Source: Cyanophora paradoxa CCMP329 (Eukaryota; Plantae; Glaucophyta). From it: a stretch of 56,704 nucleotides of DNA. Of the stretch, positions 1 to 56,704 are shown piece by piece. The notes below the pieces were generated by a model, which saw only the letters and a program-made list of their open reading frames with translations, was not told the DNA's origin and did not search any database. The translations under genes were made by a program, and so were the position numbers. How positions within the stretch are numbered: the first letter of the stretch is position 1; each line of letters begins with the position of its first letter. Where the stretch lies: contig QPMI01000464.1 of NCBI GenBank assembly GCA_004431415.1, positions 1-56,704 of the forward strand. The letters are read 5' to 3'.

Positions 1-144
1 AGGTTCTTGTTAATATTGCTATCCAGTCTGATGTTGACTGACCTGTGTGCTTATGCCCGCCTCCTAGGTTCAGCTATGTAAACAACTGCGTACTCCAAGA
101 AGAGATAATCCGCCACTCATCGCGAGCTCGATGTTGAACCCATA

Positions 145-441
145 TTGCGGCCGGACACCTTATCTCCCTTCTCCGAACTTAAGAACGAACCTCTGATATA
201 CGATGATGACTTGACTGCCATTCGACGTCGTGCACATGCAAACATGGCGTTTGCGATACAATTGCGATCCATTGTATCCGAAATTCCCTTCCCAGATACC
301 GCTAGTCTTTCAAATGATGACGACTTAGCAGTTGTCCGTAGACGGGCGCTTTCGGAACTTGCGTTTGCGCTTCGGCTCCGGTCGTTAGTAGGAGGACTTT
401 TCTTTCCCACGTTTTCTGATCCCGAAGATACACACGTGTAA
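145..441 (+). CDS. Hypothetical ORF with an internal ~35-aa duplication
   Basis: DDDLTAIRRRAHANMAFAIQLRSIV recurs as DDDLAVVRRRALSELAFALRLRSLV. Conservation at amino-acid level suggests coding. The 5' end is uncertain. Confidence 0.35.
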   Translation: MRPDTLSPFSELKNEPLIYDDDLTAIRRRAHANMAFAIQLRSIVSEIPFPDTASLSNDDDLAVVRRRALSELAFALRLRSLVGGLFFPTFSDPEDTHV

Positions 442-930
442 TCGATGATGCATATAATTTCTGATGCTGGGTTCAGGAGGTCATGGGCGTGGCAATGGGG
501 GCGGCAGTGGGTATGTCGTTTCTATCATTTAGGCACCAGTTCTTGCTGCGTCTGTAATCGCACTTTTTTGTTTTTGAGCGGGGTGTGCGTTGTTTTTGAG
601 CGGGGTGAACCCTGTGAGCAACCCACCTGAGCAGCTGGTCCTCCCTAATCCTCTTTCCCCCTCCCGCACTTATTGGTCTGCCCCTATAAATGAGGTTCTG
701 CTGTGTGTTATTTGTGCAGATTCTGAGTGACTCACTTGCCCGTTACCCTCGCAAATGAAAACCAGTTTGCTTTATCCACGCTCACGGACCATGAATACAA
801 TTGCTACCCCAACCATGTCCGTCTACCCCCAATACATCTCTGTATATCCACCGGTTCCCCGTCTATTTACTCGCTAAGAATTGTTCATGCCCTCGACTTG
901 CCACCTGTTCATGTCCTCGACTTGCCAACG

Positions 931-3305
931 TTAATATTCCTCATCTTCTTCACCCGCGTCTTCCTGTCCCTCGACATCCGACGTGACGTCGGCGTCTTTC
1001 GTCTTTCGCGTCTTCTTGGGAGTCACCTGAGCGTTTCCGCCGGACTTCCGCTTGGTCCCCGTTGGCTGACGTGTTTACGATTACGCCGTATTAATTGGAG
1101 GTGTCTGTGTAAACTCGTACCTCGCGCTCAGTCTGGCCCATGTGAAATGACGCCTCGCTGCCACCACGAGAGACTGCAAACGGGTTTGCCTTGAATGTGA
1201 GTAGCTGCGGCTGCATCCCCGATCCAATTGCCGCCATTGCCATCGACGAGCTCGAGTGCCCAATCGATCCAGCCCCTCCAATACCATTGAATCCACCAGT
1301 AACTGGTCCTCCGGTCCCGTTGAGGGCTAGACCACTGCCACTGTTTGCAGCTGGCCCGATCGGGAAAAGACCTGACTGTAGTTATTAGCCGGAGGTCTAC
1401 ATATTTATAGAAATATTGCACCGAGCCGATTGGTAGCGTTGCCAAGCGGAACGGACGCATGCATGCGGGCCTGCACGTCGGGTGTCTTGAGCGACTTCGT
1501 CACAAACCCGTCTGGGAGGCTTGTCTTCCGCTGTTCGTACTCCGCAAGTCCCATGACCTCAGAAAAGTAGCCAAACCACATTTCCACCGGCTTGCCTGCG
1601 GGTCTCTCGAACTTGAACTGCCAAGGAAGGGTGAATTTGGCATATACCACCATCGTGATATACTGAAGCACCTCGACAAACGATACGACGATGTCGGCGA
1701 CGTTGTTGACGCTGTAATTGTCGTACAGCACTCCAAGGGTGTCGAACTTGGCATCCTTTCCAAACCGAGCAGAAACTTTGCATCCGTGCTTGTCCATGCA
1801 AACATATCCATCCTCGTCCTCTTTGATAACACAATGCACATTGTCTGTGGTCTCGCAATCAGCCTAACTTGGGTATTAACGTATAGTGGAGCACACATTC
1901 GCTGAACCGATTTGATTCGCACTGCCTGTTCACACTCATGTAATCAACGGTTGCAGCCTTGAAGTCTGAGACGATTTCGTAACGCATGATAGTAAACACC
2001 GCGTGTTCCATGCTCGCCAGTTTATGCGGCAGACTAGAAAGTCGAGGGTCCTGCACAAGTACATACACGTGTTAAAGCAGATTTCCAGAGTGTTATAGCG
2101 GAATGTACCTGTTCGTGTACGGCCTCAAATGCAATGTTCCCAACGTTACCAGAATTGATTTGAATCTCTTTCAGCATTGTGCGATCCCGCGAAATTGGCC
2201 AAGCCAATTTTTCGTTGGCCGTACCTTTCACAAGGTAACGGGCCTTCGAGGCCCGCATGATCAAATACTGCCGCAAAAACTTCTGTGTGAGCGTAGATAT
2301 GAGCGTACTACTTATGGAGCGGAATGGCTGACCATTCCATCAATGCTGCAGCTGGTGCTCAACTGGTCGGTGATCGCGTTCACTTGCTGAACAATATCTC
2401 CCTTGGCCGCCATTTTTTCCGCATTCTTCACGATAGCTCCTGTGAAAATACGAATTGCGATTTTGTCGCCGACCTAGGCATTGAGGGAGACGGCGTAAGC
2501 GTGCGTTGTACGTGGAACTTATGTTGATGCAACGTACCTCGTCCTCCAACGTGCCTCGGATTGAATTCGAATCAGTCCCATTCTGTCCGTTGATGCTGTG
2601 CATGTTCCCGATTCGAACGATGCCCTCGAAATCCCTGCCATCCTTCAAATCCGCGAAGGTGCGCGCCACAGTGATCCGCTTGAGAGGGCTGTAATGGTCA
2701 TTAGACTCCGCCGGTTAGGTGTCTAAATTGTATGCGGAGCTTACGATATCATGGTCAACGTGTGGCCAACCGGCGGGCCGACCGCAGCGGGAGAAATCGG
2801 CGCAAGCGCGGTACTTGTCTTTGAGGTAGGGCTAACCAGCAAGCTGTGCTATCTGTCTCAATACGCGTTGAATTCCGACAATACAGTGAACTTACTGATT
2901 GCCTGATGCGACGGGGGGCTGTCCTGCGATAGCCGAGGGAACCTGCTCTCGCCCGTCCGCATCCCTGCGATCATCGAGGACCTTGTCGGCACCATCCGCG
3001 GCATGTCCACTGTCACGAATAAAAATTAGACACAGCGCAAGGACCGTACACACCACTGGCGTTGAAAGTTTCAAAACCCACCTGGCCGCCGGAACCGGAT
3101 TTCCAGAAGCTTCGGGCTTCTCAGTGACATCAATCGCTGTCTCCTCCGCCTCGGCTTCCGGCTGCAGTCCCTTCGCTGGATTACCACTCCCTTTTGCCTT
3201 TGCAGGTGGAGCTGTCGCCGACGCTTTCTTAGGCGTCTTCACACTGGCCTCCTCAGGATTATCACCTTGCGCGGCAGGGGCCGTGGTCTTGGGTTGACGG
3301 GCCAT
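931..3305 (-). CDS. Multi-exon OB-fold (RPA70-like ssDNA-binding) protein, copy A; some frameshifts
   Basis: ATG at 3305 (MARQPKTT). Exons include TFADLKDGRDFEGIVRIGNMHSING..IRGTLEDE|VGDKIAIRIF (resembles an RPA70 OB fold) and CVIKEDEDGYVCMDKHGCKVSARFG (resembles the DBD-C Zn-ribbon region). A Lys-rich then acidic tail ends EEDEEY* at 931. Exon-by-exon paralogue of 16709-19138. Confidence 0.5.
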
Positions 3306-4609
3306 GACGCTTGAAGAGGTGCACACCCGAGTGACCGCGGTGAATTTCAAACTTTGCTCTAACACTGCGGTATCGATTGCGTACTAACCAAAATTGCGTA
3401 CACCCGCAAAAGTTCCCGTTTAGATTAGAATCGCTGCACCCTTGCATTGCTTGCTTCATGCTGGCGCTCTCTAACTCGCCACCGTACACCTTGTTCCCGC
3501 CCTCTAACAGATCCCGCCGGCCTGCTGACGCCGCTCGGCCAGACACATGCACGACGTTCCAGGACGCACACTGCGCGCGTATCCGCGCTGTCCGTTTGGC
3601 GAGGGCCCACGCTGCGCTTTTCAACTCCGGTTACAGTCACCAAGTGCACGCTCGCGCACTTGACATTACCGACCTGGATTCATAGGAGCCGACACCTTTT
3701 TCGATTGCAGCGCAACGTGGCAGTACAGCCGAGATTGTTAGAAATATCGAGAGTGATTATACAATCCAATGATCGTGAATAGCCTGACGGACGCAGCACA
3801 CAATTCGCAATTTGCTGCTGCTGGACGGCGGCGGTGGCGGGTCGCTTGCGATGCACCAGTGGGCGGGGCGATGTGATGTAGAGCGACGGAGTAGTGTGCG
3901 GCAGGGCGCCCGCCATAGCATGTCCATTGAATGACGGCGTGCGGGCCGCTGTGTGTCCCTGGACGTGAAGGCCGCCGCCGTCTTTCGGAGCACGCAGCTA
4001 AGACATGGCGCCGGGGCCGATCGCGAGAAGCCATAGTGCGCGGGAGGGCGCCGGGCCGAGAGCCAGATTGCGCGTAAGGCACTGGAGTGGCATGAGAGAG
4101 ACGCTAGAGTGCGGCGCTGGCGGGGGGCCTGCGAGCAGATCGACTGGCTGAGCTTGGGCGGGTACGGGTGCTTCAGCAATCTTAAGCTCTATGGCTGCAT
4201 AGCTGCACACGCTCTTACTCGGAGAAGCCAGCTAGCATTACACTTGTATTCGTACAATTTAGTTCCCGACCGCGGGCGGGGTGTTGGTGGCGGGGCGGGC
4301 GGGGCGGGTCAGGCGGCCATGGCAGGCGGCGTGGCGGGGCAGGCGCCGCGGGCGGGCCTGTGGCTAGCCGCGCTGATAGTGTTGTTAGTTTATTGAGCCT
4401 CTGCAAAAGATTCAGGGTGTGGCCGCAAGGAATCTATAGATCTATCTTACTGCCGCAGGGATGGGGCCCGCTGCCTGATATAGTCGGCGTCTGGCATGAG
4501 AGAGACTTGCGAATCTTGCTTGCAGCTGCGGACTTGCCTCTGTGACCGCCGCCGACGCACCCGGGCTTGGATTTGTTCTCACTTGCTATCTCCGGCCGTC
4601 CCGGTCCCG

Positions 4610-5640
4610 CCGCGAAGGCTCCGCGAGTAGGGTCGCCTGCGCTCACCTAGTCGCGCAGGGCGCGGCGTTGAAGGGCGGGGAGGCGTGCACGAAGTGAGAA
4701 ATGGCCGCCATGTGTTCGACGCCCCGCCGCAAGGGCGCTGCGAGTCGAGCTCCCTGCATCCGCGCTATCGCGCGGGCGCGGCGTCGAAGGCGGGAGGTGC
4801 GCACGACGCGAGAGATGAGCCGCCGCTGCGCCCCGGCTGCCCCGCCGCGAAGGCGCAGCGATTCGGGGCGCCTGCGCTCGGCTTCTCGCGCGGGCGTGGT
4901 GGGGAAGGCGGTGAAGCGCGCACCAGGCGATAGATGGGCCGCCGCTGCGTCCCGCCGCCCGGCCCTGCGCGAATGCTCCGCGAGTCGGGTCGCCTGTGCT
5001 CACCTCTTCGCGCGGGGCGCGACGCGGAAGGGCGGGGATGCGCGCACCAAGCGAGAGATGAACGCCGCTGCGCCCCGCCGCCGTCGCCGCGCGGCGCCGC
5101 GAGAGGTCCTCCCTGCGCCCGCCCCGTCGCGCGAAGCGCGGCGCCGAAGTGCGGGGAGGCCCGCACAAGCGAGAGATGGGCCGCCGCTGAGCCCCGCGAG
5201 TCGGGTCGCCTACGCTCGCTTGTCGCGCGGGCACGGCGGGAAGGGCGGGGAGGCCGCACCAAGCTATAGATGGGCCGCCGCTGCTACCCGCCGCCCCCAC
5301 GCGAAGTGCCGCAAGTCGAGCTACTTCGCCCGCCCCGTTGCGCGGGCGCGGCGAGGAAGGCGGGGAGCCCGCACCAGCGAGACATGTGCCGCCGTGCAAA
5401 CCGCCGCGCCGGCCCTGCCGCAAAGGCGCCGCGAATCGGTCGCCTCCGTTCACTAGCTCGTCCGCGGGAGCGGCGCTGAAGGCGGGGGCGCGCACCAAGC
5501 GAGAGATGCCGCCGGCCGCTGCGTTCCGGACACCCCGCCGCGGGGTCGCGAGTCGAGATCCCTGCCCCGCCCCGTCGCGCGGGGCGGTGGCGACGGGTGT
5601 GGAGCGCGCACCAGCGAGAGATGAGCCAAGGCTGCGCCCC
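4610..5640. repeat. Degenerate GC-rich tandem repeat, ~118-bp unit, ~9 copies
   Basis: Anchor GCACC(A)AGCGAGAGATG(G/A)GCCGCCGCTGC recurs near 4687, 4801, 4920, 5044, 5163, 5255, 5371, 5492 and 5608. This explains the Arg/Ala/Gly/Pro-rich ORFs here. Confidence 0.75.
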
Positions 5641-5703
5641 GGTGGCTTACTATATTCTAGTCCATGTCCTAGCTAAAATCTTCGCATCGCGGACTGAAAG
5701 CAA
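5630..5703 (+). repeat. Dispersed repeat, copy 1 (GC hairpin + CTAG, Helitron-3'-end-like)
   Basis: GCTGCGCCCCGGTGGCTTACTATATTCTAGTCCATGTCCTAGCTAAA...GGACTGAAAGCAA is nearly identical to 15711-15785. Confidence 0.65.
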
Positions 5704-5716
5704 GATGTCGAATAAG

Positions 5717-5760
5717 ACTCACTCCCAGGATTCGAACCTGGGTCTAAGCGATGTGAGCAG
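5717..5760 (-). pseudogene. tRNA 3'-half remnant / B-box (T-arm)
   Basis: The minus strand has a perfect T-arm CCAGG-TTCGAAT-CCTGG and a loose CTCACAT loop. There is no matching 5' acceptor strand or D-arm. Confidence 0.4.
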
Positions 5761-5906
5761 CCGTCCGGACGGCTGGTCTAGATCTACGGGTACCGAATAG
5801 CAAAGTTCAGCCCGACCTTCAACTAATAGCCAAGCTTCAGCCCTTTTTTGGAGCTTCGAATAGTGAGAGGCGGCTGGTCACTTCCCCTTATCGAGCGCGC
5901 CATCCG

Positions 5907-7196
5907 ATGTCCGACGAAGATGAATATCTGGCTTTGCGCAGGTGAGTCGCACGTGTGCACTGCGTGACTCAAATGTGCAAGCAAAGCCAGAACTTCGGAA
6001 CTTGTACTAATATGGCGTCCTCTACGCGCAGCGGCAGGCTAACGCGCTTGCACACTGGAACGCAGAGAAGAAGAACGAGGTTGAAGCGTTCCGACTCGCA
6101 GCTCAAGAGGTGCGCTTATGCGCGCAGTGCGAGGAGGCCGCCGCTGCGCCGCGTAATTGAGGCGTGGTTCGTAGATAGGCAGCGTCGTCGATCATCACCC
6201 ACCGGCTGCAATGTGGAAGACACAAGAACGCCGCCGGGGAAGCAAAGACGCAGGGAGAGATCTTCTCTGGGCATAGCGGCCGCGACCGCAGCGACAAGCG
6301 GGACATCTACAGCGCCGTGGCCCGCCCAAGCGTGGCCATTGCGAGTAGTAGCGTAGCTGCTAGCGGCGAACGCACATGTGCTCGGCTGCAGAAGTCACAA
6401 CGTCGGTGGGCATGCACACCTTCAACCACCCCACATCGTAAAAACGGACGAGTCGCCAGCGGCGTCAAGCCCACCGACTCGATGCTCGTGCCTCAGCTCG
6501 CCCGCGCATCTGCATCGCCTGCGGCGAGGAGAGCCACCAGAACACAACGAGCCTGCTCGCGCCATCGAGAACGGCTTCGTGGTAAGAAACCTCAAGTGAT
6601 TACAATATATAGCTACACTATGAATCTGACACGTGGGCACAGGGGCATGTACTTGTCTGTATGATGGAAGAGGAGAGCTTGGCGCGAAAATTCAGGAAGC
6701 GCGCAAGGAGGTCATCGATGCGATCGACATCTTCTTTCGCGGGACTTCAGCGGGTATTGCAGTGCAACTGCTCAAGAGCTACGACTCGTGAGAGCCAGAA
6801 TCGATAGATTCCCTGAAGAACATATATCTTCGTCAGAGCAAGCGACCGATTCACTACGTACCAGGATGACCCAGCCGCTGGAATTGAACGTGTGTACTCC
6901 TGCATTTATGTTTTCGTCCAGCACGCGTGCGGTTGGGTGGCTGATCAAGACACAGGAAGGAACAGTGGCACCACTGAAGACGGGACTACGTCGGTCATTG
7001 CGCATGCCGTATGCAATGCAATCAGAGACGCGAAGTCAACGTGGAGCGCGAACTGGGCTGTTGCAATCGGTTCAAGGTCGATCGGAAGCTGGAGGGTCTT
7101 GCTTTCTACCTGGCGGATGAAGTTGTCACCTGCGCAAACTTGCAGGGCAAGCAGGGGCGCCAGAGCAATCTGGTAATCTGCATCCCGCGCCAATAG
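5907..7196 (+). pseudogene. Intron-containing hypothetical gene, frameshifted
   Basis: MSDEDEYLALR|gtgagt...cag|RQANALAHWNAEKKNEVEAFRLAAQE|gtgcgc. Later coding-like segments switch frames. No family recognised. Confidence 0.3.
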
Positions 7197-7499
7197 AGCT
7201 GTCGCCTACTTCAGCCCCTCCGGCTTTCAGCTACTACGGCACAGAATCTTCGCACCCTCCTTCAGAACCACAGGATCGCGGACCACCGTGACAACGTATT
7301 CTTATCGAACTCTCTCCTTTTCGCCGGTTCTGCCGATCTCATCGTCAACCATTTCGCCTGCGGCAGCTCGCCGTCCACCACCTTACACTCCTCCTATGTG
7401 TACGTTTTCCGTGCACATAGTTCTTTCATTAAAGTTACTAATCTCGTTCGTACAGAGCACGGGATCGGTGGTGGTTGTCCATGTCCAATATCACACCAT

Positions 7500-10150
7500 A
7501 CTCTCAGCTAGCCCTCCAAATACACAATAGGCGGCTGCTTACGATTAGACTGAATAAACTATACGTAGACTTGGGTTTTCCGAGCTATATACGCAGGCTA
7601 TCGTTGTGGTACGAAGGTACCAGTGTTGCCTACAGTACTGTGCACAAACAATCAGGAGGGCATTGGAAATCTCTTTTGTGCGAAGCGGCAGACCGTAGTG
7701 TGCACGATGCCGGATAGCGAAGAACGTGGTGAGGTCCGGCGGAGTCTATCGTACCAGGCGTAAACTCTGCCGCATGTGTGACCGGCAGCAGCGTACACAT
7801 GCACGTTCGTAAATTTGTACGAAAGTGAACTGAGTCGATTGTCATTGGATCACGTCTGTGCACGTGCTGCGTTTCAATGAACATCGTATGCGCTGGTCCT
7901 TTCTACGTTTGCTTGCTCCTTTCTCTTATGTTCGGGGGTACCCTGTATCGATTTGCTTTGGTGATATCGGCTCTTGGGATCCGCTTCCCGCGCTGTGTGT
8001 TCATCATCTACGCAAAGCGTGCGTATGCAACCCGCCTACTGCCTGGGTTATGCTGCGCGGGTGCTGGCACACCTTTTAGCTGGGCTCTCGTCGACGTCGG
8101 AGCGGGCTTGCATCTCTCACACTTCTTACGCAGCTCATTCTGACGGCAGGTATTAGAGGGCAAGACAGTACGGACTGCCTGTACGACCTTCTGGCGTCAG
8201 TCCCGAAGCCACGTCATCCGGCTCGTTCTGTCTTGCAATGAACATCACGCGTATGACACGTAAGTTTCTCCTTCGTGGTATTTCCGACGTTACGGGTTTG
8301 AACCAGATCTCTGTCGTAGTTCACGAATGCAGGATCTGGTGCAGCGGGTAAAATTTTCTTTTGACGTTGTATTATTGCCGCGTCATTGCAAAAGGACAGG
8401 TGTTCGAGAACCCTGGGATTTTCATTATTATCGCATCTTTCATATGTGACAACCAGTACCGTGCTGTCGTCTGTGTGCTTGGTGGCGTCTGTCAGAGTGG
8501 AGACGTATAGTACGTGTGGTTGCCGTGATTGATGCGGTACTGATGGGCCTCGAGCTCATTTCTCTTGTCCTTCAGCACGCAATTTCAAACCAGTGTCAGC
8601 TGTTTTTTTCGTGCAGGATGAAAGTGGACTTGTGCGCAGACCATCGGTCAGTTAATATAAGCGTGAATTCAATTGCGGAGGTGCGTTGTATTTCGCTAAT
8701 GAGATCGCCCATGATCACCTCGGTAGCTAATGACATGATTCAGGCCGTTCGTATGCTAATATCGCATCCTAAGAAGTGTCTCTCGAACATGTGCGTTTTC
8801 AGGGTTACGACGCTATGTAACATATACCTCACGTCCTTCGATGGCTCCTAGGTTTTGACAACAGTTACGAGGGTGTGTTTATTACTTCACGTACAGAAGA
8901 AATATTCGTAGAACTCCCTCGTCTCGTGACTCATATTGGGTGTGCGGATATGCTAGTTGTCGAACTGTGCATATTTCGTGCACGTCCGTCACCGAATACG
9001 CTTTTTTTGGTTTGTTAATTCAATTTCGGCTGTTGTGTTTCTATCTCATTTTTAATTATCAAATGAACAGGCAAGTCGGCAGGAAATGGAAATCGTACTG
9101 AAAGAATTTACGCGGAACTTACTACACGCCATGGACACTGTGCCAGCACATGTAATTCCAGCTGGATTCGTGTCTCAGTCACGACATTATCGTCTCTGCG
9201 CACAGGCCCAACCGTTCCATCATCTACCAAAACATATATTGCTCATGCGCCACTTTTGGGGGGCTATCCGTCTGCTGCAATTTCCCATGTACGCGTCTTT
9301 TCTAAAGTCGTGAATGCTTTAATTAATAGAGCGTCCGTTGATATATTAAGCGCAGTTGGAGATTTGTTTGGATCCCAGAGAATCAGATCTGTTGATACTA
9401 CACTCCGTCCTGGAACTACGGGAGAAGCCATTGAGTCTGGCAGGGATAGCATTGCAGTCGCAGCATTCGATATCTTCTGCAAGAGCACTCCGTCGCCATG
9501 AATCACTTGTCAGTGAAACATGGAGGCTCTCGGCTTTCATTTCACCTATATCGCATCGACTCAAGATATTCGGATTTTATATACGTATTAATGAGGACTG
9601 CCCATTGCAGTGCTGTGTGGATCCGATTGTCGATCCATTTCAACAGAGTATACCGCCGCTCGAAGTGTGCAAGATATTGACACCGGATCCTCGCACTGGG
9701 GCCGTTACTCTGGTATATTTGCAAGAACTTGCAATGTGCTCATTTTCTTGTATATATGTTTGGGTGATTTACGTTTATTCTGTCCTTAGGCAAAGGGGAT
9801 GGCGGAGTTCGGGAATTCCGATATGCCTTTCGTTTGCTGGAATTGATTCTGGCGGAGATTTCTAAACCGTTCCTTCTGTCATTTGAAGGGTGCGTGTTAC
9901 GGTAGGGACTGTGAACTGGTTTTTCATTTTTCGTTTTCATCTGAATTGTCCTTGCTTTGTACAGATTAAATTTGTCGCATGTGGCGGTCTTTTATTCGAG
10001 ACAAGGATTGTGACATTACTGGAACGTAACCCACCCCGTCATCTCATTCTTCGTGATTGTATAAAATGGCCAACGATGCGAGGAACGGCATTATCGATAG
10101 TTTTAGTTTCCCAGTTATTCGGACTGGGTGCCAGATTACATACGAATCAT
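7500..10150 (-). pseudogene. Decayed coding region with inverted paralogous fragments of the 11.9-13.4 kb and 14.9-15.7 kb genes
   Basis: 7740-7816 is a close reverse complement of 13050-13125 (KFxNVHVYAAAGxTCGRVYAWY). The minus strand also gives PADLPVHLII (~9070; cf. VPDLPLHLII at ~15475) and CKYTRVTAPVRGS (~9700; SP-RING-like). Confidence 0.4.
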
Positions 10151-11883
10151 AATATTGAGTGAATGTTTGTCTGGTCAAGTACATATGCATGCATATAGAA
10201 TCCTAAGCACTACTAGCCCAGTGTTCCACTGCCCCCATCGACCCGCTGCCCTCTGCACCCTTCACCCGGCCCCGAGTATCCCGTCGCCCACCAGTGCCCG
10301 CCTCTTCTGGTCTCTAGCGCCCCGCTTCCTACGCCCCTATCGTCCCACCCGCGCGCCCTCTAGCACCCCGGCCGTCACCCCTCTGCCGTCTCGCTTCCAT
10401 CGGAGAGGACCAGCGGGAGACAAACCGCCTAGACTCAGTGTTCCGCCGCCCCAGCAACCTTCTGCCCCCCCCTCAGTACACCGTCTTCCCCATCGACATG
10501 ACCCCACTCTGACCCTACTCAGCATCCCGTCTCACACCAGCGACCTGCTGTCCCCCACCGCCCCGTCCCCGCCGCCCTTTAGCGCAAACCTCTGTTTCTC
10601 ACTTGCCCCCCCCCTCCTCCCCCCCCTCCCCCCCCGCACCTCTCCGCTCTCTAAACATCTGCAGTCGATGATTGCATTTGTAAATGCCTACTTTGCTTCG
10701 GGAATACCTGGATTGCAGACTCAAGGTGTTTAATGCTAGTTCTTAAAAAGCTGCTTGAACACCAAGCGTGTACCGAGCTCTTTCTCATGTCAGGACACCT
10801 ACTTCCCGGTTGCTTCGTCGACATCTCATCAATGGCCTCTGATAAAATTACCATTTCGATCGACACCTTCTGAAGTCTCATCAGGACGCCGGACAGCTTA
10901 GCAGAATCATCGTCCGACAGTGGCAAAATTGGGAACGTTGGCCTTGTCAGAACTGCAAGCAATACGGCCGTGTGAACCAGACGTACGCTAGCAGCAATAT
11001 TAATGCCGATGTGCACGAGATGCACTGCGTACTTACTTGAATCGTCGCTTGCGCTGTCGCTGTCAGTGCACTGCATATCGACATCCGACCCTGTTCGTGC
11101 CACCTTTCAGTACACAGCGCGTTCGTTAGCAACCGATCGTACGTTCGGAATGCCAGATATGCACCTGTTGCATTCTGCCATTTCTCTGCCCAGTGGCACG
11201 ACGGCAATCGCTATAGTCATCACCCGGACACTCTGCGCGATCCCCATGCGCGTATGAGTCGGTAGACCGGTCCAACCTCGTGAAACATGCTCGCGTACTT
11301 CCCGACCAGCGTCTGATTGCGAATCGCCTGACGCTTCTGCAAAGTGAAGTGCATATGCAATGCGTTAGCCTGCTGCGGACTCTGCACGTCTACAGCGAGC
11401 GCTGGTCTGAATGCGTCACCTCGCCCATGTTCGATAGGTGCTATCCCGGCTTCGCTCTCCATTAACGTGCAAACGGTAACCTTCCGACGCGAGCATCTAC
11501 CCCTGTGCTGTCGCTCCGTCAGCGTCACTTCCGATAATAGCTGTCATCAGTCTCTCTCCGTACATCCTGTTCCTAGGCGGCCATGTACGACTTGTACGAT
11601 ATCACAGGCGCGATCGATCATCCCGGCGCAAGCTAGCATCATACCTCGCTGCGCGCTTTAATCTGAGTGCCTTATACAAGCCACCGCCACCGATCTATGT
11701 ATCGCGCCCACCGAGGTTCGCACACACGCATGTTCTATCCTTTGTTTGCGCATCCGATCCGGTAAACACATGTTACTATAGCTACTCTCATGCGTGCTCC
11801 TACTCCCAGTTTTTACAGAGCGGTGATATGCTCGGAAGAGCCATTGACAATGGCTGCCGCGACCATGGATCATCGGACCAGGA

Positions 11884-13365
11884 TTGCCTGTGATGGACGG
11901 CTTTTATGCACATCCTGCGGCTTTTGGGGAGCGTCTCCGCGACCACGCCTTAATTTCGTACCTTCCTCCTGACATACCAAGCTGCGTGTTCATATCAGGT
12001 CCGTCATTCGCCCATCGTTCCATACCTATGCATACAAACATACGCATCCTCTCTATCGCACAGGTGGCCTCCCTTCAAAGCCCTCACGTGCCCGCCGATT
12101 GCCTACCGAATGGCATTGTACGCATGCATGCGAGAAAGCATGAGCGCGAACCGTTTGTCCTGAGAGTAGCTTGCAGGAACGATATCGACATCTACGTAAA
12201 AGCCTCAACCGTGGCAGAATTCACTCGCGTCGTCAACGCCTTCTATCAAGCTGCGGCGCGCGCATCCGCAGAACGAGTCGCGCCTTACCTACCAAAGAAT
12301 AAAACCGTGGATGTCTTCTGCGCACCTTTTGCCTACGGCATCCAGATCATGGCCCCAGGTGTCCTACCTCTGCAGGTGCCTGCTACATGCAGAATATTTC
12401 GAACGGTATCATTTCGATTTTCAAATTCTGTTCCTCAGATCAGTGTCATGGGTTCGAATACTATTGAGCGTATAGTATCATCGTACGACCTCCCTGCATG
12501 TGCAATCTACGTGCCAGGAGACGACCTTAGCCACCCGGTCGCAACGTTTGCAGCGTGTATGACCCTCATCACGCACACAATTCCCATCAACGTGGACTAC
12601 CTGGGCCTTTTTCACCCTTCTACTACGTTGAAAATGGCCACGTGTTAACCACGCATCATCCATACCACTGCGTGCCCGGATTTTGAAATACGTGCAAGAC
12701 ACCGGAGCTGGAGTACGTACTCTCTCGCATTCAATCCATACTACTGCTGGCCTCCGCGATCGTGTTCGTGGGTCATCGCTTTCTGGCATCGAAGACGTTA
12801 ACCGCGATCAAGATCCGAACTCGAGTGCATAATGCATCCTGCCTCCGCAGCTGGCGTCCTGCAACTACTATGACACTCAAATGTTGTGCGCAGGAATCTG
12901 AGGGCGCGTCACCTGGATTGGATTGGTTGCGAAGGGACACCGGTCTGCTTCCCTCAGGAGTACACCCTGTGCGTTTCTATTTTATACGATCATCGTGGCC
13001 GGTATCGAGTTCACCCGCAAAGTTAATGTGTTTGCGGCCAGTTCATGAAGAAATTTGCGAACGTGCATGTGTACGCTGCTGCCGGTTACACATGCGGAAG
13101 AGTTTACGCCTGGTACGAGAGACTCCGACGTGACCTCATCAAGTTCTTCGCTATGCGGCAGCTCACACACAACGGTCTGCCGCTTCTCACACAAGAGATT
13201 TACGATGCCTTCAACGCTGCATTCGACGCCTCGGTGGCAGCAAGGAATCGGACCCCGACAGAGTACGTCGCTACGTATACTATTCCTTCCGAATTCCTGC
13301 GACCCCTGCTACTACAGTTCTTTCACTCCCCCCAACCCCAAGTAACTACAGCATGTGATCTCTAA
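11884..13365 (+). CDS. Pol-beta-superfamily nucleotidyltransferase-like protein, intron-containing
   Basis: Ordered motifs FISG(G) ... NDIDIY (DxD) ... QISVM ... IERIVSSYDLPACAI ... RILKY match the FISGG/DID/FD..C/R..KY pattern of NTase-fold proteins from large viruses and fungi. A probable last exon lies at 13045-13365. Confidence 0.5.
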
Positions 13366-13762
13366 ACCCTCCTTGCGGTGGTGATCGTACCCGTATTCTT
13401 CATGTGCACATCTTCACGGGTGCAGTGTGGTGAACTCTGCATTCGACGCATCTGTTGCAGCAAGGGATCGGACCCGGCATAGTTAAGCTTACTATACTGT
13501 AGTCCAGGCCTAGTCAGCTAGCATAGTACGGAGCATGTGAGGAGGGATCGAGGCAGTGTGAGTGGATGATATTGGAATGGAAGTCAAGTGCAGCAAGCTG
13601 AGGGTAGCCAGTGCCAATGTGCGCATTCAATAAAGGCAGGCAAACTAAGTAGTCGAGCGCAAGATAGAAGGTGTCAGAGATAGGAAACAGAAATCGATGC
13701 GAAACGAACCCCGACAACTGACTGCCATACAACGTATATGGAGTACGGCGCGCGTCCTTGCC

Positions 13763-14452
13763 CTAATTCTGACCGACATCGTCGTACATTCCGTGGTACA
13801 TATCATCATGCAGCGGCCATCCATCTGGGTCCACATCGGGTCGATGTACGACGTGCTTGGCGACCGTCCCATTCCACTTCATATAGATTTCGGCCCACCG
13901 GCGATCGGGTCCCAACTGCCAGCACAATCGAAGGCATTTACTATCAAGTCGTACTCTGCGGTGGGATGGGTTTAATAGTTGATCATCATCCAAGATTACA
14001 TGTGTACAGGCACCTCCATTACAGTCCGTAAGCTGAACGGACGCAATCACATCGTACGCAGAAGTAAACTCGTTGTTACTCACGCGCACCGCTGCAGGCC
14101 CAGGTGGTACTGCTATGATGGCGCCTGTGCCGGGATTCTTGATTATAAAAACGTCGGGGGTCATTTGGCTCATGGCCTCCAGTACGATGATGGAACCGGG
14201 GCCGCTGACTCGCACTGATTGAGATATATCGCGGTAAGAAGCTAAATCGAGATTCGGTCTCGCGTAAGAAGCAGCTAGCACTATATCGGATGTGGGCGAC
14301 GTATCTGCGATGGCGCAAATCGCAGCATGCACTTGCGTCAGCAGCGAACGGAGCAAGCGCACGGAGAACATACCTCTCGATCGCTTCTTGGAACCGGAAT
14401 CGAGGATGGGACGCAAAGTATTCGTCAACGACATGTCTAGCCGTCTCTGCAA
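13763..14452 (-). CDS. Hypothetical protein
   Basis: 229-aa ORF with protein-like composition. No family recognised. Confidence 0.35.
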   Translation of the reverse strand: MQRRLDMSLTNTLRPILDSGSKKRSRGMFSVRLLRSLLTQVHAAICAIADTSPTSDIVLAASYARPNLDLASYRDISQSVRVSGPGSIIVLEAMSQMTPDVFIIKNPGTGAIIAVPPGPAAVRVSNNEFTSAYDVIASVQLTDCNGGACTHVILDDDQLLNPSHRRVRLDSKCLRLCWQLGPDRRWAEIYMKWNGTVAKHVVHRPDVDPDGWPLHDDMYHGMYDDVGQN

Positions 14453-14899
14453 GAATCAAGTCCGGCAATTAGGGTACAGCCTGCATTCCCGGCGCCGTGA
14501 ACGACAGCCCGTGCGCTACACGCGCAACTCGTCGCATCGTTCTTAGCGCGCTCATTCGCCTGCGCAATCTCCAGCTAGGCCAACCCACCGCTAAGCGCGA
14601 AGCAACGCGGCGCGCTCCTTCGCCAACGCCAGCGCATCAAGGCGAACACAAGCGCTAGAAGCGCCGCTCGTCGTACCTTCGAAGCGCGCTCAGTCGCAGG
14701 TGGCTGATACCCCGGCTCGAAGTAAGCATGCTCAGACCCGATCCGCGCCTGCCGTCTAAACACAGACGACTTTTAACTTATATGTTTCAACAGGTTCCGA
14801 TTACTTGATCATGGCGAAAACAAAAGCGTGCCATGGGATCTCACCTGGGATGTTCAGAGGAACGATGCAGAGGATCGAGCAGCCACATGATTATAGAGA

Positions 14900-15620
14900 C
14901 CGATCCGTAACTATAGTCACTTCTCCGACGTCACTACTCTTATGAGAAACACACCGCATGTTGATCGCATCCAAATCGTTGAAGATGGAACGGTTCTGCA
15001 ACGATTTCTGCAGATCGAGCCTATCCACATCTTCAGGCCATGGCAAGCCGGGCGTGACTTCGGTATTACCCTTACGTAAACCTCTACTTCTTCACGTCTC
15101 ACCACCAGACGCCTGCCAGCTATCTCTCGGGCACTCGATACGAAACTCCGCCTGCATCTGTCCTGTCCCTACACATCAGAACGTATCAGAGTGCCAGTTC
15201 AGTCAGTGTACTGCGTTCACCCGCACGTACGTGGTCGCATTCCCTTCATAAATTCCACATTATTCTTATCCTGCGCAGTGTTTCGATTTCAACGAGCACT
15301 TGATATTCTCCCTTCATAATGAAGATTGGTCAGCTATTCGTCCTGCACTCATGGTCATGATCAAAGTTAAATCCTTTCCATAGGGAATGCCCATTCCAAT
15401 TCTGCCAAAGACAAGCAGGTCTCCACAATCTCATCATTGACGAGTTCTTCAAGTCCATCCTTGACGGGTCTGTGCCCGATTTACCTTTACATCTCATAAT
15501 TACTGATACCCTCATTCCAGACAACGCCTGCAGATCTCGCTGTCGAAATAGACAACACAGGAAGATGGCTGCCATGCGCTTCCGACAATATACCCGACTA
15601 GATCAAAATCTCCAAGCAAG
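14900..15620 (+). CDS. SP-RING / zf-MIZ (SUMO E3 ligase-type) domain protein; boundaries approximate
   Basis: Removing introns 15227-15278 and 15329-15383 gives LSCPYTSERIRVPVQSVYCVHPH-CFDFNEHLIFSLHNEDW-ECPFQFCQRQAGLHNLIIDEFFKSIL, the SP-RING pattern CP..RI..P....C.H..CFD....W.CP..C....L.ID. Confidence 0.8.
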
Positions 15621-15710
15621 GCTAGGCCGCGCACCCCCATCAGTGCATCACCCCGCCCCGCCCTTCTCTGCCACATCCAACCCGCCCCGCCAGGGCGTCG
15701 CGAGTCGACC

Positions 15711-15785
15711 GCTGCGCCCCGGGCGGCTTACTATATTCTAGTCCATGTCCTAGCTAAAGAGCATCGTACCACGGACTGAAAGCAA
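15711..15785 (+). repeat. Dispersed repeat, copy 2 (GC hairpin + CTAG)
   Basis: Matches 5630-5703 and is preceded by a partial unit of the GC-rich repeat (cgcgagtcga..). Confidence 0.65.
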
Positions 15786-16708
15786 CGTGGCCCCCTAATC
15801 GATAGACCTATAGCTAGTAGTCTTCAGTCGAATCATAGCCACAAACATGGTCATCGTAGCAGTCTGTTTCGGTGCAGCATAGACGATTGCAGATTTCGCC
15901 GCGGCCTTGCCGTATGCAAGGTGCTCTCCTGGCGCTGCTGGTGGTGCATGTCTCTCATTCTTGGCGCGAGGATCGCCGTATTGACGATCAAGAGGGTTTC
16001 GCTTCAGAATCCGCCGACAGCGTATAACTGTGTGATTGGGCAGAGGGTTGTGACATAGAAGTAATCAAGCGCGCCCATGCGGACATGAGCCCATGTGCGA
16101 TCGGTACAGACATCGCATTTTATCATCTCGCTGCTATGTTCCTCACAGTAGATGCTGCATAACAAGGGCGTTGGCTCCAGTCAGATATGTTGGTTTTGTG
16201 CGTAGGGTTGACCACTTAAACATCATATATATCCCTCGCGAACCTGCTACAGTTATCCGATGAGCACCGGTATACCGTATGCTGACGACCGCCAGTACTG
16301 GCCATGGAGGGAGCGTGAAAGTCGTCATTGCAGAAAAGAACAGGACAGCCAGTGACGGATGAACACCGAGCAAGCCGGCACGTTCGTGCTGGTTCGAGCG
16401 GGCATGGGCCGTGCATACCGTCGATGGCAGGGCACGCGTACGGTCCGTGCGCACGCGCGTCGGCAATCTCATCCCGGAACACGCTGCAGTCGAAGTAGGA
16501 GGTGGATCGGCTTCAGCTGCCGGCGCCATTACGCTGTCTGGGCCAGGCCTCAGTCTGACGTAGAGTCTCTGGCATCAAACCCGAACGGCGGCTTTTTTCC
16601 CAATATGCGTACGCGAACTCGGAGAGTTAGTCGACGATCGAGAACTAAAGTTAGTCCCAAATTTGAAATTTTGCGTTGAGTACGTACTCTAAACCATACC
16701 GAAGTGCA

Positions 16709-19138
16709 ATGGCACGTCAATCAAAGGCAGCTGCTGCTGCAGCCACGGCTGAGAAGAAGGACAACGTGCTCGAGCCGAAGAAGGCTGACGTGGCCGCGTC
16801 ACTGGCGAAATCTGATGCCACTGCTGCTGCCGGGAAGGACCCGCTCCCTGTCGCCGTTGACGAGGCTTCGCCGGTGATCCCTACGCCGGTGGATGCGACG
16901 TGGACGACGCGGCACGCGCTGCCTGGGTGCGCTTGGAGTTAATCAATGTTCGGTCCGGCATGGTGCGGATTTAAGCTGACGATCGGCGCGATAGCAGGCT
17001 GAACGACGGCATGCCACGGGAAGGGGCAGCTGCAACTATCACGGCGGCAGTGGCATCGTCTCGCCCGTTGCCTGGCGCGTCCGGATCCATTTGCAATGCT
17101 GGGCAAGTGTACGTATTCTACGATCGCGTAATATTGGCTGTGACTAATACGACGTTATTCGTCCCTGCGTAGATCGGCTGCCGTGCCGGTCGCCACTAAT
17201 TCGGCAAGTGCCACGGCTAATGGGATTGTGATGCTATCGTACGTGCTTTTATAATCAATAGCATTTGTGCACGACGAGCGTCACAACCCTAATATATTTC
17301 CAGGCCCGCAAAGAAGGTTACTGTGGCGCGCACGTTCATGGATTTGAAGGATGGGAGGGATTTTAACGGTGTCGTGCGGATTGCGAACATGCACACCATA
17401 AGTGGAAGGAACGGAGGTGACACCATCCGCGGTACTCTGGAGGATGAGGTGCGCAACCCGTTGTAGCTGGGTAACATCATGTGTAATGTCAATGTGGCGA
17501 TTTTATATAAGCTTTCTGCTCATCGACGTACGCAATGCAGGTCGGCGATAAGGTGCCGCTCCGTATCTTCACAGGGCGATGCTAACAAGTGCGGGAAAAA
17601 ATGCCATCAAGGGAGACATGCTAATCGATCAAGTGAACAATATAACCGAACACTTGAACGCAAGCTGCAACTCAGAAATATGGTATACTCTCCCATTTAC
17701 GTATACTTCCATTATCCGTATCAGTATGCTGACATGGAATATATCGATCAGTACTTAATCATGAAATCATCAAACAAAGCACGCTACTTGGTGAAAGGGA
17801 CTGCGACCGAGAAACTGGCTTGGCCATTGACGCGAGACCGCACACTGCTGAAGGAGATCCAGATTAATTCTGGTAATGTCGGTCTAATCAACTTCGAATC
17901 AGTGAATGAGGAGGTCTGTCACTCATGTTTTACCTATATTCATATCGCGCGTATTCATTACCTGCTCACTTTTGCTGCCGTACGTTAGGATCCTCGTCTC
18001 ATCGAGCTTCCTCACAAACTCGCGAATATGGATCGCGCATCATTTGTCATGATGCGCTACGACATCGTTTCCGACTTCAGGGGAGCAGCAGTTGACTATA
18101 TGAATGTCAACAAACTGTGCGACTCGAACAGGTTCAGCGAATGTGCGTGCTACTATAGATAACTGGGATGATACCACGTTTTTCGTCGCGCTCGTACCGT
18201 GTTTTATCGCTTCATCAGATAACATTGGATGCATCATCAAGGAGGAAGAGGACGGATACGTGTGCATGGACAAGCTCGGGTGTAAGGTGCCAGCTCGGTT
18301 TGGACTTGGCGCAAAGTTCGAGTCCTCGGGAGCTGTTCGACACCTACAGCATCGACGGGGTCGCGGACATCGTCGTTTCATTCGCGGAGGTTCGGACGTC
18401 TATACTGTAGTTAAACATGGTAAACGAATGCAAGGCGTAATTCACACGCATTCAAACGTAGTTCAAATTCGAGCGACCATCAGGCACCCCGACGGAACTG
18501 TGGTTTGGCTTCTTTTCTGAAGTAATGGGACTTGCGGAATTCGAGGAGAAAAAGAAGACCCTGCCGGTAGGGTTCGTCTCGAAGGCAATTAAAATTCCGG
18601 ATGCGAGTGCTCGCTTGCATGCATCTGTCCCGTTTGGTAATGGGTCGAACCGAGTTGGTGCGGAAGTTCAGCCTATCGGTTTTAACCTGTGTAACCCTTT
18701 CATGCAGCGCTCTTCGCCGGCGGTACCGGCCCGACAGGGAGCACCCCGAATTTGTCGGGTACGACCGGGATCCCTGTCAAGGTTGGAAATGGTGGATCAG
18801 CGATCGCTCTGAATGGAATCTCAAGCTCGCCGATGGCAATGGCAGCAATGAACATGCCGATGCAGCTGCGCCTGAGCCTGAAGGACAATCCGTTCGCGGT
18901 GTTTCGCGATCGCACTGGAAGTGAGGCTTCTTTTCCTAATGGGCTCGTTGAGCGCGAGGTATATGACTTTCCGTACATTGCATATGCCACGTTCCAGCTA
19001 ATCTCGTAGCAGGCAACTATCGCAAAGCGGAAGAAGGGAGGCAAGGACGAAGCCAAAACTTCAAAGAAACAGAAGAACGTGAGCGTGGAGTCGGAGTCAG
19101 ATGCGGAGGTGGACGACGAGGAGGAGGAAGAAAATTGA
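16709..19138 (+). CDS. Multi-exon OB-fold (RPA70-like) protein, copy B; some frameshifts
   Basis: MARQSKAA... TFMDLKDGRDFNGVVRIANMHTISG..IRGTLEDE; YLIMKSSNKARYLVKGTATEKLAWP; GCIIKEEEDGYVCMDKLGCKVPARFG; acidic tail DDEEEEEN* at 19138. Several intron positions match copy A. Confidence 0.5.
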
Positions 19139-19618
19139 ACGGACCGACTCATGGCTCTGCATCTAATTCATAGATTCCATATATTCATTCATAGTTTGAA
19201 CATTTGTCATGTATAGCACAATGGCGGGAGGTAGTAACCGGGTAGCATTATATATATATAGGTTTTCGTAGGTCATTTCGCTTCGCATACGAGATAAAGA
19301 GTGTAAATCAATTTCTTATAAAGTATCACGCAACGATGGCATACGAATCAACCGCACCGGGGCGCGGTTGGCTAGGTTGGGAAGCTGGGCGACCGCGGGC
19401 CGGGGCGCTGTAGCTCCGAGGGCGTGCTCCTGGTAGCGGACGCTAGATGGCAGGGCCAAAGCGCTGGAAGAGGGCCCGGAATGCGTCGGTAACATATTCT
19501 CACGTGCTGCATCCCTACGAAGCATGATGCACGCGACGTACACTGCGAGCACCCCTACGCTTGGTGCGCGCTTTCGATTGCGTACCCGGCCAGTCCGTGC
19601 ATCTGATCCGCGTCAACT

Positions 19619-20178
19619 ATGGCGCGTGTGAAGGTGACGCCGAAGAAATCCGATCAACGGATGGCCTCCAAGGCCGCCACCGGGTCCCGCGGTCCGCGCA
19701 GGGCCAAGACGGGAACGAAGAGTGTCATTCCGGGAAGGAAACCTCACCGTTATCGTCCAGGTGCGAATGCTATCGCCCCATATCGTACCTCGCGGTGCGT
19801 GGATGATTACCACGTCAGCCCGAACCCGCAGGCACCGTCGCGCTTCGTGAAATCCGCAAATACCAGAAGACGACAGATCTCCTCCTTCGCAAGCTGCCGT
19901 TCCAGCGGCTGGTGCGCGAGATCGCACAGAACTACGGCATGCCGGACAAGCGCTTCCAATCCTCCAGCGTCCTTGCGCTACAGGAAGCCAGCGAGGCGTA
20001 CCTTATCGGCCTTTTCCAGGACGCAAATCTATGCGCTATCCACGCAAAGAGGTGCATTGCGACCTACTGATCATGAATACAACTACACTGCTTACATCTT
20101 ACAGGCCCGACGCGCAGGGTGACGCTCATGCCAAAGGATATGCAACTCGCCCGTCGCATCCGAGGCGAGCGCACATAA
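19619..20178 (+). CDS. H3: Divergent histone H3 variant (3 exons: 19619-19760, 19832-20051, 20118-20178)
   Basis: Spliced product [104 protein letters not shown] introns of 71 and 66 bp. Confidence 0.95.
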
Positions 20179-20951
20179 ATCGTACGATTTCCAGGACGTG
20201 AGGTGTGCTCCGACAACTCCGGTGTAATCCAATTCAGGATACAGTATGTTTAACGCTTCACGAGATTATGTTGCACGTACACTCAATGCAACGGATTGAA
20301 AACCGTAATAAAGCCCGTTGAGTAACGCGACGGACCAACCATCGGACGTGCACTAATTCAGCGGCACGTTATCGAATACAGATGCACATGCTACTTGCAT
20401 ACTGCAGTGACTCGCTCATGTTGCACAGTCTTCCACTACTCTGGGTAATGCCTGGAGACGGGGGCTGGTCCAGTTGGAAGCCAGCGCCGGGTTGCTTGCG
20501 GGGGGGGCATGGCCGGGAGCGACGGAGTACGGGGCACTACGGGGCGGCAAGGACGATGCGCTGCGGCGGGCCGGTGCATGGGGGCGGATCGCGCGGGGCG
20601 GAGGGCGATGGGCTGCCTCCACATCTCTCGGCTGACGTGCGCAAGATTGTGCTCACCCCGGTCGCCATCGCCCTTGCATGACCGACTCATCATATCGCTG
20701 ACGGATGACGTTTGCCACGTTCTCGTCCGCGCTCCTGTAACGACATCGGAATCAAGATTTTATAGTATGGCGAAGTGTAGAGACGTGTTGACAAATTAAA
20801 GGGAGAGGGGGCGACGGTACATGAGGAGGGGGGGGAGGGCGGTAGGGGGGAGGGGGGTATGGAGCTTACCGCCGAATGGCCTCCTCCGCGAGTACGGCCA
20901 CCTGCATTGCAAGAGTCAGCCGTCATACTGAAAACGTCATTATCGGTAGTC

Positions 20952-23940
20952 CTATGCTTCGGTATGATTGAGTGTAAAAATCGTGTGGACCCTACAGTCG
21001 ATCAAGTACAGAATCAAATCGAGCCGGCCGGGGACGCCGATGCCGGCGCCTTTGCAAATCTCCACCAGCCGACCCCGAAACATCTTCATTGGATACAGCA
21101 GCAGCTCCGGCCCTGTCAATGGCAGCTCCTGCATGCACTGTAACCTGCTGCAGCGTTGGCTGAGAGTTCACGTAAGGGAAAATGGACGGACTCTGGAGAT
21201 CCATCAGGGAGCGTGACAAATTGGCGAATATACGCGAGGACGGTGGGAGGCGTCCAGGTCATCACCGTCGCGGAGTCCGGGCCCACGGTACCCGGAGGTT
21301 GGGCTCCCATGTTCCCCGTGTTATCGTCGTCAACGCTGTCGCTCGCGGCATGTACCGGTGCGTTGGCATCTGACGTTGGATTACTAGGTGGTCAGAGACG
21401 ACGTTCCAATAGAATATAACTTCGCTAGATCTAAAGTTGCTAGCTCAGGCACTGATAGCGCCTGCACGACCGCACGTCCGTAATAGCGCACCTGCCTCCG
21501 GTCGTACTCTCTCGGTTCTCGCCCCTGCTCTCCGAATTAATCGGGTAGCCCGAATATTTAAACTCGATAGGTAATAATTCGCACACCCTCTGATGAGACT
21601 TTAGCCTTCTTCGAATTCCGCGTGTTCGCACTTGGGCCCCGTCCTTCTTTGCAGCAGAAGAGCTCTCCTCGATCACACTACCCGCCGATTCGTACGCCTC
21701 CTCGTCCTCGTACGCGTCCTCCCCATCCGTCTCGCCCTCTACTCAAGGCGCCATGCGTCAGCGATTACTCACATCGCATCGCTCGACATACCACTACTGG
21801 TTTCAGCGTTGTACTTGGGGCAGGTCTTCATGTGATTGGACAGGGTCTTCTTGCTGGCATACGTGCGATTGCAATTAGCAGCGGGGCAAGGGAGACGGTC
21901 GTCGTCGGCCTTCTTGCTCGTAGCTTCGGAAGCTGCTGGATAAATTCAATGAGTACCGTTCGCACACCAGCCGGCGCACATGAGAGGCATGTTTGGCACC
22001 TGACTTCCGTTTGCATGCATCAATGTGCGTCCCCTTTCCTTTGAACGTTATGCCACAGTTATCACAAATAAACGGCGCCTGCTTCTTTCGCGCTTTCCCA
22101 GACGATCCTGCATCTCAGTCAGATCGGCTGCAGTTATGCATGATGTATGGGGAATGCAGTCAGCGATCGTGACCGTACCCCGTGACGCCTCGGTGCCCTT
22201 TCCTGCATCAGTCGACTCCGCCCCCTTCGAACCCTCGCGCTGGTTGCCTGCAATTGAGTCTAAGGGGTCGCTCCCTCGAGGGTGTTCGGGGACCTCTTAA
22301 ATTCAACGCATCCTGCCGCTCACCAGGCCCTCCAGGTTGACTGTCTATACCTCGAGACTTGCCTGCGAGCATGTGAACTGTGACCATCTCGAGTGGATAT
22401 TACGGTGCACCGGTTGCGTACCTTTCGATGTGGCGACGGGTGGTACGCCCGCCACCTCGCCTGCTTCCTTGCCCTTGCCAGTACCGCGCGATGACGCCAT
22501 GCCTGCGGGCTCGAAGGACAATTAACTGCCGTATCCTTGCGACAGACGCTGCTCCCTTCGTTCGTGCACCTGATGAACGAACCGTAGTCTGGGGGGGGCT
22601 TGATGCCCGCTCTTGTTTCACTTCGTCCGGGCGCCGCCACAGATTGGGCGGCGCAGGGACATTCGATCTCGTGGTTCTCGCCTGGGGGGGGCTTGATGCC
22701 CGTTCTTGTTTCACTTCGTCCGGGCGCCGCCGCATATTGGGCGGCGCAGGGACATTAGATCTTGTGGTTCGCATTGCATCGGCGGGCTCGACTTTCGGCT
22801 GTACAGCGCGACCATCTTTGTACGCATCAGAACTACATATATCGCGCCAATTTCAAAGTTCCAATGACCGCACCTGTGCTGTGACGCCGCGGGCTCTTCT
22901 CTGATAGGCGCATCCCATCTGCGGCTCCAGCATTGCTGCCGCCTATTACGCCTGGCACCCCGCCCGAGCCTGCCGCAGAGCCGAACCGAGGTTGTCAGTC
23001 GCATCGTTCTAGCGGGGCTGCGCGCATGCACCTGCTATGTCGCCTTGGTCGCTCGAACCTGGTCCTGGGCCAATCGTGACGTCACACCGCGAGCCATCGG
23101 AGGTCAGTTCCTTCACTCCGGCTGATCCACTATCGCTGCCGCCGGGTGTACATGCGCCCCCGTCCAAGCCTGCCGCCAACCCGAAGTTGTCAGTCGCTTC
23201 GTTCGAGAGGGGGTCCGGGCAGGCACCTGCGATGTCGCCTTCAGCCGGCGCGCTCGCAGTCTGACTGTCGCCTTCCGCGGGGTTATTTGCCGTCGCCGCC
23301 GCGCGCGCCGTCCCGCCCGTGTCCTTTGCACCTTCTGCCGAGTCCAGATCGATCACTGCTCGATTACAGTCAGCGTCAGGGCGCGGCGCTCGCTTAGTCT
23401 ACGGTATCACCTGGAGCTCCGTCGCCTTCGGCATCGCCTGAAAGCGCCGGCGCCTCGCTCGTCGTCTTTCTCGACTCCATTGTCTCGTCGGCCGAGTCCA
23501 GATCAATCACTGCTCCAGTCCGGTCAACGCCAGCACGCTGCGCTTCCGTGGCACTCTCACCTGATTGAGCCGCTAGCGCTCCTGCCGTACTGTTCCCTTC
23601 CATGTCCCTTTCGGCCGCGCCACCGCCCTCGTCGTCTTGTGCGAGCCTCTCGGTACGATCGTCGCCGGCGTGCGGCGAACCACACTCTCGCTCCATGTGC
23701 ACCTAGTGCTGCGGCTGTCAGCTGGTTCCCTGTGGTGATGCTGTGCACGTGCACCCGACGCTCTGGTCTTCAGCTTCCTTACCTGCTCGCACCTGGCGTC
23801 TTACGCGCTTATTCCAACGTGTACCCCTTCGACCAGCCGTCCTGGACGGCTGCTCCCTTAGCTTCATTATAAGCTCATACTCGGAAGCCCGACGTCGACG
23901 GGCGGCGGCTGGGCTCCTGGTGCGACACGGGGATTGATCA
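20952..23940 (-). CDS. Multi-exon low-complexity protein: 2 SIM-like motifs, 2 C2HC-type Zn fingers, C-terminal SAM-like domain; 5' end uncertain, frameshifts
   Basis: AVIDLDSA twice (~23500, ~23350); FICDNCGITFKGKGTHIDAC (~22070-22010); CPAANCNRTYASKKTLSNHMKTC (~21890-21820); VMTWTPPTVLAYIRQF...LTGPELLLY...GAGIG (21270-21040); an in-frame 93-bp duplication at 22589-22772. Confidence 0.5.
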
Positions 23941-24162
23941 GGCGGCTGAGGTCCGGATCGCTGGGCGCAGTTACCGTAGTACGTATACGGGCGGAGACCC
24001 GCCAGACGCGTACGTATACGTACACCGGATCCTGAGTACTAGTGGATCGCCGCGCCGGCGCTGCGGCCGGCGCCGGGCCGCACCTCCGACCCGGGCCGGG
24101 CCGGCGGCGGGCCGCGCCCGGCCTGCGGCAATAAGCAAGGCATGAGGAGGACCTGCAAACCC

Positions 24163-24595
24163 TCCGAATTACCTGCAGCTGATCGATGTAACATAGCTAG
24201 CTACCAATATTAATAGTGCTCTAGATCTCGCCGGGCCTATAGCTAGGCATCCGGATCCGGATCCGGGCCGCGGCCGGTACTTTTTTTTTGCAAAAGTGGA
24301 CGTCGCATTGATACACCACGGCACATGTATCAATGTTCTACGTGACGTGCCCTTCCGACCGGTCAACTATCTAGCCGAAGGTGCTAGCTAGGTGCCGGCC
24401 ATGGGTCGCGGGCCGCGGCCGGTACGAGGTCCCCCGGCAGCGGGCGCGCGAGGGTAGGAGGTGGAGCTCGAGCGGGCGCTAAATCTAGTACTAGTACTGA
24501 TACTTGTTGCGCGTTCATGCAAACAATCCGAATTACCTGCAGCTGATCGATGCAGCACAGCTATATAGCTAGCTACCAATATTAATAGCGCTCTT
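24163..24595. repeat. Pair of ~60-bp direct repeats in a CTAG/palindrome-rich GC spacer
   Basis: CCGAATTACCTGCAGCTGATCGATG...TAGCTAGCTACCAATATTAATAG(T/C)GCTCT at ~24163-24222 and ~24528-24594. Confidence 0.7.
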
Positions 24596-24923
24596 CACGA
24601 CTCTCCTCCTCTCGCGATTGCAGACCCCCGCCGCCGGGAGGTCGATGTCGTACCCCATCATTCCTTCTACCCTTCCGATTTTCATCCCTCAGCACTCTCG
24701 CTCCTCCCTATTTACCCGGTTTAATTCTGATGATATATACGAAATATTTCAAAATTACGGGCGCCGGCTACTATAGGTATTAAATATTTGAATTCTGCGT
24801 GAAAATTATATATGTTGTCCGGATATCGATCTATCCTTCTGGCATTTTAAACATTTCCGTGCCGGCGGAGACCTGATACAGACCAGAGGCTGCACTGCCC
24901 CGGGGCAGGAATGTTTATCGGGT

Positions 24924-25112
24924 ATACTATCCGGCGATACTATCGCCCCGAGGTCATACTATCCGGCGATACTATCGCCCCAAGGTCATACTATCCGGCG
25001 ATACTATCGCCCCGAGGGCATACTATCCGGCGATACTATCGCCCCGAGGTCATACTATCCGGCGATACTATCGCCCCGAGGTCATACTATCCGGCGATAC
25101 TATCGCCCCGGG
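24924..25112. repeat. 6 x 32-bp tandem array, each unit with a GGCGATA-C-TATCGCC palindrome
   Basis: Unit ATACTATCCGGCGATACTATCGCCCCGAGGTC starts at 24924, 24956, 24988, 25020, 25052 and 25084. Confidence 0.95.
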
Positions 25113-25518
25113 TAATTCTATCCGGCCATCCTATCCTGATTGGTCGACGAATTTGTGTGGGGCGCCGGCATTCCATCCATATATGTTTCCGGAGTCGCCG
25201 TGATGTCATGACCCCCAGTGTGTCGGTGACGTCGGTGTATATATGTATATGTCGGAATATGCGAAAAAAAGAAAAACCAACCACAAGCACGGAGGTTCAG
25301 ACATATATACGAAATATATACATGACTGAATTGTTTATTTTTCATAGAACTCGCATGTTGTTTGCACGTATCTTGCATAGTGGGCGGGGCTTTTCTCTCC
25401 AATGGGTGTATCGGTGTCCACCACCTTATTTTTCGAATATGTACATATGTACTTTTCTCGATGGCATCGCCGATCACGATGCACAAAAAATAGGGAACAT
25501 CAGCCTCGAAATTTTGAA

Positions 25519-26136
25519 TTAGTTCTTGGGCTGCTTCTTGCGAGTCTCATTGAAACACTTGCGACATTTTGAATATAGACCATCTTTGGCAGTACTTCTT
25601 TTATTATAATCACTTGCAGGCTTTTCGATCTTGCAAGCAGAACAGGTCTTAGATTCGACGTTAATCTTTGGGCACATCTTCATTGATTCGGCATGCATTT
25701 TCGCATAATCATTCTTGCACTCTTTGCATGCTGAGTTGAACCCATCCGCGGTATGAGCATTGGTGTGGAATTCTGAGATTGGCTTAGTTTCTTCACAATT
25801 GGTGCACGTCTTAGATTCGATTTCAGGCTTTGGCTTTGAGGTGCGTTTAGAAACGTGTTCGGCTTGAACGACTTTGTAGCATGGGGCACAATATGCTTGC
25901 AGAGTAATGTTCCCCGATTTCAGCTTCCTCTCTCCAAACTCACAAGCCGGCTTCGTTTCCTTGCAGCGGTTGCATTGCTTTGTCTCAGGTTCGGGAAGTT
26001 GCCCCACAATGGGATAGGGAATCAGTGGTGGCATTTCAGCCAACGGGATGCATTGAACAGTGAAAGGCATTTTCGTAGGATGACAGTGTTTATAAAAAGT
26101 TGACATCAAATTTTGCGAGGGGTCGATTGCGTCCAC
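25519..26136 (-). CDS. Intronless protein with three tandem CxxC...CxxC zinc ribbons (virus/phage type); likely ATG at 26070
   Basis: KQCNRCKETKP..EF...YCAPC; KTCTNCEETKPISEF..DGFNSACKEC; KTCSACKIEKP..DGLYSKCRKC. This is the K.C..C...K...F....DG....CK.C pattern common in large-DNA-virus and phage HNH-associated proteins. Confidence 0.75.
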   Translation of the reverse strand: MDAIDPSQNLMSTFYKHCHPTKMPFTVQCIPLAEMPPLIPYPIVGQLPEPETKQCNRCKETKPACEFGERKLKSGNITLQAYCAPCYKVVQAEHVSKRTSKPKPEIESKTCTNCEETKPISEFHTNAHTADGFNSACKECKNDYAKMHAESMKMCPKINVESKTCSACKIEKPASDYNKRSTAKDGLYSKCRKCFNETRKKQPKN

Positions 26137-26754
26137 TACCTTATTTTTCTATCGATCCCCGATGGCATCGTGAAGCTCCCGATGCTATCGAGAGGTTCCC
26201 GATGCTATTGAGCAAGTTCCCGATGCAAAAAATAGGACTAAATGAGGGTACATTGCGGGAAAACGAGCTAGCTATACTACTATGAAAGGAATGCATAGAG
26301 TTATGATAAGTTATGCATAGTTTGGGGGAAACTTTGGGGGAAAGTTAAAGATTTATGCAAGGGGATACTGAGGATTGGGATAAAGTTAGTGCAAAGATAT
26401 GCATAAAGTTATAAAAACTATGAAAGATTTATGCATATTGGCACTGAGGAGACTGAGAATTCAAGATTGAGGGAAGTGGCGAGACTGAATAAGATAGGAT
26501 AATGTCGGATTTAATTGGTGTCCAGCACCCTTACCCGACCCCCGGCCCCTGGCCGAGCCACCCGGCCCATGGCCAGCCCATGGCCACCGACCTATATTCT
26601 GCGTGTAGGATTCTGCTGCATATTTAAAGTACATACAATCTGCTGCCAATTACAAAGAAGAATATATAGTTGTCGGGTCGTTGGCAACGTGGGCGAGACG
26701 CCACGTGGAGCAAGTGGGGCCAAAGTTCCGCGAGTGCCCCGTGTACATGTGTGA

Positions 26755-29700
26755 TCAGTAGATAGTTGCCCGTTTTTTCCCTCGCTGCTCCTTCATGTCG
26801 CAAGCGCTGCACATGCATGCGATTGAACGAAAAGAATTCTTGGTCAAGGGAGCCGACTGCTGAACAGTGAGAAATGGCATCACTATGAAACTAGCAAATC
26901 ATACCTTGTAGTTCCATGTGAGGGGTTCACCGGGTTCAATGACTCTTCTTGCATAGAAGCCATAATGTAACTTCCCGTTGACCATGCACTTTCGCAGCTC
27001 AACATTTGGGCTGCAACTGTGATTCATGAGTACTGGCCATCCACCTGTCGACATATCCAGCAGCATCCTGCCACTCATATCAACAAATCTTTCAATAGAG
27101 AATATAAGCAGAAGATTGGATTACGGTGTCCCTTCAAGCTGAATGTGCACGGTGATCTTGCTTTTCCGCGATTTCTCTATTGCAGTGCCTTCCTTGACAA
27201 AGCTGCCAACGAGCTCGGCCAGGAAGGTGTCTTTACGAATACGCTTGGCCCACTTGGGAAGCCGGACACCTGATCCACATTTGTCCTGGAACACTTCAAC
27301 AGATATACTGTGCGAGAAGCCAATCTCTCTGAAATGACGATTTCCACAGTCGAGGTCTCCGAAGGAGCATGTTCTCGCAGTGCATTGTTCTCCTAGGGAA
27401 GCGTTCGAACACATTGGCCCAGATCCCACGCTGCTGCACATTTCGTCGCCCCCCGTGTTCTTGCAATCACACAACTCTCCCGACCTGTCAACACGCTCTG
27501 GGAAACCAGAAGACTGTCATCTGTCGATTGGGATCGATTGACAGCAGCCTCTGCACCTTTGCAAGAGAGTGGAGTAGAAGTAGGGCCATATTGTTCACGG
27601 ATTTCCCACATGCGATCGCGGGATTTGCTTGACCCATCATGGGTCATGCAAGCCGTGAGAGGAGGGCTCAATTGAAGGAAAGGTGGCAACGGCATTGACG
27701 GATTTGCTTCAATTTCAGCATTATATTTGCGTTGCCTCTCAATGAATCTGCGGAGAATAGGTCGATCAACATGTACATGTGCAGTTCACAATCATTGCCG
27801 ACTCAAGCTTTTTCGCCTACCTCTGCTCAAGAGCCTGAATCAATGACTCCGTGTCGCCGTGTCCTGCTTGCCGTACCCTCTCAGAGCAAAGTTCTTCCAG
27901 CCTATTCTTGAAATCATGGAGCGTGAAGGGGTACTTGAAGGAAGCATGCTTGGTGAATTCCTCTAATGCACGGCTACGCTTTGATAGACGCGGGGGCCTT
28001 TTCGTGGAGCAATGGTTCTCGACCATTATGCCCACACAGGTGGACACCATGTGAAGGAAATTCGCGCAATGTACCCCACACTGCACGACATCACATCATT
28101 GGCAAAGCAAAACCATATGTGGGATGAGAGAACAACACAAACCGTCAGTCCCCCTGTCTGACGTCCTGTGTCGAGGATGATCGAGTGCACACGGGCTTTG
28201 GTCATGGTATGAGCACACCAGAAATCTTTCAAATTATCCGGCAAGGAAGAGCCGATAAGAGCCCAATCGTGCTTCTCGCCTTCAGTAAACCTTCTTCCCA
28301 GCATCGAATCGTGGATCAATAATCCAAGCCCGTCCGAAAACTTCATAAGCACAACTCCGCGCCTGCAATACGCAAATACTCTCAAGCTATATTTCGAAAA
28401 ACCACAGATACAATTCAGTTACCAATGATAACCAGTCTCCCATGGAAACGCAATTCCAGCCAGTGGTTTGCGGTGCATATAATACTTGGCCAACTCTTTA
28501 TGGAGGTGTCCTCTCAGTCGATCCATGTCGTCAATGTTGCCAACCTCGATGCAATACATTCCTCTCTTTGAGAAGGCATTGTGTACATCTTGAAAATAGA
28601 GATCTAAAAAGGAGCATGATCAGATAACTGAAGGCAGAGATGCGCTATCGCAAACGCACAATTTTGGATATCATGGTCGTTCAAAGGATCACCTTTCGTG
28701 TGGAGCTGCACGTACTGAAACTTGTGCTCTTTGAGCTGCTCTGGAGGTGCTGTGGGTGGAGGCATGGGCGCCGGCTGTGCAGTTGGTGGATCAATCGACG
28801 GGCCCAATCGGTAGATATAGAATTGCTTCTGCCCGTACGTCCCAATCAACGCCGGGTCAGCGAATCTATTCGTGGAGCCATCTGTTCCCGGAAGATCACT
28901 TTTTGCTGGAGCTGGTGTGCAGCCAACTGGGATCAGTCGAGACAGCCCAGTCTTCTTACAATCCCGACGTGTAATCTCTTTCTGTGTAATTACCTGTAAT
29001 TTGAAATTCACGTGAATTCACAAAATGGGCTTCATAGCCAGGGCACGAAGCGCACCAGCAATCCGGGAGCACAGGAGAGCAAACGTGAGAGGATTTCTTG
29101 CCTTACACCAGGGGGCATAACATAGTCATTGAGAATCACATGGGTGAAATGGTGCCTGTATGCAGGTCAGAACAAGCAGCCATCAAGCAGCTGTGTGCTC
29201 ACCTTGCAAAGTCTACTTCCCTCGCATCTCCCCAGACCATACTTGTGCGGGCCATGTATTTTTCGAGCATGATGAGGACATCTTTGTGCTCGACAGGATC
29301 AAAAACATCCATGCACTGCACAAGAAATTGATCTTGAAGAAGGTTGTATTCGTTCTCTCCTTTGGAGACCTCAAATCCGACCAGCTTTCCCACTTGGAAT
29401 GGCAGGCGCCGCACATACAGAGCAGCTATCAAAGCGAGCTGCGCAAAAATTGTCCAGAAGACACATGTCAAGATTAAGAAACGGCATCTCGCAGAATGAG
29501 AAAGAGACACCTTCCTGAGCAAGCCACCTGCTCCAGCTCCGATGTCGGCCAGAACGATATCTTGTCTAGAGTCTTGAGGAGGCTCGAGGAAGTAACTGTC
29601 TGTGGGAAGAAGGCCATTTCTGGAGAGAAGAACATCTAAGAGAAGAAGACCATCCAAAAGTCCCAGCTCCCCGTACTTCAGTGCTACACAAAGCTCCTGA

Positions 29701-32700
29701 GCTGAATCTGCCTCTCGCCTAGTCGGCATTTCCTTCGGGACTGTAGAAAAGCGCCTTTTGCATTCAAGATATGTAGATTCAGAGTAGCGGCCTTGTGTGA
29801 ACACTTTGCAGAGCGGTTCCCATCGCGAGCAAAACGACTGGATTTTCTTCCACTGGTGAAAGATAAGTTGCAGAGGACATTGATTAACACACTGTTGAGG
29901 GTTAATCAGAAGTGAGTACTGAGGACGGATACAAAGAACACACCTCTTCCACATCCGGAAATGGTTCTCCCGTTGCACAGAGTTCTGATTGATGGTTGTT
30001 GTCATATGTTTCCACTTTGTTTCCGTCGACGGCTAATGCTTCTGCATCCATCTCCGAGATCCAATCGAATGCTGGCATCATGCGCGTTGAACCAGCTTCA
30101 TCCCCGAATTCCGTGGCTGGCCGCGGTGAAAACAACACCAGAGCTGATTGTTGCTGATCGTAGGTTTCCAAAGAGCTTACAAGAGGCTCAGACCCGACAT
30201 TCTCCTCAGTTTCATCGACCTCTGCGTCAGATTATGAGCTATCACATCATCATCATTGGGCCATGCTGCCCGAGGATTTCATTAGGCCCTCACCAGCCAG
30301 CCCATTGTTGGCAGGTCTTGAGTGGGAGCCGGGCGAATCTTGCAACGAATTCGAGTGCTCCAGCTCGAGCGCCTGGGATGGGCTGGGGCTCCTCCTGCAT
30401 GCTGCTTCTACCAACGTTTCTGGAGGAGCCTGATCATTGCTTAAGCCGCCTGCAGTCGATGAAGCCTCCAGCGAACTGTGCAAATCCAGAGCACTGTCCC
30501 CAGATACAGCTCCCTCCAAACGAGCCTCATCATGACGATCTCCAAGAACATCTACACCACAAGTTTAGCGGGTTCAGTTTCCAAAGAGCTTACAAGAGGC
30601 TCACGAGGCGATTGACAGGCCTTGGCTTCAGACCCGACATTCTCCTCAGTTTCATCGAGCTCTGCGTCAGGTCATGAGCTATCACATCATCATCATTGGG
30701 CCATGCTGCCCGAGGATTTCATCAGGCCCTCACCAGCCAGCCCATTGTTGGCAGGTCTTGAGTGGGAGCCGGGCGAATCTTGCAACGAATTCGAGTGCTC
30801 CAGCTCGAGCGCCTGGGATGGGCTGGGGCTCCTCCTGCATGCTGCTTCTACCAACGTTTCTGGAGGAGCCTGATCATTGGTTAAGCCGCCTGCAGTCGAT
30901 GAAGCCTCCAGCGAACTGTGCAAATCCAGAGCACTGTCCCCAGATACAGCTCCCTCCAAACGAGCCTCATCATGACGATCTCCAAGAACATCTACACCAC
31001 AAGTTTAGCGGGTTCAGTTTCCAAAGAGCTTACAAGAGGTTCACCAGGCGATTGACAGGCCTTGGCTTCAGACCCGACATTCTCCTCAGTTTCATCGAGC
31101 TCTGCGTCAGGTCATGAGCTATCACATCATCATCATTGGGCCATGCTGCCCGAGGATTTCATCAGGCCCTCACCAGCCAGCCCATTGTTGGCAGGTCTTG
31201 AGTGGGAGCTGGGCGAATCTTGCAACGAATTCGAGTGCTCCAGCTCGAGCGCCTGGGATGGGCTGGGGCTCCTCCTGCATGCTGCTTCTACCAACGTTTC
31301 TGGAGGAGCCTGATCATTGGTTAAGCCGCCTGCAGTCGATGAAGCCTCCAGCGAACTGTGCAAATCCAGAGCACTGTCCCCAGATACAGCTCCCTCCAAA
31401 CGAGCCTCATCATGACGATCTCCAAGAACATCTACACCACAAGTTTAGCGGGTTCAGTTTCCAAAGAGCTTACAAGAGGTTCACCAGGCGATTGACAGGC
31501 CTTGGCTTCAGACCCGACATTCTCCTCAGTTTCATCGAGCTCTGCGTCAGGTCATGAGCTATCACATCATCATCATTGGGCCATGCTGCCCGAGGATTTC
31601 ATCAGGCCCTCACCAGCCAGCCCATTGTTGGCAGGTCTTGAGTGGGAGCTGGGCGAATCTTGCAACGAATTCGAGTGCTCCAGCTCGAGCGCCTGGGATG
31701 GGCTGGGGCTCCTCCTGCATGCTGCTTCTACCAACGTTTCTGGAGGAGCCTGATCATTGGTTAAGCCGCCTGCAGTCGATGAAGCCTCCAGCGAACTGTG
31801 CAAATCCAGAGCACTGTCCCCAGATACAGCTCCCTCCAAACGAGCCTCATCATGACGATCTCCAAGAACATCTACACCACAAGTTTAGCGGGTTCAGTTT
31901 CCAAAGAGCTTACAAGAGGTTCACCAGGCGATTGACAGGCCTTGGCTGCAGGCAACTGCCTAGGCAGATCTGAATTGTCAACGTTGTCAACGTTGGCACT
32001 CTCTGCAGGCACATTGTAGCATGAGATGAGGCAGACAGGTACAACTGCAGAGCCTGTCAGAGCCAAATCTGTGCTGCGGTCACTGTGCTGGTCTTCCAGC
32101 GGTTCGTGCTGGTCTTCCAGCGGTTCAAGTACGACATCTGAACAAATGGTTCTTTAAGAGCGTGCGGGAACAGAAGGAATCACATATGGTCCTCACTAGG
32201 GTTTCTTGTCGACACGATGTGAAAGCATTGCTGTAGTGGTACAGATCTCGCTTCGTCGGGAGGACAGTCGAGAAGGAAGGTGTACCACGCCCTCATGAAC
32301 TCATTCTGTTCTGAAAGAGGGCCTGTGTTTGGTCTGGCAAGAGGAGGCGGAGCACACTCTGAGCCAAAAACCAAATTAGAAACTGTATTCATGAAGCTTG
32401 CAAGTGCGGAAACGCACGCTTGCGCCTCTTGCACGGAGGCAGTGCTGAACGTTTTTTCGCCTTGGTGTTTCTCTGTCCAGGAGCAGCCTCAGTGTCAGTC
32501 TCTGCATGCCCAGCCATGTCCTGCACATCCTCACAGAGATCCACATCTGAGCAATGCTCTCAGTGCATGCACATGCAGACATGCAGGCCAAAAGAACATG
32601 CAGTCCTCACCAGGTCTTTTACTTTTTACCTCATCCCAGCAGTCATACAAGGACAATTGCCGTGCCTTGCGATACGTGCAGTCAAGAAGAAACGTGTACC

Positions 32701-34052
32701 AGCTCCGAATGAAGTTGCCCTTATGACTAAGCGGACCATGCTCTGGCCTGACAGAAGGGGGCTCGCCTGCTCAAGCAAACGAATCAGCATCGGCTTAGAA
32801 TGTTCAAAAGTCAATGCACGTCTTCTATAGGTTTGGCGCTTCTTTCGTTTGTGTGTCTTGGAGTTGCTCTGTGCAGGTAAAGCCTCGGTGTCACTCTGCC
32901 CAGGCTCGAGCTCGGTGTCGCTCTGTGCATGCCCACTCTCTGCATGCCCAGCCATGTCCTGCACAGCCCCACGGAGATCCACATCTGGGCAATGCTCTCA
33001 GTGCATGCACATGCAGACATGCAGGCCAAAAGAACATGCAGTCCTCACCAGGTCTTTTACTTTTTACCTCATCCCAGCAGTCATACAAGGACAATTGCCG
33101 TGCCTTGCGATACGTGCAGTTCTGAAGAAACGTGTACCAGCTCCGAATGAAGTTGCCCTTATGACGAAGTGCACCTTCGGTTGGCCTGACATGAGGAGGC
33201 TCGACACGTTCTGATCAAGCAAACGAGTAAGCACCTGGCTTAGAAAGAGCGCAAGTCAATGCACGTTTCAAAGAGATCTTACCCCTTTTGCGTTTGTGTG
33301 CATTGACCTTGCTCCGTGCAGATGCAGTCTCAGTGCCACTCTGCGTGGGTGCACCCTCGAGCTCGGTGTTGCTCTGTACAGGCGCAGCCTGAGTGTCATG
33401 CTCGCTCTTGCGCCTGCTCTTGGGATCGATGTCGGTTTCACTCTGTGCAGATGCAGCCTTGGATTCTCGCTTGCACTTGCGGTTGCTCTTGGGATTGAGC
33501 TCTTCGCCTGGCCTGCCAAATCAGTGCGTTTCCTAAGATTGCATGTCTTAAAAAGGGAGTCTCGCCCTCAAGAACGCATCCGGGCGCCTGTTTGCGCCCT
33601 TTTTCTAGTGCTGTAGGTAACACAAACGGGAGCCGCTGAGAAATTTGATAGAGACACGCACGAGAACCCGCAGCGTCCAGTTGAGAATGTGTTGCTCGTA
33701 CAAAAGGTGGCTGAGGCTGCACTAGCACGGCTGGGCGTTCCTGTAGCGCTCGCCGCTCCTTGGGCGTTGGAACTGCTTCGATGACGCCGGGCGCCGGCGC
33801 GAGCTGCTGCAGTTGCTCCCATTCTTCGATCAAGCGCTCAAACATTCGCGCCTGAGCATTACCCGCCAGCTGACGAAGCGCTTGGATAAGCTGTGGCGCT
33901 AACTGCTTGTACTGCGGCAGCGTGCCTCGCTGCAGTTCGAGCTTGTGCCTCGCGACTGTAGGGTGGTCGAGCGCACATTGCAGAGTTGTGCGAATCCGTT
34001 GTTCGACTGTTGCATTCTCCGCACTGTGTGTGCTCTGCGCACCGCAAATCAA
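26755..34052 (-). CDS. Multidomain chromatin enzyme: N-terminal repeats - DOT1-like class I MTase - Ulp1/C48 protease - AWS/SET/post-SET; 5' part above ~32200 tentative
   Basis: Hand-splicing keeps one frame from ~32070 to the stop at 26755. DOT1-like: KYGEL, LADIGAGAG, LVGFEVS, GDAREVDF, THVILND, FYIYRL. Ulp1: LNDHDIQNY, FPWETGYHW, IHDSM, QTGGLTCG. AWS: CDC..C..CSN..QC..C..CGN. SET: MNHSCSPN, GEPLTWNY. Post-SET: CMCSAC. Confidence 0.8.
30190..31948 (-). repeat. 4 x 440-bp near-identical tandem repeat inside the DOT1-Ulp1-SET gene
   Basis: Period 440 (30234/30674/31114/31554). Each unit holds 72-bp and 53-bp GT-AG introns, leaving 315 bp = 105 codons. Confidence 0.9.
32490..33290 (-). repeat. 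~438-bp duplication encoding an F(I/M)R(S/A)WYTFL..C motif (third diverged copy at ~32290)
   Basis: 32501-32730 matches 32939-33165; peptides NFIRSWYTFLLDC, NFIRSWYTFLQNC and EFMRAWYTFLLDC. Confidence 0.75.
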
Positions 34053-34240
34053 CTAGTGCTCGAGCCCGTTCGCGCTCGCCCGCACGCGCACTGCATGTCT
34101 ACGCATCCGCTCGCTCGCACTGGAGTTGGAGTGCGCGCGTGCGCGACGTCAACGTTGAACTTCGAAATCGAGCGGGCTCGAATTCGAGTACCCAGAATTC
34201 CCGCCAGCGGTTCCAGCAGCCAGCAGCCAGTTCCAGCAGA

Positions 34241-37116
34241 ATGTACGAAGACGAACTCAAGCGCTGGCAGGGTACTCACCGGCGCCGCATATGTCGCCGC
34301 GCCGCGGCGCGCATCGATATCGCCTCAGGGCCTATCGCCTATCGATACACCCACGCGCGCAGGCCCGCTCTTAACAGTCTTGGATAAAGCTTTTCGATGT
34401 CGATGCAAGCCTGATCGCTCAGATCATGAACCTACAGCTACAGCGGTCGAAGCGCTAGCAGCCTCTCGTTTGGCGAGGCAGAGGCTGCTGGCCGCGCCTT
34501 CTGAACTTGCATCGACTTCAGCATTCACAAATATGCTTGCTACGGTTCTGCGGTGCGTGTGAGCACCAGCAGCATCCGTGCATACTAACTGAGTAGCAGG
34601 GTGATGTTCACATCGGAAGGCACAGATGCAGCTTCAGATGATCCGTGCATGCAAGCTTATCTTCTACTTCTCTCCTTCGCGAAGCTTCGAGGATCCCATA
34701 CAGCCTTGAAAGCTTTTGAGTATGCGCTGCTTCGCTGTTTCGCGCAATTGCAGAATTCAGAATTGATGAATTCGTTTTCGTTCAGAGCATGCTGTGAACT
34801 CCCTGGTAGCGAGTTGAGCGAGTTCAATGACATTCTAGACGTTCGGCAGACATTGAAGACTGTTGAGAGGGAACGTTCCGAAACAGCCATGCAGCAATTG
34901 TGGGGCCAGCTGATATCAGGTCTCCGCCAGCATCGCGCAAGCTGGGGTGAGACACTCTGGAGAAAGTACACTGATGCATCCAGCTATGATTTGGCTGGTG
35001 CATGGGGGTCTTCCATGAGCTCTGTGCACACCCGAGCACAAGCCATCACACATTCCGCAAGGTAATTATAATTTAAACTCGAATCATTCATGCAAATTTG
35101 ATCTCAAATCGATATTATAGGTTCTTCTTACGGGCCCTGTCAAGTCCGATTGGATTGTCCTACACAGGACATGACAACACGTCTCCCACACACGTACAAT
35201 CCAAATACAGCACACAGGATTTGCCCTCTGTAGGTGTGCGGTGTCGTTTGCATTGTCCTCCGTCATCGACGTCTTTTCAGGAGAGATTCTGAAAGAGCGG
35301 GAGGGCATTGACTTGAGACTTGGCATCCTCGCGCCGGGCTATACGTTCTGTACAATTACTAACAGTGGAAGCACATCTGATCTCGAATCGACCATTGCTG
35401 AAATCGCGAACTTCGTGCATTTTTCTGGAGCGGTTCCTTGTAAATATGTTAAATATGCTCATACTTTATTTCGACAGACTGCCAGCAAGTGTGGAATGTT
35501 GAAGTGTGCGATGGGGGCTTATGTGTGGACGGAAGGTTCATGGGGAACATCAAGAGGTGCTCTTGGGACTAATGTTGCAAACAACAAGCGAAATCCTATT
35601 TCTTCGAGCTCATTCCGAGGAAGGTACATGGAAACAAGAGATGTGGTTATCAAACACTCACATGCACGGATATTTAATCACAGAGAAAAGCATGTGGTCA
35701 TTCCTTGTGTCTATAAGTCCATTCCCCCAAGCGAGCAAGTGATGGGATGCAAAATAGTGCACAGGGCCATCGACGACATCAGATTGGTGTGTTGTTTCCT
35801 GAGCTGTCAAAATTCCGCCGCCTAAGCGAGCAAACTACTCTTGGCAAGAACATCATACGCCGTCGGGAGAGTGGGTCGAACCTGTCAAGCGAAACGCTAG
35901 AGAGGACGCACCCATTTGCGGACCTGCCCATTAAGGTGCATTCTAATTAACTTGAATTTAGCTCACTTGGCGAGCATTTTATTGTTTGACAGGTTATTGT
36001 CTGCGAAGTGGTCTTAATGGACCCGTGGGAAGGGATCCGCTGGCTATCTTTGGAGTATCTTATTCTGCTGTCAGACCTTTGTGTGGAATTCGGTATTGCC
36101 TTAGTTTTCGATGAAGCAATAACAAGTGCGTGCTTTATGTTGCTCTGAGATCAGAAGCTTTCGAACTATTGTCGCTGTGTGCAGATTCATACCGAACAGC
36201 AAAATCATTCTTCGCTTTTCAACAATATGTGCATGCTGCTCATGCTCGAGAGAGAAGAGTTCTTACGCATGGCATACTAACCGGGAAGGCTATTACCCCA
36301 TCATTTCTCCTGGTCCATTGAGCCCTCATTATTTGAATTTTAATGATTCCCTCTATATGGATAACGCTTTGTACCCATCACGAAGGTGAAAGAGATGCCT
36401 AACAAAGAGGACCCATGGAAAGCTGTGTATGGCCACAGGTGGTCTGCACACGTTCTCGAACAGAGATTTAAAGGTGCAAATGCCTCATAATTCCAAGGTG
36501 CAAATGTTTCGGAGTATGCTGATCTCTTTATGGCCAGAATTTGTTACAGTGCAGCCGTATCGCCTCTCCCTGATACATACGTCGTGTTTTCTGGAAGACT
36601 GTATGTACATGTTGGCTTCGAATTCTAGCTAAAAATTTCGAATTCGATTCTACTAGCTTACGTATACGTTCCGCAGTTTGTGAACTGAAGGAAACTAATC
36701 CTTGCTTCGAAGAAACCTTTCAAGAGCAATCAGACGCAATCTTTGACACACTGGACGATTTTCTGGAACGGCTTCGCCATTTTCAAAGTCATGAACCCAC
36801 TGCAAAGCGTTTTCGTGGATCCCAAGGTCAGGAGGCCTTTAATGATCCGCATGAATATCAAGATGAGAAAGACCGTGAGAACGAGAAGACCATGTCAATC
36901 ACCCGTGCTGGTGAGACTATCAGCTCGAGCACATCTATGTGAGCACATCCATCTGAGTTGCACGCAGGATTTCTTTTCGCAATTCCCTCCCTCATGGCGG
37001 CGAATATGCCAGAACTGGTGACCACAAGGGTGACACCTGAAGGAACCCCATCCTTCCATCGCTGCATCTTTCCGGCCGACTTCAACGTCAAGCTACTCAC
37101 CAAGGCTCTTTTTTAG
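34241..37116 (+). CDS. Multi-exon protein with a divergent class-III PLP-dependent aminotransferase domain and a long N-terminal extension
   Basis: Ordered motifs ITNSGSTSDLE; GAY...GTSRGAL; VIVCEVV...SLEYLILLSDLCVEFGIALVFDEAIT|NSYRTAKSFFAF...ILTGKAI. Class III consensus: TNSGSEA, GAYHG, IVEP..EYL..L..LC...GILLIFDEVQTGFGRTG..FA..T.GK. The Schiff-base Lys is retained (~36286). Confidence 0.72.
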
Positions 37117-37189
37117 TACTAGATCTAGTACTTGTGATAACAAGCATGTCAGCTGGCATTATCTGCAACTACACTAAGATTGGCAGGCG

Positions 37190-40014
37190 TTACAGTATCT
37201 GACTTTGCCAAGAAGTTGAGGGGCGGCCACGCTTCCGTTTTGGGCTGCAAGAGTCCTTGCCCGCTGCCTCAACTATGTCTGCATTGCTCTTGTCTGCATG
37301 TCTGCAACTATGTGAGAAGCCGTGGCGTGGCGTTGCTCTCCTCACACTTCGGGCACATGAAGGTGCCCGATCGGACCCGCACAACTCCCAGGCACTTCTT
37401 GTGGTATGAAAGGGGGCAGCCATCACAGAGGACGAGAGCCCCGTCATGGCCGCAGAGGTCGCACACGACGTTGTTCACGAGGCCTGCAGGCAGCCCCTTT
37501 ATCTGCAGTGGGGTTTGTCAGGTTCTTGTGCACGCTTTTCTGCTGCGCCCCGAGCGCCCGGTTACCTCCCCAGTGGCGTGTTTGTCAGCCTCCTCGAGGG
37601 CCTGGGCGGATAGTGAGTTCGTGAACACCACAGCAAGGAGAAAAACGCGTGCCCTTCTCAGCTCCCTCAGCAGCACGTAGTCACTCTGCTTCAGGAGCTG
37701 TTCAGCAGCATCTCGGAGCGCCTTCGCCATGTGCTTCTCGTTGTCTGTTGCTCCCACGAAGGGGACCACGTTCCCAGGCCTGCAGCTGCCGAGCGGGGGA
37801 TCGCCCTTCCCCTTTCCACCGTAGCCAAGCCAGATGACAGTGATGGGCTTGCCTGGCCTGCTGTCCGCAACAAACGCTGGCCACATCCTGCGATAGAATC
37901 GAAGTTCAGCTTGCGCAGACAGAAGATAAGACTAGTCGGCAAATCTAGACGCACGGGTCATCCTCAGGCTCCCTTGCCCATACAACCGACCCATACTCCG
38001 GAGGCTCATGGTGCGGCATAACTATTCTAGAAACGTGATCTCCGGAGTCTGCTGACGACGGTACAATGGCTTTATCGATCTCTTCTGTGGCCGTTGAGGG
38101 GCGCTCGCCTCGCTTGCATCTATTTTTGCTCCCGCGTCTGCACCCGCCCCGGCCGCTCCGGCCCTGTCTGCATCCGACCCGGCCACCCTGATCAAGCCGC
38201 CCCGTGCAGCCACGTCTGCTGCCCCGGCCGCGGCTATTCCTCTGGCTCGCCAGCTGCAGGGCTGATGAGGAGGAGGCTGCAGGGGCTGCAGGTGCCGCAG
38301 CTGCCTCAGCCACAGTCGCCTTGGATGCCAGTCGGATAGTGATTGTGTTGAAATCACGTCTGCAGATTTTGAGGATCTCCTGCGCGTCCACCAGCCCAGA
38401 GTGAGAGGCGGGGCCCCGCGGGGTGGAGCGCGAGCGCCTCAGGGCCGGAAGTGTGCTAGCCTTTAATGCAAGGTTGCAGTTAAGGTACTGGTCCCCGCGC
38501 AGGTCGTCCTGGCACCCGTACGCCAACGAGTCGACCCTGCCGCGGCCAAGCTTTATGAGCGTGCAACAAGTGAGGTGTGCCCACAAGCGCGGACGAACTT
38601 GATGAAAGCATCGGCTGAGGACAGGTTGCGTATCGATTTAAAGAAGAACTGGAAAGCTCTGAAATCGTCTTAGCATAGTCTTAGTATGAATTTTGTGACG
38701 CAGTCCCCAGGGCGCACTTTGTGGCAATAAAGCTGCGGCTCTCTTCGTCCGACAGCTTCACATGCTCCTCGATTGCAACCTGCACGGGGCCGGGCGCACA
38801 GTTAAAGGGAGGGTCGGGAGGGGCGGACGGGAAGGGTGGACGAGCCTTGAGGGCGGCGTCTGAGGTGGAAAACCCCGAGGCGACGAGCTTTCCCCCCACT
38901 TCGAGCTCAAAAGTGCCCTTTTTGGAGCGCTTCCGCGGCATTCTCAAATCAGAGGCCTCGTCCACTGTGACAAGAAGCCCTGCCGTGGCGTTGCTCTCCT
39001 CACACGTCGGGCATATGAAGGTGTCCGGCTCCGGAGATTCGCCCAGGCACTTTTTGTGGTATGACAGGGGGCAGCTTTTGCATTGGACCAGAGTCCCGTC
39101 GATACCGCATTTAGTGCACCACACGTTGTTCACAAGGCCTGCAGGCAGCCCCTTTATCTGCAGTGGGGTTTGTCAGGTTCTTGTGCACGCTTTTCTGCTG
39201 CGCCCCGAGCGCCCGGTTACCTCCCCAGTGGCGTGTTTGTCAGCCTCCTCGAGGGCCTGGGCGGATAGTGAGTTCGTGAACACCACAGCAAGGAGAAAAA
39301 TGCGTGCCCTTCTCAGCTCCCTCAGCAGCACGTAGTCGCTCTGCTTCAGGAGCTGTTCAGCAGCATCTCGGAGCGCCTTCGCCATGTGCTTCTCGTTGTC
39401 TGTTGCTCCCACGAAGGGGACCACGTTCCCAGGCCCGCAGAACGCCGTCATCGGTTGGCCCTCCTTCCTCTTGCCGCCGTGGCCAAACCAGATGACAGTG
39501 ATGGGCTTGCCTGGCCTGATGTCTGCAACAAACGCTGGCCACAACCTGCGATAGAATCGAAGCTCAGTTTGCGCAGACAGAAGATAAGACTAGTCGGCAA
39601 ATCTAGACGCACGGGTCATCATCAACATCCCTTGCCCATACAACCGACCCATACTCCGGAGGCTCATGGTGCGGCATAACTATTCTAGAAACGTGATCTC
39701 CGGAGTCTGCTGACGACGGTACAATGGCTTTATCGATCTCTTCTGCTGCGGAAGATGCACATGTGGCTGTTGAGGGGCGCCCGGACTCCGCTGACGACGG
39801 GACAACCCGGACAAGGGCCTGGGCTCCGCATGCTTCGGCGGTGCTCACGTGCACGCCTTGCATCGATATCACAACTAGCAAATTGCAAGGAGGGTCCCAG
39901 CTGGCCGAAAGGTGTCACCGCGACGTGCAAGTCTAGATCTGGCTGGCCCTTGATCCACCCGGAAACCGCTGCGCGCATGTCACGCTGCTGGTGTAAACTG
40001 AAAGCTGCCGGCAC
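37190..40014 (-). CDS. Chromatin reader with two PWWP-PHD modules and a C-terminal AT-hook (one gene or two tandem genes)
   Basis: YGSVVWAR..DD P|LWPAFV and P|MWPAFV (PWWP, intron-split). PHD C4HC3: WCTKCGIDGTLVQCKSCPLSYHKKCL..FICPTC and VCDLCGHDGALVLCDGCPLSYHKKCL..FMCPKC. KRKRGRPS near 37220. 37327-38086 duplicates 38985-39744. Confidence 0.75.
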
Positions 40015-40469
40015 ATCGAGGCGCGGATCTGGACAGCAACGTTAACGATTACGTGTCGGGGATAGATCTAGAAGCCAATTGCAGAAAAAACGTTTCGGCG
40101 TAGCGGTTAGCGCCCCGGCCACTAGTACTGCTCATGCAGCTGGGCCGGTAATTCACCAAATTAAAAACAAAAGAGCGCCCAGCTATAGCTAGCTATAGCG
40201 CTAGGCGGCATAATAGCGCTAGCGCTAGTGCTAGCTCCCAGCACGCAAGCGAAGGCGGAACGCTCAGCAAAGCTTGTAATTAAGCGAACACGGGTATTAA
40301 GCAATCTTTGCAGAAAGTTAGCCGGAGTGGCCATGGGCACTGCTAGCAACCTGCCGGCTGTTTGGCAGTGTTGGCAGCTGCAGTCCTTAAGCTTTGCAGT
40401 CTCGCTGAATGCATTTACAATCCATTCATCTACAATCCATTATGCCGCATCTATGTATACAATCCATTC

Positions 40470-41970
40470 ATTGATCTCTCATCCTCTTCCGGCCCTTCCC
40501 CTTCCCTTTGCCACCCTGCTTGCGTTGGGTTGCACCACTTGTGCTTTGAGCAGGCACCACCGTGGGCTCGGGCTGAACTTGAACAGGCAGCTGTGTGCCA
40601 AGCCATTTGTGCATCTGCACAACTGGCACGAAGCGTTGATTGAATGTCTCGATGCCTGGATTGCAATGTCATGATCAGCAGAAATAGCATCAATGATGGA
40701 ATCTTTGAAAAAGACTACATGCCCAGTTGCACGAGCTGCTTCTCGAAATAGGCTGTCTTTTGAAAATCGTCTGGACGTGACGATGTGACCAATCTCCACT
40801 TGTCGACCTGAAGACCTGCCTCATCTGCAGCATCCTTGATCGCTGAGATCGTCCTGAAGCCACAGTGACACATTCTGCTCCATACATCCTTTTTCTTGCT
40901 TGACGAGAGAAGAGCCAGCATACTTGGCTGCTGATAACGAGAGAATAGTGCTTCAGATGGATCCAGTAACTCCAATTGCCGTGTGATGTTTCCGAAGAGA
41001 GCATTTGACTTCGCCCACCTAGATTTTAGCGTAACTAAAGATCCGATCCCAATGAGGATGACGATAAGTGCGCTCACTGCCCATACTTGTTTATGAGCTG
41101 ATGCGCCTCGGGGTTGGCATAGAAATCATTCTGCTGGAAAAAGTTCATTTGCAGAATTTCCCCAATTTCGACGAACTTTGTCGTGCTGTCGTTACATGAT
41201 CATTATAAGCAAGCGGTATGACAAGCAAAGGATGCTTACACGATTCTTGCACACAGCCGGTACGTGACTGGATCATCCGAAGCAGCGCCCTGTTTCTGAT
41301 GAATAACTGTGATTTGCGTCTCGACATTTGATTCACTGTATACGTAGTTTTCGTCAGAGATTTTTGACGTTTGCTTTCACCTTGCAAGCTGTACCAGGCA
41401 TTGTGTATGATAAGGACTTGGGGGCTGGATGCCATGATTTGACTTGATTTGTCCTTGCATGACTTACACACAAGTCCAGTCTCAATATCCATTTCGTCTC
41501 CACTGTGTTGACAATTCACGATTTTCTTGAGTACCTTGTTTGCTTCTGTCTGGTCGTGTGCAGCGAAGCCATAATATGAGCCAGAGTAGGGAATATTCGG
41601 ATCCACTTCTCCATCCATTTCGGCAGTGTCTGTGTGGGGCCGCCGATCGAATACCAGAAAGGCATTGGGCTGCGTGAACTGTCAGCACAAGTCAGAACAA
41701 AGAATATTAATGATCCGTCAACTTACCAACCCATCAATTGAGCTCGCAACTTCCTGATGAAAATGTCACTTCTAAGTTCGAGCCTCGGAGTACAGAAGCT
41801 CTGTTGAATAATTTTACCGCTTCTGCCAAAGTTGTTTGAAGTTGATCTCTGAAAACCTGGCCAAAATCCGCGAAGGCCAATGGCGGTCCAGACACTTGAC
41901 GGATCGCGCATTAGATTCACATTTGCATGACTGTGATGGCTGCAGAATGCTCTCACCAACCATAAGAGTA
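40470..41970 (-). CDS. Multi-exon hypothetical protein, weak USP/C19-like segment
   Basis: GT-AG introns and exons LVCKSCKDKSSQIMASSPQVLIIH..VTYRLCARI; basic tail KGKGKGRKRMRDQ*. No catalytic boxes seen. Confidence 0.3.
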
Positions 41971-42451
41971 GTTCGGACAGCGCTCATTTCGTATATTGCA
42001 ATTGAGGTACTACTTGTACAATTGCCATGAAGTGAAGGTTTCCTGATAGCAGGCGAACACACTTGCACACAACAATGGCAGCAAAGATTTGGATTTCCTA
42101 GCAGCTAGTTTACAATTCATTCGGTTACGAATGATTGTGTGTATAAATGGTTGAAGAGAATATTGAGGAAAAGAAGAGTACTAAAGGATCTAGAGACTAC
42201 AAATGATTAGCTATGAATGCAGAAAGTCTGCAGCTACTCTATATCTAAATCTACAGTATGAATGCGCTCATGCATCATATGCATGACAGACATAAGAGAA
42301 ATCATGCTCATGCAGCTGTAAAGCAAATGAATGGGAATATGAATCTGCATATGAATAATAAAAGAAGGGTAAGCGGGCAGCCTCCGCCATGCGGCACGTC
42401 CGCAGTGGCGGCAAGGGTGCCCGCGCCCCAAAGACAAAGACAACGCCGGAA

Positions 42452-43438
42452 TCAAGCAGAAGGCGAAGATGACGGCGAAGGCAAGGGAGTCGGGATGTTC
42501 CCGGCGAGAACCATGGCGCTGGTGAGACCGGGCCGCGCCGAACCCTGAATGTAGCGGCGATAGACCTGAGAATCCGGATGCCAACGTCCGAAGGCGCGAA
42601 TGACGTCGTCGGGAACACCAGCAGCTGCAAGAGCACAGGCCCCACCGCGGCGCAGGCTGTGCGTGGCGAAACCAGATTTGTCAATACCAGCGAGGTTGAG
42701 AAGCTGCTGAAGTGCGAAGCCGACAGACGCCGGAGAAAGGGCGACACTAGGATTGCGAAGCTGTCCAAATACGACATCCACAGTAGGAGGCAGAGTGGCT
42801 ATATAAACACGAAGACGAAAAACAGGACATAACACGTTGCCTGGCAGAGCCGAAATAAAAAGCTCGTGACCAATCCGAGTCTGATCTGTTTTAGAGCGAG
42901 GGACGCGGAGGACCATGCCATCTGGGCGGAAAGATAAATGAGACCGCCGAATTTGCACAATCTCAGAGCGACGGAGGAGGCCAAAGAAACCGACGGTGAT
43001 CATAGCAATAGAGCGACGATGGGTCTGTGATGGAACACGATCGGAAGCTACCGCTAGCCGGCGAATATGTTCGACCGAAAGGACGGCCGCTGGGCGAGTG
43101 GGGCCATCGCCTAGGACTCGGCGCAAGCCCGTGAGGACGTGCTGAATAAGCACTGAGCTGAAAACTGAGGTATCAAAGCGCAAGGTCTCACACTCATTAC
43201 GAACTGCAGAAAAAGCTACATTTATAGTTGAGAAGACGTAGTCATCGTCAGCAATATCGCACAAAAAACCGGCTAGAACCTCAGCATCGACGGGAAAAGG
43301 TAGAACACCCAGCTGAATGCAGAACTGCCGAAAACGGCCAACCCACATTGCATATGCATCTCGCGTGGATGAGGCAAGATGCTGGTTTGCGTAGAACGTA
43401 ATGCGAGCACAGATGTGGGCCCAACGAGCTGCATCCAC
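42452..43438 (-). CDS. Tyrosine recombinase of the DIRS-type element
   Basis: GLLRRSE (R), RSKTDQ (K), HSLRRGG (HxxR), GRW, YRRY (Y). Confidence 0.93.
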   Translation of the reverse strand: MDAARWAHICARITFYANQHLASSTRDAYAMWVGRFRQFCIQLGVLPFPVDAEVLAGFLCDIADDDYVFSTINVAFSAVRNECETLRFDTSVFSSVLIQHVLTGLRRVLGDGPTRPAAVLSVEHIRRLAVASDRVPSQTHRRSIAMITVGFFGLLRRSEIVQIRRSHLSFRPDGMVLRVPRSKTDQTRIGHELFISALPGNVLCPVFRLRVYIATLPPTVDVVFGQLRNPSVALSPASVGFALQQLLNLAGIDKSGFATHSLRRGGACALAAAGVPDDVIRAFGRWHPDSQVYRRYIQGSARPGLTSAMVLAGNIPTPLPSPSSSPSA

Positions 43439-43530
43439 TGCAGGGTATGGTTAGAAGCATGAGGGTGTGCGCTCGATTGCATTTATAATTATTTGACACT
43501 AGTTTGCAATTGGGTGCAGCTAAAACTGAA

Positions 43531-45444
43531 CTAGAAAAGCGAGGAGCAGCCACTCAGGAAGAGCAGCACGAGTTGGACCGAAAAGGCATACTGTGTGACC
43601 CCGACCAAGATGCAGAGGGGCTCCACAGCTGCAGCCTGCAAGATAGGCCACCATGGCTGTGAGGGCCATTCGGGTACTACAACAATCATCCGAGCTCGAC
43701 AAGCTTGAGCATGACGAACCACCCGCAGTAGGACTGCAGGGTCGGGGAAAACATAATTAAAATCACGAGACCAATCAACAGTGAAGCAGTCTACTGCCTC
43801 TGCAAGGCGGTCAAAAGGATCAATGCTATTATAGCGAGGGACACGTGCAGAGGAAGCTAATGCCATTCGATCGACATCAGGCAAGCCATATCTGTTAACA
43901 ATGCGACGGAAAACAGCATCGGAAAGCTGATAGTCAGCAGGGGCAAACCAGCGACTAAGATAATCGGCGAAATTATTGGTTTCTCCAGGTATCCACTCAG
44001 CATCCATGAAGGCACAATTTTGCAAGGCGAAATTCCAAATTTCCTTGGCGATTAATGTAAGCTCGGGGCTACGACCGCCACCATTAAGAATGTACTGCAC
44101 TGCATTTGTGTTATCTGAGCGAACTAGTAAATTAACGTGCTGCAGGTAAGGACTGAAATGATGCAGAGCACGAATAATGGCGGTCATCTCACGCCATGCA
44201 GGCGTCTGGGCCGACTCTGCAGGAGTCCACTGTTGTTGGAATGAGAGATCGCCAACCTCGGTGGTGACAAAACCACCAAGACCGATCTTGCTGGCATCCG
44301 TCGTAACAACGAAAATTCGCTCTGGCCGGATGGCACACCGCCCATTATAGCGGGCGAGATTTGCATGCCACCACAGAAGCTCCTCCTGGGCCTCCGGCGA
44401 TACCACCGCCGGGGCATTCCACCGAAATTGTCGCTGGGTAATATCAATGTTGCGATAAATGGATCGAGTATGAATGCGAGCGGGTGCAATAGCTAAGGCC
44501 ATTGACATAAGCACACCGACAATCGAAGCGAGTGTACGAGCTGACATCTGAAATTGCACGCCTCTAGCCTGGCACGACTGGATGCGCTTAGCTGCGTCCT
44601 TTAGCCGGTCCTGAAGCTTACTAAGCTTCTGCAGAGGGACCTCAAACATCATAGATGTGGAATCTACAATAAACCCTAAAAATTCGACACGCTGTGCAGG
44701 CTCAAGGGCCGATTTCTCATTAATGAATAAGTGCAGGTGGCGAAAAAGATCGAGAATGAAATTGCGAAGATTAACAGCGGCCTGGTACGTGGGAGCCGCA
44801 AACCAGAAATCATCTACATACGATACCACGGTAATACCGTGTGCGCGGAGAAATTTAATGACCTGACGTATGATCTTGGTGAATGCATATGGGGCATGTG
44901 AGAGCCCGAAGGGTAAAACGGTGTATTCGAAGAAAGTACTATCGTACTGGAAGCCCAGGTACGAGAAATATTGCGGGTCTACCGGTACATGATGATATCC
45001 CGACTCGAGGTCGATAGTAAACATAAACCAGCCAGGTCGCAGCAAGGCGATGACCTCGCGCATATTTTCATAGCGAAAAGGGACAGGAGGAAGACCTCGA
45101 TTTGTTGGGCGGCCATCCCAAATCAGTCTGAGCTTATCACCAGTCTTCTTTGGAACCGTAAATAGCGAGCAAACAATTTTCGGGGGCTTGGGGGCCACCC
45201 GAATAGCGCCGGTACCGAGCAGCTTCTGAATTTCTGCCCGAATGAAAGTACTCTCACGAGGGCGCTGAGATTGACCAGCATTGTAATGTACACTAGGAGG
45301 CATATGCTCGACGCCAGCAAGAGGGTAGCCGTTCTGAAGCCATGAAAGGATGTAATCACTTGTTCCGATTGCACGCCATGCCGCCAAGGCATCCGCACTT
45401 CCGAGACAGCGAGCAGTAAAACCTGACAGAAAAAACAACAGCAC
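43531..45444 (-). CDS. Reverse transcriptase - RNase H - Dam-like methyltransferase polyprotein
   Basis: DLESGYHH, LPFGLS, YVDD, FLGF (RT); TTDAS, WREM, SDN, ADYLSR (RNase H); DRMA...DCFTVDW...YVFPDP...PEWPSQPWW (DIRS MT domain). Confidence 0.93.
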   Translation of the reverse strand: MLLFFLSGFTARCLGSADALAAWRAIGTSDYILSWLQNGYPLAGVEHMPPSVHYNAGQSQRPRESTFIRAEIQKLLGTGAIRVAPKPPKIVCSLFTVPKKTGDKLRLIWDGRPTNRGLPPVPFRYENMREVIALLRPGWFMFTIDLESGYHHVPVDPQYFSYLGFQYDSTFFEYTVLPFGLSHAPYAFTKIIRQVIKFLRAHGITVVSYVDDFWFAAPTYQAAVNLRNFILDLFRHLHLFINEKSALEPAQRVEFLGFIVDSTSMMFEVPLQKLSKLQDRLKDAAKRIQSCQARGVQFQMSARTLASIVGVLMSMALAIAPARIHTRSIYRNIDITQRQFRWNAPAVVSPEAQEELLWWHANLARYNGRCAIRPERIFVVTTDASKIGLGGFVTTEVGDLSFQQQWTPAESAQTPAWREMTAIIRALHHFSPYLQHVNLLVRSDNTNAVQYILNGGGRSPELTLIAKEIWNFALQNCAFMDAEWIPGETNNFADYLSRWFAPADYQLSDAVFRRIVNRYGLPDVDRMALASSARVPRYNSIDPFDRLAEAVDCFTVDWSRDFNYVFPDPAVLLRVVRHAQACRARMIVVVPEWPSQPWWPILQAAAVEPLCILVGVTQYAFSVQLVLLFLSGCSSLF

Positions 45445-46543
45445 TCAATTAATAGTGCACGAGAATGCAGGCTCGAGGCCGCACGCAAGGGGAGGGAATT
45501 ATATAGACAGCAGAACAGCATCCATATATTTAGGGAGGGTTGGGTGGGAGCAAGAAGCGAAGCTGCTATCAAGCAACTCTGAAGAGAAGCTGCAGCAGCT
45601 GCAGCGATAGCTCACTGCTGCAGCTCTTAGGAAGCTCGTAGGACTTGTTGCAGGTGCAACAAGTACCCAAGAAGTACTTGTTGCGAAGCAACAAAGAGTG
45701 CGAAATTTATGTAACAATATACATTATTCACGCTGTCCGAAGTACGTTATACTACGTTCCTCGTATAACAACTATTCGGACAGCGCTCATTTCGTATATT
45801 GCAATTGAGGTACTACTTGTACAATTGCCATGAAGAGCAAAAGAGCGAAGGCCGAGAGCCTGCAGACGAGTGCAAGGCCTCTAACGGCACACAGAAGCAC
45901 ACATATATGTAAAATGCGTATGTATAATGCCATCGATGCGTTCGGTCGCCAGTCAGTGCAAGGAGCGATTTATGGGGGGAGGCGTGCCTGAACTCCAGAT
46001 GCTTGAACTGCGCAAGGGAAAGAAAAATGGCGACCGAATCTCCATCTCCGGCGAGGGAGTATGCACTAGTGCCGTGCACTGAAAAGAAATACAGCAACAG
46101 ATGCCACGCGAGGGCAGAGCTGTCCTGACAATTTGCAATCAATAAATGTCGATGTAAGTGCACGCCATAGGCGATTTTCAAAGCAAAAACAAGACATGCA
46201 GATGCCACAAAGGGCAGAGCTGCGACATGTATGAATATGTACGCCATAAAAAGGCGATTTCGCGAATTGCATCCATGCATATGCACGCCAGTGGCGATTT
46301 TGGGGCATCAAGAAATTGCAGCGATTTTCGAATCCATCATCAATTACTCACAAGAAAACACAAGTACGTTCACAGGTTCTGCTATCAAGATATGCTCTCA
46401 TGCGTCAAAACACTGCTCGTACATAAGTAGCGAAAAACTCATGAATATCGATATTCTGATGGATCGATGTGAAAAGAAATAAATTTACGAGTTTGGAGTC
46501 GGCAGAGGAGTCGGGCGAGTGCCAGGAGGGCAGTTCTGGCAAG

Positions 46544-46616
46544 ACACATATGAATATTCATATTTTAATCCCTCGGCGTTCCGCCTCAGGATTAAAATAT
46601 GAATATTCATATGTGT
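46544..46616. repeat. Perfect 28-bp inverted repeat (hairpin) at the left boundary of the AT-rich element
   Basis: ACACATATGAATATTCATATTTTAATCC (46544-46571) / GGATTAAAATATGAATATTCATATGTGT (46589-46616), with a 17-nt GC loop containing an inner GGCG/CGCC stem. Confidence 0.95.
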
Positions 46617-47505
46617 GATTCGATGTTATATCAATAAAATCGATTAATTTATTTGAATTTTCACATGAATTTTCATTTCACATGAATTTTCATATTTTTA
46701 TATGCAATTTCAATTAATTTAATCGATATTATATCGATAAACTCGATTAATCGATATTGTATCTTAATTGTAGTTAATCGGAATTATATCAATAACTTCG
46801 ATTGATCTAAATTGAATCCTAAATGAATCTTATCGGAATTATATCAATAAATTCGATTAAATCATGTTCTTTTCCGATTAAATCAATTAAATATTTAACT
46901 TTGTTACCATAAGTGGTCTAAGTTGACTCACTTTTCATAAACATTTTGAACTCTTAGTCTCCTTGAATTTCTTAAGATGACTCAACTTAGTCAACTTAGT
47001 CAACTTTGTTACCATAATCAATCAGGGTGGACTCACTTTTAGATCAACTTTGAAATTTCAAGCAAAATCAACTTTGATTTCAAAAGTGGATCTTCTAAGT
47101 GGACTCAAAATGTTCACTTTGTGATACATGTTAGCTCAAATCCTTACTGTTTATGGTCAGGGTTGACTAAGTGGGGGGAGTTGACACATTTTGTGAAATC
47201 CTTTTTAGAAAACTTTTGGTCCCAAATATTTCCTGTGAAATTTGAGTCAACTCAACCCACTTAGTCAACCCTTGCATTGAATTCGTAACAAAATCCATAT
47301 ACCTTTACTACTTTTACGATTAATATGAGTCAACCTTGAGTCCACTTTAATATAAATATTATATAATAGGGGGAATCTAGGGGAATGTCATTGTAGAAAG
47401 CTATTGTAGTAAGAGGATATATATTATGTCCTTTTGTTACAATAGCTGATCAATGTTATTGTTAGAAAACAAAAGAATCCTTTCAAAACTCATTATAGAA
47501 ACCCA

Positions 47506-47904
47506 TCAAAACGGGAATCTATCATGTTTATGTCTCTCAGTCTTCTCAAATGTGAGGAAATTCATTGTTTTATCGATCTCATCTGCAACTGCTTGTGTTT
47601 TATGCTGAGCTTCTTTACCACAACTGAATATATCAATTGCTAACATGCCTTCATTGGAATAACAATGAGCTGTGCAATGGCTTTCATCTAATAGCAAAAC
47701 TAATGCAAAACCAGGAGGTGATACTTTGCCATCAAATATTTCACAGTGTTTATGAACAATCCTAATGCCTTGTCTTAATATAGCTTGTTCAAGGGTTCCC
47801 ATAATCCAATTACCTAGGAAGCTCACATGCTCATGTCCTGTTGCAATAGCTGATTTAGCCTTGTAATCAAGCATAACATGAAAGCCTCTGTATTTAGTCT
47901 CCAT
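47506..47904 (-). CDS. speD: Prokaryotic-type S-adenosylmethionine decarboxylase proenzyme family
   Basis: GFHVMLDY...F..PPGFALVLLLDESHCTAHCY..G.LAIDIFSCG, with the ESH self-cleavage motif and a DIF(S/T)CG motif; 132 aa. Confidence 0.88.
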   Translation of the reverse strand: METKYRGFHVMLDYKAKSAIATGHEHVSFLGNWIMGTLEQAILRQGIRIVHKHCEIFDGKVSPPGFALVLLLDESHCTAHCYSNEGMLAIDIFSCGKEAQHKTQAVADEIDKTMNFLTFEKTERHKHDRFPF

Positions 47905-47927
47905 TAAGAATACCTTAGAAAAATTAA

Positions 47928-48200
47928 CTAGTCAAACCTAATGCAAATATCCCTATACTCTACTCTAATTGATGAAGTAGCCCTTTTCCTATGTGCTTGA
48001 CTTTTTCTTTTATTACAGTCCCTACACCCTGATCCCTTCACATGATTAAAGGGATATGTGAGGATCACCTTGTTACACTGCAAACATCTAACAGATACTT
48101 TCTCTTGAGCTTTGATGTAATGTGTCTCACTGTAATCGAATTTATCTTTACCATGAACTGTCATAGCAGCATCAATAAACTTTTTTGTTTTACTATCCAT
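47928..48200 (-). CDS. DUF723-like viral zinc-ribbon protein
   Basis: KFIDAAMTVHGKDKFDYSETHY....KVSVRC..C......P.NHVKGSGCRDC. Confidence 0.7.
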   Translation of the reverse strand: MDSKTKKFIDAAMTVHGKDKFDYSETHYIKAQEKVSVRCLQCNKVILTYPFNHVKGSGCRDCNKRKSQAHRKRATSSIRVEYRDICIRFD

Positions 48201-48222
48201 ACTCTATATATAACCAATATTC

Positions 48223-49054
48223 TTATGGAGCAGTATCCTGTCCAAAAATGGGGAAATATCGATTTGTGCCATAATACTCAGCATAGGTATTCTGCCTTGC
48301 AATAAAATCGGTTCTCTCAGCATATAATACACACTTGTAGATACCAAACTTGGTGGCTCTCACCAGAAACTGATAGTCTTCCAAACCGAAATTGACTCCA
48401 TGATAAGCAATACCAAAATTATCATATGGGGTGATCACAACTGCAAAATTAGGAGTTCCACCCTCTACTTGACATACAGCATATACATCTGGTGGATATC
48501 CACAACTACCTTGTAGTGGTCACCAATTTCAACAAGGGAGTCTACTACTGCTGTTTGTTCATTTACAACAATGGGGAATATCTTTATAATGTATGGGGCA
48601 TTCATGCTGGGGACATAGGTTCGAATTCTTGTATTGGGATCAATGGGATTGGGTTGATCATTCACAAATAAAGGCGCTCCAACAGCCCCACCAACCCTAA
48701 GACCATCACCAATATAAGCTCCCCCCGATTTGCAGTTAATAGCTCCCGACCTAGATTCAAAAGAATAAGTAGAAAGAGGATCTCCATAACTATCTGGGTC
48801 TCCATAATGAGCAGAAAAGTTTGCATTTGTGACAAGTAGCTTAGTTGTTTTAACTATTCCATTATTTTTATCACATCTGAGTTCCTGCAATCTCAGCTTG
48901 TGGGTGGAACCAAAGGTGTTCATTGTAGGTTGGACCTCTGTTGATTGGAGACCCTCTACATCATCAAAGGTAGCATGTTGCAGAACATGGTTTGCTGGTG
49001 CAGCTAATGAAAGCTGAGGTGTAATTATTCGTTCAAGTGGGGTTGCTCAGCCAT
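48223..49054 (-). CDS. Fibre-like paralogue 1 (frameshifted)
   Basis: Shared module HKLRLQELRCDKNNGIVKTTKLLVTN and SGGAYIGDG; ATG at 49054. Confidence 0.55.
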
Positions 49055-49060
49055 TTTACA

Positions 49061-49924
49061 TTAAAGGGATATATCTTTATGGGTTGGGTCATCAATTACA
49101 TCTGGTTCCATGTAAAATCCTGTTGTGAATATATCAGCAACATTTACACCACGAAGTGCTGATACAGCTGCTATATCTGTTCTCAGTCCCATAATCATAG
49201 TATTGTATACTCCCACCTCAGTGACAAACAGATCATAGGTAAATGTCAAATTGTTATAAACACAATATCCTCTGCCAAAATGGTTCGAAGCTTGAACAAA
49301 GAATAAGTAGTTGTGACCTGGTTGATTATTATTGGCTCTACACATGGAAAGCATTGAAGTGGAAGAGGAATATTTCTTCTTACTCGATCAGTTCCTGTAA
49401 TGGAAACTAATCCGAATTCTCAAGAGTTACAGAGGATGCAACATAGAAATGCAAAAAAGGTTGCTGTGCAACAGGTGTGTAGAAACGAATTCGTTGTGGG
49501 TTCTCAGCATTTTGCTCTAGAGTATCTGGGACATCATTGTAGGAAACAGATGAAGATAGCTGACCTGAAACTCTGCAGCCTCCACCAATAAAAGCTCCTC
49601 CTGATCTCACAGTAACAGCAGCAGTGTTTTTTCATAATCAAGGGCTTTCAGATCAACACTGTAAGCATCAGGACCTCCATTAGTAGGTTGAAAAAGTTCG
49701 CATTTGAGACAAGGAGTCGAGTGGTTTAACCACACCCGAATTCTTGTCTGCTCTCAATTCTTTAACTCGAATAATCGAATTTTTATCAAAGGAGTTACCA
49801 TTGGAGTTGGGTCTCTCTGTGGATTCTAAACCACGAACCTCATCATTAACTTCATGCTGGCGAAAGTGCATTGCAGGGGATCCAAGGAATATATTGGAAG
49901 TTGAACTCGATTATATTCACCCAT
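49061..49924 (-). CDS. Fibre-like paralogue 2 (frameshifted)
   Basis: SIIRVKELRADKNSGVVK and VRSGGAFIGGG; ATG at 49924. Confidence 0.55.
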
Positions 49925-49962
49925 TGCTTCTTTTACTAAGAAGGAAAGAAAAATAATGTTCA

Positions 49963-50226
49963 CTACTCTTCTGTGAAATTGTTATATTCAATCGCCTTTT
50001 TAACAGTTCCCCTTTGGAATGCCTGTAACACAATCGCTTCCTTTGTGGTTGGTATTTGAACTCCTACTGCAATGCAAGATTGAACTTCTTTCTGAACAAT
50101 CTCATCAATTGCAATTCTTGCCCTGTTGTGGGCAGCATTATCGATCCAATCCTGAACAGAAGCAGCACAAAATTCCATCCCCAACTTTTCAGTATCTGAT
50201 AGAACCACTTGATAGATATTCGACAT
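49963..50226 (-). CDS. Small phage-type protein of the kind found next to tail-fibre genes
   Basis: LSDTEKLGMEFCAASVQDWIDNAAHNRARIAIDEIV resembles, from memory, a small marine-phage family (W..NA..NRARIA.DEI). Needs a search to confirm. Confidence 0.55.
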   Translation of the reverse strand: MSNIYQVVLSDTEKLGMEFCAASVQDWIDNAAHNRARIAIDEIVQKEVQSCIAVGVQIPTTKEAIVLQAFQRGTVKKAIEYNNFTEE

Positions 50227-50247
50227 TCTTACTCTATCAAAAGAAAA

Positions 50248-51261
50248 TTATGTAATACTTATCAACTCTCCACAAAATGTTGTTGCAGAGGAATATGTCC
50301 CCTGGTTTGTTGTCCAAATAGTTACATATTCGTTGGCTGCAAGATTGAGAATGCAGGACATTTGAAGAGTCTGACTATTAATGTGCCTGTGCTGGAAACA
50401 GAAAGAGAAATGCCCCCAGGATCGGCATCATTCAATTTGAAGAAAAGCTGAATTGGGTTTTGTGTGTTGAGTTGGTAAAAACTGAGAATCGATAATGTCC
50501 AGCAACAGGAGCTGTAAATCTTCCTGATGATCCAGTGAAGGATCCTGTTACATTAACAAGATTGGTTGCCAATTAATGAGAGCGGTCGAAGAAGTTGCAG
50601 TGTGATTATAACCCAATCGGAAGCAGAACCTTGGTTGGAAGCTGTTCTTTAAATAACACCCTGTATTAATTGTTAACGAATTGGCTTCAGTGTTGCTACT
50701 GTATTGCTGTTTCGCTTCAACACAAGATCAACATTTCCTCCTGTATCAATTTCAGAGTTACTAATCTTGTTGTTGCAGTAATGGTGGTTGAGAATTGGTT
50801 GCTACTGAGACTCCACCATTTGCTGTAACCATTCCTGTAAAAGTGGTTGTCCCTGTCACAGCAAGTTGACTTGCTGTAAGATTCCATCAACCCTTGCCCC
50901 ATCTCCAATGTAGGCTCCTCCACTTCTTACTACAAGAGCAGAGTTATTCATGGTGTTGTCAAAAGTAATAATTTTCGGTGTGATGAACCCTCCCACATCA
51001 TCATAAATTGCTGTATCTGATACAATCGATCCCGATTGGACTTGGTTCTTATTTGACACAATTAAACCAGTGGCTCTCACCTTTCCATTATTGCGATCAC
51101 ATCGTATCTCTTTGCATCTGATCACAGAATTTGAGAAAATGAATCCGCTCCTGTGGATTCTGTGCAAATAAACCCAGGGTTGCATCTGTTACTGTGTGGT
51201 TGAGTTGATGCAATTTTGGGGCTGCATAACAGAAAACAGGAACAGCAATCTGTGTAGACAT
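50248..51261 (-). CDS. Fibre-like paralogue 3 with C1q-like head (frameshifted)
   Basis: SVIRCKEIRCDRNNGKVRATG; SALVVRSGGAYIGDG; C-terminal FTGSSGRFTAPVAGHYRFS (C1q G.FTAP..G.Y.F). Confidence 0.6.
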
Positions 51262-51283
51262 TCTTTACTTTAAAGTAACAATA

Positions 51284-52342
51284 TTATGTGGCGCTAATCA
51301 GCATTCCTCCAAAGTGCGATCGATTGTGTATACGATTGCAGCAGTGGAATTATTGTAAATTCGTATCCAATCATTTGCAGCAAGGTTGATGATGCATTCA
51401 TATGATATAGGTAATCGTACATTGAGGAAGCAAAAGTTGCTCTTGCCTCATATTCTGATGTTGCTCCATTTTTCGAAGATTCAGAACAATCTCAGATGCA
51501 GTAGTGGTTGAGATAATCACTTGGAAACAGAAGTAATAATTTCCTGCAACAGGCGGTAAAATTCCCTAATGTTGAACCATTGAAGTTGTTTCCATGGTTG
51601 ATAAGAACTCCTGGAAATAGAATATTCGTTCCGGTTGCTTTTGAAACTGTTGTTTCTGCTGCATTCGGAGCCATAACAGAAGCCATAAAACGGGGGCAAC
51701 CATTTCGTTTTAGATAGCTTCCTGATGAAAATACGATCGCCTCTCTGTTGATGGTGTTGTTTGGATATTTTGTAGTGTCACAATTGCGCTTCCATTTCGT
51801 TTGTAAATAAAGTTGGTGTCTGCAATTGTGTCACTCTCAGGAGTTGTTAATCTTGTTGACAGTGTGAGAGTTCCATACTGAATACTTCCTGAAAGACCAC
51901 CATTTAAGTTCATCAACCCTGAAAATGAACTTGTCCCACTCACAGTCAACTGATTTGCTGTGACAGTCCCCACCACAATTGCTCCATCACCAATGTAGGC
52001 TCCTCCACTTTTAACTACAAGAGCAGAAGTATTACTTGTGTTACAAAAGTAACTATCTGTGCTGTGGTGAATCCACCCACATTATCATACACTGCTGAAT
52101 CGGGGACTATTTGACCTGCTTGAACCTGATTTTTATTCGAGATAATTATTCCTGTGGTTCTTATCTTGCCCCCATTTCGATCACATCGAATTTCTTTGAC
52201 TCTCAGTATATTGTTCTCTGTGAAAGAGAATGCTTGATGTTTCACTGGAAATAAAACCGGGTGTAGTGTCGACTACTTCATGGAGGTGCTATGTATGATT
52301 TTGCTGCAAGTTCATAGTTTGGAATCTCTAAAAGGAGGTCAT
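51284..52342 (-). CDS. Fibre-like paralogue 4 with C1q-like head (frameshifted)
   Basis: NILRVKEIRCDRNGGKIRTTG; SGGAYIGDG; ILFPGVLINHGNNFNGS..GNFTA then VAGNYYF after a frameshift; INLAANDWIRIY. Confidence 0.6.
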
Positions 52343-52349
52343 CTTTATA

Positions 52350-55300
52350 ATTACGAAATAGTTAAATTGCGACAGCAATGTAAATGAATTGTAACTGGAA
52401 ATCCTGGTCTGTCAAAAGAACTTAATGGAACTATGTCAGCTCACAAGTGAAATAGCTACTGAAACTTGTTTAAGCCTAACATACATTCGATAGTGTAGGC
52501 TGTCTCATTGTGTTGTATACCAGTTGTTACAATAGGAGGGTTAGCAAAGCTGCTGTTGAAATTAATAGTGAGGTTAAACCTATGGTCAGGATTTGCCCAA
52601 AGATAAGGAGTAGTGTAAACATACGTTCCTGCTTGGATTTTCCCATTAAAATATGCATTGAGTTGACTGGAAAGATCTGCTCTGTAATACATCGACTGAT
52701 GGTCGCATTATTTGAGGGTTCATAGCATAGAAATTTCTGCATAGGCTTTCCACGAACAAGTAAGGTTTTATCAAAGTAATTCTGCGAATTGTGGAAGAAC
52801 CATGTTTCTTCAAACATAGTCCTGCTGGTTCTACAATCTGACCTGATCCTACATACATTGTGTTGTGGCTCTGATTGTGGTGGCTGTGAAGGATCAAGGT
52901 TGGTCTATTGGTCAAATCATGTAGTTTCCTGAGAAAATGCAGGTTGTTATAGATATCTGTATTCCAATCATGAGTGTGTGCAAAATCTGTAATCTCTGCC
53001 TTAGTGTGGGTGTGACCAACATATGCAACATTTCCAAGATCTGTAATCTCTGCCTTGGTATGGGTGTGACCCACATATGCAACATTTCCGAGATCTAAGA
53101 TCTCAGATTTAACATGAGTGTGAGCGAAATTGTGATATCTGCTCTGTGTGGAAGTGTGCAAAATCTGTAATTTGTGATTTGGTGTGAGTGTGTGCAAAAT
53201 CTGTGATTTCTGCCTTTGTGGGTGTGTGATCTATTATTTAGATCAAGGAAACTACCCGAAATGCAACAGGATGCAGATTTGCAGCAGTGGGTTTATTTAT
53301 GAGATCATTATAATCTCCTGTGAAAGAGATGGTCTTTAGTCACCCCTTCCTACATAATCAGAAGGGAGATCAATCTTAATGGGGCATAATAGCTGGATCA
53401 TCAGTATCTCATACTCACCTCCTGATGAACCACAGGAAAGGTTTGATTGCTTTCAGTATGACAAAGAATTACATGCTGTTACTGTTCCATCAATAGTCCC
53501 ACCTGTGAGAGGGAGGTAATTGCCTGTAACACCAATACCTATCCTGCAATGATTGTATTTAGTTCTGTTTCATCTATGTAGTTCTGAGCTTGAAGGTAAT
53601 CCTCTGTGACTACTCTCGAAATGCTCTCATTGTGTATGTTTTTTGCAGCCATTCTTTGATTGGCTTCCAGAACCCCACCATAATCTGTTTTAATCCATGC
53701 AAGCTCTGCCCTTCCATAATTATCATTTGCAGTTCCCACTATGGAATGTAGGAATACTTATCTCGACTGAAAACTATCATTGGTCTTGAGCCATCTAAGC
53801 TGCTTACATCTGCTACATGAACCTGTATAGCAGAGTTGTAATTTTGGTAGGTTGCTGGGTCTGTTGGGACTCTGAATGTATCTGTGGAATGTCAGCCTCC
53901 ATGTAGCTTGACACAAAGATATTTGGTATGGTTGCTCCTGGTGGTGGTGGGGTTTCAAAGAGCCTGGTAATGTCCTATATGAAGTGGTCCTCTCATAGCT
54001 GAATTTGCAAGTGTCCCATTCACATGTACATAGTGTTCATTCAAAAATTCTTCAGGGACATTGCAAGTCTGGTAAAGAGAAACCCCAAGTTATCAAGAGG
54101 CTCTACCTTTGCAAATTCTGTTGGTCATGATCTCATCCCAAATATGTTCATGTTTGCTTGGTGGAACTCAGTAGGTATCCCATCAATTTCACCCCAATCA
54201 TGCCTGTGATCCTCTGGTGGATACTTTTGAGTTTGCCTAAGATCTCATCCCAATCATGATTGTGATCCTCTGGGGGATACTTTGCAGGTTTATTATAATT
54301 TGTTCATAATCAGGAAAGAACTCCCAGATCTCAGGTCGAAATCCATCTGGTAACAATTCCTCATGGGTTCATAAGGTTGCTCATAGTCAACAGCTGGTGG
54401 ATCATGACCATCAGGTAAATACTCCTCATCAGGTTCATAGTTCTGCTCATACTCAAACTCTTGTGGATCTAAGCCATCTGGTAGTATTCCTCCTCATTGG
54501 GTCAAATTGATCATATTCATATTCTTGTGGTCAAAACCATCTGGTAAATACTCTTCCTCATCTGGGACGAATTGATATTCATCAAGCTCTAATATATCGA
54601 CTTCAGGAGGTAAAATACTGCTCATCTATTTGCTTTCTTGGTTCAATTATAGGTTTATTGCGAACTTGCTCCCAACTAACAATATGCTGCCCAAAGGCTA
54701 CATCTTCAGTTGCTGTGTATTCTCTTCCAGGCTGTTTCTTTGGTGTTAAATCGGGAGGTCCATTTGGAAATGGAATAGGGAATGGGACTGTTGGTCCATT
54801 GGGACCATAATGCTCAATTATTTCCCTTAGAGTTTTCTCACTCACAAGTTTCTCCCCATTTGCATACACATTGCTGCCATGGATATTTCGCCATTGCCTG
54901 GTTCGAATTCCAAGGTCTTTCACATTGCTATACAAAGGCAAAAGGTGCCTATCCATTTCGACTAAATCAGGGTGTAAATGGATTGCTACTGGTTGACTGG
55001 GGCTACTGTTGATTGTAATTGATGGCTTTTTTGATGGACATCTTTGGAGTAAAAAACCCAAAAGGCTCATTCCTCGCAAAGTCATATGTAATATCCTTGG
55101 GGTATACATCATTTGTGTAGGAGACCTGATTTGTGTTGGCAATGGGACCCACTTGCAATACTTGGGGGACCTCAGCTTTTGCAGTGCTGCCCTCATTGTA
55201 AATTCGCAAAGCTGTGTTCTGTTTGCCCTGCTCATCTTGAACATTGAAAATCAATCGACCACTATCGAACCTGGAAGGTATATCTGGGTGAGTGCCACTG

Positions 55301-55580
55301 GTTTTTAGTTTCCTAGGTCTCCTTCTTGTTGCTTTGATCTCTGCCACTTGGTTTGCTTTCACATTACCCAAACTAAAAGCAACACTGACTCCTCTTTATC
55401 TGGATCGGTTTGATTCACAGATAAAGCATGCTCCCTTGATTGAGTCTTTGATGAATTATCAGAGCTGTGGTCAATTGAAACTGAACCCTTTACTTTAATA
55501 TTATCAAAGTTCACATGCTTGGTGCTGCTTGCATTATCATCTTGAATGGTTTCTAGATTTGGTGGGTAATTGAAGCTCAT
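52350..55580 (-). CDS. Large tail-fibre-like gene(s) with phage-tail (HTHxKAEITD) repeats, acidic repeats and a lectin-like C-terminus (heavily frameshifted)
   Basis: MSFNYPPN start at 55580; DLG...RQWRNIH; W..V.NKP; YLPDG acidic repeats 54320-54600; YPPEDHxHDW x2; YLPLTGGTI; FTGDYNDLINKP; GHTHTKAEITDL repeats; KIQAG..INFNSSFANPPIV. Confidence 0.6.
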
Positions 55581-55623
55581 GGCTTTTACTATATGGATTT
55601 ATAAAATTCCTGATAAGTAAAAG

Positions 55624-56630
55624 ATGCCCTCAAGGTCGTTTTAAGTCTTTCTGGCGGGGGTGCAAGGGGCATTATCATAACCAGGCTGCTAAAAGAAATC
55701 GAAAATCGAACTGGCAGGAGAATAATCGATCTTGTGGATCTTGTGAGTGGAACTTCCACTGGTGGGATCATTGCAATAGGTTTGAATATAAGGCATCCTG
55801 ATAAACCAGGTGAACCTAAACTGACAGCAAACGATTTACACAATATTTACCTAACTCAACTGCCCTTGATTTTCGCAAATCCTCGAAATATAATCGAAAA
55901 TGCCCTTTTTAATACAAAGTATGATGTGGGACCCTTGGAGACTGCAATCAATTCAGTTACTGGTGAATCACTAATACAGGATTCCCTAAAGGACATTGTG
56001 ATTACATCCTTTGATACTCAGAATATGAAACCAATATTTATCACAAATGACAACAATTACAACTTTATGCCTTGTAAGATTGCTGCTAGGGCTACTTCTG
56101 CTGCTCCTACATATTTTCACCTGTAAGCATTGTTGATTTCAATCGGGGAGTATATGTCTGTCTCATTGATGGTGCCATTTCGGGAAACAATAATCCCAGT
56201 GTGTGTGGTTACAGCCATGCAAAGAAGATTTACAGTGATGATGATGATATTATAGTAATAAGTATATCTTGTGGAGAGGTGGACCCACATTTAGAGTCTG
56301 ATTATGTGGGTTATGCTTATGAGACTGTCAACAGCTGGGGCATTCTCTCATGGATTGCCTCAACAGATGGAAGCCCATTGATTAACATGCTCATGGCTGC
56401 AAGTGAGTTTCTGCCCTTGATAAGATGGAGGAGTTGTTTACCCTACAACTATGATCAGGATTATGGGAGATACTATAGGCTATCAGTCCTCTTCCAATCA
56501 TATAGTAAGCTCCCTGGATGACACTTCTAAAATCCCAGATATGCTTTCTTTCACAGAAACATACATAGCAGCAAACAATGAATATGATTAATAAGCTTTG
56601 CAGCATTCTAGTAGCAAACTATGAATTAAA
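55624..56630 (+). CDS. Patatin-like phospholipase (frameshifted)
   Basis: VLSLSGGGARG, GTSTG nucleophile elbow, ARATSAAPTYF, IDGA...NNP in a shifted frame. Confidence 0.88.
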
Positions 56631-56704
56631 GAACCCTACAAAGGCTTACATATTCATCCACTCTCACTACATCACCCCTTTGGATGCTAATTGGTATCAG
56701 CTTG

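What the first reader, a model, noticed from the sequence alone, without database searches (positions are those of the whole stretch)
19619..20178. Histone H3 variant with a rewritten tail and partial CenH3-like features
Seen: the tail [45 protein letters not shown] keeps K4 and K9-S10-like positions but loses the ARKS (K27) context, and canonical GVKKPH becomes PGRKPH (Arg at the K36 position). Loop 1 is one residue longer (NYGMPDK vs DFKTDL), with no Lys at the K79 position. T107 becomes A, while Q68 and F84 stay canonical. Established: a longer loop 1 and loss of T107 are CenH3 hints; retained Q68/F84 argue against. Inference: a cargo H3 that has altered the very sites (K27/K36/K79) relevant to the nearby SET and DOT1-like enzymes.
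Basis: partly seen in the sequence, partly recalled or inferred. Interest (0 to 1): 0.72.

Follow-up and report, generated by a model that had tools for sequence, protein, structure and literature searches.

The report
Multicopy mark-poor histone H3 in alga
The alga Cyanophora paradoxa has an intact, spliced histone H3 variant, annotated in five copies, that lacks the lysines at positions 27, 36 and 79 and likely builds nucleosomes that cannot carry those methyl marks; it is probably neither the standard nor the centromeric H3.

Summary
The gene is real: three exons give a 140-residue H3 identical to Cyanophora paradoxa gene models. Both introns are spliced in three probable RNA runs from three studies and not in a DNA run. 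Five gene models share the core, four of them directly after the same orphan gene, and a sister variant (88% core identity) has four more. All reported changes are confirmed. G34P, E105Q, I119L and A7P/R8K are added. The fold is 84% identical to canonical H3, keeps Q68 and F84, and groups with canonical H3s, although an AU test does not reject CenH3 kinship (p 0.23). A 2017 kinetochore dataset lists it, without comment, among five 'CenpA' entries; another entry there (Q68A) is the better CenH3 candidate. Best reading: a lineage-specific, canonical-derived replacement H3 in a recently amplified block, likely unable to take K27/K36/K79 methylation. The tie to the nearby K36-class SET gene is not shown: that gene lies beyond a CpG-depletion step, and 'DOT1-like' and 'RPA-like' found no database support. 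No transposase was tied to the block.

The parts
19619..19760 (+). H3 variant exon 1: rewritten N-terminal tail up to the start of the fold
19761..19831 (+). intron 1, 71 nt, GT-AG
   Evidence: skipped in X15, X17, X18, not in X5
19832..20051 (+). H3 variant exon 2: most of the histone fold, with loop 1 (+1 residue, no K79), Q68, F84, E105Q, T107A
20052..20117 (+). intron 2, 66 nt, GT-AG
   Evidence: skipped in X15, X17, X18, not in X5
20118..20178 (+). H3 variant exon 3: helix 3 and stop
16709..19138 (+). upstream orphan gene (563 aa, model P0122), 10 introns seen spliced; directly precedes the H3 in 4 of 5 gene-model sets; relatives found only in C. paradoxa; RPA-likeness not confirmed
   Evidence: no family or fold match
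20734..22114 (-). convergent spliced gene, probably the C2H2 zinc-finger gene; RNA contigs run through from the H3, as overlapping 3' UTRs would give; full extent not determined
   Evidence: CT..AC joints; zf-C2H2 E 9e-4 and related model E 3e-6, the latter at its cut-off,
16530..21400 (.). part of the amplified block seen directly: two DNA contigs at depth 363-375 with no allelic variants listed; the second contig is 5,516 bases long, so the block likely runs on to about 23,750; ends unknown
   Evidence: tables 2, 3, 8
26902..27516 (-). context, not shown to belong: AWS-SET fragment of the H3K36 methyltransferase class
29202..29729 (-). context, not shown to belong: methyltransferase-like motifs (YGEL, DIGAGAG) that recall DOT1 (motifs recalled); no database match
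   Evidence: sequence; no DOT1 hit

Best explanation
This is an intact, spliced histone H3 variant of Cyanophora paradoxa, annotated in five near-identical copies, that likely arose from canonical H3 and likely pairs with host H4 in non-centromeric nucleosomes that cannot be methylated at K27, K36 or K79. Shown: gene structure, splicing, five gene models, linkage to one orphan gene in four, a sister variant family, the residue changes and a conserved fold. Inferred: the protein is made and loaded into chromatin, probably outside S phase since the gene has introns. It keeps A1-R2-K4 and so probably K4 methylation. K36R with G34P would block Set2/NSD-type methylation. A7P/R8K may also weaken K9 writing and reading (enzyme preferences recalled). 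E105Q hits a site whose yeast mutant bypasses SWI/SNF. Where it is deposited it would dilute these marks and leave mark-poor, accessible chromatin. The block spread recently, by segmental duplication (about 45%) or inside an unidentified mobile element (about 40%); some copies may be assembly duplicates (about 15%).
For: Exact match to C. paradoxa models: three accessions identical, two more with an identical core. Introns spliced in 3 of 3 probable RNA runs laid and 0 of 1 DNA run. Core identity to a canonical-type H3 is 81 of 96 (84%), against 56-76% for 9 CenH3-like cores. Only 15 substitutions and one insertion in the fold; R40-R49, R63, R69, R72, R83, C110, H113, T118, D123 and R131 are unchanged. 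The two C. paradoxa variants form a supported pair (100/95 and 97/95) whose nearest rows are canonical-type H3s in both trees. A sister family shares P34, the +1 loop, K82, Q105 and A107 while the tails have diverged, which argues for constraint on the fold. Q105 and L119 were seen in 0 of 141 other H3-like proteins. Orphan-gene accessions sit directly before the H3 accession on four contigs. The species has canonical H3 with ARKS and a separate Q68A H3. H3 E105K is a yeast SIN mutant, and G34 mutations lower K36 methylation in cis (PMC10657182 passages).
Against: The AU test does not reject grouping with six CenH3-like cores (p 0.23), and the split from them has only 86/79 support on 97 columns. 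van Hooff et al. list this protein among the CenpA orthologs that they drew from a tree of 831 H3s; I could not see that tree. A107, L119 and M124 are frequent in the CenpA entries. RNA status of the runs is the tool's guess, and contigs give no level. There is no protein, localisation or modification evidence. Depth steps fit five copies (unit about 72.5), but 12% of random sets fit as well and no single-copy baseline was measured. One of five H3 models has no listed orphan neighbour. E105K is reported to change nucleosome structure and stability very little, and E105Q is milder.
Confidence: 0.6

Rival explanations
1. It is a duplicated or young CenH3: one of several centromeric H3 paralogs, with a divergent tail and lengthened loop 1 for centromere targeting.
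For: Divergent tail, +1 loop and T107A; L119 and M124 as in many CenpA entries; listed as CenpA by van Hooff et al.; AU p 0.23.
Against: Q68 and F84 kept. Core 84% identical to canonical H3 against 56-76% for CenH3-like cores. The green and red algal CenpA entries with the typical motif read PFARL or PFSRL and RW/RY. C. paradoxa has another H3 with PFARL. The same dataset also holds canonical-looking PFQRL/RFQ variants from Bigelowiella and Coccomyxa, so it is permissive. A +1 loop with Q68/F84 occurs in 12 of 235 stored proteins, several with canonical tails.
Confidence: 0.2
2. It is cargo of a large mobile element that also carries its own K36-class SET, DOT1-like and PHD genes; the element's enzymes mark host nucleosomes while its own H3 is immune.
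For: Dispersed near-identical copies with a fixed neighbour. The SET fragment's best hits are K36 methyltransferases, and the variant has K36R and G34P. PHD fingers resemble NSD-type ones. The block shows no CpG depletion (o/e 1.18) in a genome where most repeats are reported methylated (PMC12344493). Transposons recruit chromatin domains widely (bioRxiv 2021.11.30.470311).
Against: A CpG o/e step near 26,000 separates the H3 block from the SET/PHD region (1.14 against 0.78, 52 against 32 tiles, p 1.5e-11; tiles are not independent). No transposase, helicase or integrase was found near the block among 336 frames scanned; the only such hits are a DIRS-like element at 42-45 kb. DOT1 and RPA labels are unconfirmed. 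No PRC2 core found in the species. Recent origin alone explains intact CpGs.
Confidence: 0.12
3. It is a transcribed duplicate under relaxed selection with no distinct role; the copies are passive by-products of segmental duplication or partly uncollapsed assembly.
For: The published assembly holds 34.7 Mb of duplicate features (PMC6704402). The window carries 12 one-base deletions against reads in 5 kb. Tails of the variant families are nearly unalignable.
Against: Open frame, clean splicing, and two families that keep the fold at 88% and share derived residues.
Confidence: 0.06
4. It is a giant-virus histone left by an endogenous virus.
For: C. paradoxa has endogenous giant-virus elements (PMC12344493 section 9). 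The window ends in an AT-rich, virus-like stretch. Two viral or metagenomic H3 cores also have Q105.
Against: The five viral H3s found are 45-78% identical in the core, below canonical H3's 84%, and none groups with it. The gene has introns and CpG o/e 1.25, against 0.28 in the virus-like stretch.
Confidence: 0.02

Closest known systems
C. paradoxa 'CenpA' entries CPAR004349 and CPAR026130 in van Hooff et al. 2017 (PMC5579357, supplement file 3)
   Same: CPAR004349 is this protein in an older, gapped gene model; CPAR026130 is the sister variant P0005.
   Different: Listed as CenpA orthologs; the searched main text does not name Cyanophora. Copy number, linkage, splicing and residue changes were not seen discussed in the passages read. 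My tests favour a canonical-derived variant.
Atypical plant H3 variants H3.15 and H3.10 of Arabidopsis (PMC10426802 passages)
   Same: Lineage-specific H3 variants; H3.15 has K27H and dilutes H3K27me3 when deposited, the same logic as proposed here.
   Different: Not orthologous as far as tested. This one loses K27, K36 and K79 together, has a fully rewritten tail and E105Q, and lies in a dispersed multicopy block in a unicellular alga where no PRC2 core was found.
CenH3/CENP-A (criteria as given in PMC4359364)
   Same: Divergent tail, longer loop 1, T107 replaced.
   Different: Q68 and F84 kept, 84% core identity, canonical side of the tree, better candidate elsewhere in the genome.
Lone H3 genes of giant viruses (loci L001-L005)
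   Same: Single H3 with altered mark sites and no H4 beside it in the window.
   Different: Nuclear, intron-bearing, no CpG depletion, 45-78% core identity to the viral ones.

Membership tests
Histone H3 family | H3 histone fold | tested here: met
   Pfam Histone E 1e-41; the 60 PDB hits shown (of 176) are H3-type, best E 7e-33
Canonical H3 / H3.3 | conserved tail with ARKS at K9 and K27, K36, K79 | tested here: not met
CenH3 | highly divergent N-terminal tail | tested here: met
CenH3 | longer loop 1 | tested here: met
   +1 residue; not specific, as 12 of 235 stored proteins have it with Q68/F84
CenH3 | loss of Q68 | tested here: not met
   PFQRL kept
CenH3 | loss of F84 | tested here: not met
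   RFQ kept
   T107A; also in 4 of 45 parsed loci with canonical loop, Q68 and F84
CenH3 | phylogenetic grouping with CenH3s | tested here: inconclusive
   best trees place it with canonical H3, AU p 0.23; CenH3-like rows were chosen by motif from metagenome loci, not verified centromeric proteins; published dataset lists it as CenpA
CenH3 | centromeric localisation | not testable with these tools
   needs imaging or ChIP
Lineage-specific replacement H3 variants | expressed, intact gene beside a separate canonical H3 | tested here: met
Lineage-specific replacement H3 variants | incorporation into nucleosomes | not testable with these tools
   needs proteomics or reconstitution
Mobile-element cargo | dispersed copies with conserved neighbours | tested here: met
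   4 of 5 models follow the same orphan gene
Mobile-element cargo | transposase or integrase and defined ends or target-site duplication | tested here: inconclusive
Helitron with RPA-like gene | OB-fold RPA-like protein and Rep-helicase | tested here: inconclusive
   models at pLDDT 31 and 38; no clear match; no Rep-helicase hit

The most novel reading that the evidence does not exclude
A large mobile element of an undescribed kind in a glaucophyte carries its own spliced histone H3, stripped of the K27, K36 and K79 sites and with a damaged K9 context, and uses it to build methylation-refractory chromatin that keeps its copies unsilenced; two such H3-bearing families (five and four copies) have spread independently.
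Probability: 0.15. Interest if true: 0.85.

Novelty: new variant of a known kind. Interest (0 to 1): 0.5.

Why it matters
A natural, spliced H3 that lacks three major methylation sites at once, and carries changes at the oncohistone positions G34 and E105, is a ready-made test of what those marks do in the glaucophyte lineage. It also bears on a published dataset: four of the five C. paradoxa 'CenpA' entries keep Q68 and F84 and are probably not centromeric. If the block proves mobile, it would be a histone-based anti-silencing strategy of a eukaryotic element. If not, it is one more lineage-specific H3 variant, unusual for its multicopy spread.

Tried and rejected
No whole genome is held, so H3 genes could not be counted and the other loci could not be read. 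The run search listed no holder on record as RNA; the RNA label is a guess. Runs of organisms B and C held next to none of the words, which is no proof of absence. RPA/OB fold of the orphan: no Pfam, NCBIfam or PDB sequence hit, low-confidence models, no Foldseek hit at E 0.001, best VIA Z 5.6 (rmsd 3.0, 67 aligned), in the background range. DOT1: no hit. PWWP-like stretch near 37.5 kb: no meaningful hit. Nine single-exon ORF guesses from the flanks were not in the collection, 0 of 9, so flank copy number stays open. Helitron-type ends: 6 hairpin-plus-CTRR sites, no control run, not used. Telomere repeats: none. Depth quantisation was not significant. No close relative among the 80 loci kept of 124 from metagenomes (full-length matches at most 68%) or among 5 viral loci. 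No H4 or H2A remnant in the window. No protein-atlas result was obtained. Read depth over 21.4-30 kb is not available. Literature searches listed no paper describing this variant; the library lacks most subscription papers. Complex prediction was not used, since H3-H4 is a textbook pair.

Full report
Observation. Splicing window 19619-19760, 19832-20051 and 20118-20178 gives a 140-residue H3. A search with exon 2 returned three EukProt proteins at 100% and one at 85%, all from Cyanophora paradoxa. P0003 equals the window's protein and has three accessions. P0002 and P0004 have the same core with different N-termini, probably model or frameshift differences. That makes five gene models. P0005 is a second variant with four accessions. 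Both introns are skipped in contigs of X15, X17 and X18 (RNA by the tool's guess, three studies) and not in DNA run X5; I laid 4 of the 24 runs listed.

Anatomy. The tail keeps A1, R2, K4, T6, K9 and S10 in register but has T3V, Q5V, A7P and R8K. Counted back from R40 it has T27, P34, R36 and K37. Its lysines are at 4, 8, 9, 17, 29, 33 and 40 of the mature protein. Against a canonical-type core fetched from a metagenome locus (L009) the fold differs at 15 of 96 positions plus one insertion: E59D, I62L, D77N, F78Y, K79M, T80P, L82K, A88S, S90L, V101I, E105Q, T107A, I119L, I124M, A135T. DNA-contact arginines, T118 and the H3-H3' residues (roles recalled) are unchanged. Among 141 other H3-like proteins, filtered from 235 stored and biased towards the query, Q105 and L119 occur 0 times, A107 once and R36 five times. 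The sister variant shares P34, the longer loop, K82, S88, Q105, A107 and M124, keeps K36 and adds R72F.

Is it CenH3? By the criteria quoted in PMC4359364 (passages) it meets tail, loop and threonine and fails glutamine and phenylalanine. A +1 loop with Q68/F84 occurs in 12 of 235 stored proteins, and T107A in 4 of 45 parsed loci that are otherwise canonical. Core identity to canonical H3 is 84%, against 56-76% for nine CenH3-like cores. In trees of 86 and 30 rows (66 of 85 loci gave a usable core; 10 duplicates dropped) the two variants pair with support 100/95 and 97/95 and sit among canonical-type H3s. The trees are mostly unresolved, and an AU test does not reject joining them to six CenH3-like rows (p 0.23). 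Against my reading, van Hooff et al. 2017 (PMC5579357; passages and parts 110-111 of supplement 3) include this protein among five C. paradoxa CenpA entries taken from a tree cluster; I could not see the tree file. Four of the five keep PFQRL and RFQ. The fifth reads PFARL, as algal CenH3s there do, and is joined by its gene model to what looks like an MCM protein (recognised by eye). It is the better CenH3 candidate, though its fold is incomplete in that model. Mikulski et al. (PMC5405695; passages and section 17) count 12 H3 genes in the species, report ARKS at K27 in the closest H3, find no PRC2 core, and call H3K27me3 inconclusive. So this is not the standard H3, and K27 loss need not mean escape from Polycomb.

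Surroundings. Upstream lies a 563-aa gene with ten spliced introns. Its cluster members carry accession numbers directly before an H3 copy on four contigs (P010286/7 then P010288; P012118 then P012119; P014198/9 then P014200; P015368/9 then P015370); the fifth H3 model has no listed neighbour. A search of 1.84 billion representatives found only two relatives, both C. paradoxa. An inverted paralog at about 0.9-3.3 kb in the window has no H3 beside it. The RPA label could not be confirmed. Downstream is a convergent spliced gene, probably the C2H2 zinc-finger gene; overlapping UTRs are common in this species (PMC6704402 passages). In DNA run X5 the block is covered by two contigs at depth 363-375 with no allelic variants, so any copies are near-identical. 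The eight contig depths fit a unit of about 72.5, giving five copies, but 12% of random sets fit as well and the tool warns that depth is no copy number. The species is reported as likely haploid, with 34.7 Mb of duplicate features.

The enzymes. At 26.9-27.5 kb is an AWS-SET fragment whose best solved relatives are SETD2, NSD and ASH1L, all K36 enzymes; PHD fingers lie at 37-39 kb. That fits K36R suggestively. But CpG o/e drops from 1.14 in 1-26 kb to 0.78 in 26-42 kb and 0.28 in the virus-like end, so the H3 block and the SET region have different methylation histories. Silencing or gene-end methylation, both reported for this species (PMC12344493 passages and section 9), could cause this. 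The DOT1-like stretch has motifs only. Whether these genes travel with the H3 is open. Of 341 frames of at least 70 codons, 336 were scanned against Pfam (five tandem-repeat frames left out). The only mobility genes were a DIRS-like reverse transcriptase and tyrosine recombinase at 42-45 kb; short exons could be missed.

Mechanism. Shown: an intact, spliced, multicopy-annotated H3 with a conserved fold and a rewritten tail. Inferred: it is loaded with host H4 as a replacement variant, keeps K4 methylation, cannot take K27, K36 or K79 methylation, and may be a poor K9 substrate. G34 mutations lower K36 methylation in cis, and E105K makes yeast SWI/SNF-independent with little structural change (PMC10657182 passages). 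The variant would therefore dilute these marks where it lands, as Arabidopsis H3.15 does for K27me3 (PMC10426802 passages). K36 and K79 are mostly gene-body marks (recalled), so 'escape from silencing' is a bolder step than 'mark-poor chromatin'. I give 0.6 to this reading, 0.2 to a centromeric role, 0.12 to an element with matched enzymes.

Novelty. Divergent lineage-specific H3s are a known kind (PMC3380720 and bioRxiv 2021.11.30.470311 passages; the preprint's supplementary tables, not seen, may classify this sequence). The sequence is already in a public dataset under the CenpA label. Searches listed no paper that describes it as a variant or notes its multicopy block. The scan's own notes hold nothing for this genome or look-alike DNA; those found by sequence concern other H3 genes, mostly viral. 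Verdict: real, a new variant of a known kind, interest 0.5.

Noticed in passing
window 41972-45835: DIRS/Ngaro-like retroelement: reverse transcriptase, RNase H and tyrosine recombinase on the minus strand, with an identical 61-bp repeat at 41972-42032 and 45775-45835.
   Followed up: no
window 46000-56704: AT-rich, CpG-depleted (o/e 0.28 over 47400-56704), frameshifted virus-like stretch with prokaryote-type AdoMet decarboxylase, patatin and phage-tail repeats; probably an endogenous DNA virus.
   Followed up: partly
window 900-3300 (-): Inverted paralog of the orphan gene upstream of the H3 (45-65% protein identity), without an H3 beside it; a third paralog P0235 lies on another contig.
   Followed up: partly
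P0005 (four EukProt accessions): Sister H3 variant with four identical models, keeping K36 but with P34, R72F, Q105 and A107; two further divergent C. paradoxa H3s with C-terminal extensions appear in the van Hooff dataset.
   Followed up: partly
window 37300-39950 (-): Duplicated (about 1,655-bp) module of a PHD finger preceded by a PWWP-like stretch (motif recalled, no database hit); with the AWS-SET it may be one NSD-like gene.
   Followed up: partly
window 25522-26148 (-): Intronless ORF of repeated Cys pairs, with a weak Stc1 match and weak matches in three viral contigs.
   Followed up: partly
window 4606-5641, 15685-15785, 24924-25135, 30188-31951: Tandem arrays of 119 bp (GC-rich, its end repeated at 15.7 kb), 32 bp and 440 bp; possible element ends, not resolved.
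   Followed up: partly
window 15080-15316 (+): MIZ/SP-RING zinc-finger fragment, below the curated cut-off, just left of the block.
   Followed up: no
window 16400-21400: Twelve one-base deletions and one substitution against reads: apparent frameshifts in this window may be assembly errors.
   Followed up: yes

Follow-up and report, generated by a model that had tools for sequence, protein, structure and literature searches.

A block of intron-rich genes lies within contig QPMI01000464.1 of Cyanophora paradoxa CCMP329, analysed here as a single stretch of 56,704 nucleotides (the window). The block holds four genes, A to D, and the trio A (minus strand), B (plus) and C (minus) can be spliced by hand into frames without an internal stop. 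The features are as follows.

25150..26510, no strand, left flank: multi-copy segment, depth 260-3,100 against about 90
25519-26106, minus strand, intronless HNH/EndoVII-type zinc-ribbon ORF in the left flank (PHROGs E 2e-20)
26511..42001, no strand, baseline-depth, CpG-depleted block with genes A-D, 15.5 kb
26755..34106, minus strand, gene A: N-terminal repeats, DOT1-like methyltransferase, Ulp1-like protease, AWS-SET-postSET (hand model)
26755..27497, minus strand, AWS-SET-postSET of the SET2/NSD/ASH1 type in three exons (Pfam and solved relatives)
28010..28730, minus strand, Ulp1/C48-like protease (His1484, Asp1503, Gln1553, Cys1559 by motif alignment)
28730..29891, minus strand, DOT1-like class-I methyltransferase (YGE, DxGxGxG, GxE, PG and final strand colinear)
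30188..31951, minus strand, four 440-bp tandem repeats (99%) inside gene A, two introns per unit
32197..33264, minus strand, three repeats of a module of about 45 amino acids without known identity, gene A
34095..37116, plus strand, gene B: helical N-terminal part and very diverged class-III aminotransferase fold, 12 exons
37190..39863, minus strand, gene C: PWWP-like, PHD, domain without identity, linker, PWWP-like, PHD, AT-hook-like tail
40050..40273, no strand, short repeated palindrome-rich stretch upstream of gene C
40468..41983, minus strand, gene D: multi-exon, no identity assigned, in the same block
41972..45835, minus strand, right flank: tyrosine-recombinase (YR) retrotransposon, depth about 8 x baseline
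43531-45444 (RT-RNase H) and 42452-43450 (YR), parts of the right retrotransposon, with 61-nt exact direct repeats

The model of gene A runs from 34106 to 26755 (28 exons, 1,928 amino acids), that of gene B ends at 37116 (12 exons; 789 amino acids from the furthest ATG, range 640-790 by start) and that of gene C runs from 39863 to 37190 (9 exons, 730 amino acids). Together they contain 46 introns, each of 36-76 nt, 44 being GT-AG and two GC-AG, and under plausible splicing about 3,450 codons are read with no stop and no frameshift. The introns were chosen by eye and candidate introns occur at about 135 per kb on either strand, so that an open frame is by itself poor evidence; the models are supported by domain motifs that stay in register over the exon junctions. 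The splice signals are good, with a purine at donor position +3 in 41/46 chosen introns (200/365 background GT on the strand of A) and YAG acceptors in 43/46 (219/531 background). With stop-free models and such signals, the three multi-exon genes proposed in an earlier, sequence-only reading hold in position and orientation. Its head-to-head pairing of A and B also stands, although the claimed spacing of a few hundred bp does so only in part, since, by the start codons chosen, the two genes may overlap slightly or lie up to about 690 bp apart (34106 or 33845 for A; 34095, 34241 or 34533 for B). B and C converge as described. The stop spacing, given there as about 75 bp, is 73 nt (the stop of B ends at 37116, that of C begins at 37190) only if the last intron of C is spliced, an event that would clip the final Cys of the second PHD; if that intron is retained, the stop of C falls at 37308-37310, leaving 191 nt to B, and the AT-hook is gone.

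Domains were screened with Pfam over 107 ORF pieces, 44 of them covering genes A-C and 49 covering A-D. SET and PHD were found, while DOT1, Ulp1, aminotransferase and PWWP had no match in the 44 pieces, which are unspliced exons. The earlier domain calls mostly survive: SET and PHD through Pfam, DOT1 and the aminotransferase weakly, Ulp1 and PWWP at the level of motifs.

In gene A the SET domain lies above the Pfam cut-off (E 1.8e-11) and the AWS directly before it below the cut-off (E 0.032). The best solved relatives are SETD2 (E 1.6e-8) and an H3K36-specific enzyme (E 2.5e-5), the latter aligning with residues 5-107 of the AWS-SET exon. Alignment to SETD2 places an NHSCxPN motif and the terminal Tyr, and the postSET has three Cys arranged as CxCxxC. 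For the DOT1-like part, the comparison set was 22 bacterial PF08123 proteins; against these, YGE and motifs I, post-I and II align in order, the local HMM gives 3.5 bits (shuffle maximum 1.8) and the end-to-end score has a z of 3.9, with 0/300 shuffles as high (control z -1.1). A PDB sequence search with the DOT1 exon returned nothing relevant, and its single-sequence structure model was unusable (pLDDT 44). The scores above shuffles lend weak support to a DOT1 fold. In the Ulp1-like part, H1484, D1503, Q1553 and C1559 align with the triad and oxyanion Gln of the three bacterial C48 enzymes displayed. The overall score, from only six closely related references, has a z of 0.4 with 98/300 shuffles as high, and the putative Ulp1 identity is accordingly one of motifs. 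Gene A is predicted, from its sequence, as a likely fusion of two histone-marking enzymes with a SUMO-cutting protease.

The 440-bp repeat of gene A forms a low-complexity acidic linker, with a contig depth of 256 for the unit against about 90, contig depth being a rough guide only to copy number. The joints of the 45-residue module have depths of 82 and 93 in DNA run X1, and a diverged relative of the module occurs elsewhere in the genome. Internal duplications recur in A and C with pN/pS of about 0.6-0.9; the ratio is near 1 in the repeats of A (0.092/0.099) and 0.7 between the units of C.

The aminotransferase-like part of gene B starts at about 35121. The PLP Asp565 and the Schiff-base Lys604 are kept about 40 residues apart, Lys604 being placed by motif and not through HMM alignment. 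Against a 37-sequence class-III HMM (PF00202) gene B scores 9.6 bits (at most 1.8 in 200 shuffles), and hhalign gives a local score of 42.6 at 70% probability (shuffle maximum 23.7 of 40), the global mode having failed. The end-to-end score has a z of 3.7, with 0/150 shuffles as high. In NCBIfam one B exon has only four matches, all transaminases, at E 0.03-0.09 and far below the curated cut-offs; the exon search gave no match in Pfam or PDB and no relatives in the viral or metagenome scan. When the B exon was run through full HMMER, its two matches were bacterial repeat proteins reached via summed weak stretches, and were rejected. A class-III aminotransferase fold in gene B is weakly supported.

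Gene C contains an internal 777-bp duplication (91%), and both of its C4HC3 PHDs lie above the Pfam cut-off (E 5.9e-8 and 1.4e-5). The PWWP-like parts show a W-A-R...x-W-P motif, a later W-F/L-G strand and a helical tail, followed by the PHD. The main PWWP exon had no match in Pfam or PDB, its single-sequence model (pLDDT 45) matched no fold, and the viral/metagenome scan gave no relative among 400 candidates; the candidate PWWP identity comes from motifs. In HDGF2 the cage pair i, i+3 is Y18/W21, according to the available text of PMC3119473. At the first cage position, placed by motif, both units of C have Asp and a paralogue, read from a loose end, has Glu, so that one aromatic of the three-residue cage is absent. 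Of the 2x(PWWP-PHD)+AT-hook architecture claimed earlier, the PHDs are confirmed, the PWWPs are motif-level with an incomplete cage and the AT-hook hinges on the ambiguous last intron. The write-read loop is doubtful, as the PWWP lacks the first cage aromatic.

Four unitigs of the block (26511-30217, 33211-37509, 38058-39164 and 39716-42001) show 0 differences in DNA runs X1 and X10, with depths of about 81-94 and 16-23, respectively. Relative to the block, flanking depths are 3-30-fold, 8-fold and over 100-fold. Median CpG o/e is 0.78 within the block (27 tiles) against 1.13 to its left (47 tiles), and composition changes sharply near 26 kb, where the block starts. This depletion fits past methylation and not successful escape, contrary to the proposal that the locus resists silencing, although it could instead reflect gene-body methylation of active genes or foreign origin. 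The stretch at 40050..40273 has a depth of 342 against about 88 and a loose end at 40273, and may be promoter-like; gene D adjoins the retroelement on its own 5' side.

The trio had also been proposed as cargo of a mobile element or a virus. No transposase or recombinase was found by Pfam in the 49 ORF pieces of genes A-D, and a search for target-site duplications or terminal repeats yielded only a 26-nt, 81%, palindrome-rich pair and, between the two flanks, exact matches of at most 13 nt. No near-identical extra copies were seen, both DNA runs giving baseline depth and long unique unitigs. At the nucleotide level the trio is single-copy, a state that the sequence-only reading had itself named as counting against its cassette. 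With flanking repeats of unrelated depth in addition, the mobile-element cassette is not borne out; the left HNH segment, the YR retroelement and the right viral element were each rejected as carrier because their depths differ, and Helitron ends because only CTAG-rich palindromic stretches without paired termini occur. Nor does virus cargo find support: viral hallmarks and low intron density were not seen (46 introns), the B exon has no viral relatives, and the two viral SET loci carry none of the other domains.

A spliced, one-unit paralogue of C occurs in 3/3 RNA-type runs examined (two studies) and in both DNA runs. It differs from C's own other unit, which matches 3/14 listed variants, and an origin of the RNA contig from C's own first unit was rejected. 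C duplicates, in rearranged form, a one-unit gene that is spliced elsewhere in the same genome. Diverged paralogue patches also exist for A and B; their depths are similar, and a second copy of the linked pair would fit as well. Of six differences with T/A in the window and C/G in the paralogue, three fall at paralogue CpGs. None of the contigs from RNA-type runs X21, X22 and X24 derives from the window copies of A, B or C, and no RNA dataset was listed for 33300-40100, results that say nothing on expression. The block sequence is identical between runs from 2019 and 2024, and words of 33300-40100 are kept at 95-97% in 20/20 DNA datasets listed, from samples that may be near-clonal. Word-based searches of longer proteins with single exons of A, B and C found no homologue at E 0.01, which is weak evidence, and none of 10 window ORFs has an exact counterpart in the protein collection. 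The SET exon of gene A retrieved 72 metagenome and two viral SET loci, the best of the metagenome relatives being about 26-35% identical; DOT1, Ulp1, aminotransferase and PWWP/PHD were absent near these 74 loci, many of them on short DNA. A bacterial DOT1 query had 0 relatives in the viral/metagenome scan.

The explanation we tentatively prefer is that chromatin genes, likely duplicated and fast-evolving, lie in a single-copy block between unrelated repeats; the block resembles transposon Ulp1/SET/PHD cargo but is not mobile now, and joint function is not needed to explain it. The trio was likely assembled by duplication and exon shuffling in repeat-rich, likely methylated DNA, possibly aided by transposons. 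Protein A would methylate H3K36 with SAM through its SET2-type domain and H3K79 through its DOT1-like domain, and would strip SUMO, its predicted substrate, with a His-Asp-Cys triad; together these activities would oppose SUMO-dependent silencing. Protein C would bind chromatin via PHD fingers and DNA and not through a full methyl-lysine cage, and protein B, as a PLP-dependent enzyme, would take an omega-amine as substrate; no link between it and A or C was seen. Intact frames, including both triad-type active sites, point to recent or present function and against parking. Also against the preferred explanation, two of three genes with chromatin domains, tail to tail with B, is in our judgement more than chance would give. 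The genes could in principle be young pseudogenes, duplicated, methylated, silent and drifting with frames still unbroken, and the pN/pS values near 1 in A (0.092/0.099) and of 0.7 in C, the CpG depletion, the differences at paralogue CpGs and the ambiguous last intron of C fit this; such decay is improbable given about 3,450 uninterrupted codons and the catalytic residues kept in the SET, Ulp1-like and aminotransferase-like parts, the counts being small.

An origin as cargo on a mobile element that is large, old or not recognised as such, an anti-silencing module whose mobility gene was lost or separated, is somewhat unlikely. There A would write active marks and remove SUMO, C would anchor and B would supply or modify an amine. 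Ulp1 and PHD are described in Ginger1 and Mutator transposases (available text of PMC2836005) and SET in HarbingerS and MuDR elements of Phytophthora (available text of PMC12730594); the domains Ulp1, SET and PHD here do resemble transposon cargo. The compact packing, divergent on one side and convergent on the other, the paralogue patches of A, B and C and the compositional step at the block start agree with it, and gene D, cut by the retroelement, could be the missing piece. Against a cargo origin stand the baseline depth, the lack of a transposase, recombinase or termini, flanks of unrelated depth, the 74 SET loci devoid of the partner domains and a C paralogue that is a one-unit gene. Ordinary lineage-specific host genes that are neighbours by chance, with A as a domesticated enzyme of chromatin and B as a metabolic enzyme unrelated to it, are unlikely: typical short introns, intact frames, the same sequence in 2019 and 2024 and its retention across all 20 datasets agree with such genes, but near-clonal samples would make that conservation say little, exon searches without homologues argue against conserved housekeeping genes, and repeats on both sides, young internal duplications and CpG depletion fit them poorly. 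Very improbable is a selfish anti-silencing trio with a second linked copy elsewhere, in which A is a dual H3K36/H3K79 writer and SUMO stripper, C a tether, and B transaminates the epsilon-amines of histone lysines and would so stop repressive marks being written. Lysine 6-aminotransferase transaminates free lysine. Nothing shows that the three genes are a mobile or jointly working unit.

In the literature searched, DOT1-like and SET2-like methyltransferases with an Ulp1-like protease between them in one chain were not found. The predicted DOT1-Ulp1-SET fusion is the new part, and the three-gene cassette stays hypothetical. If active, the fusion would join deSUMOylation and the two main marks tied to transcription in a single enzyme, and would directly test whether such marks can shield DNA from SUMO-dependent silencing. 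The known set of chromatin enzymes in repeat-rich DNA would widen, and B, if it acts on chromatin, would represent a histone modifier of a new class.

Among known systems, class-III (omega) aminotransferases (ArgD, GabT, BioA, PatA, lysine 6-aminotransferase) share with gene B the motif order over about 480 amino acids and the PLP Asp and Lys. The C-terminal Thr of these enzymes binds phosphate; gene B replaces it, as well as the Gln after the PLP Asp, and has an extra N-terminal helical region. Transposon Ulp1/PHD/SET cargo (Ginger1, Mutator/Kaonashi, HarbingerS, oomycete MuDR) and the VANDAL anti-silencing genes use the same domain vocabulary in repeat-rich DNA, whereas here no transposase, termini or multi-copy family was found, and the available texts mention neither DOT1 nor an aminotransferase for those elements (PMC2836005, PMC12730594). 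Gene C resembles PWWP-PHD readers in its W-A-R...x-W-P, W-F/L-G strand, helical tail and C4HC3 PHD, but at cage position i, which is Y18 in HDGF2 (available text of PMC3119473), each unit has Asp and the expressed paralogue Glu. The DOT1-like part shares colinear YGE, DxGxGxG, GxE, xDA/xDF, PG and a terminal strand with the 22 bacterial PF08123 proteins, the only members compared, and differs in being very diverged and fused to SET. The gene A SET domain is like SET2/NSD/ASH1 enzymes in AWS-SET-postSET order, NHSCxPN, final Tyr and best solved relatives (SETD2, NSD3, ASH1L), but it sits behind the DOT1-like and Ulp1-like domains. The postSET of this family has the pattern CxCx4C, and the Cys spacing in gene A is shorter. 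NSD carries PWWP and PHD in the SET chain, whereas here they are encoded by the separate gene C.

The gene order, orientations and close packing that the sequence-only reading gave to three multi-exon genes hold, with open frames throughout and provisional gene starts. The window is eukaryotic in character, with short introns and a GC content of ~50% that falls to 35–41% beyond 46.5 kb. Models were made by six-frame reading with introns picked by hand (A, B and C are stop-free, hand-spliced and provisional at their starts).

Gene A: 34106 to 26755, minus strand; DOT1-like, Ulp1-like and AWS-SET-postSET regions; 28 exons, 1,928 aa
Gene B: end at 37116, plus strand; aminotransferase-like; 12 exons, 789 aa counted from the furthest ATG
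Gene C: 39863 to 37190, minus strand; two units of PWWP-like part plus PHD; 9 exons, 730 aa
Gene D: 40468 to 41983, minus strand; multi-exon, without family match

The introns of genes A, B and C measure 36–76 nt (44 GT-AG, two GC-AG). Donor letters fitted in 41/46 and acceptor letters in 43/46, better than background, which is no independent proof of the models, since introns were hand-selected and candidate introns are abundant. Independent splice support was obtained for gene C only, whose spliced paralogue lacks a 66-nt segment matching the GC-AG intron 38780–38845. The paralogue also has 66 letters in place of a 193-nt span modelled as two introns and a 64-nt exon. The convergent B and C stops, previously put ~75 bp apart, would lie 73 nt apart and C would carry its AT-hook, both depending on C's ambiguous last intron.

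Gene A contains a SET domain above the Pfam cut-off (E 1.8e-11), with an AWS match under the cut-off at E 0.032. Its closest solved-structure relatives are SETD2, NSD3 and ASH1L, and the AWS-SET exon aligned with an H3K36-specific enzyme at E 2.5e-5. A DOT1 domain is likely: the unspliced exon gave no Pfam match and pairwise scores were at noise level, while the spliced region is colinear with 22 bacterial PF08123 proteins over all core motifs, scored a low 3.5 bits by local HMM (shuffle maximum 1.8) and gave an end-to-end profile z of 3.9, equalled by 0/300 shuffles (control region z -1.1). Ulp1 is a motif-level call: its His, Asp, Gln and Cys line up with those of bacterial C48 enzymes, and its profile score against six similar references did not exceed shuffles (z 0.4, 98/300 as high). 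The proposed DOT1-Ulp1-SET writer thus stands for SET, probably for DOT1, and for Ulp1 at the level of motifs, as judged from the Pfam, profile/shuffle and motif results.

A class-III aminotransferase fold in gene B, as first proposed, is likewise likely. Ten class-III motifs follow one another in the right order between residues 314 and 771. Against a 37-sequence profile the protein scored 9.6 bits (shuffle maximum 1.8), equal to E 0.5 at Pfam search size; hhalign gave 42.6 in local mode (shuffle 23.7) and no support in global mode, and the end-to-end profile test gave z 3.7 (0/150 shuffles as high; control z 1.4). An unbiased NCBIfam scan of 17 pieces matched the PLP-Asp exon to four families, all transaminases (E 0.03–0.09).

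Both PHD fingers of gene C pass the Pfam cut-off, and its PWWP-like parts carry the expected motifs, with no match in the domain library and no fold match. The PWWP cage is described as three aromatics, two of them at i and i+3 (PMC3119473). Both units carry Asp at position i, where the paralogue has Glu, so that H3K36 methylation reading by the suggested PWWP-PHD reader is doubtful. The units have 777 nt in common, 91% alike, in a mosaic pattern of near-identical introns (2/67 and 0/63 differences) and far more diverged PHDs (pS 0.48). A spliced 1.24–1.26-kb contig with one PWWP-PHD-X unit, 80–87% alike to C, occurred in 3/3 RNA-type runs (two studies); comparison with C's own first unit rejected its being that unit, and the one-unit paralogue is present in both DNA runs. 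The most fitting reading of gene C is a copy of this one-unit gene that was rearranged and doubled internally. Another RNA-type contig, of 2,204 nt, aligns to the short stretch 38403–38440, pointing to one more expressed relative of C's middle domain.

Unique unitigs from two DNA-type runs, X1 and X10, matched the window with 0 differences over 26511–30217, 33211–37509, 38058–39164 and 39716–42001, at depths of 81–94 and 16–23, respectively. Among 24 runs listed, 20 DNA-type runs of one organism carry 95–97% of the words of 33300–40100, and one of them may be the window's source. In X1, depth was 260–3,100 over the left flank (25150–26510), ~700 over the retroelement on the right and a summed 13,000–30,000 over the low-GC region. 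Depth taken from contigs is approximate, yet contrasts this large indicate that the baseline-depth block is not carried along with either flank. When matches of 80% likeness were counted, surplus depth appeared over the Ulp1 part (155 vs 94), the aminotransferase core (142 vs 88), A's N-terminal repeats and gene C, and none over the DOT1 and SET parts; parts of A, B and C therefore have diverged paralogues. The window's other features are as follows.

1100–2700 (minus) and 17300–18960 (plus): inverted paralogous multi-exon gene pair, ~64–79% alike, no family match
4600–5700: 119-bp tandem array, GC-rich (74%); a 75-nt piece recurs at 15711–15785
19619–20178 (plus): divergent histone H3 variant interrupted by two introns, lying 6.6 kb away from gene A and outside the CpG-depleted block
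21440–23900 (minus): low-complexity multi-exon gene, 3 kb from gene A, with two VIDL motifs, which we take to resemble SUMO-interacting motifs
23900–24800 and 40000–40400: the two stretches densest in palindromic hexamers up to 46 kb, both lying upstream of minus-strand genes; this may be the organism's promoter style
24888–26510: 32-bp tandem array (6.7 copies), then an intronless HNH/EndoVII-type zinc-ribbon ORF; multi-copy, with weak relatives in three viral contigs
41972–45835: tyrosine-recombinase (YR) retrotransposon, open RT-RNase H and YR frames, 61-nt exact direct repeats, depth ~8 x baseline; RNA-type runs contain short pieces of it, and multi-copy sequence extends up to 46543
46544–56704: decayed, very high-copy, low-GC virus-like element, CpG observed/expected 0.24–0.42, beginning at a palindrome with 35-bp arms; genes for AdoMet decarboxylase, HNH-type, tail-repeat and patatin proteins, many of them fragmented

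All 2-kb bins before 26 kb have a CpG observed/expected of 1.04–1.27, and those in the block have 0.59–0.85, save 1.02 at 34–36 kb, where A and B start (tile medians 1.13 vs 0.78, tiles not being independent); TpG/CpA rises in step. The depletion fits past CpG methylation, although methylation of gene bodies or a foreign origin would leave a similar signature. Three of six T/A-for-C/G differences from the paralogue fall at paralogue CpGs, a small count.

As judged from their families, protein A would place methyl groups on both H3K36 and H3K79 and take off SUMO, activities that all oppose silencing, protein C would bind chromatin weakly and protein B would act as an omega-amine transaminase. 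The H3 variant has Arg at the K36-equivalent and a K79 loop one residue longer without Lys, and so misses both predicted target residues; it may be CenH3-like or another variant.

A joint write/read/de-SUMOylate cassette of A, B and C is unproven. We tentatively prefer independent duplicates accumulating in repeat-rich DNA over joint function. That the trio is a real cargo module is unlikely. The proposal of mobile-element cargo was not borne out: Pfam found no transposase or recombinase among 49 ORF pieces of genes A–D, the block showed no terminal repeat or target-site duplication and lies at baseline depth, and beyond SET itself no part of A, B or C had a match at any of 74 SET loci on metagenome and viral contigs (the search spanned 77 loci and 669 kb). 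A mobility gene may have been lost or gone unrecognised, since gene D has no family match and adjoins the retroelement. Plain host neighbours seem rather improbable, and young pseudogenes very improbable.

Transposases of the Ginger1 and Mutator types include Ulp1 and PHD (PMC2836005). In Phytophthora, SET genes ride on HarbingerS and MuDR elements, and anti-silencing genes are known from VANDAL elements (PMC12730594). Helitron end features are described in PMC11417382, and the ancestry of DOT1 has been followed back to effectors that intracellular bacteria produce (PMC3417536). The literature searched (mostly open papers, matches judged by title and start of abstract) yielded no DOT1-Ulp1-SET fusion, no mobile element with aminotransferase, PWWP and Ulp1, no giant virus with DOT1 and SET, and no class III aminotransferase with chromatin. 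The block is like the cargo of Ginger1, Mutator, HarbingerS and MuDR in its domains but unlike it in mobile-element features. The locus is real and unusual, and its predicted DOT1-Ulp1-SET fusion is a new variation on known chromatin cargo.
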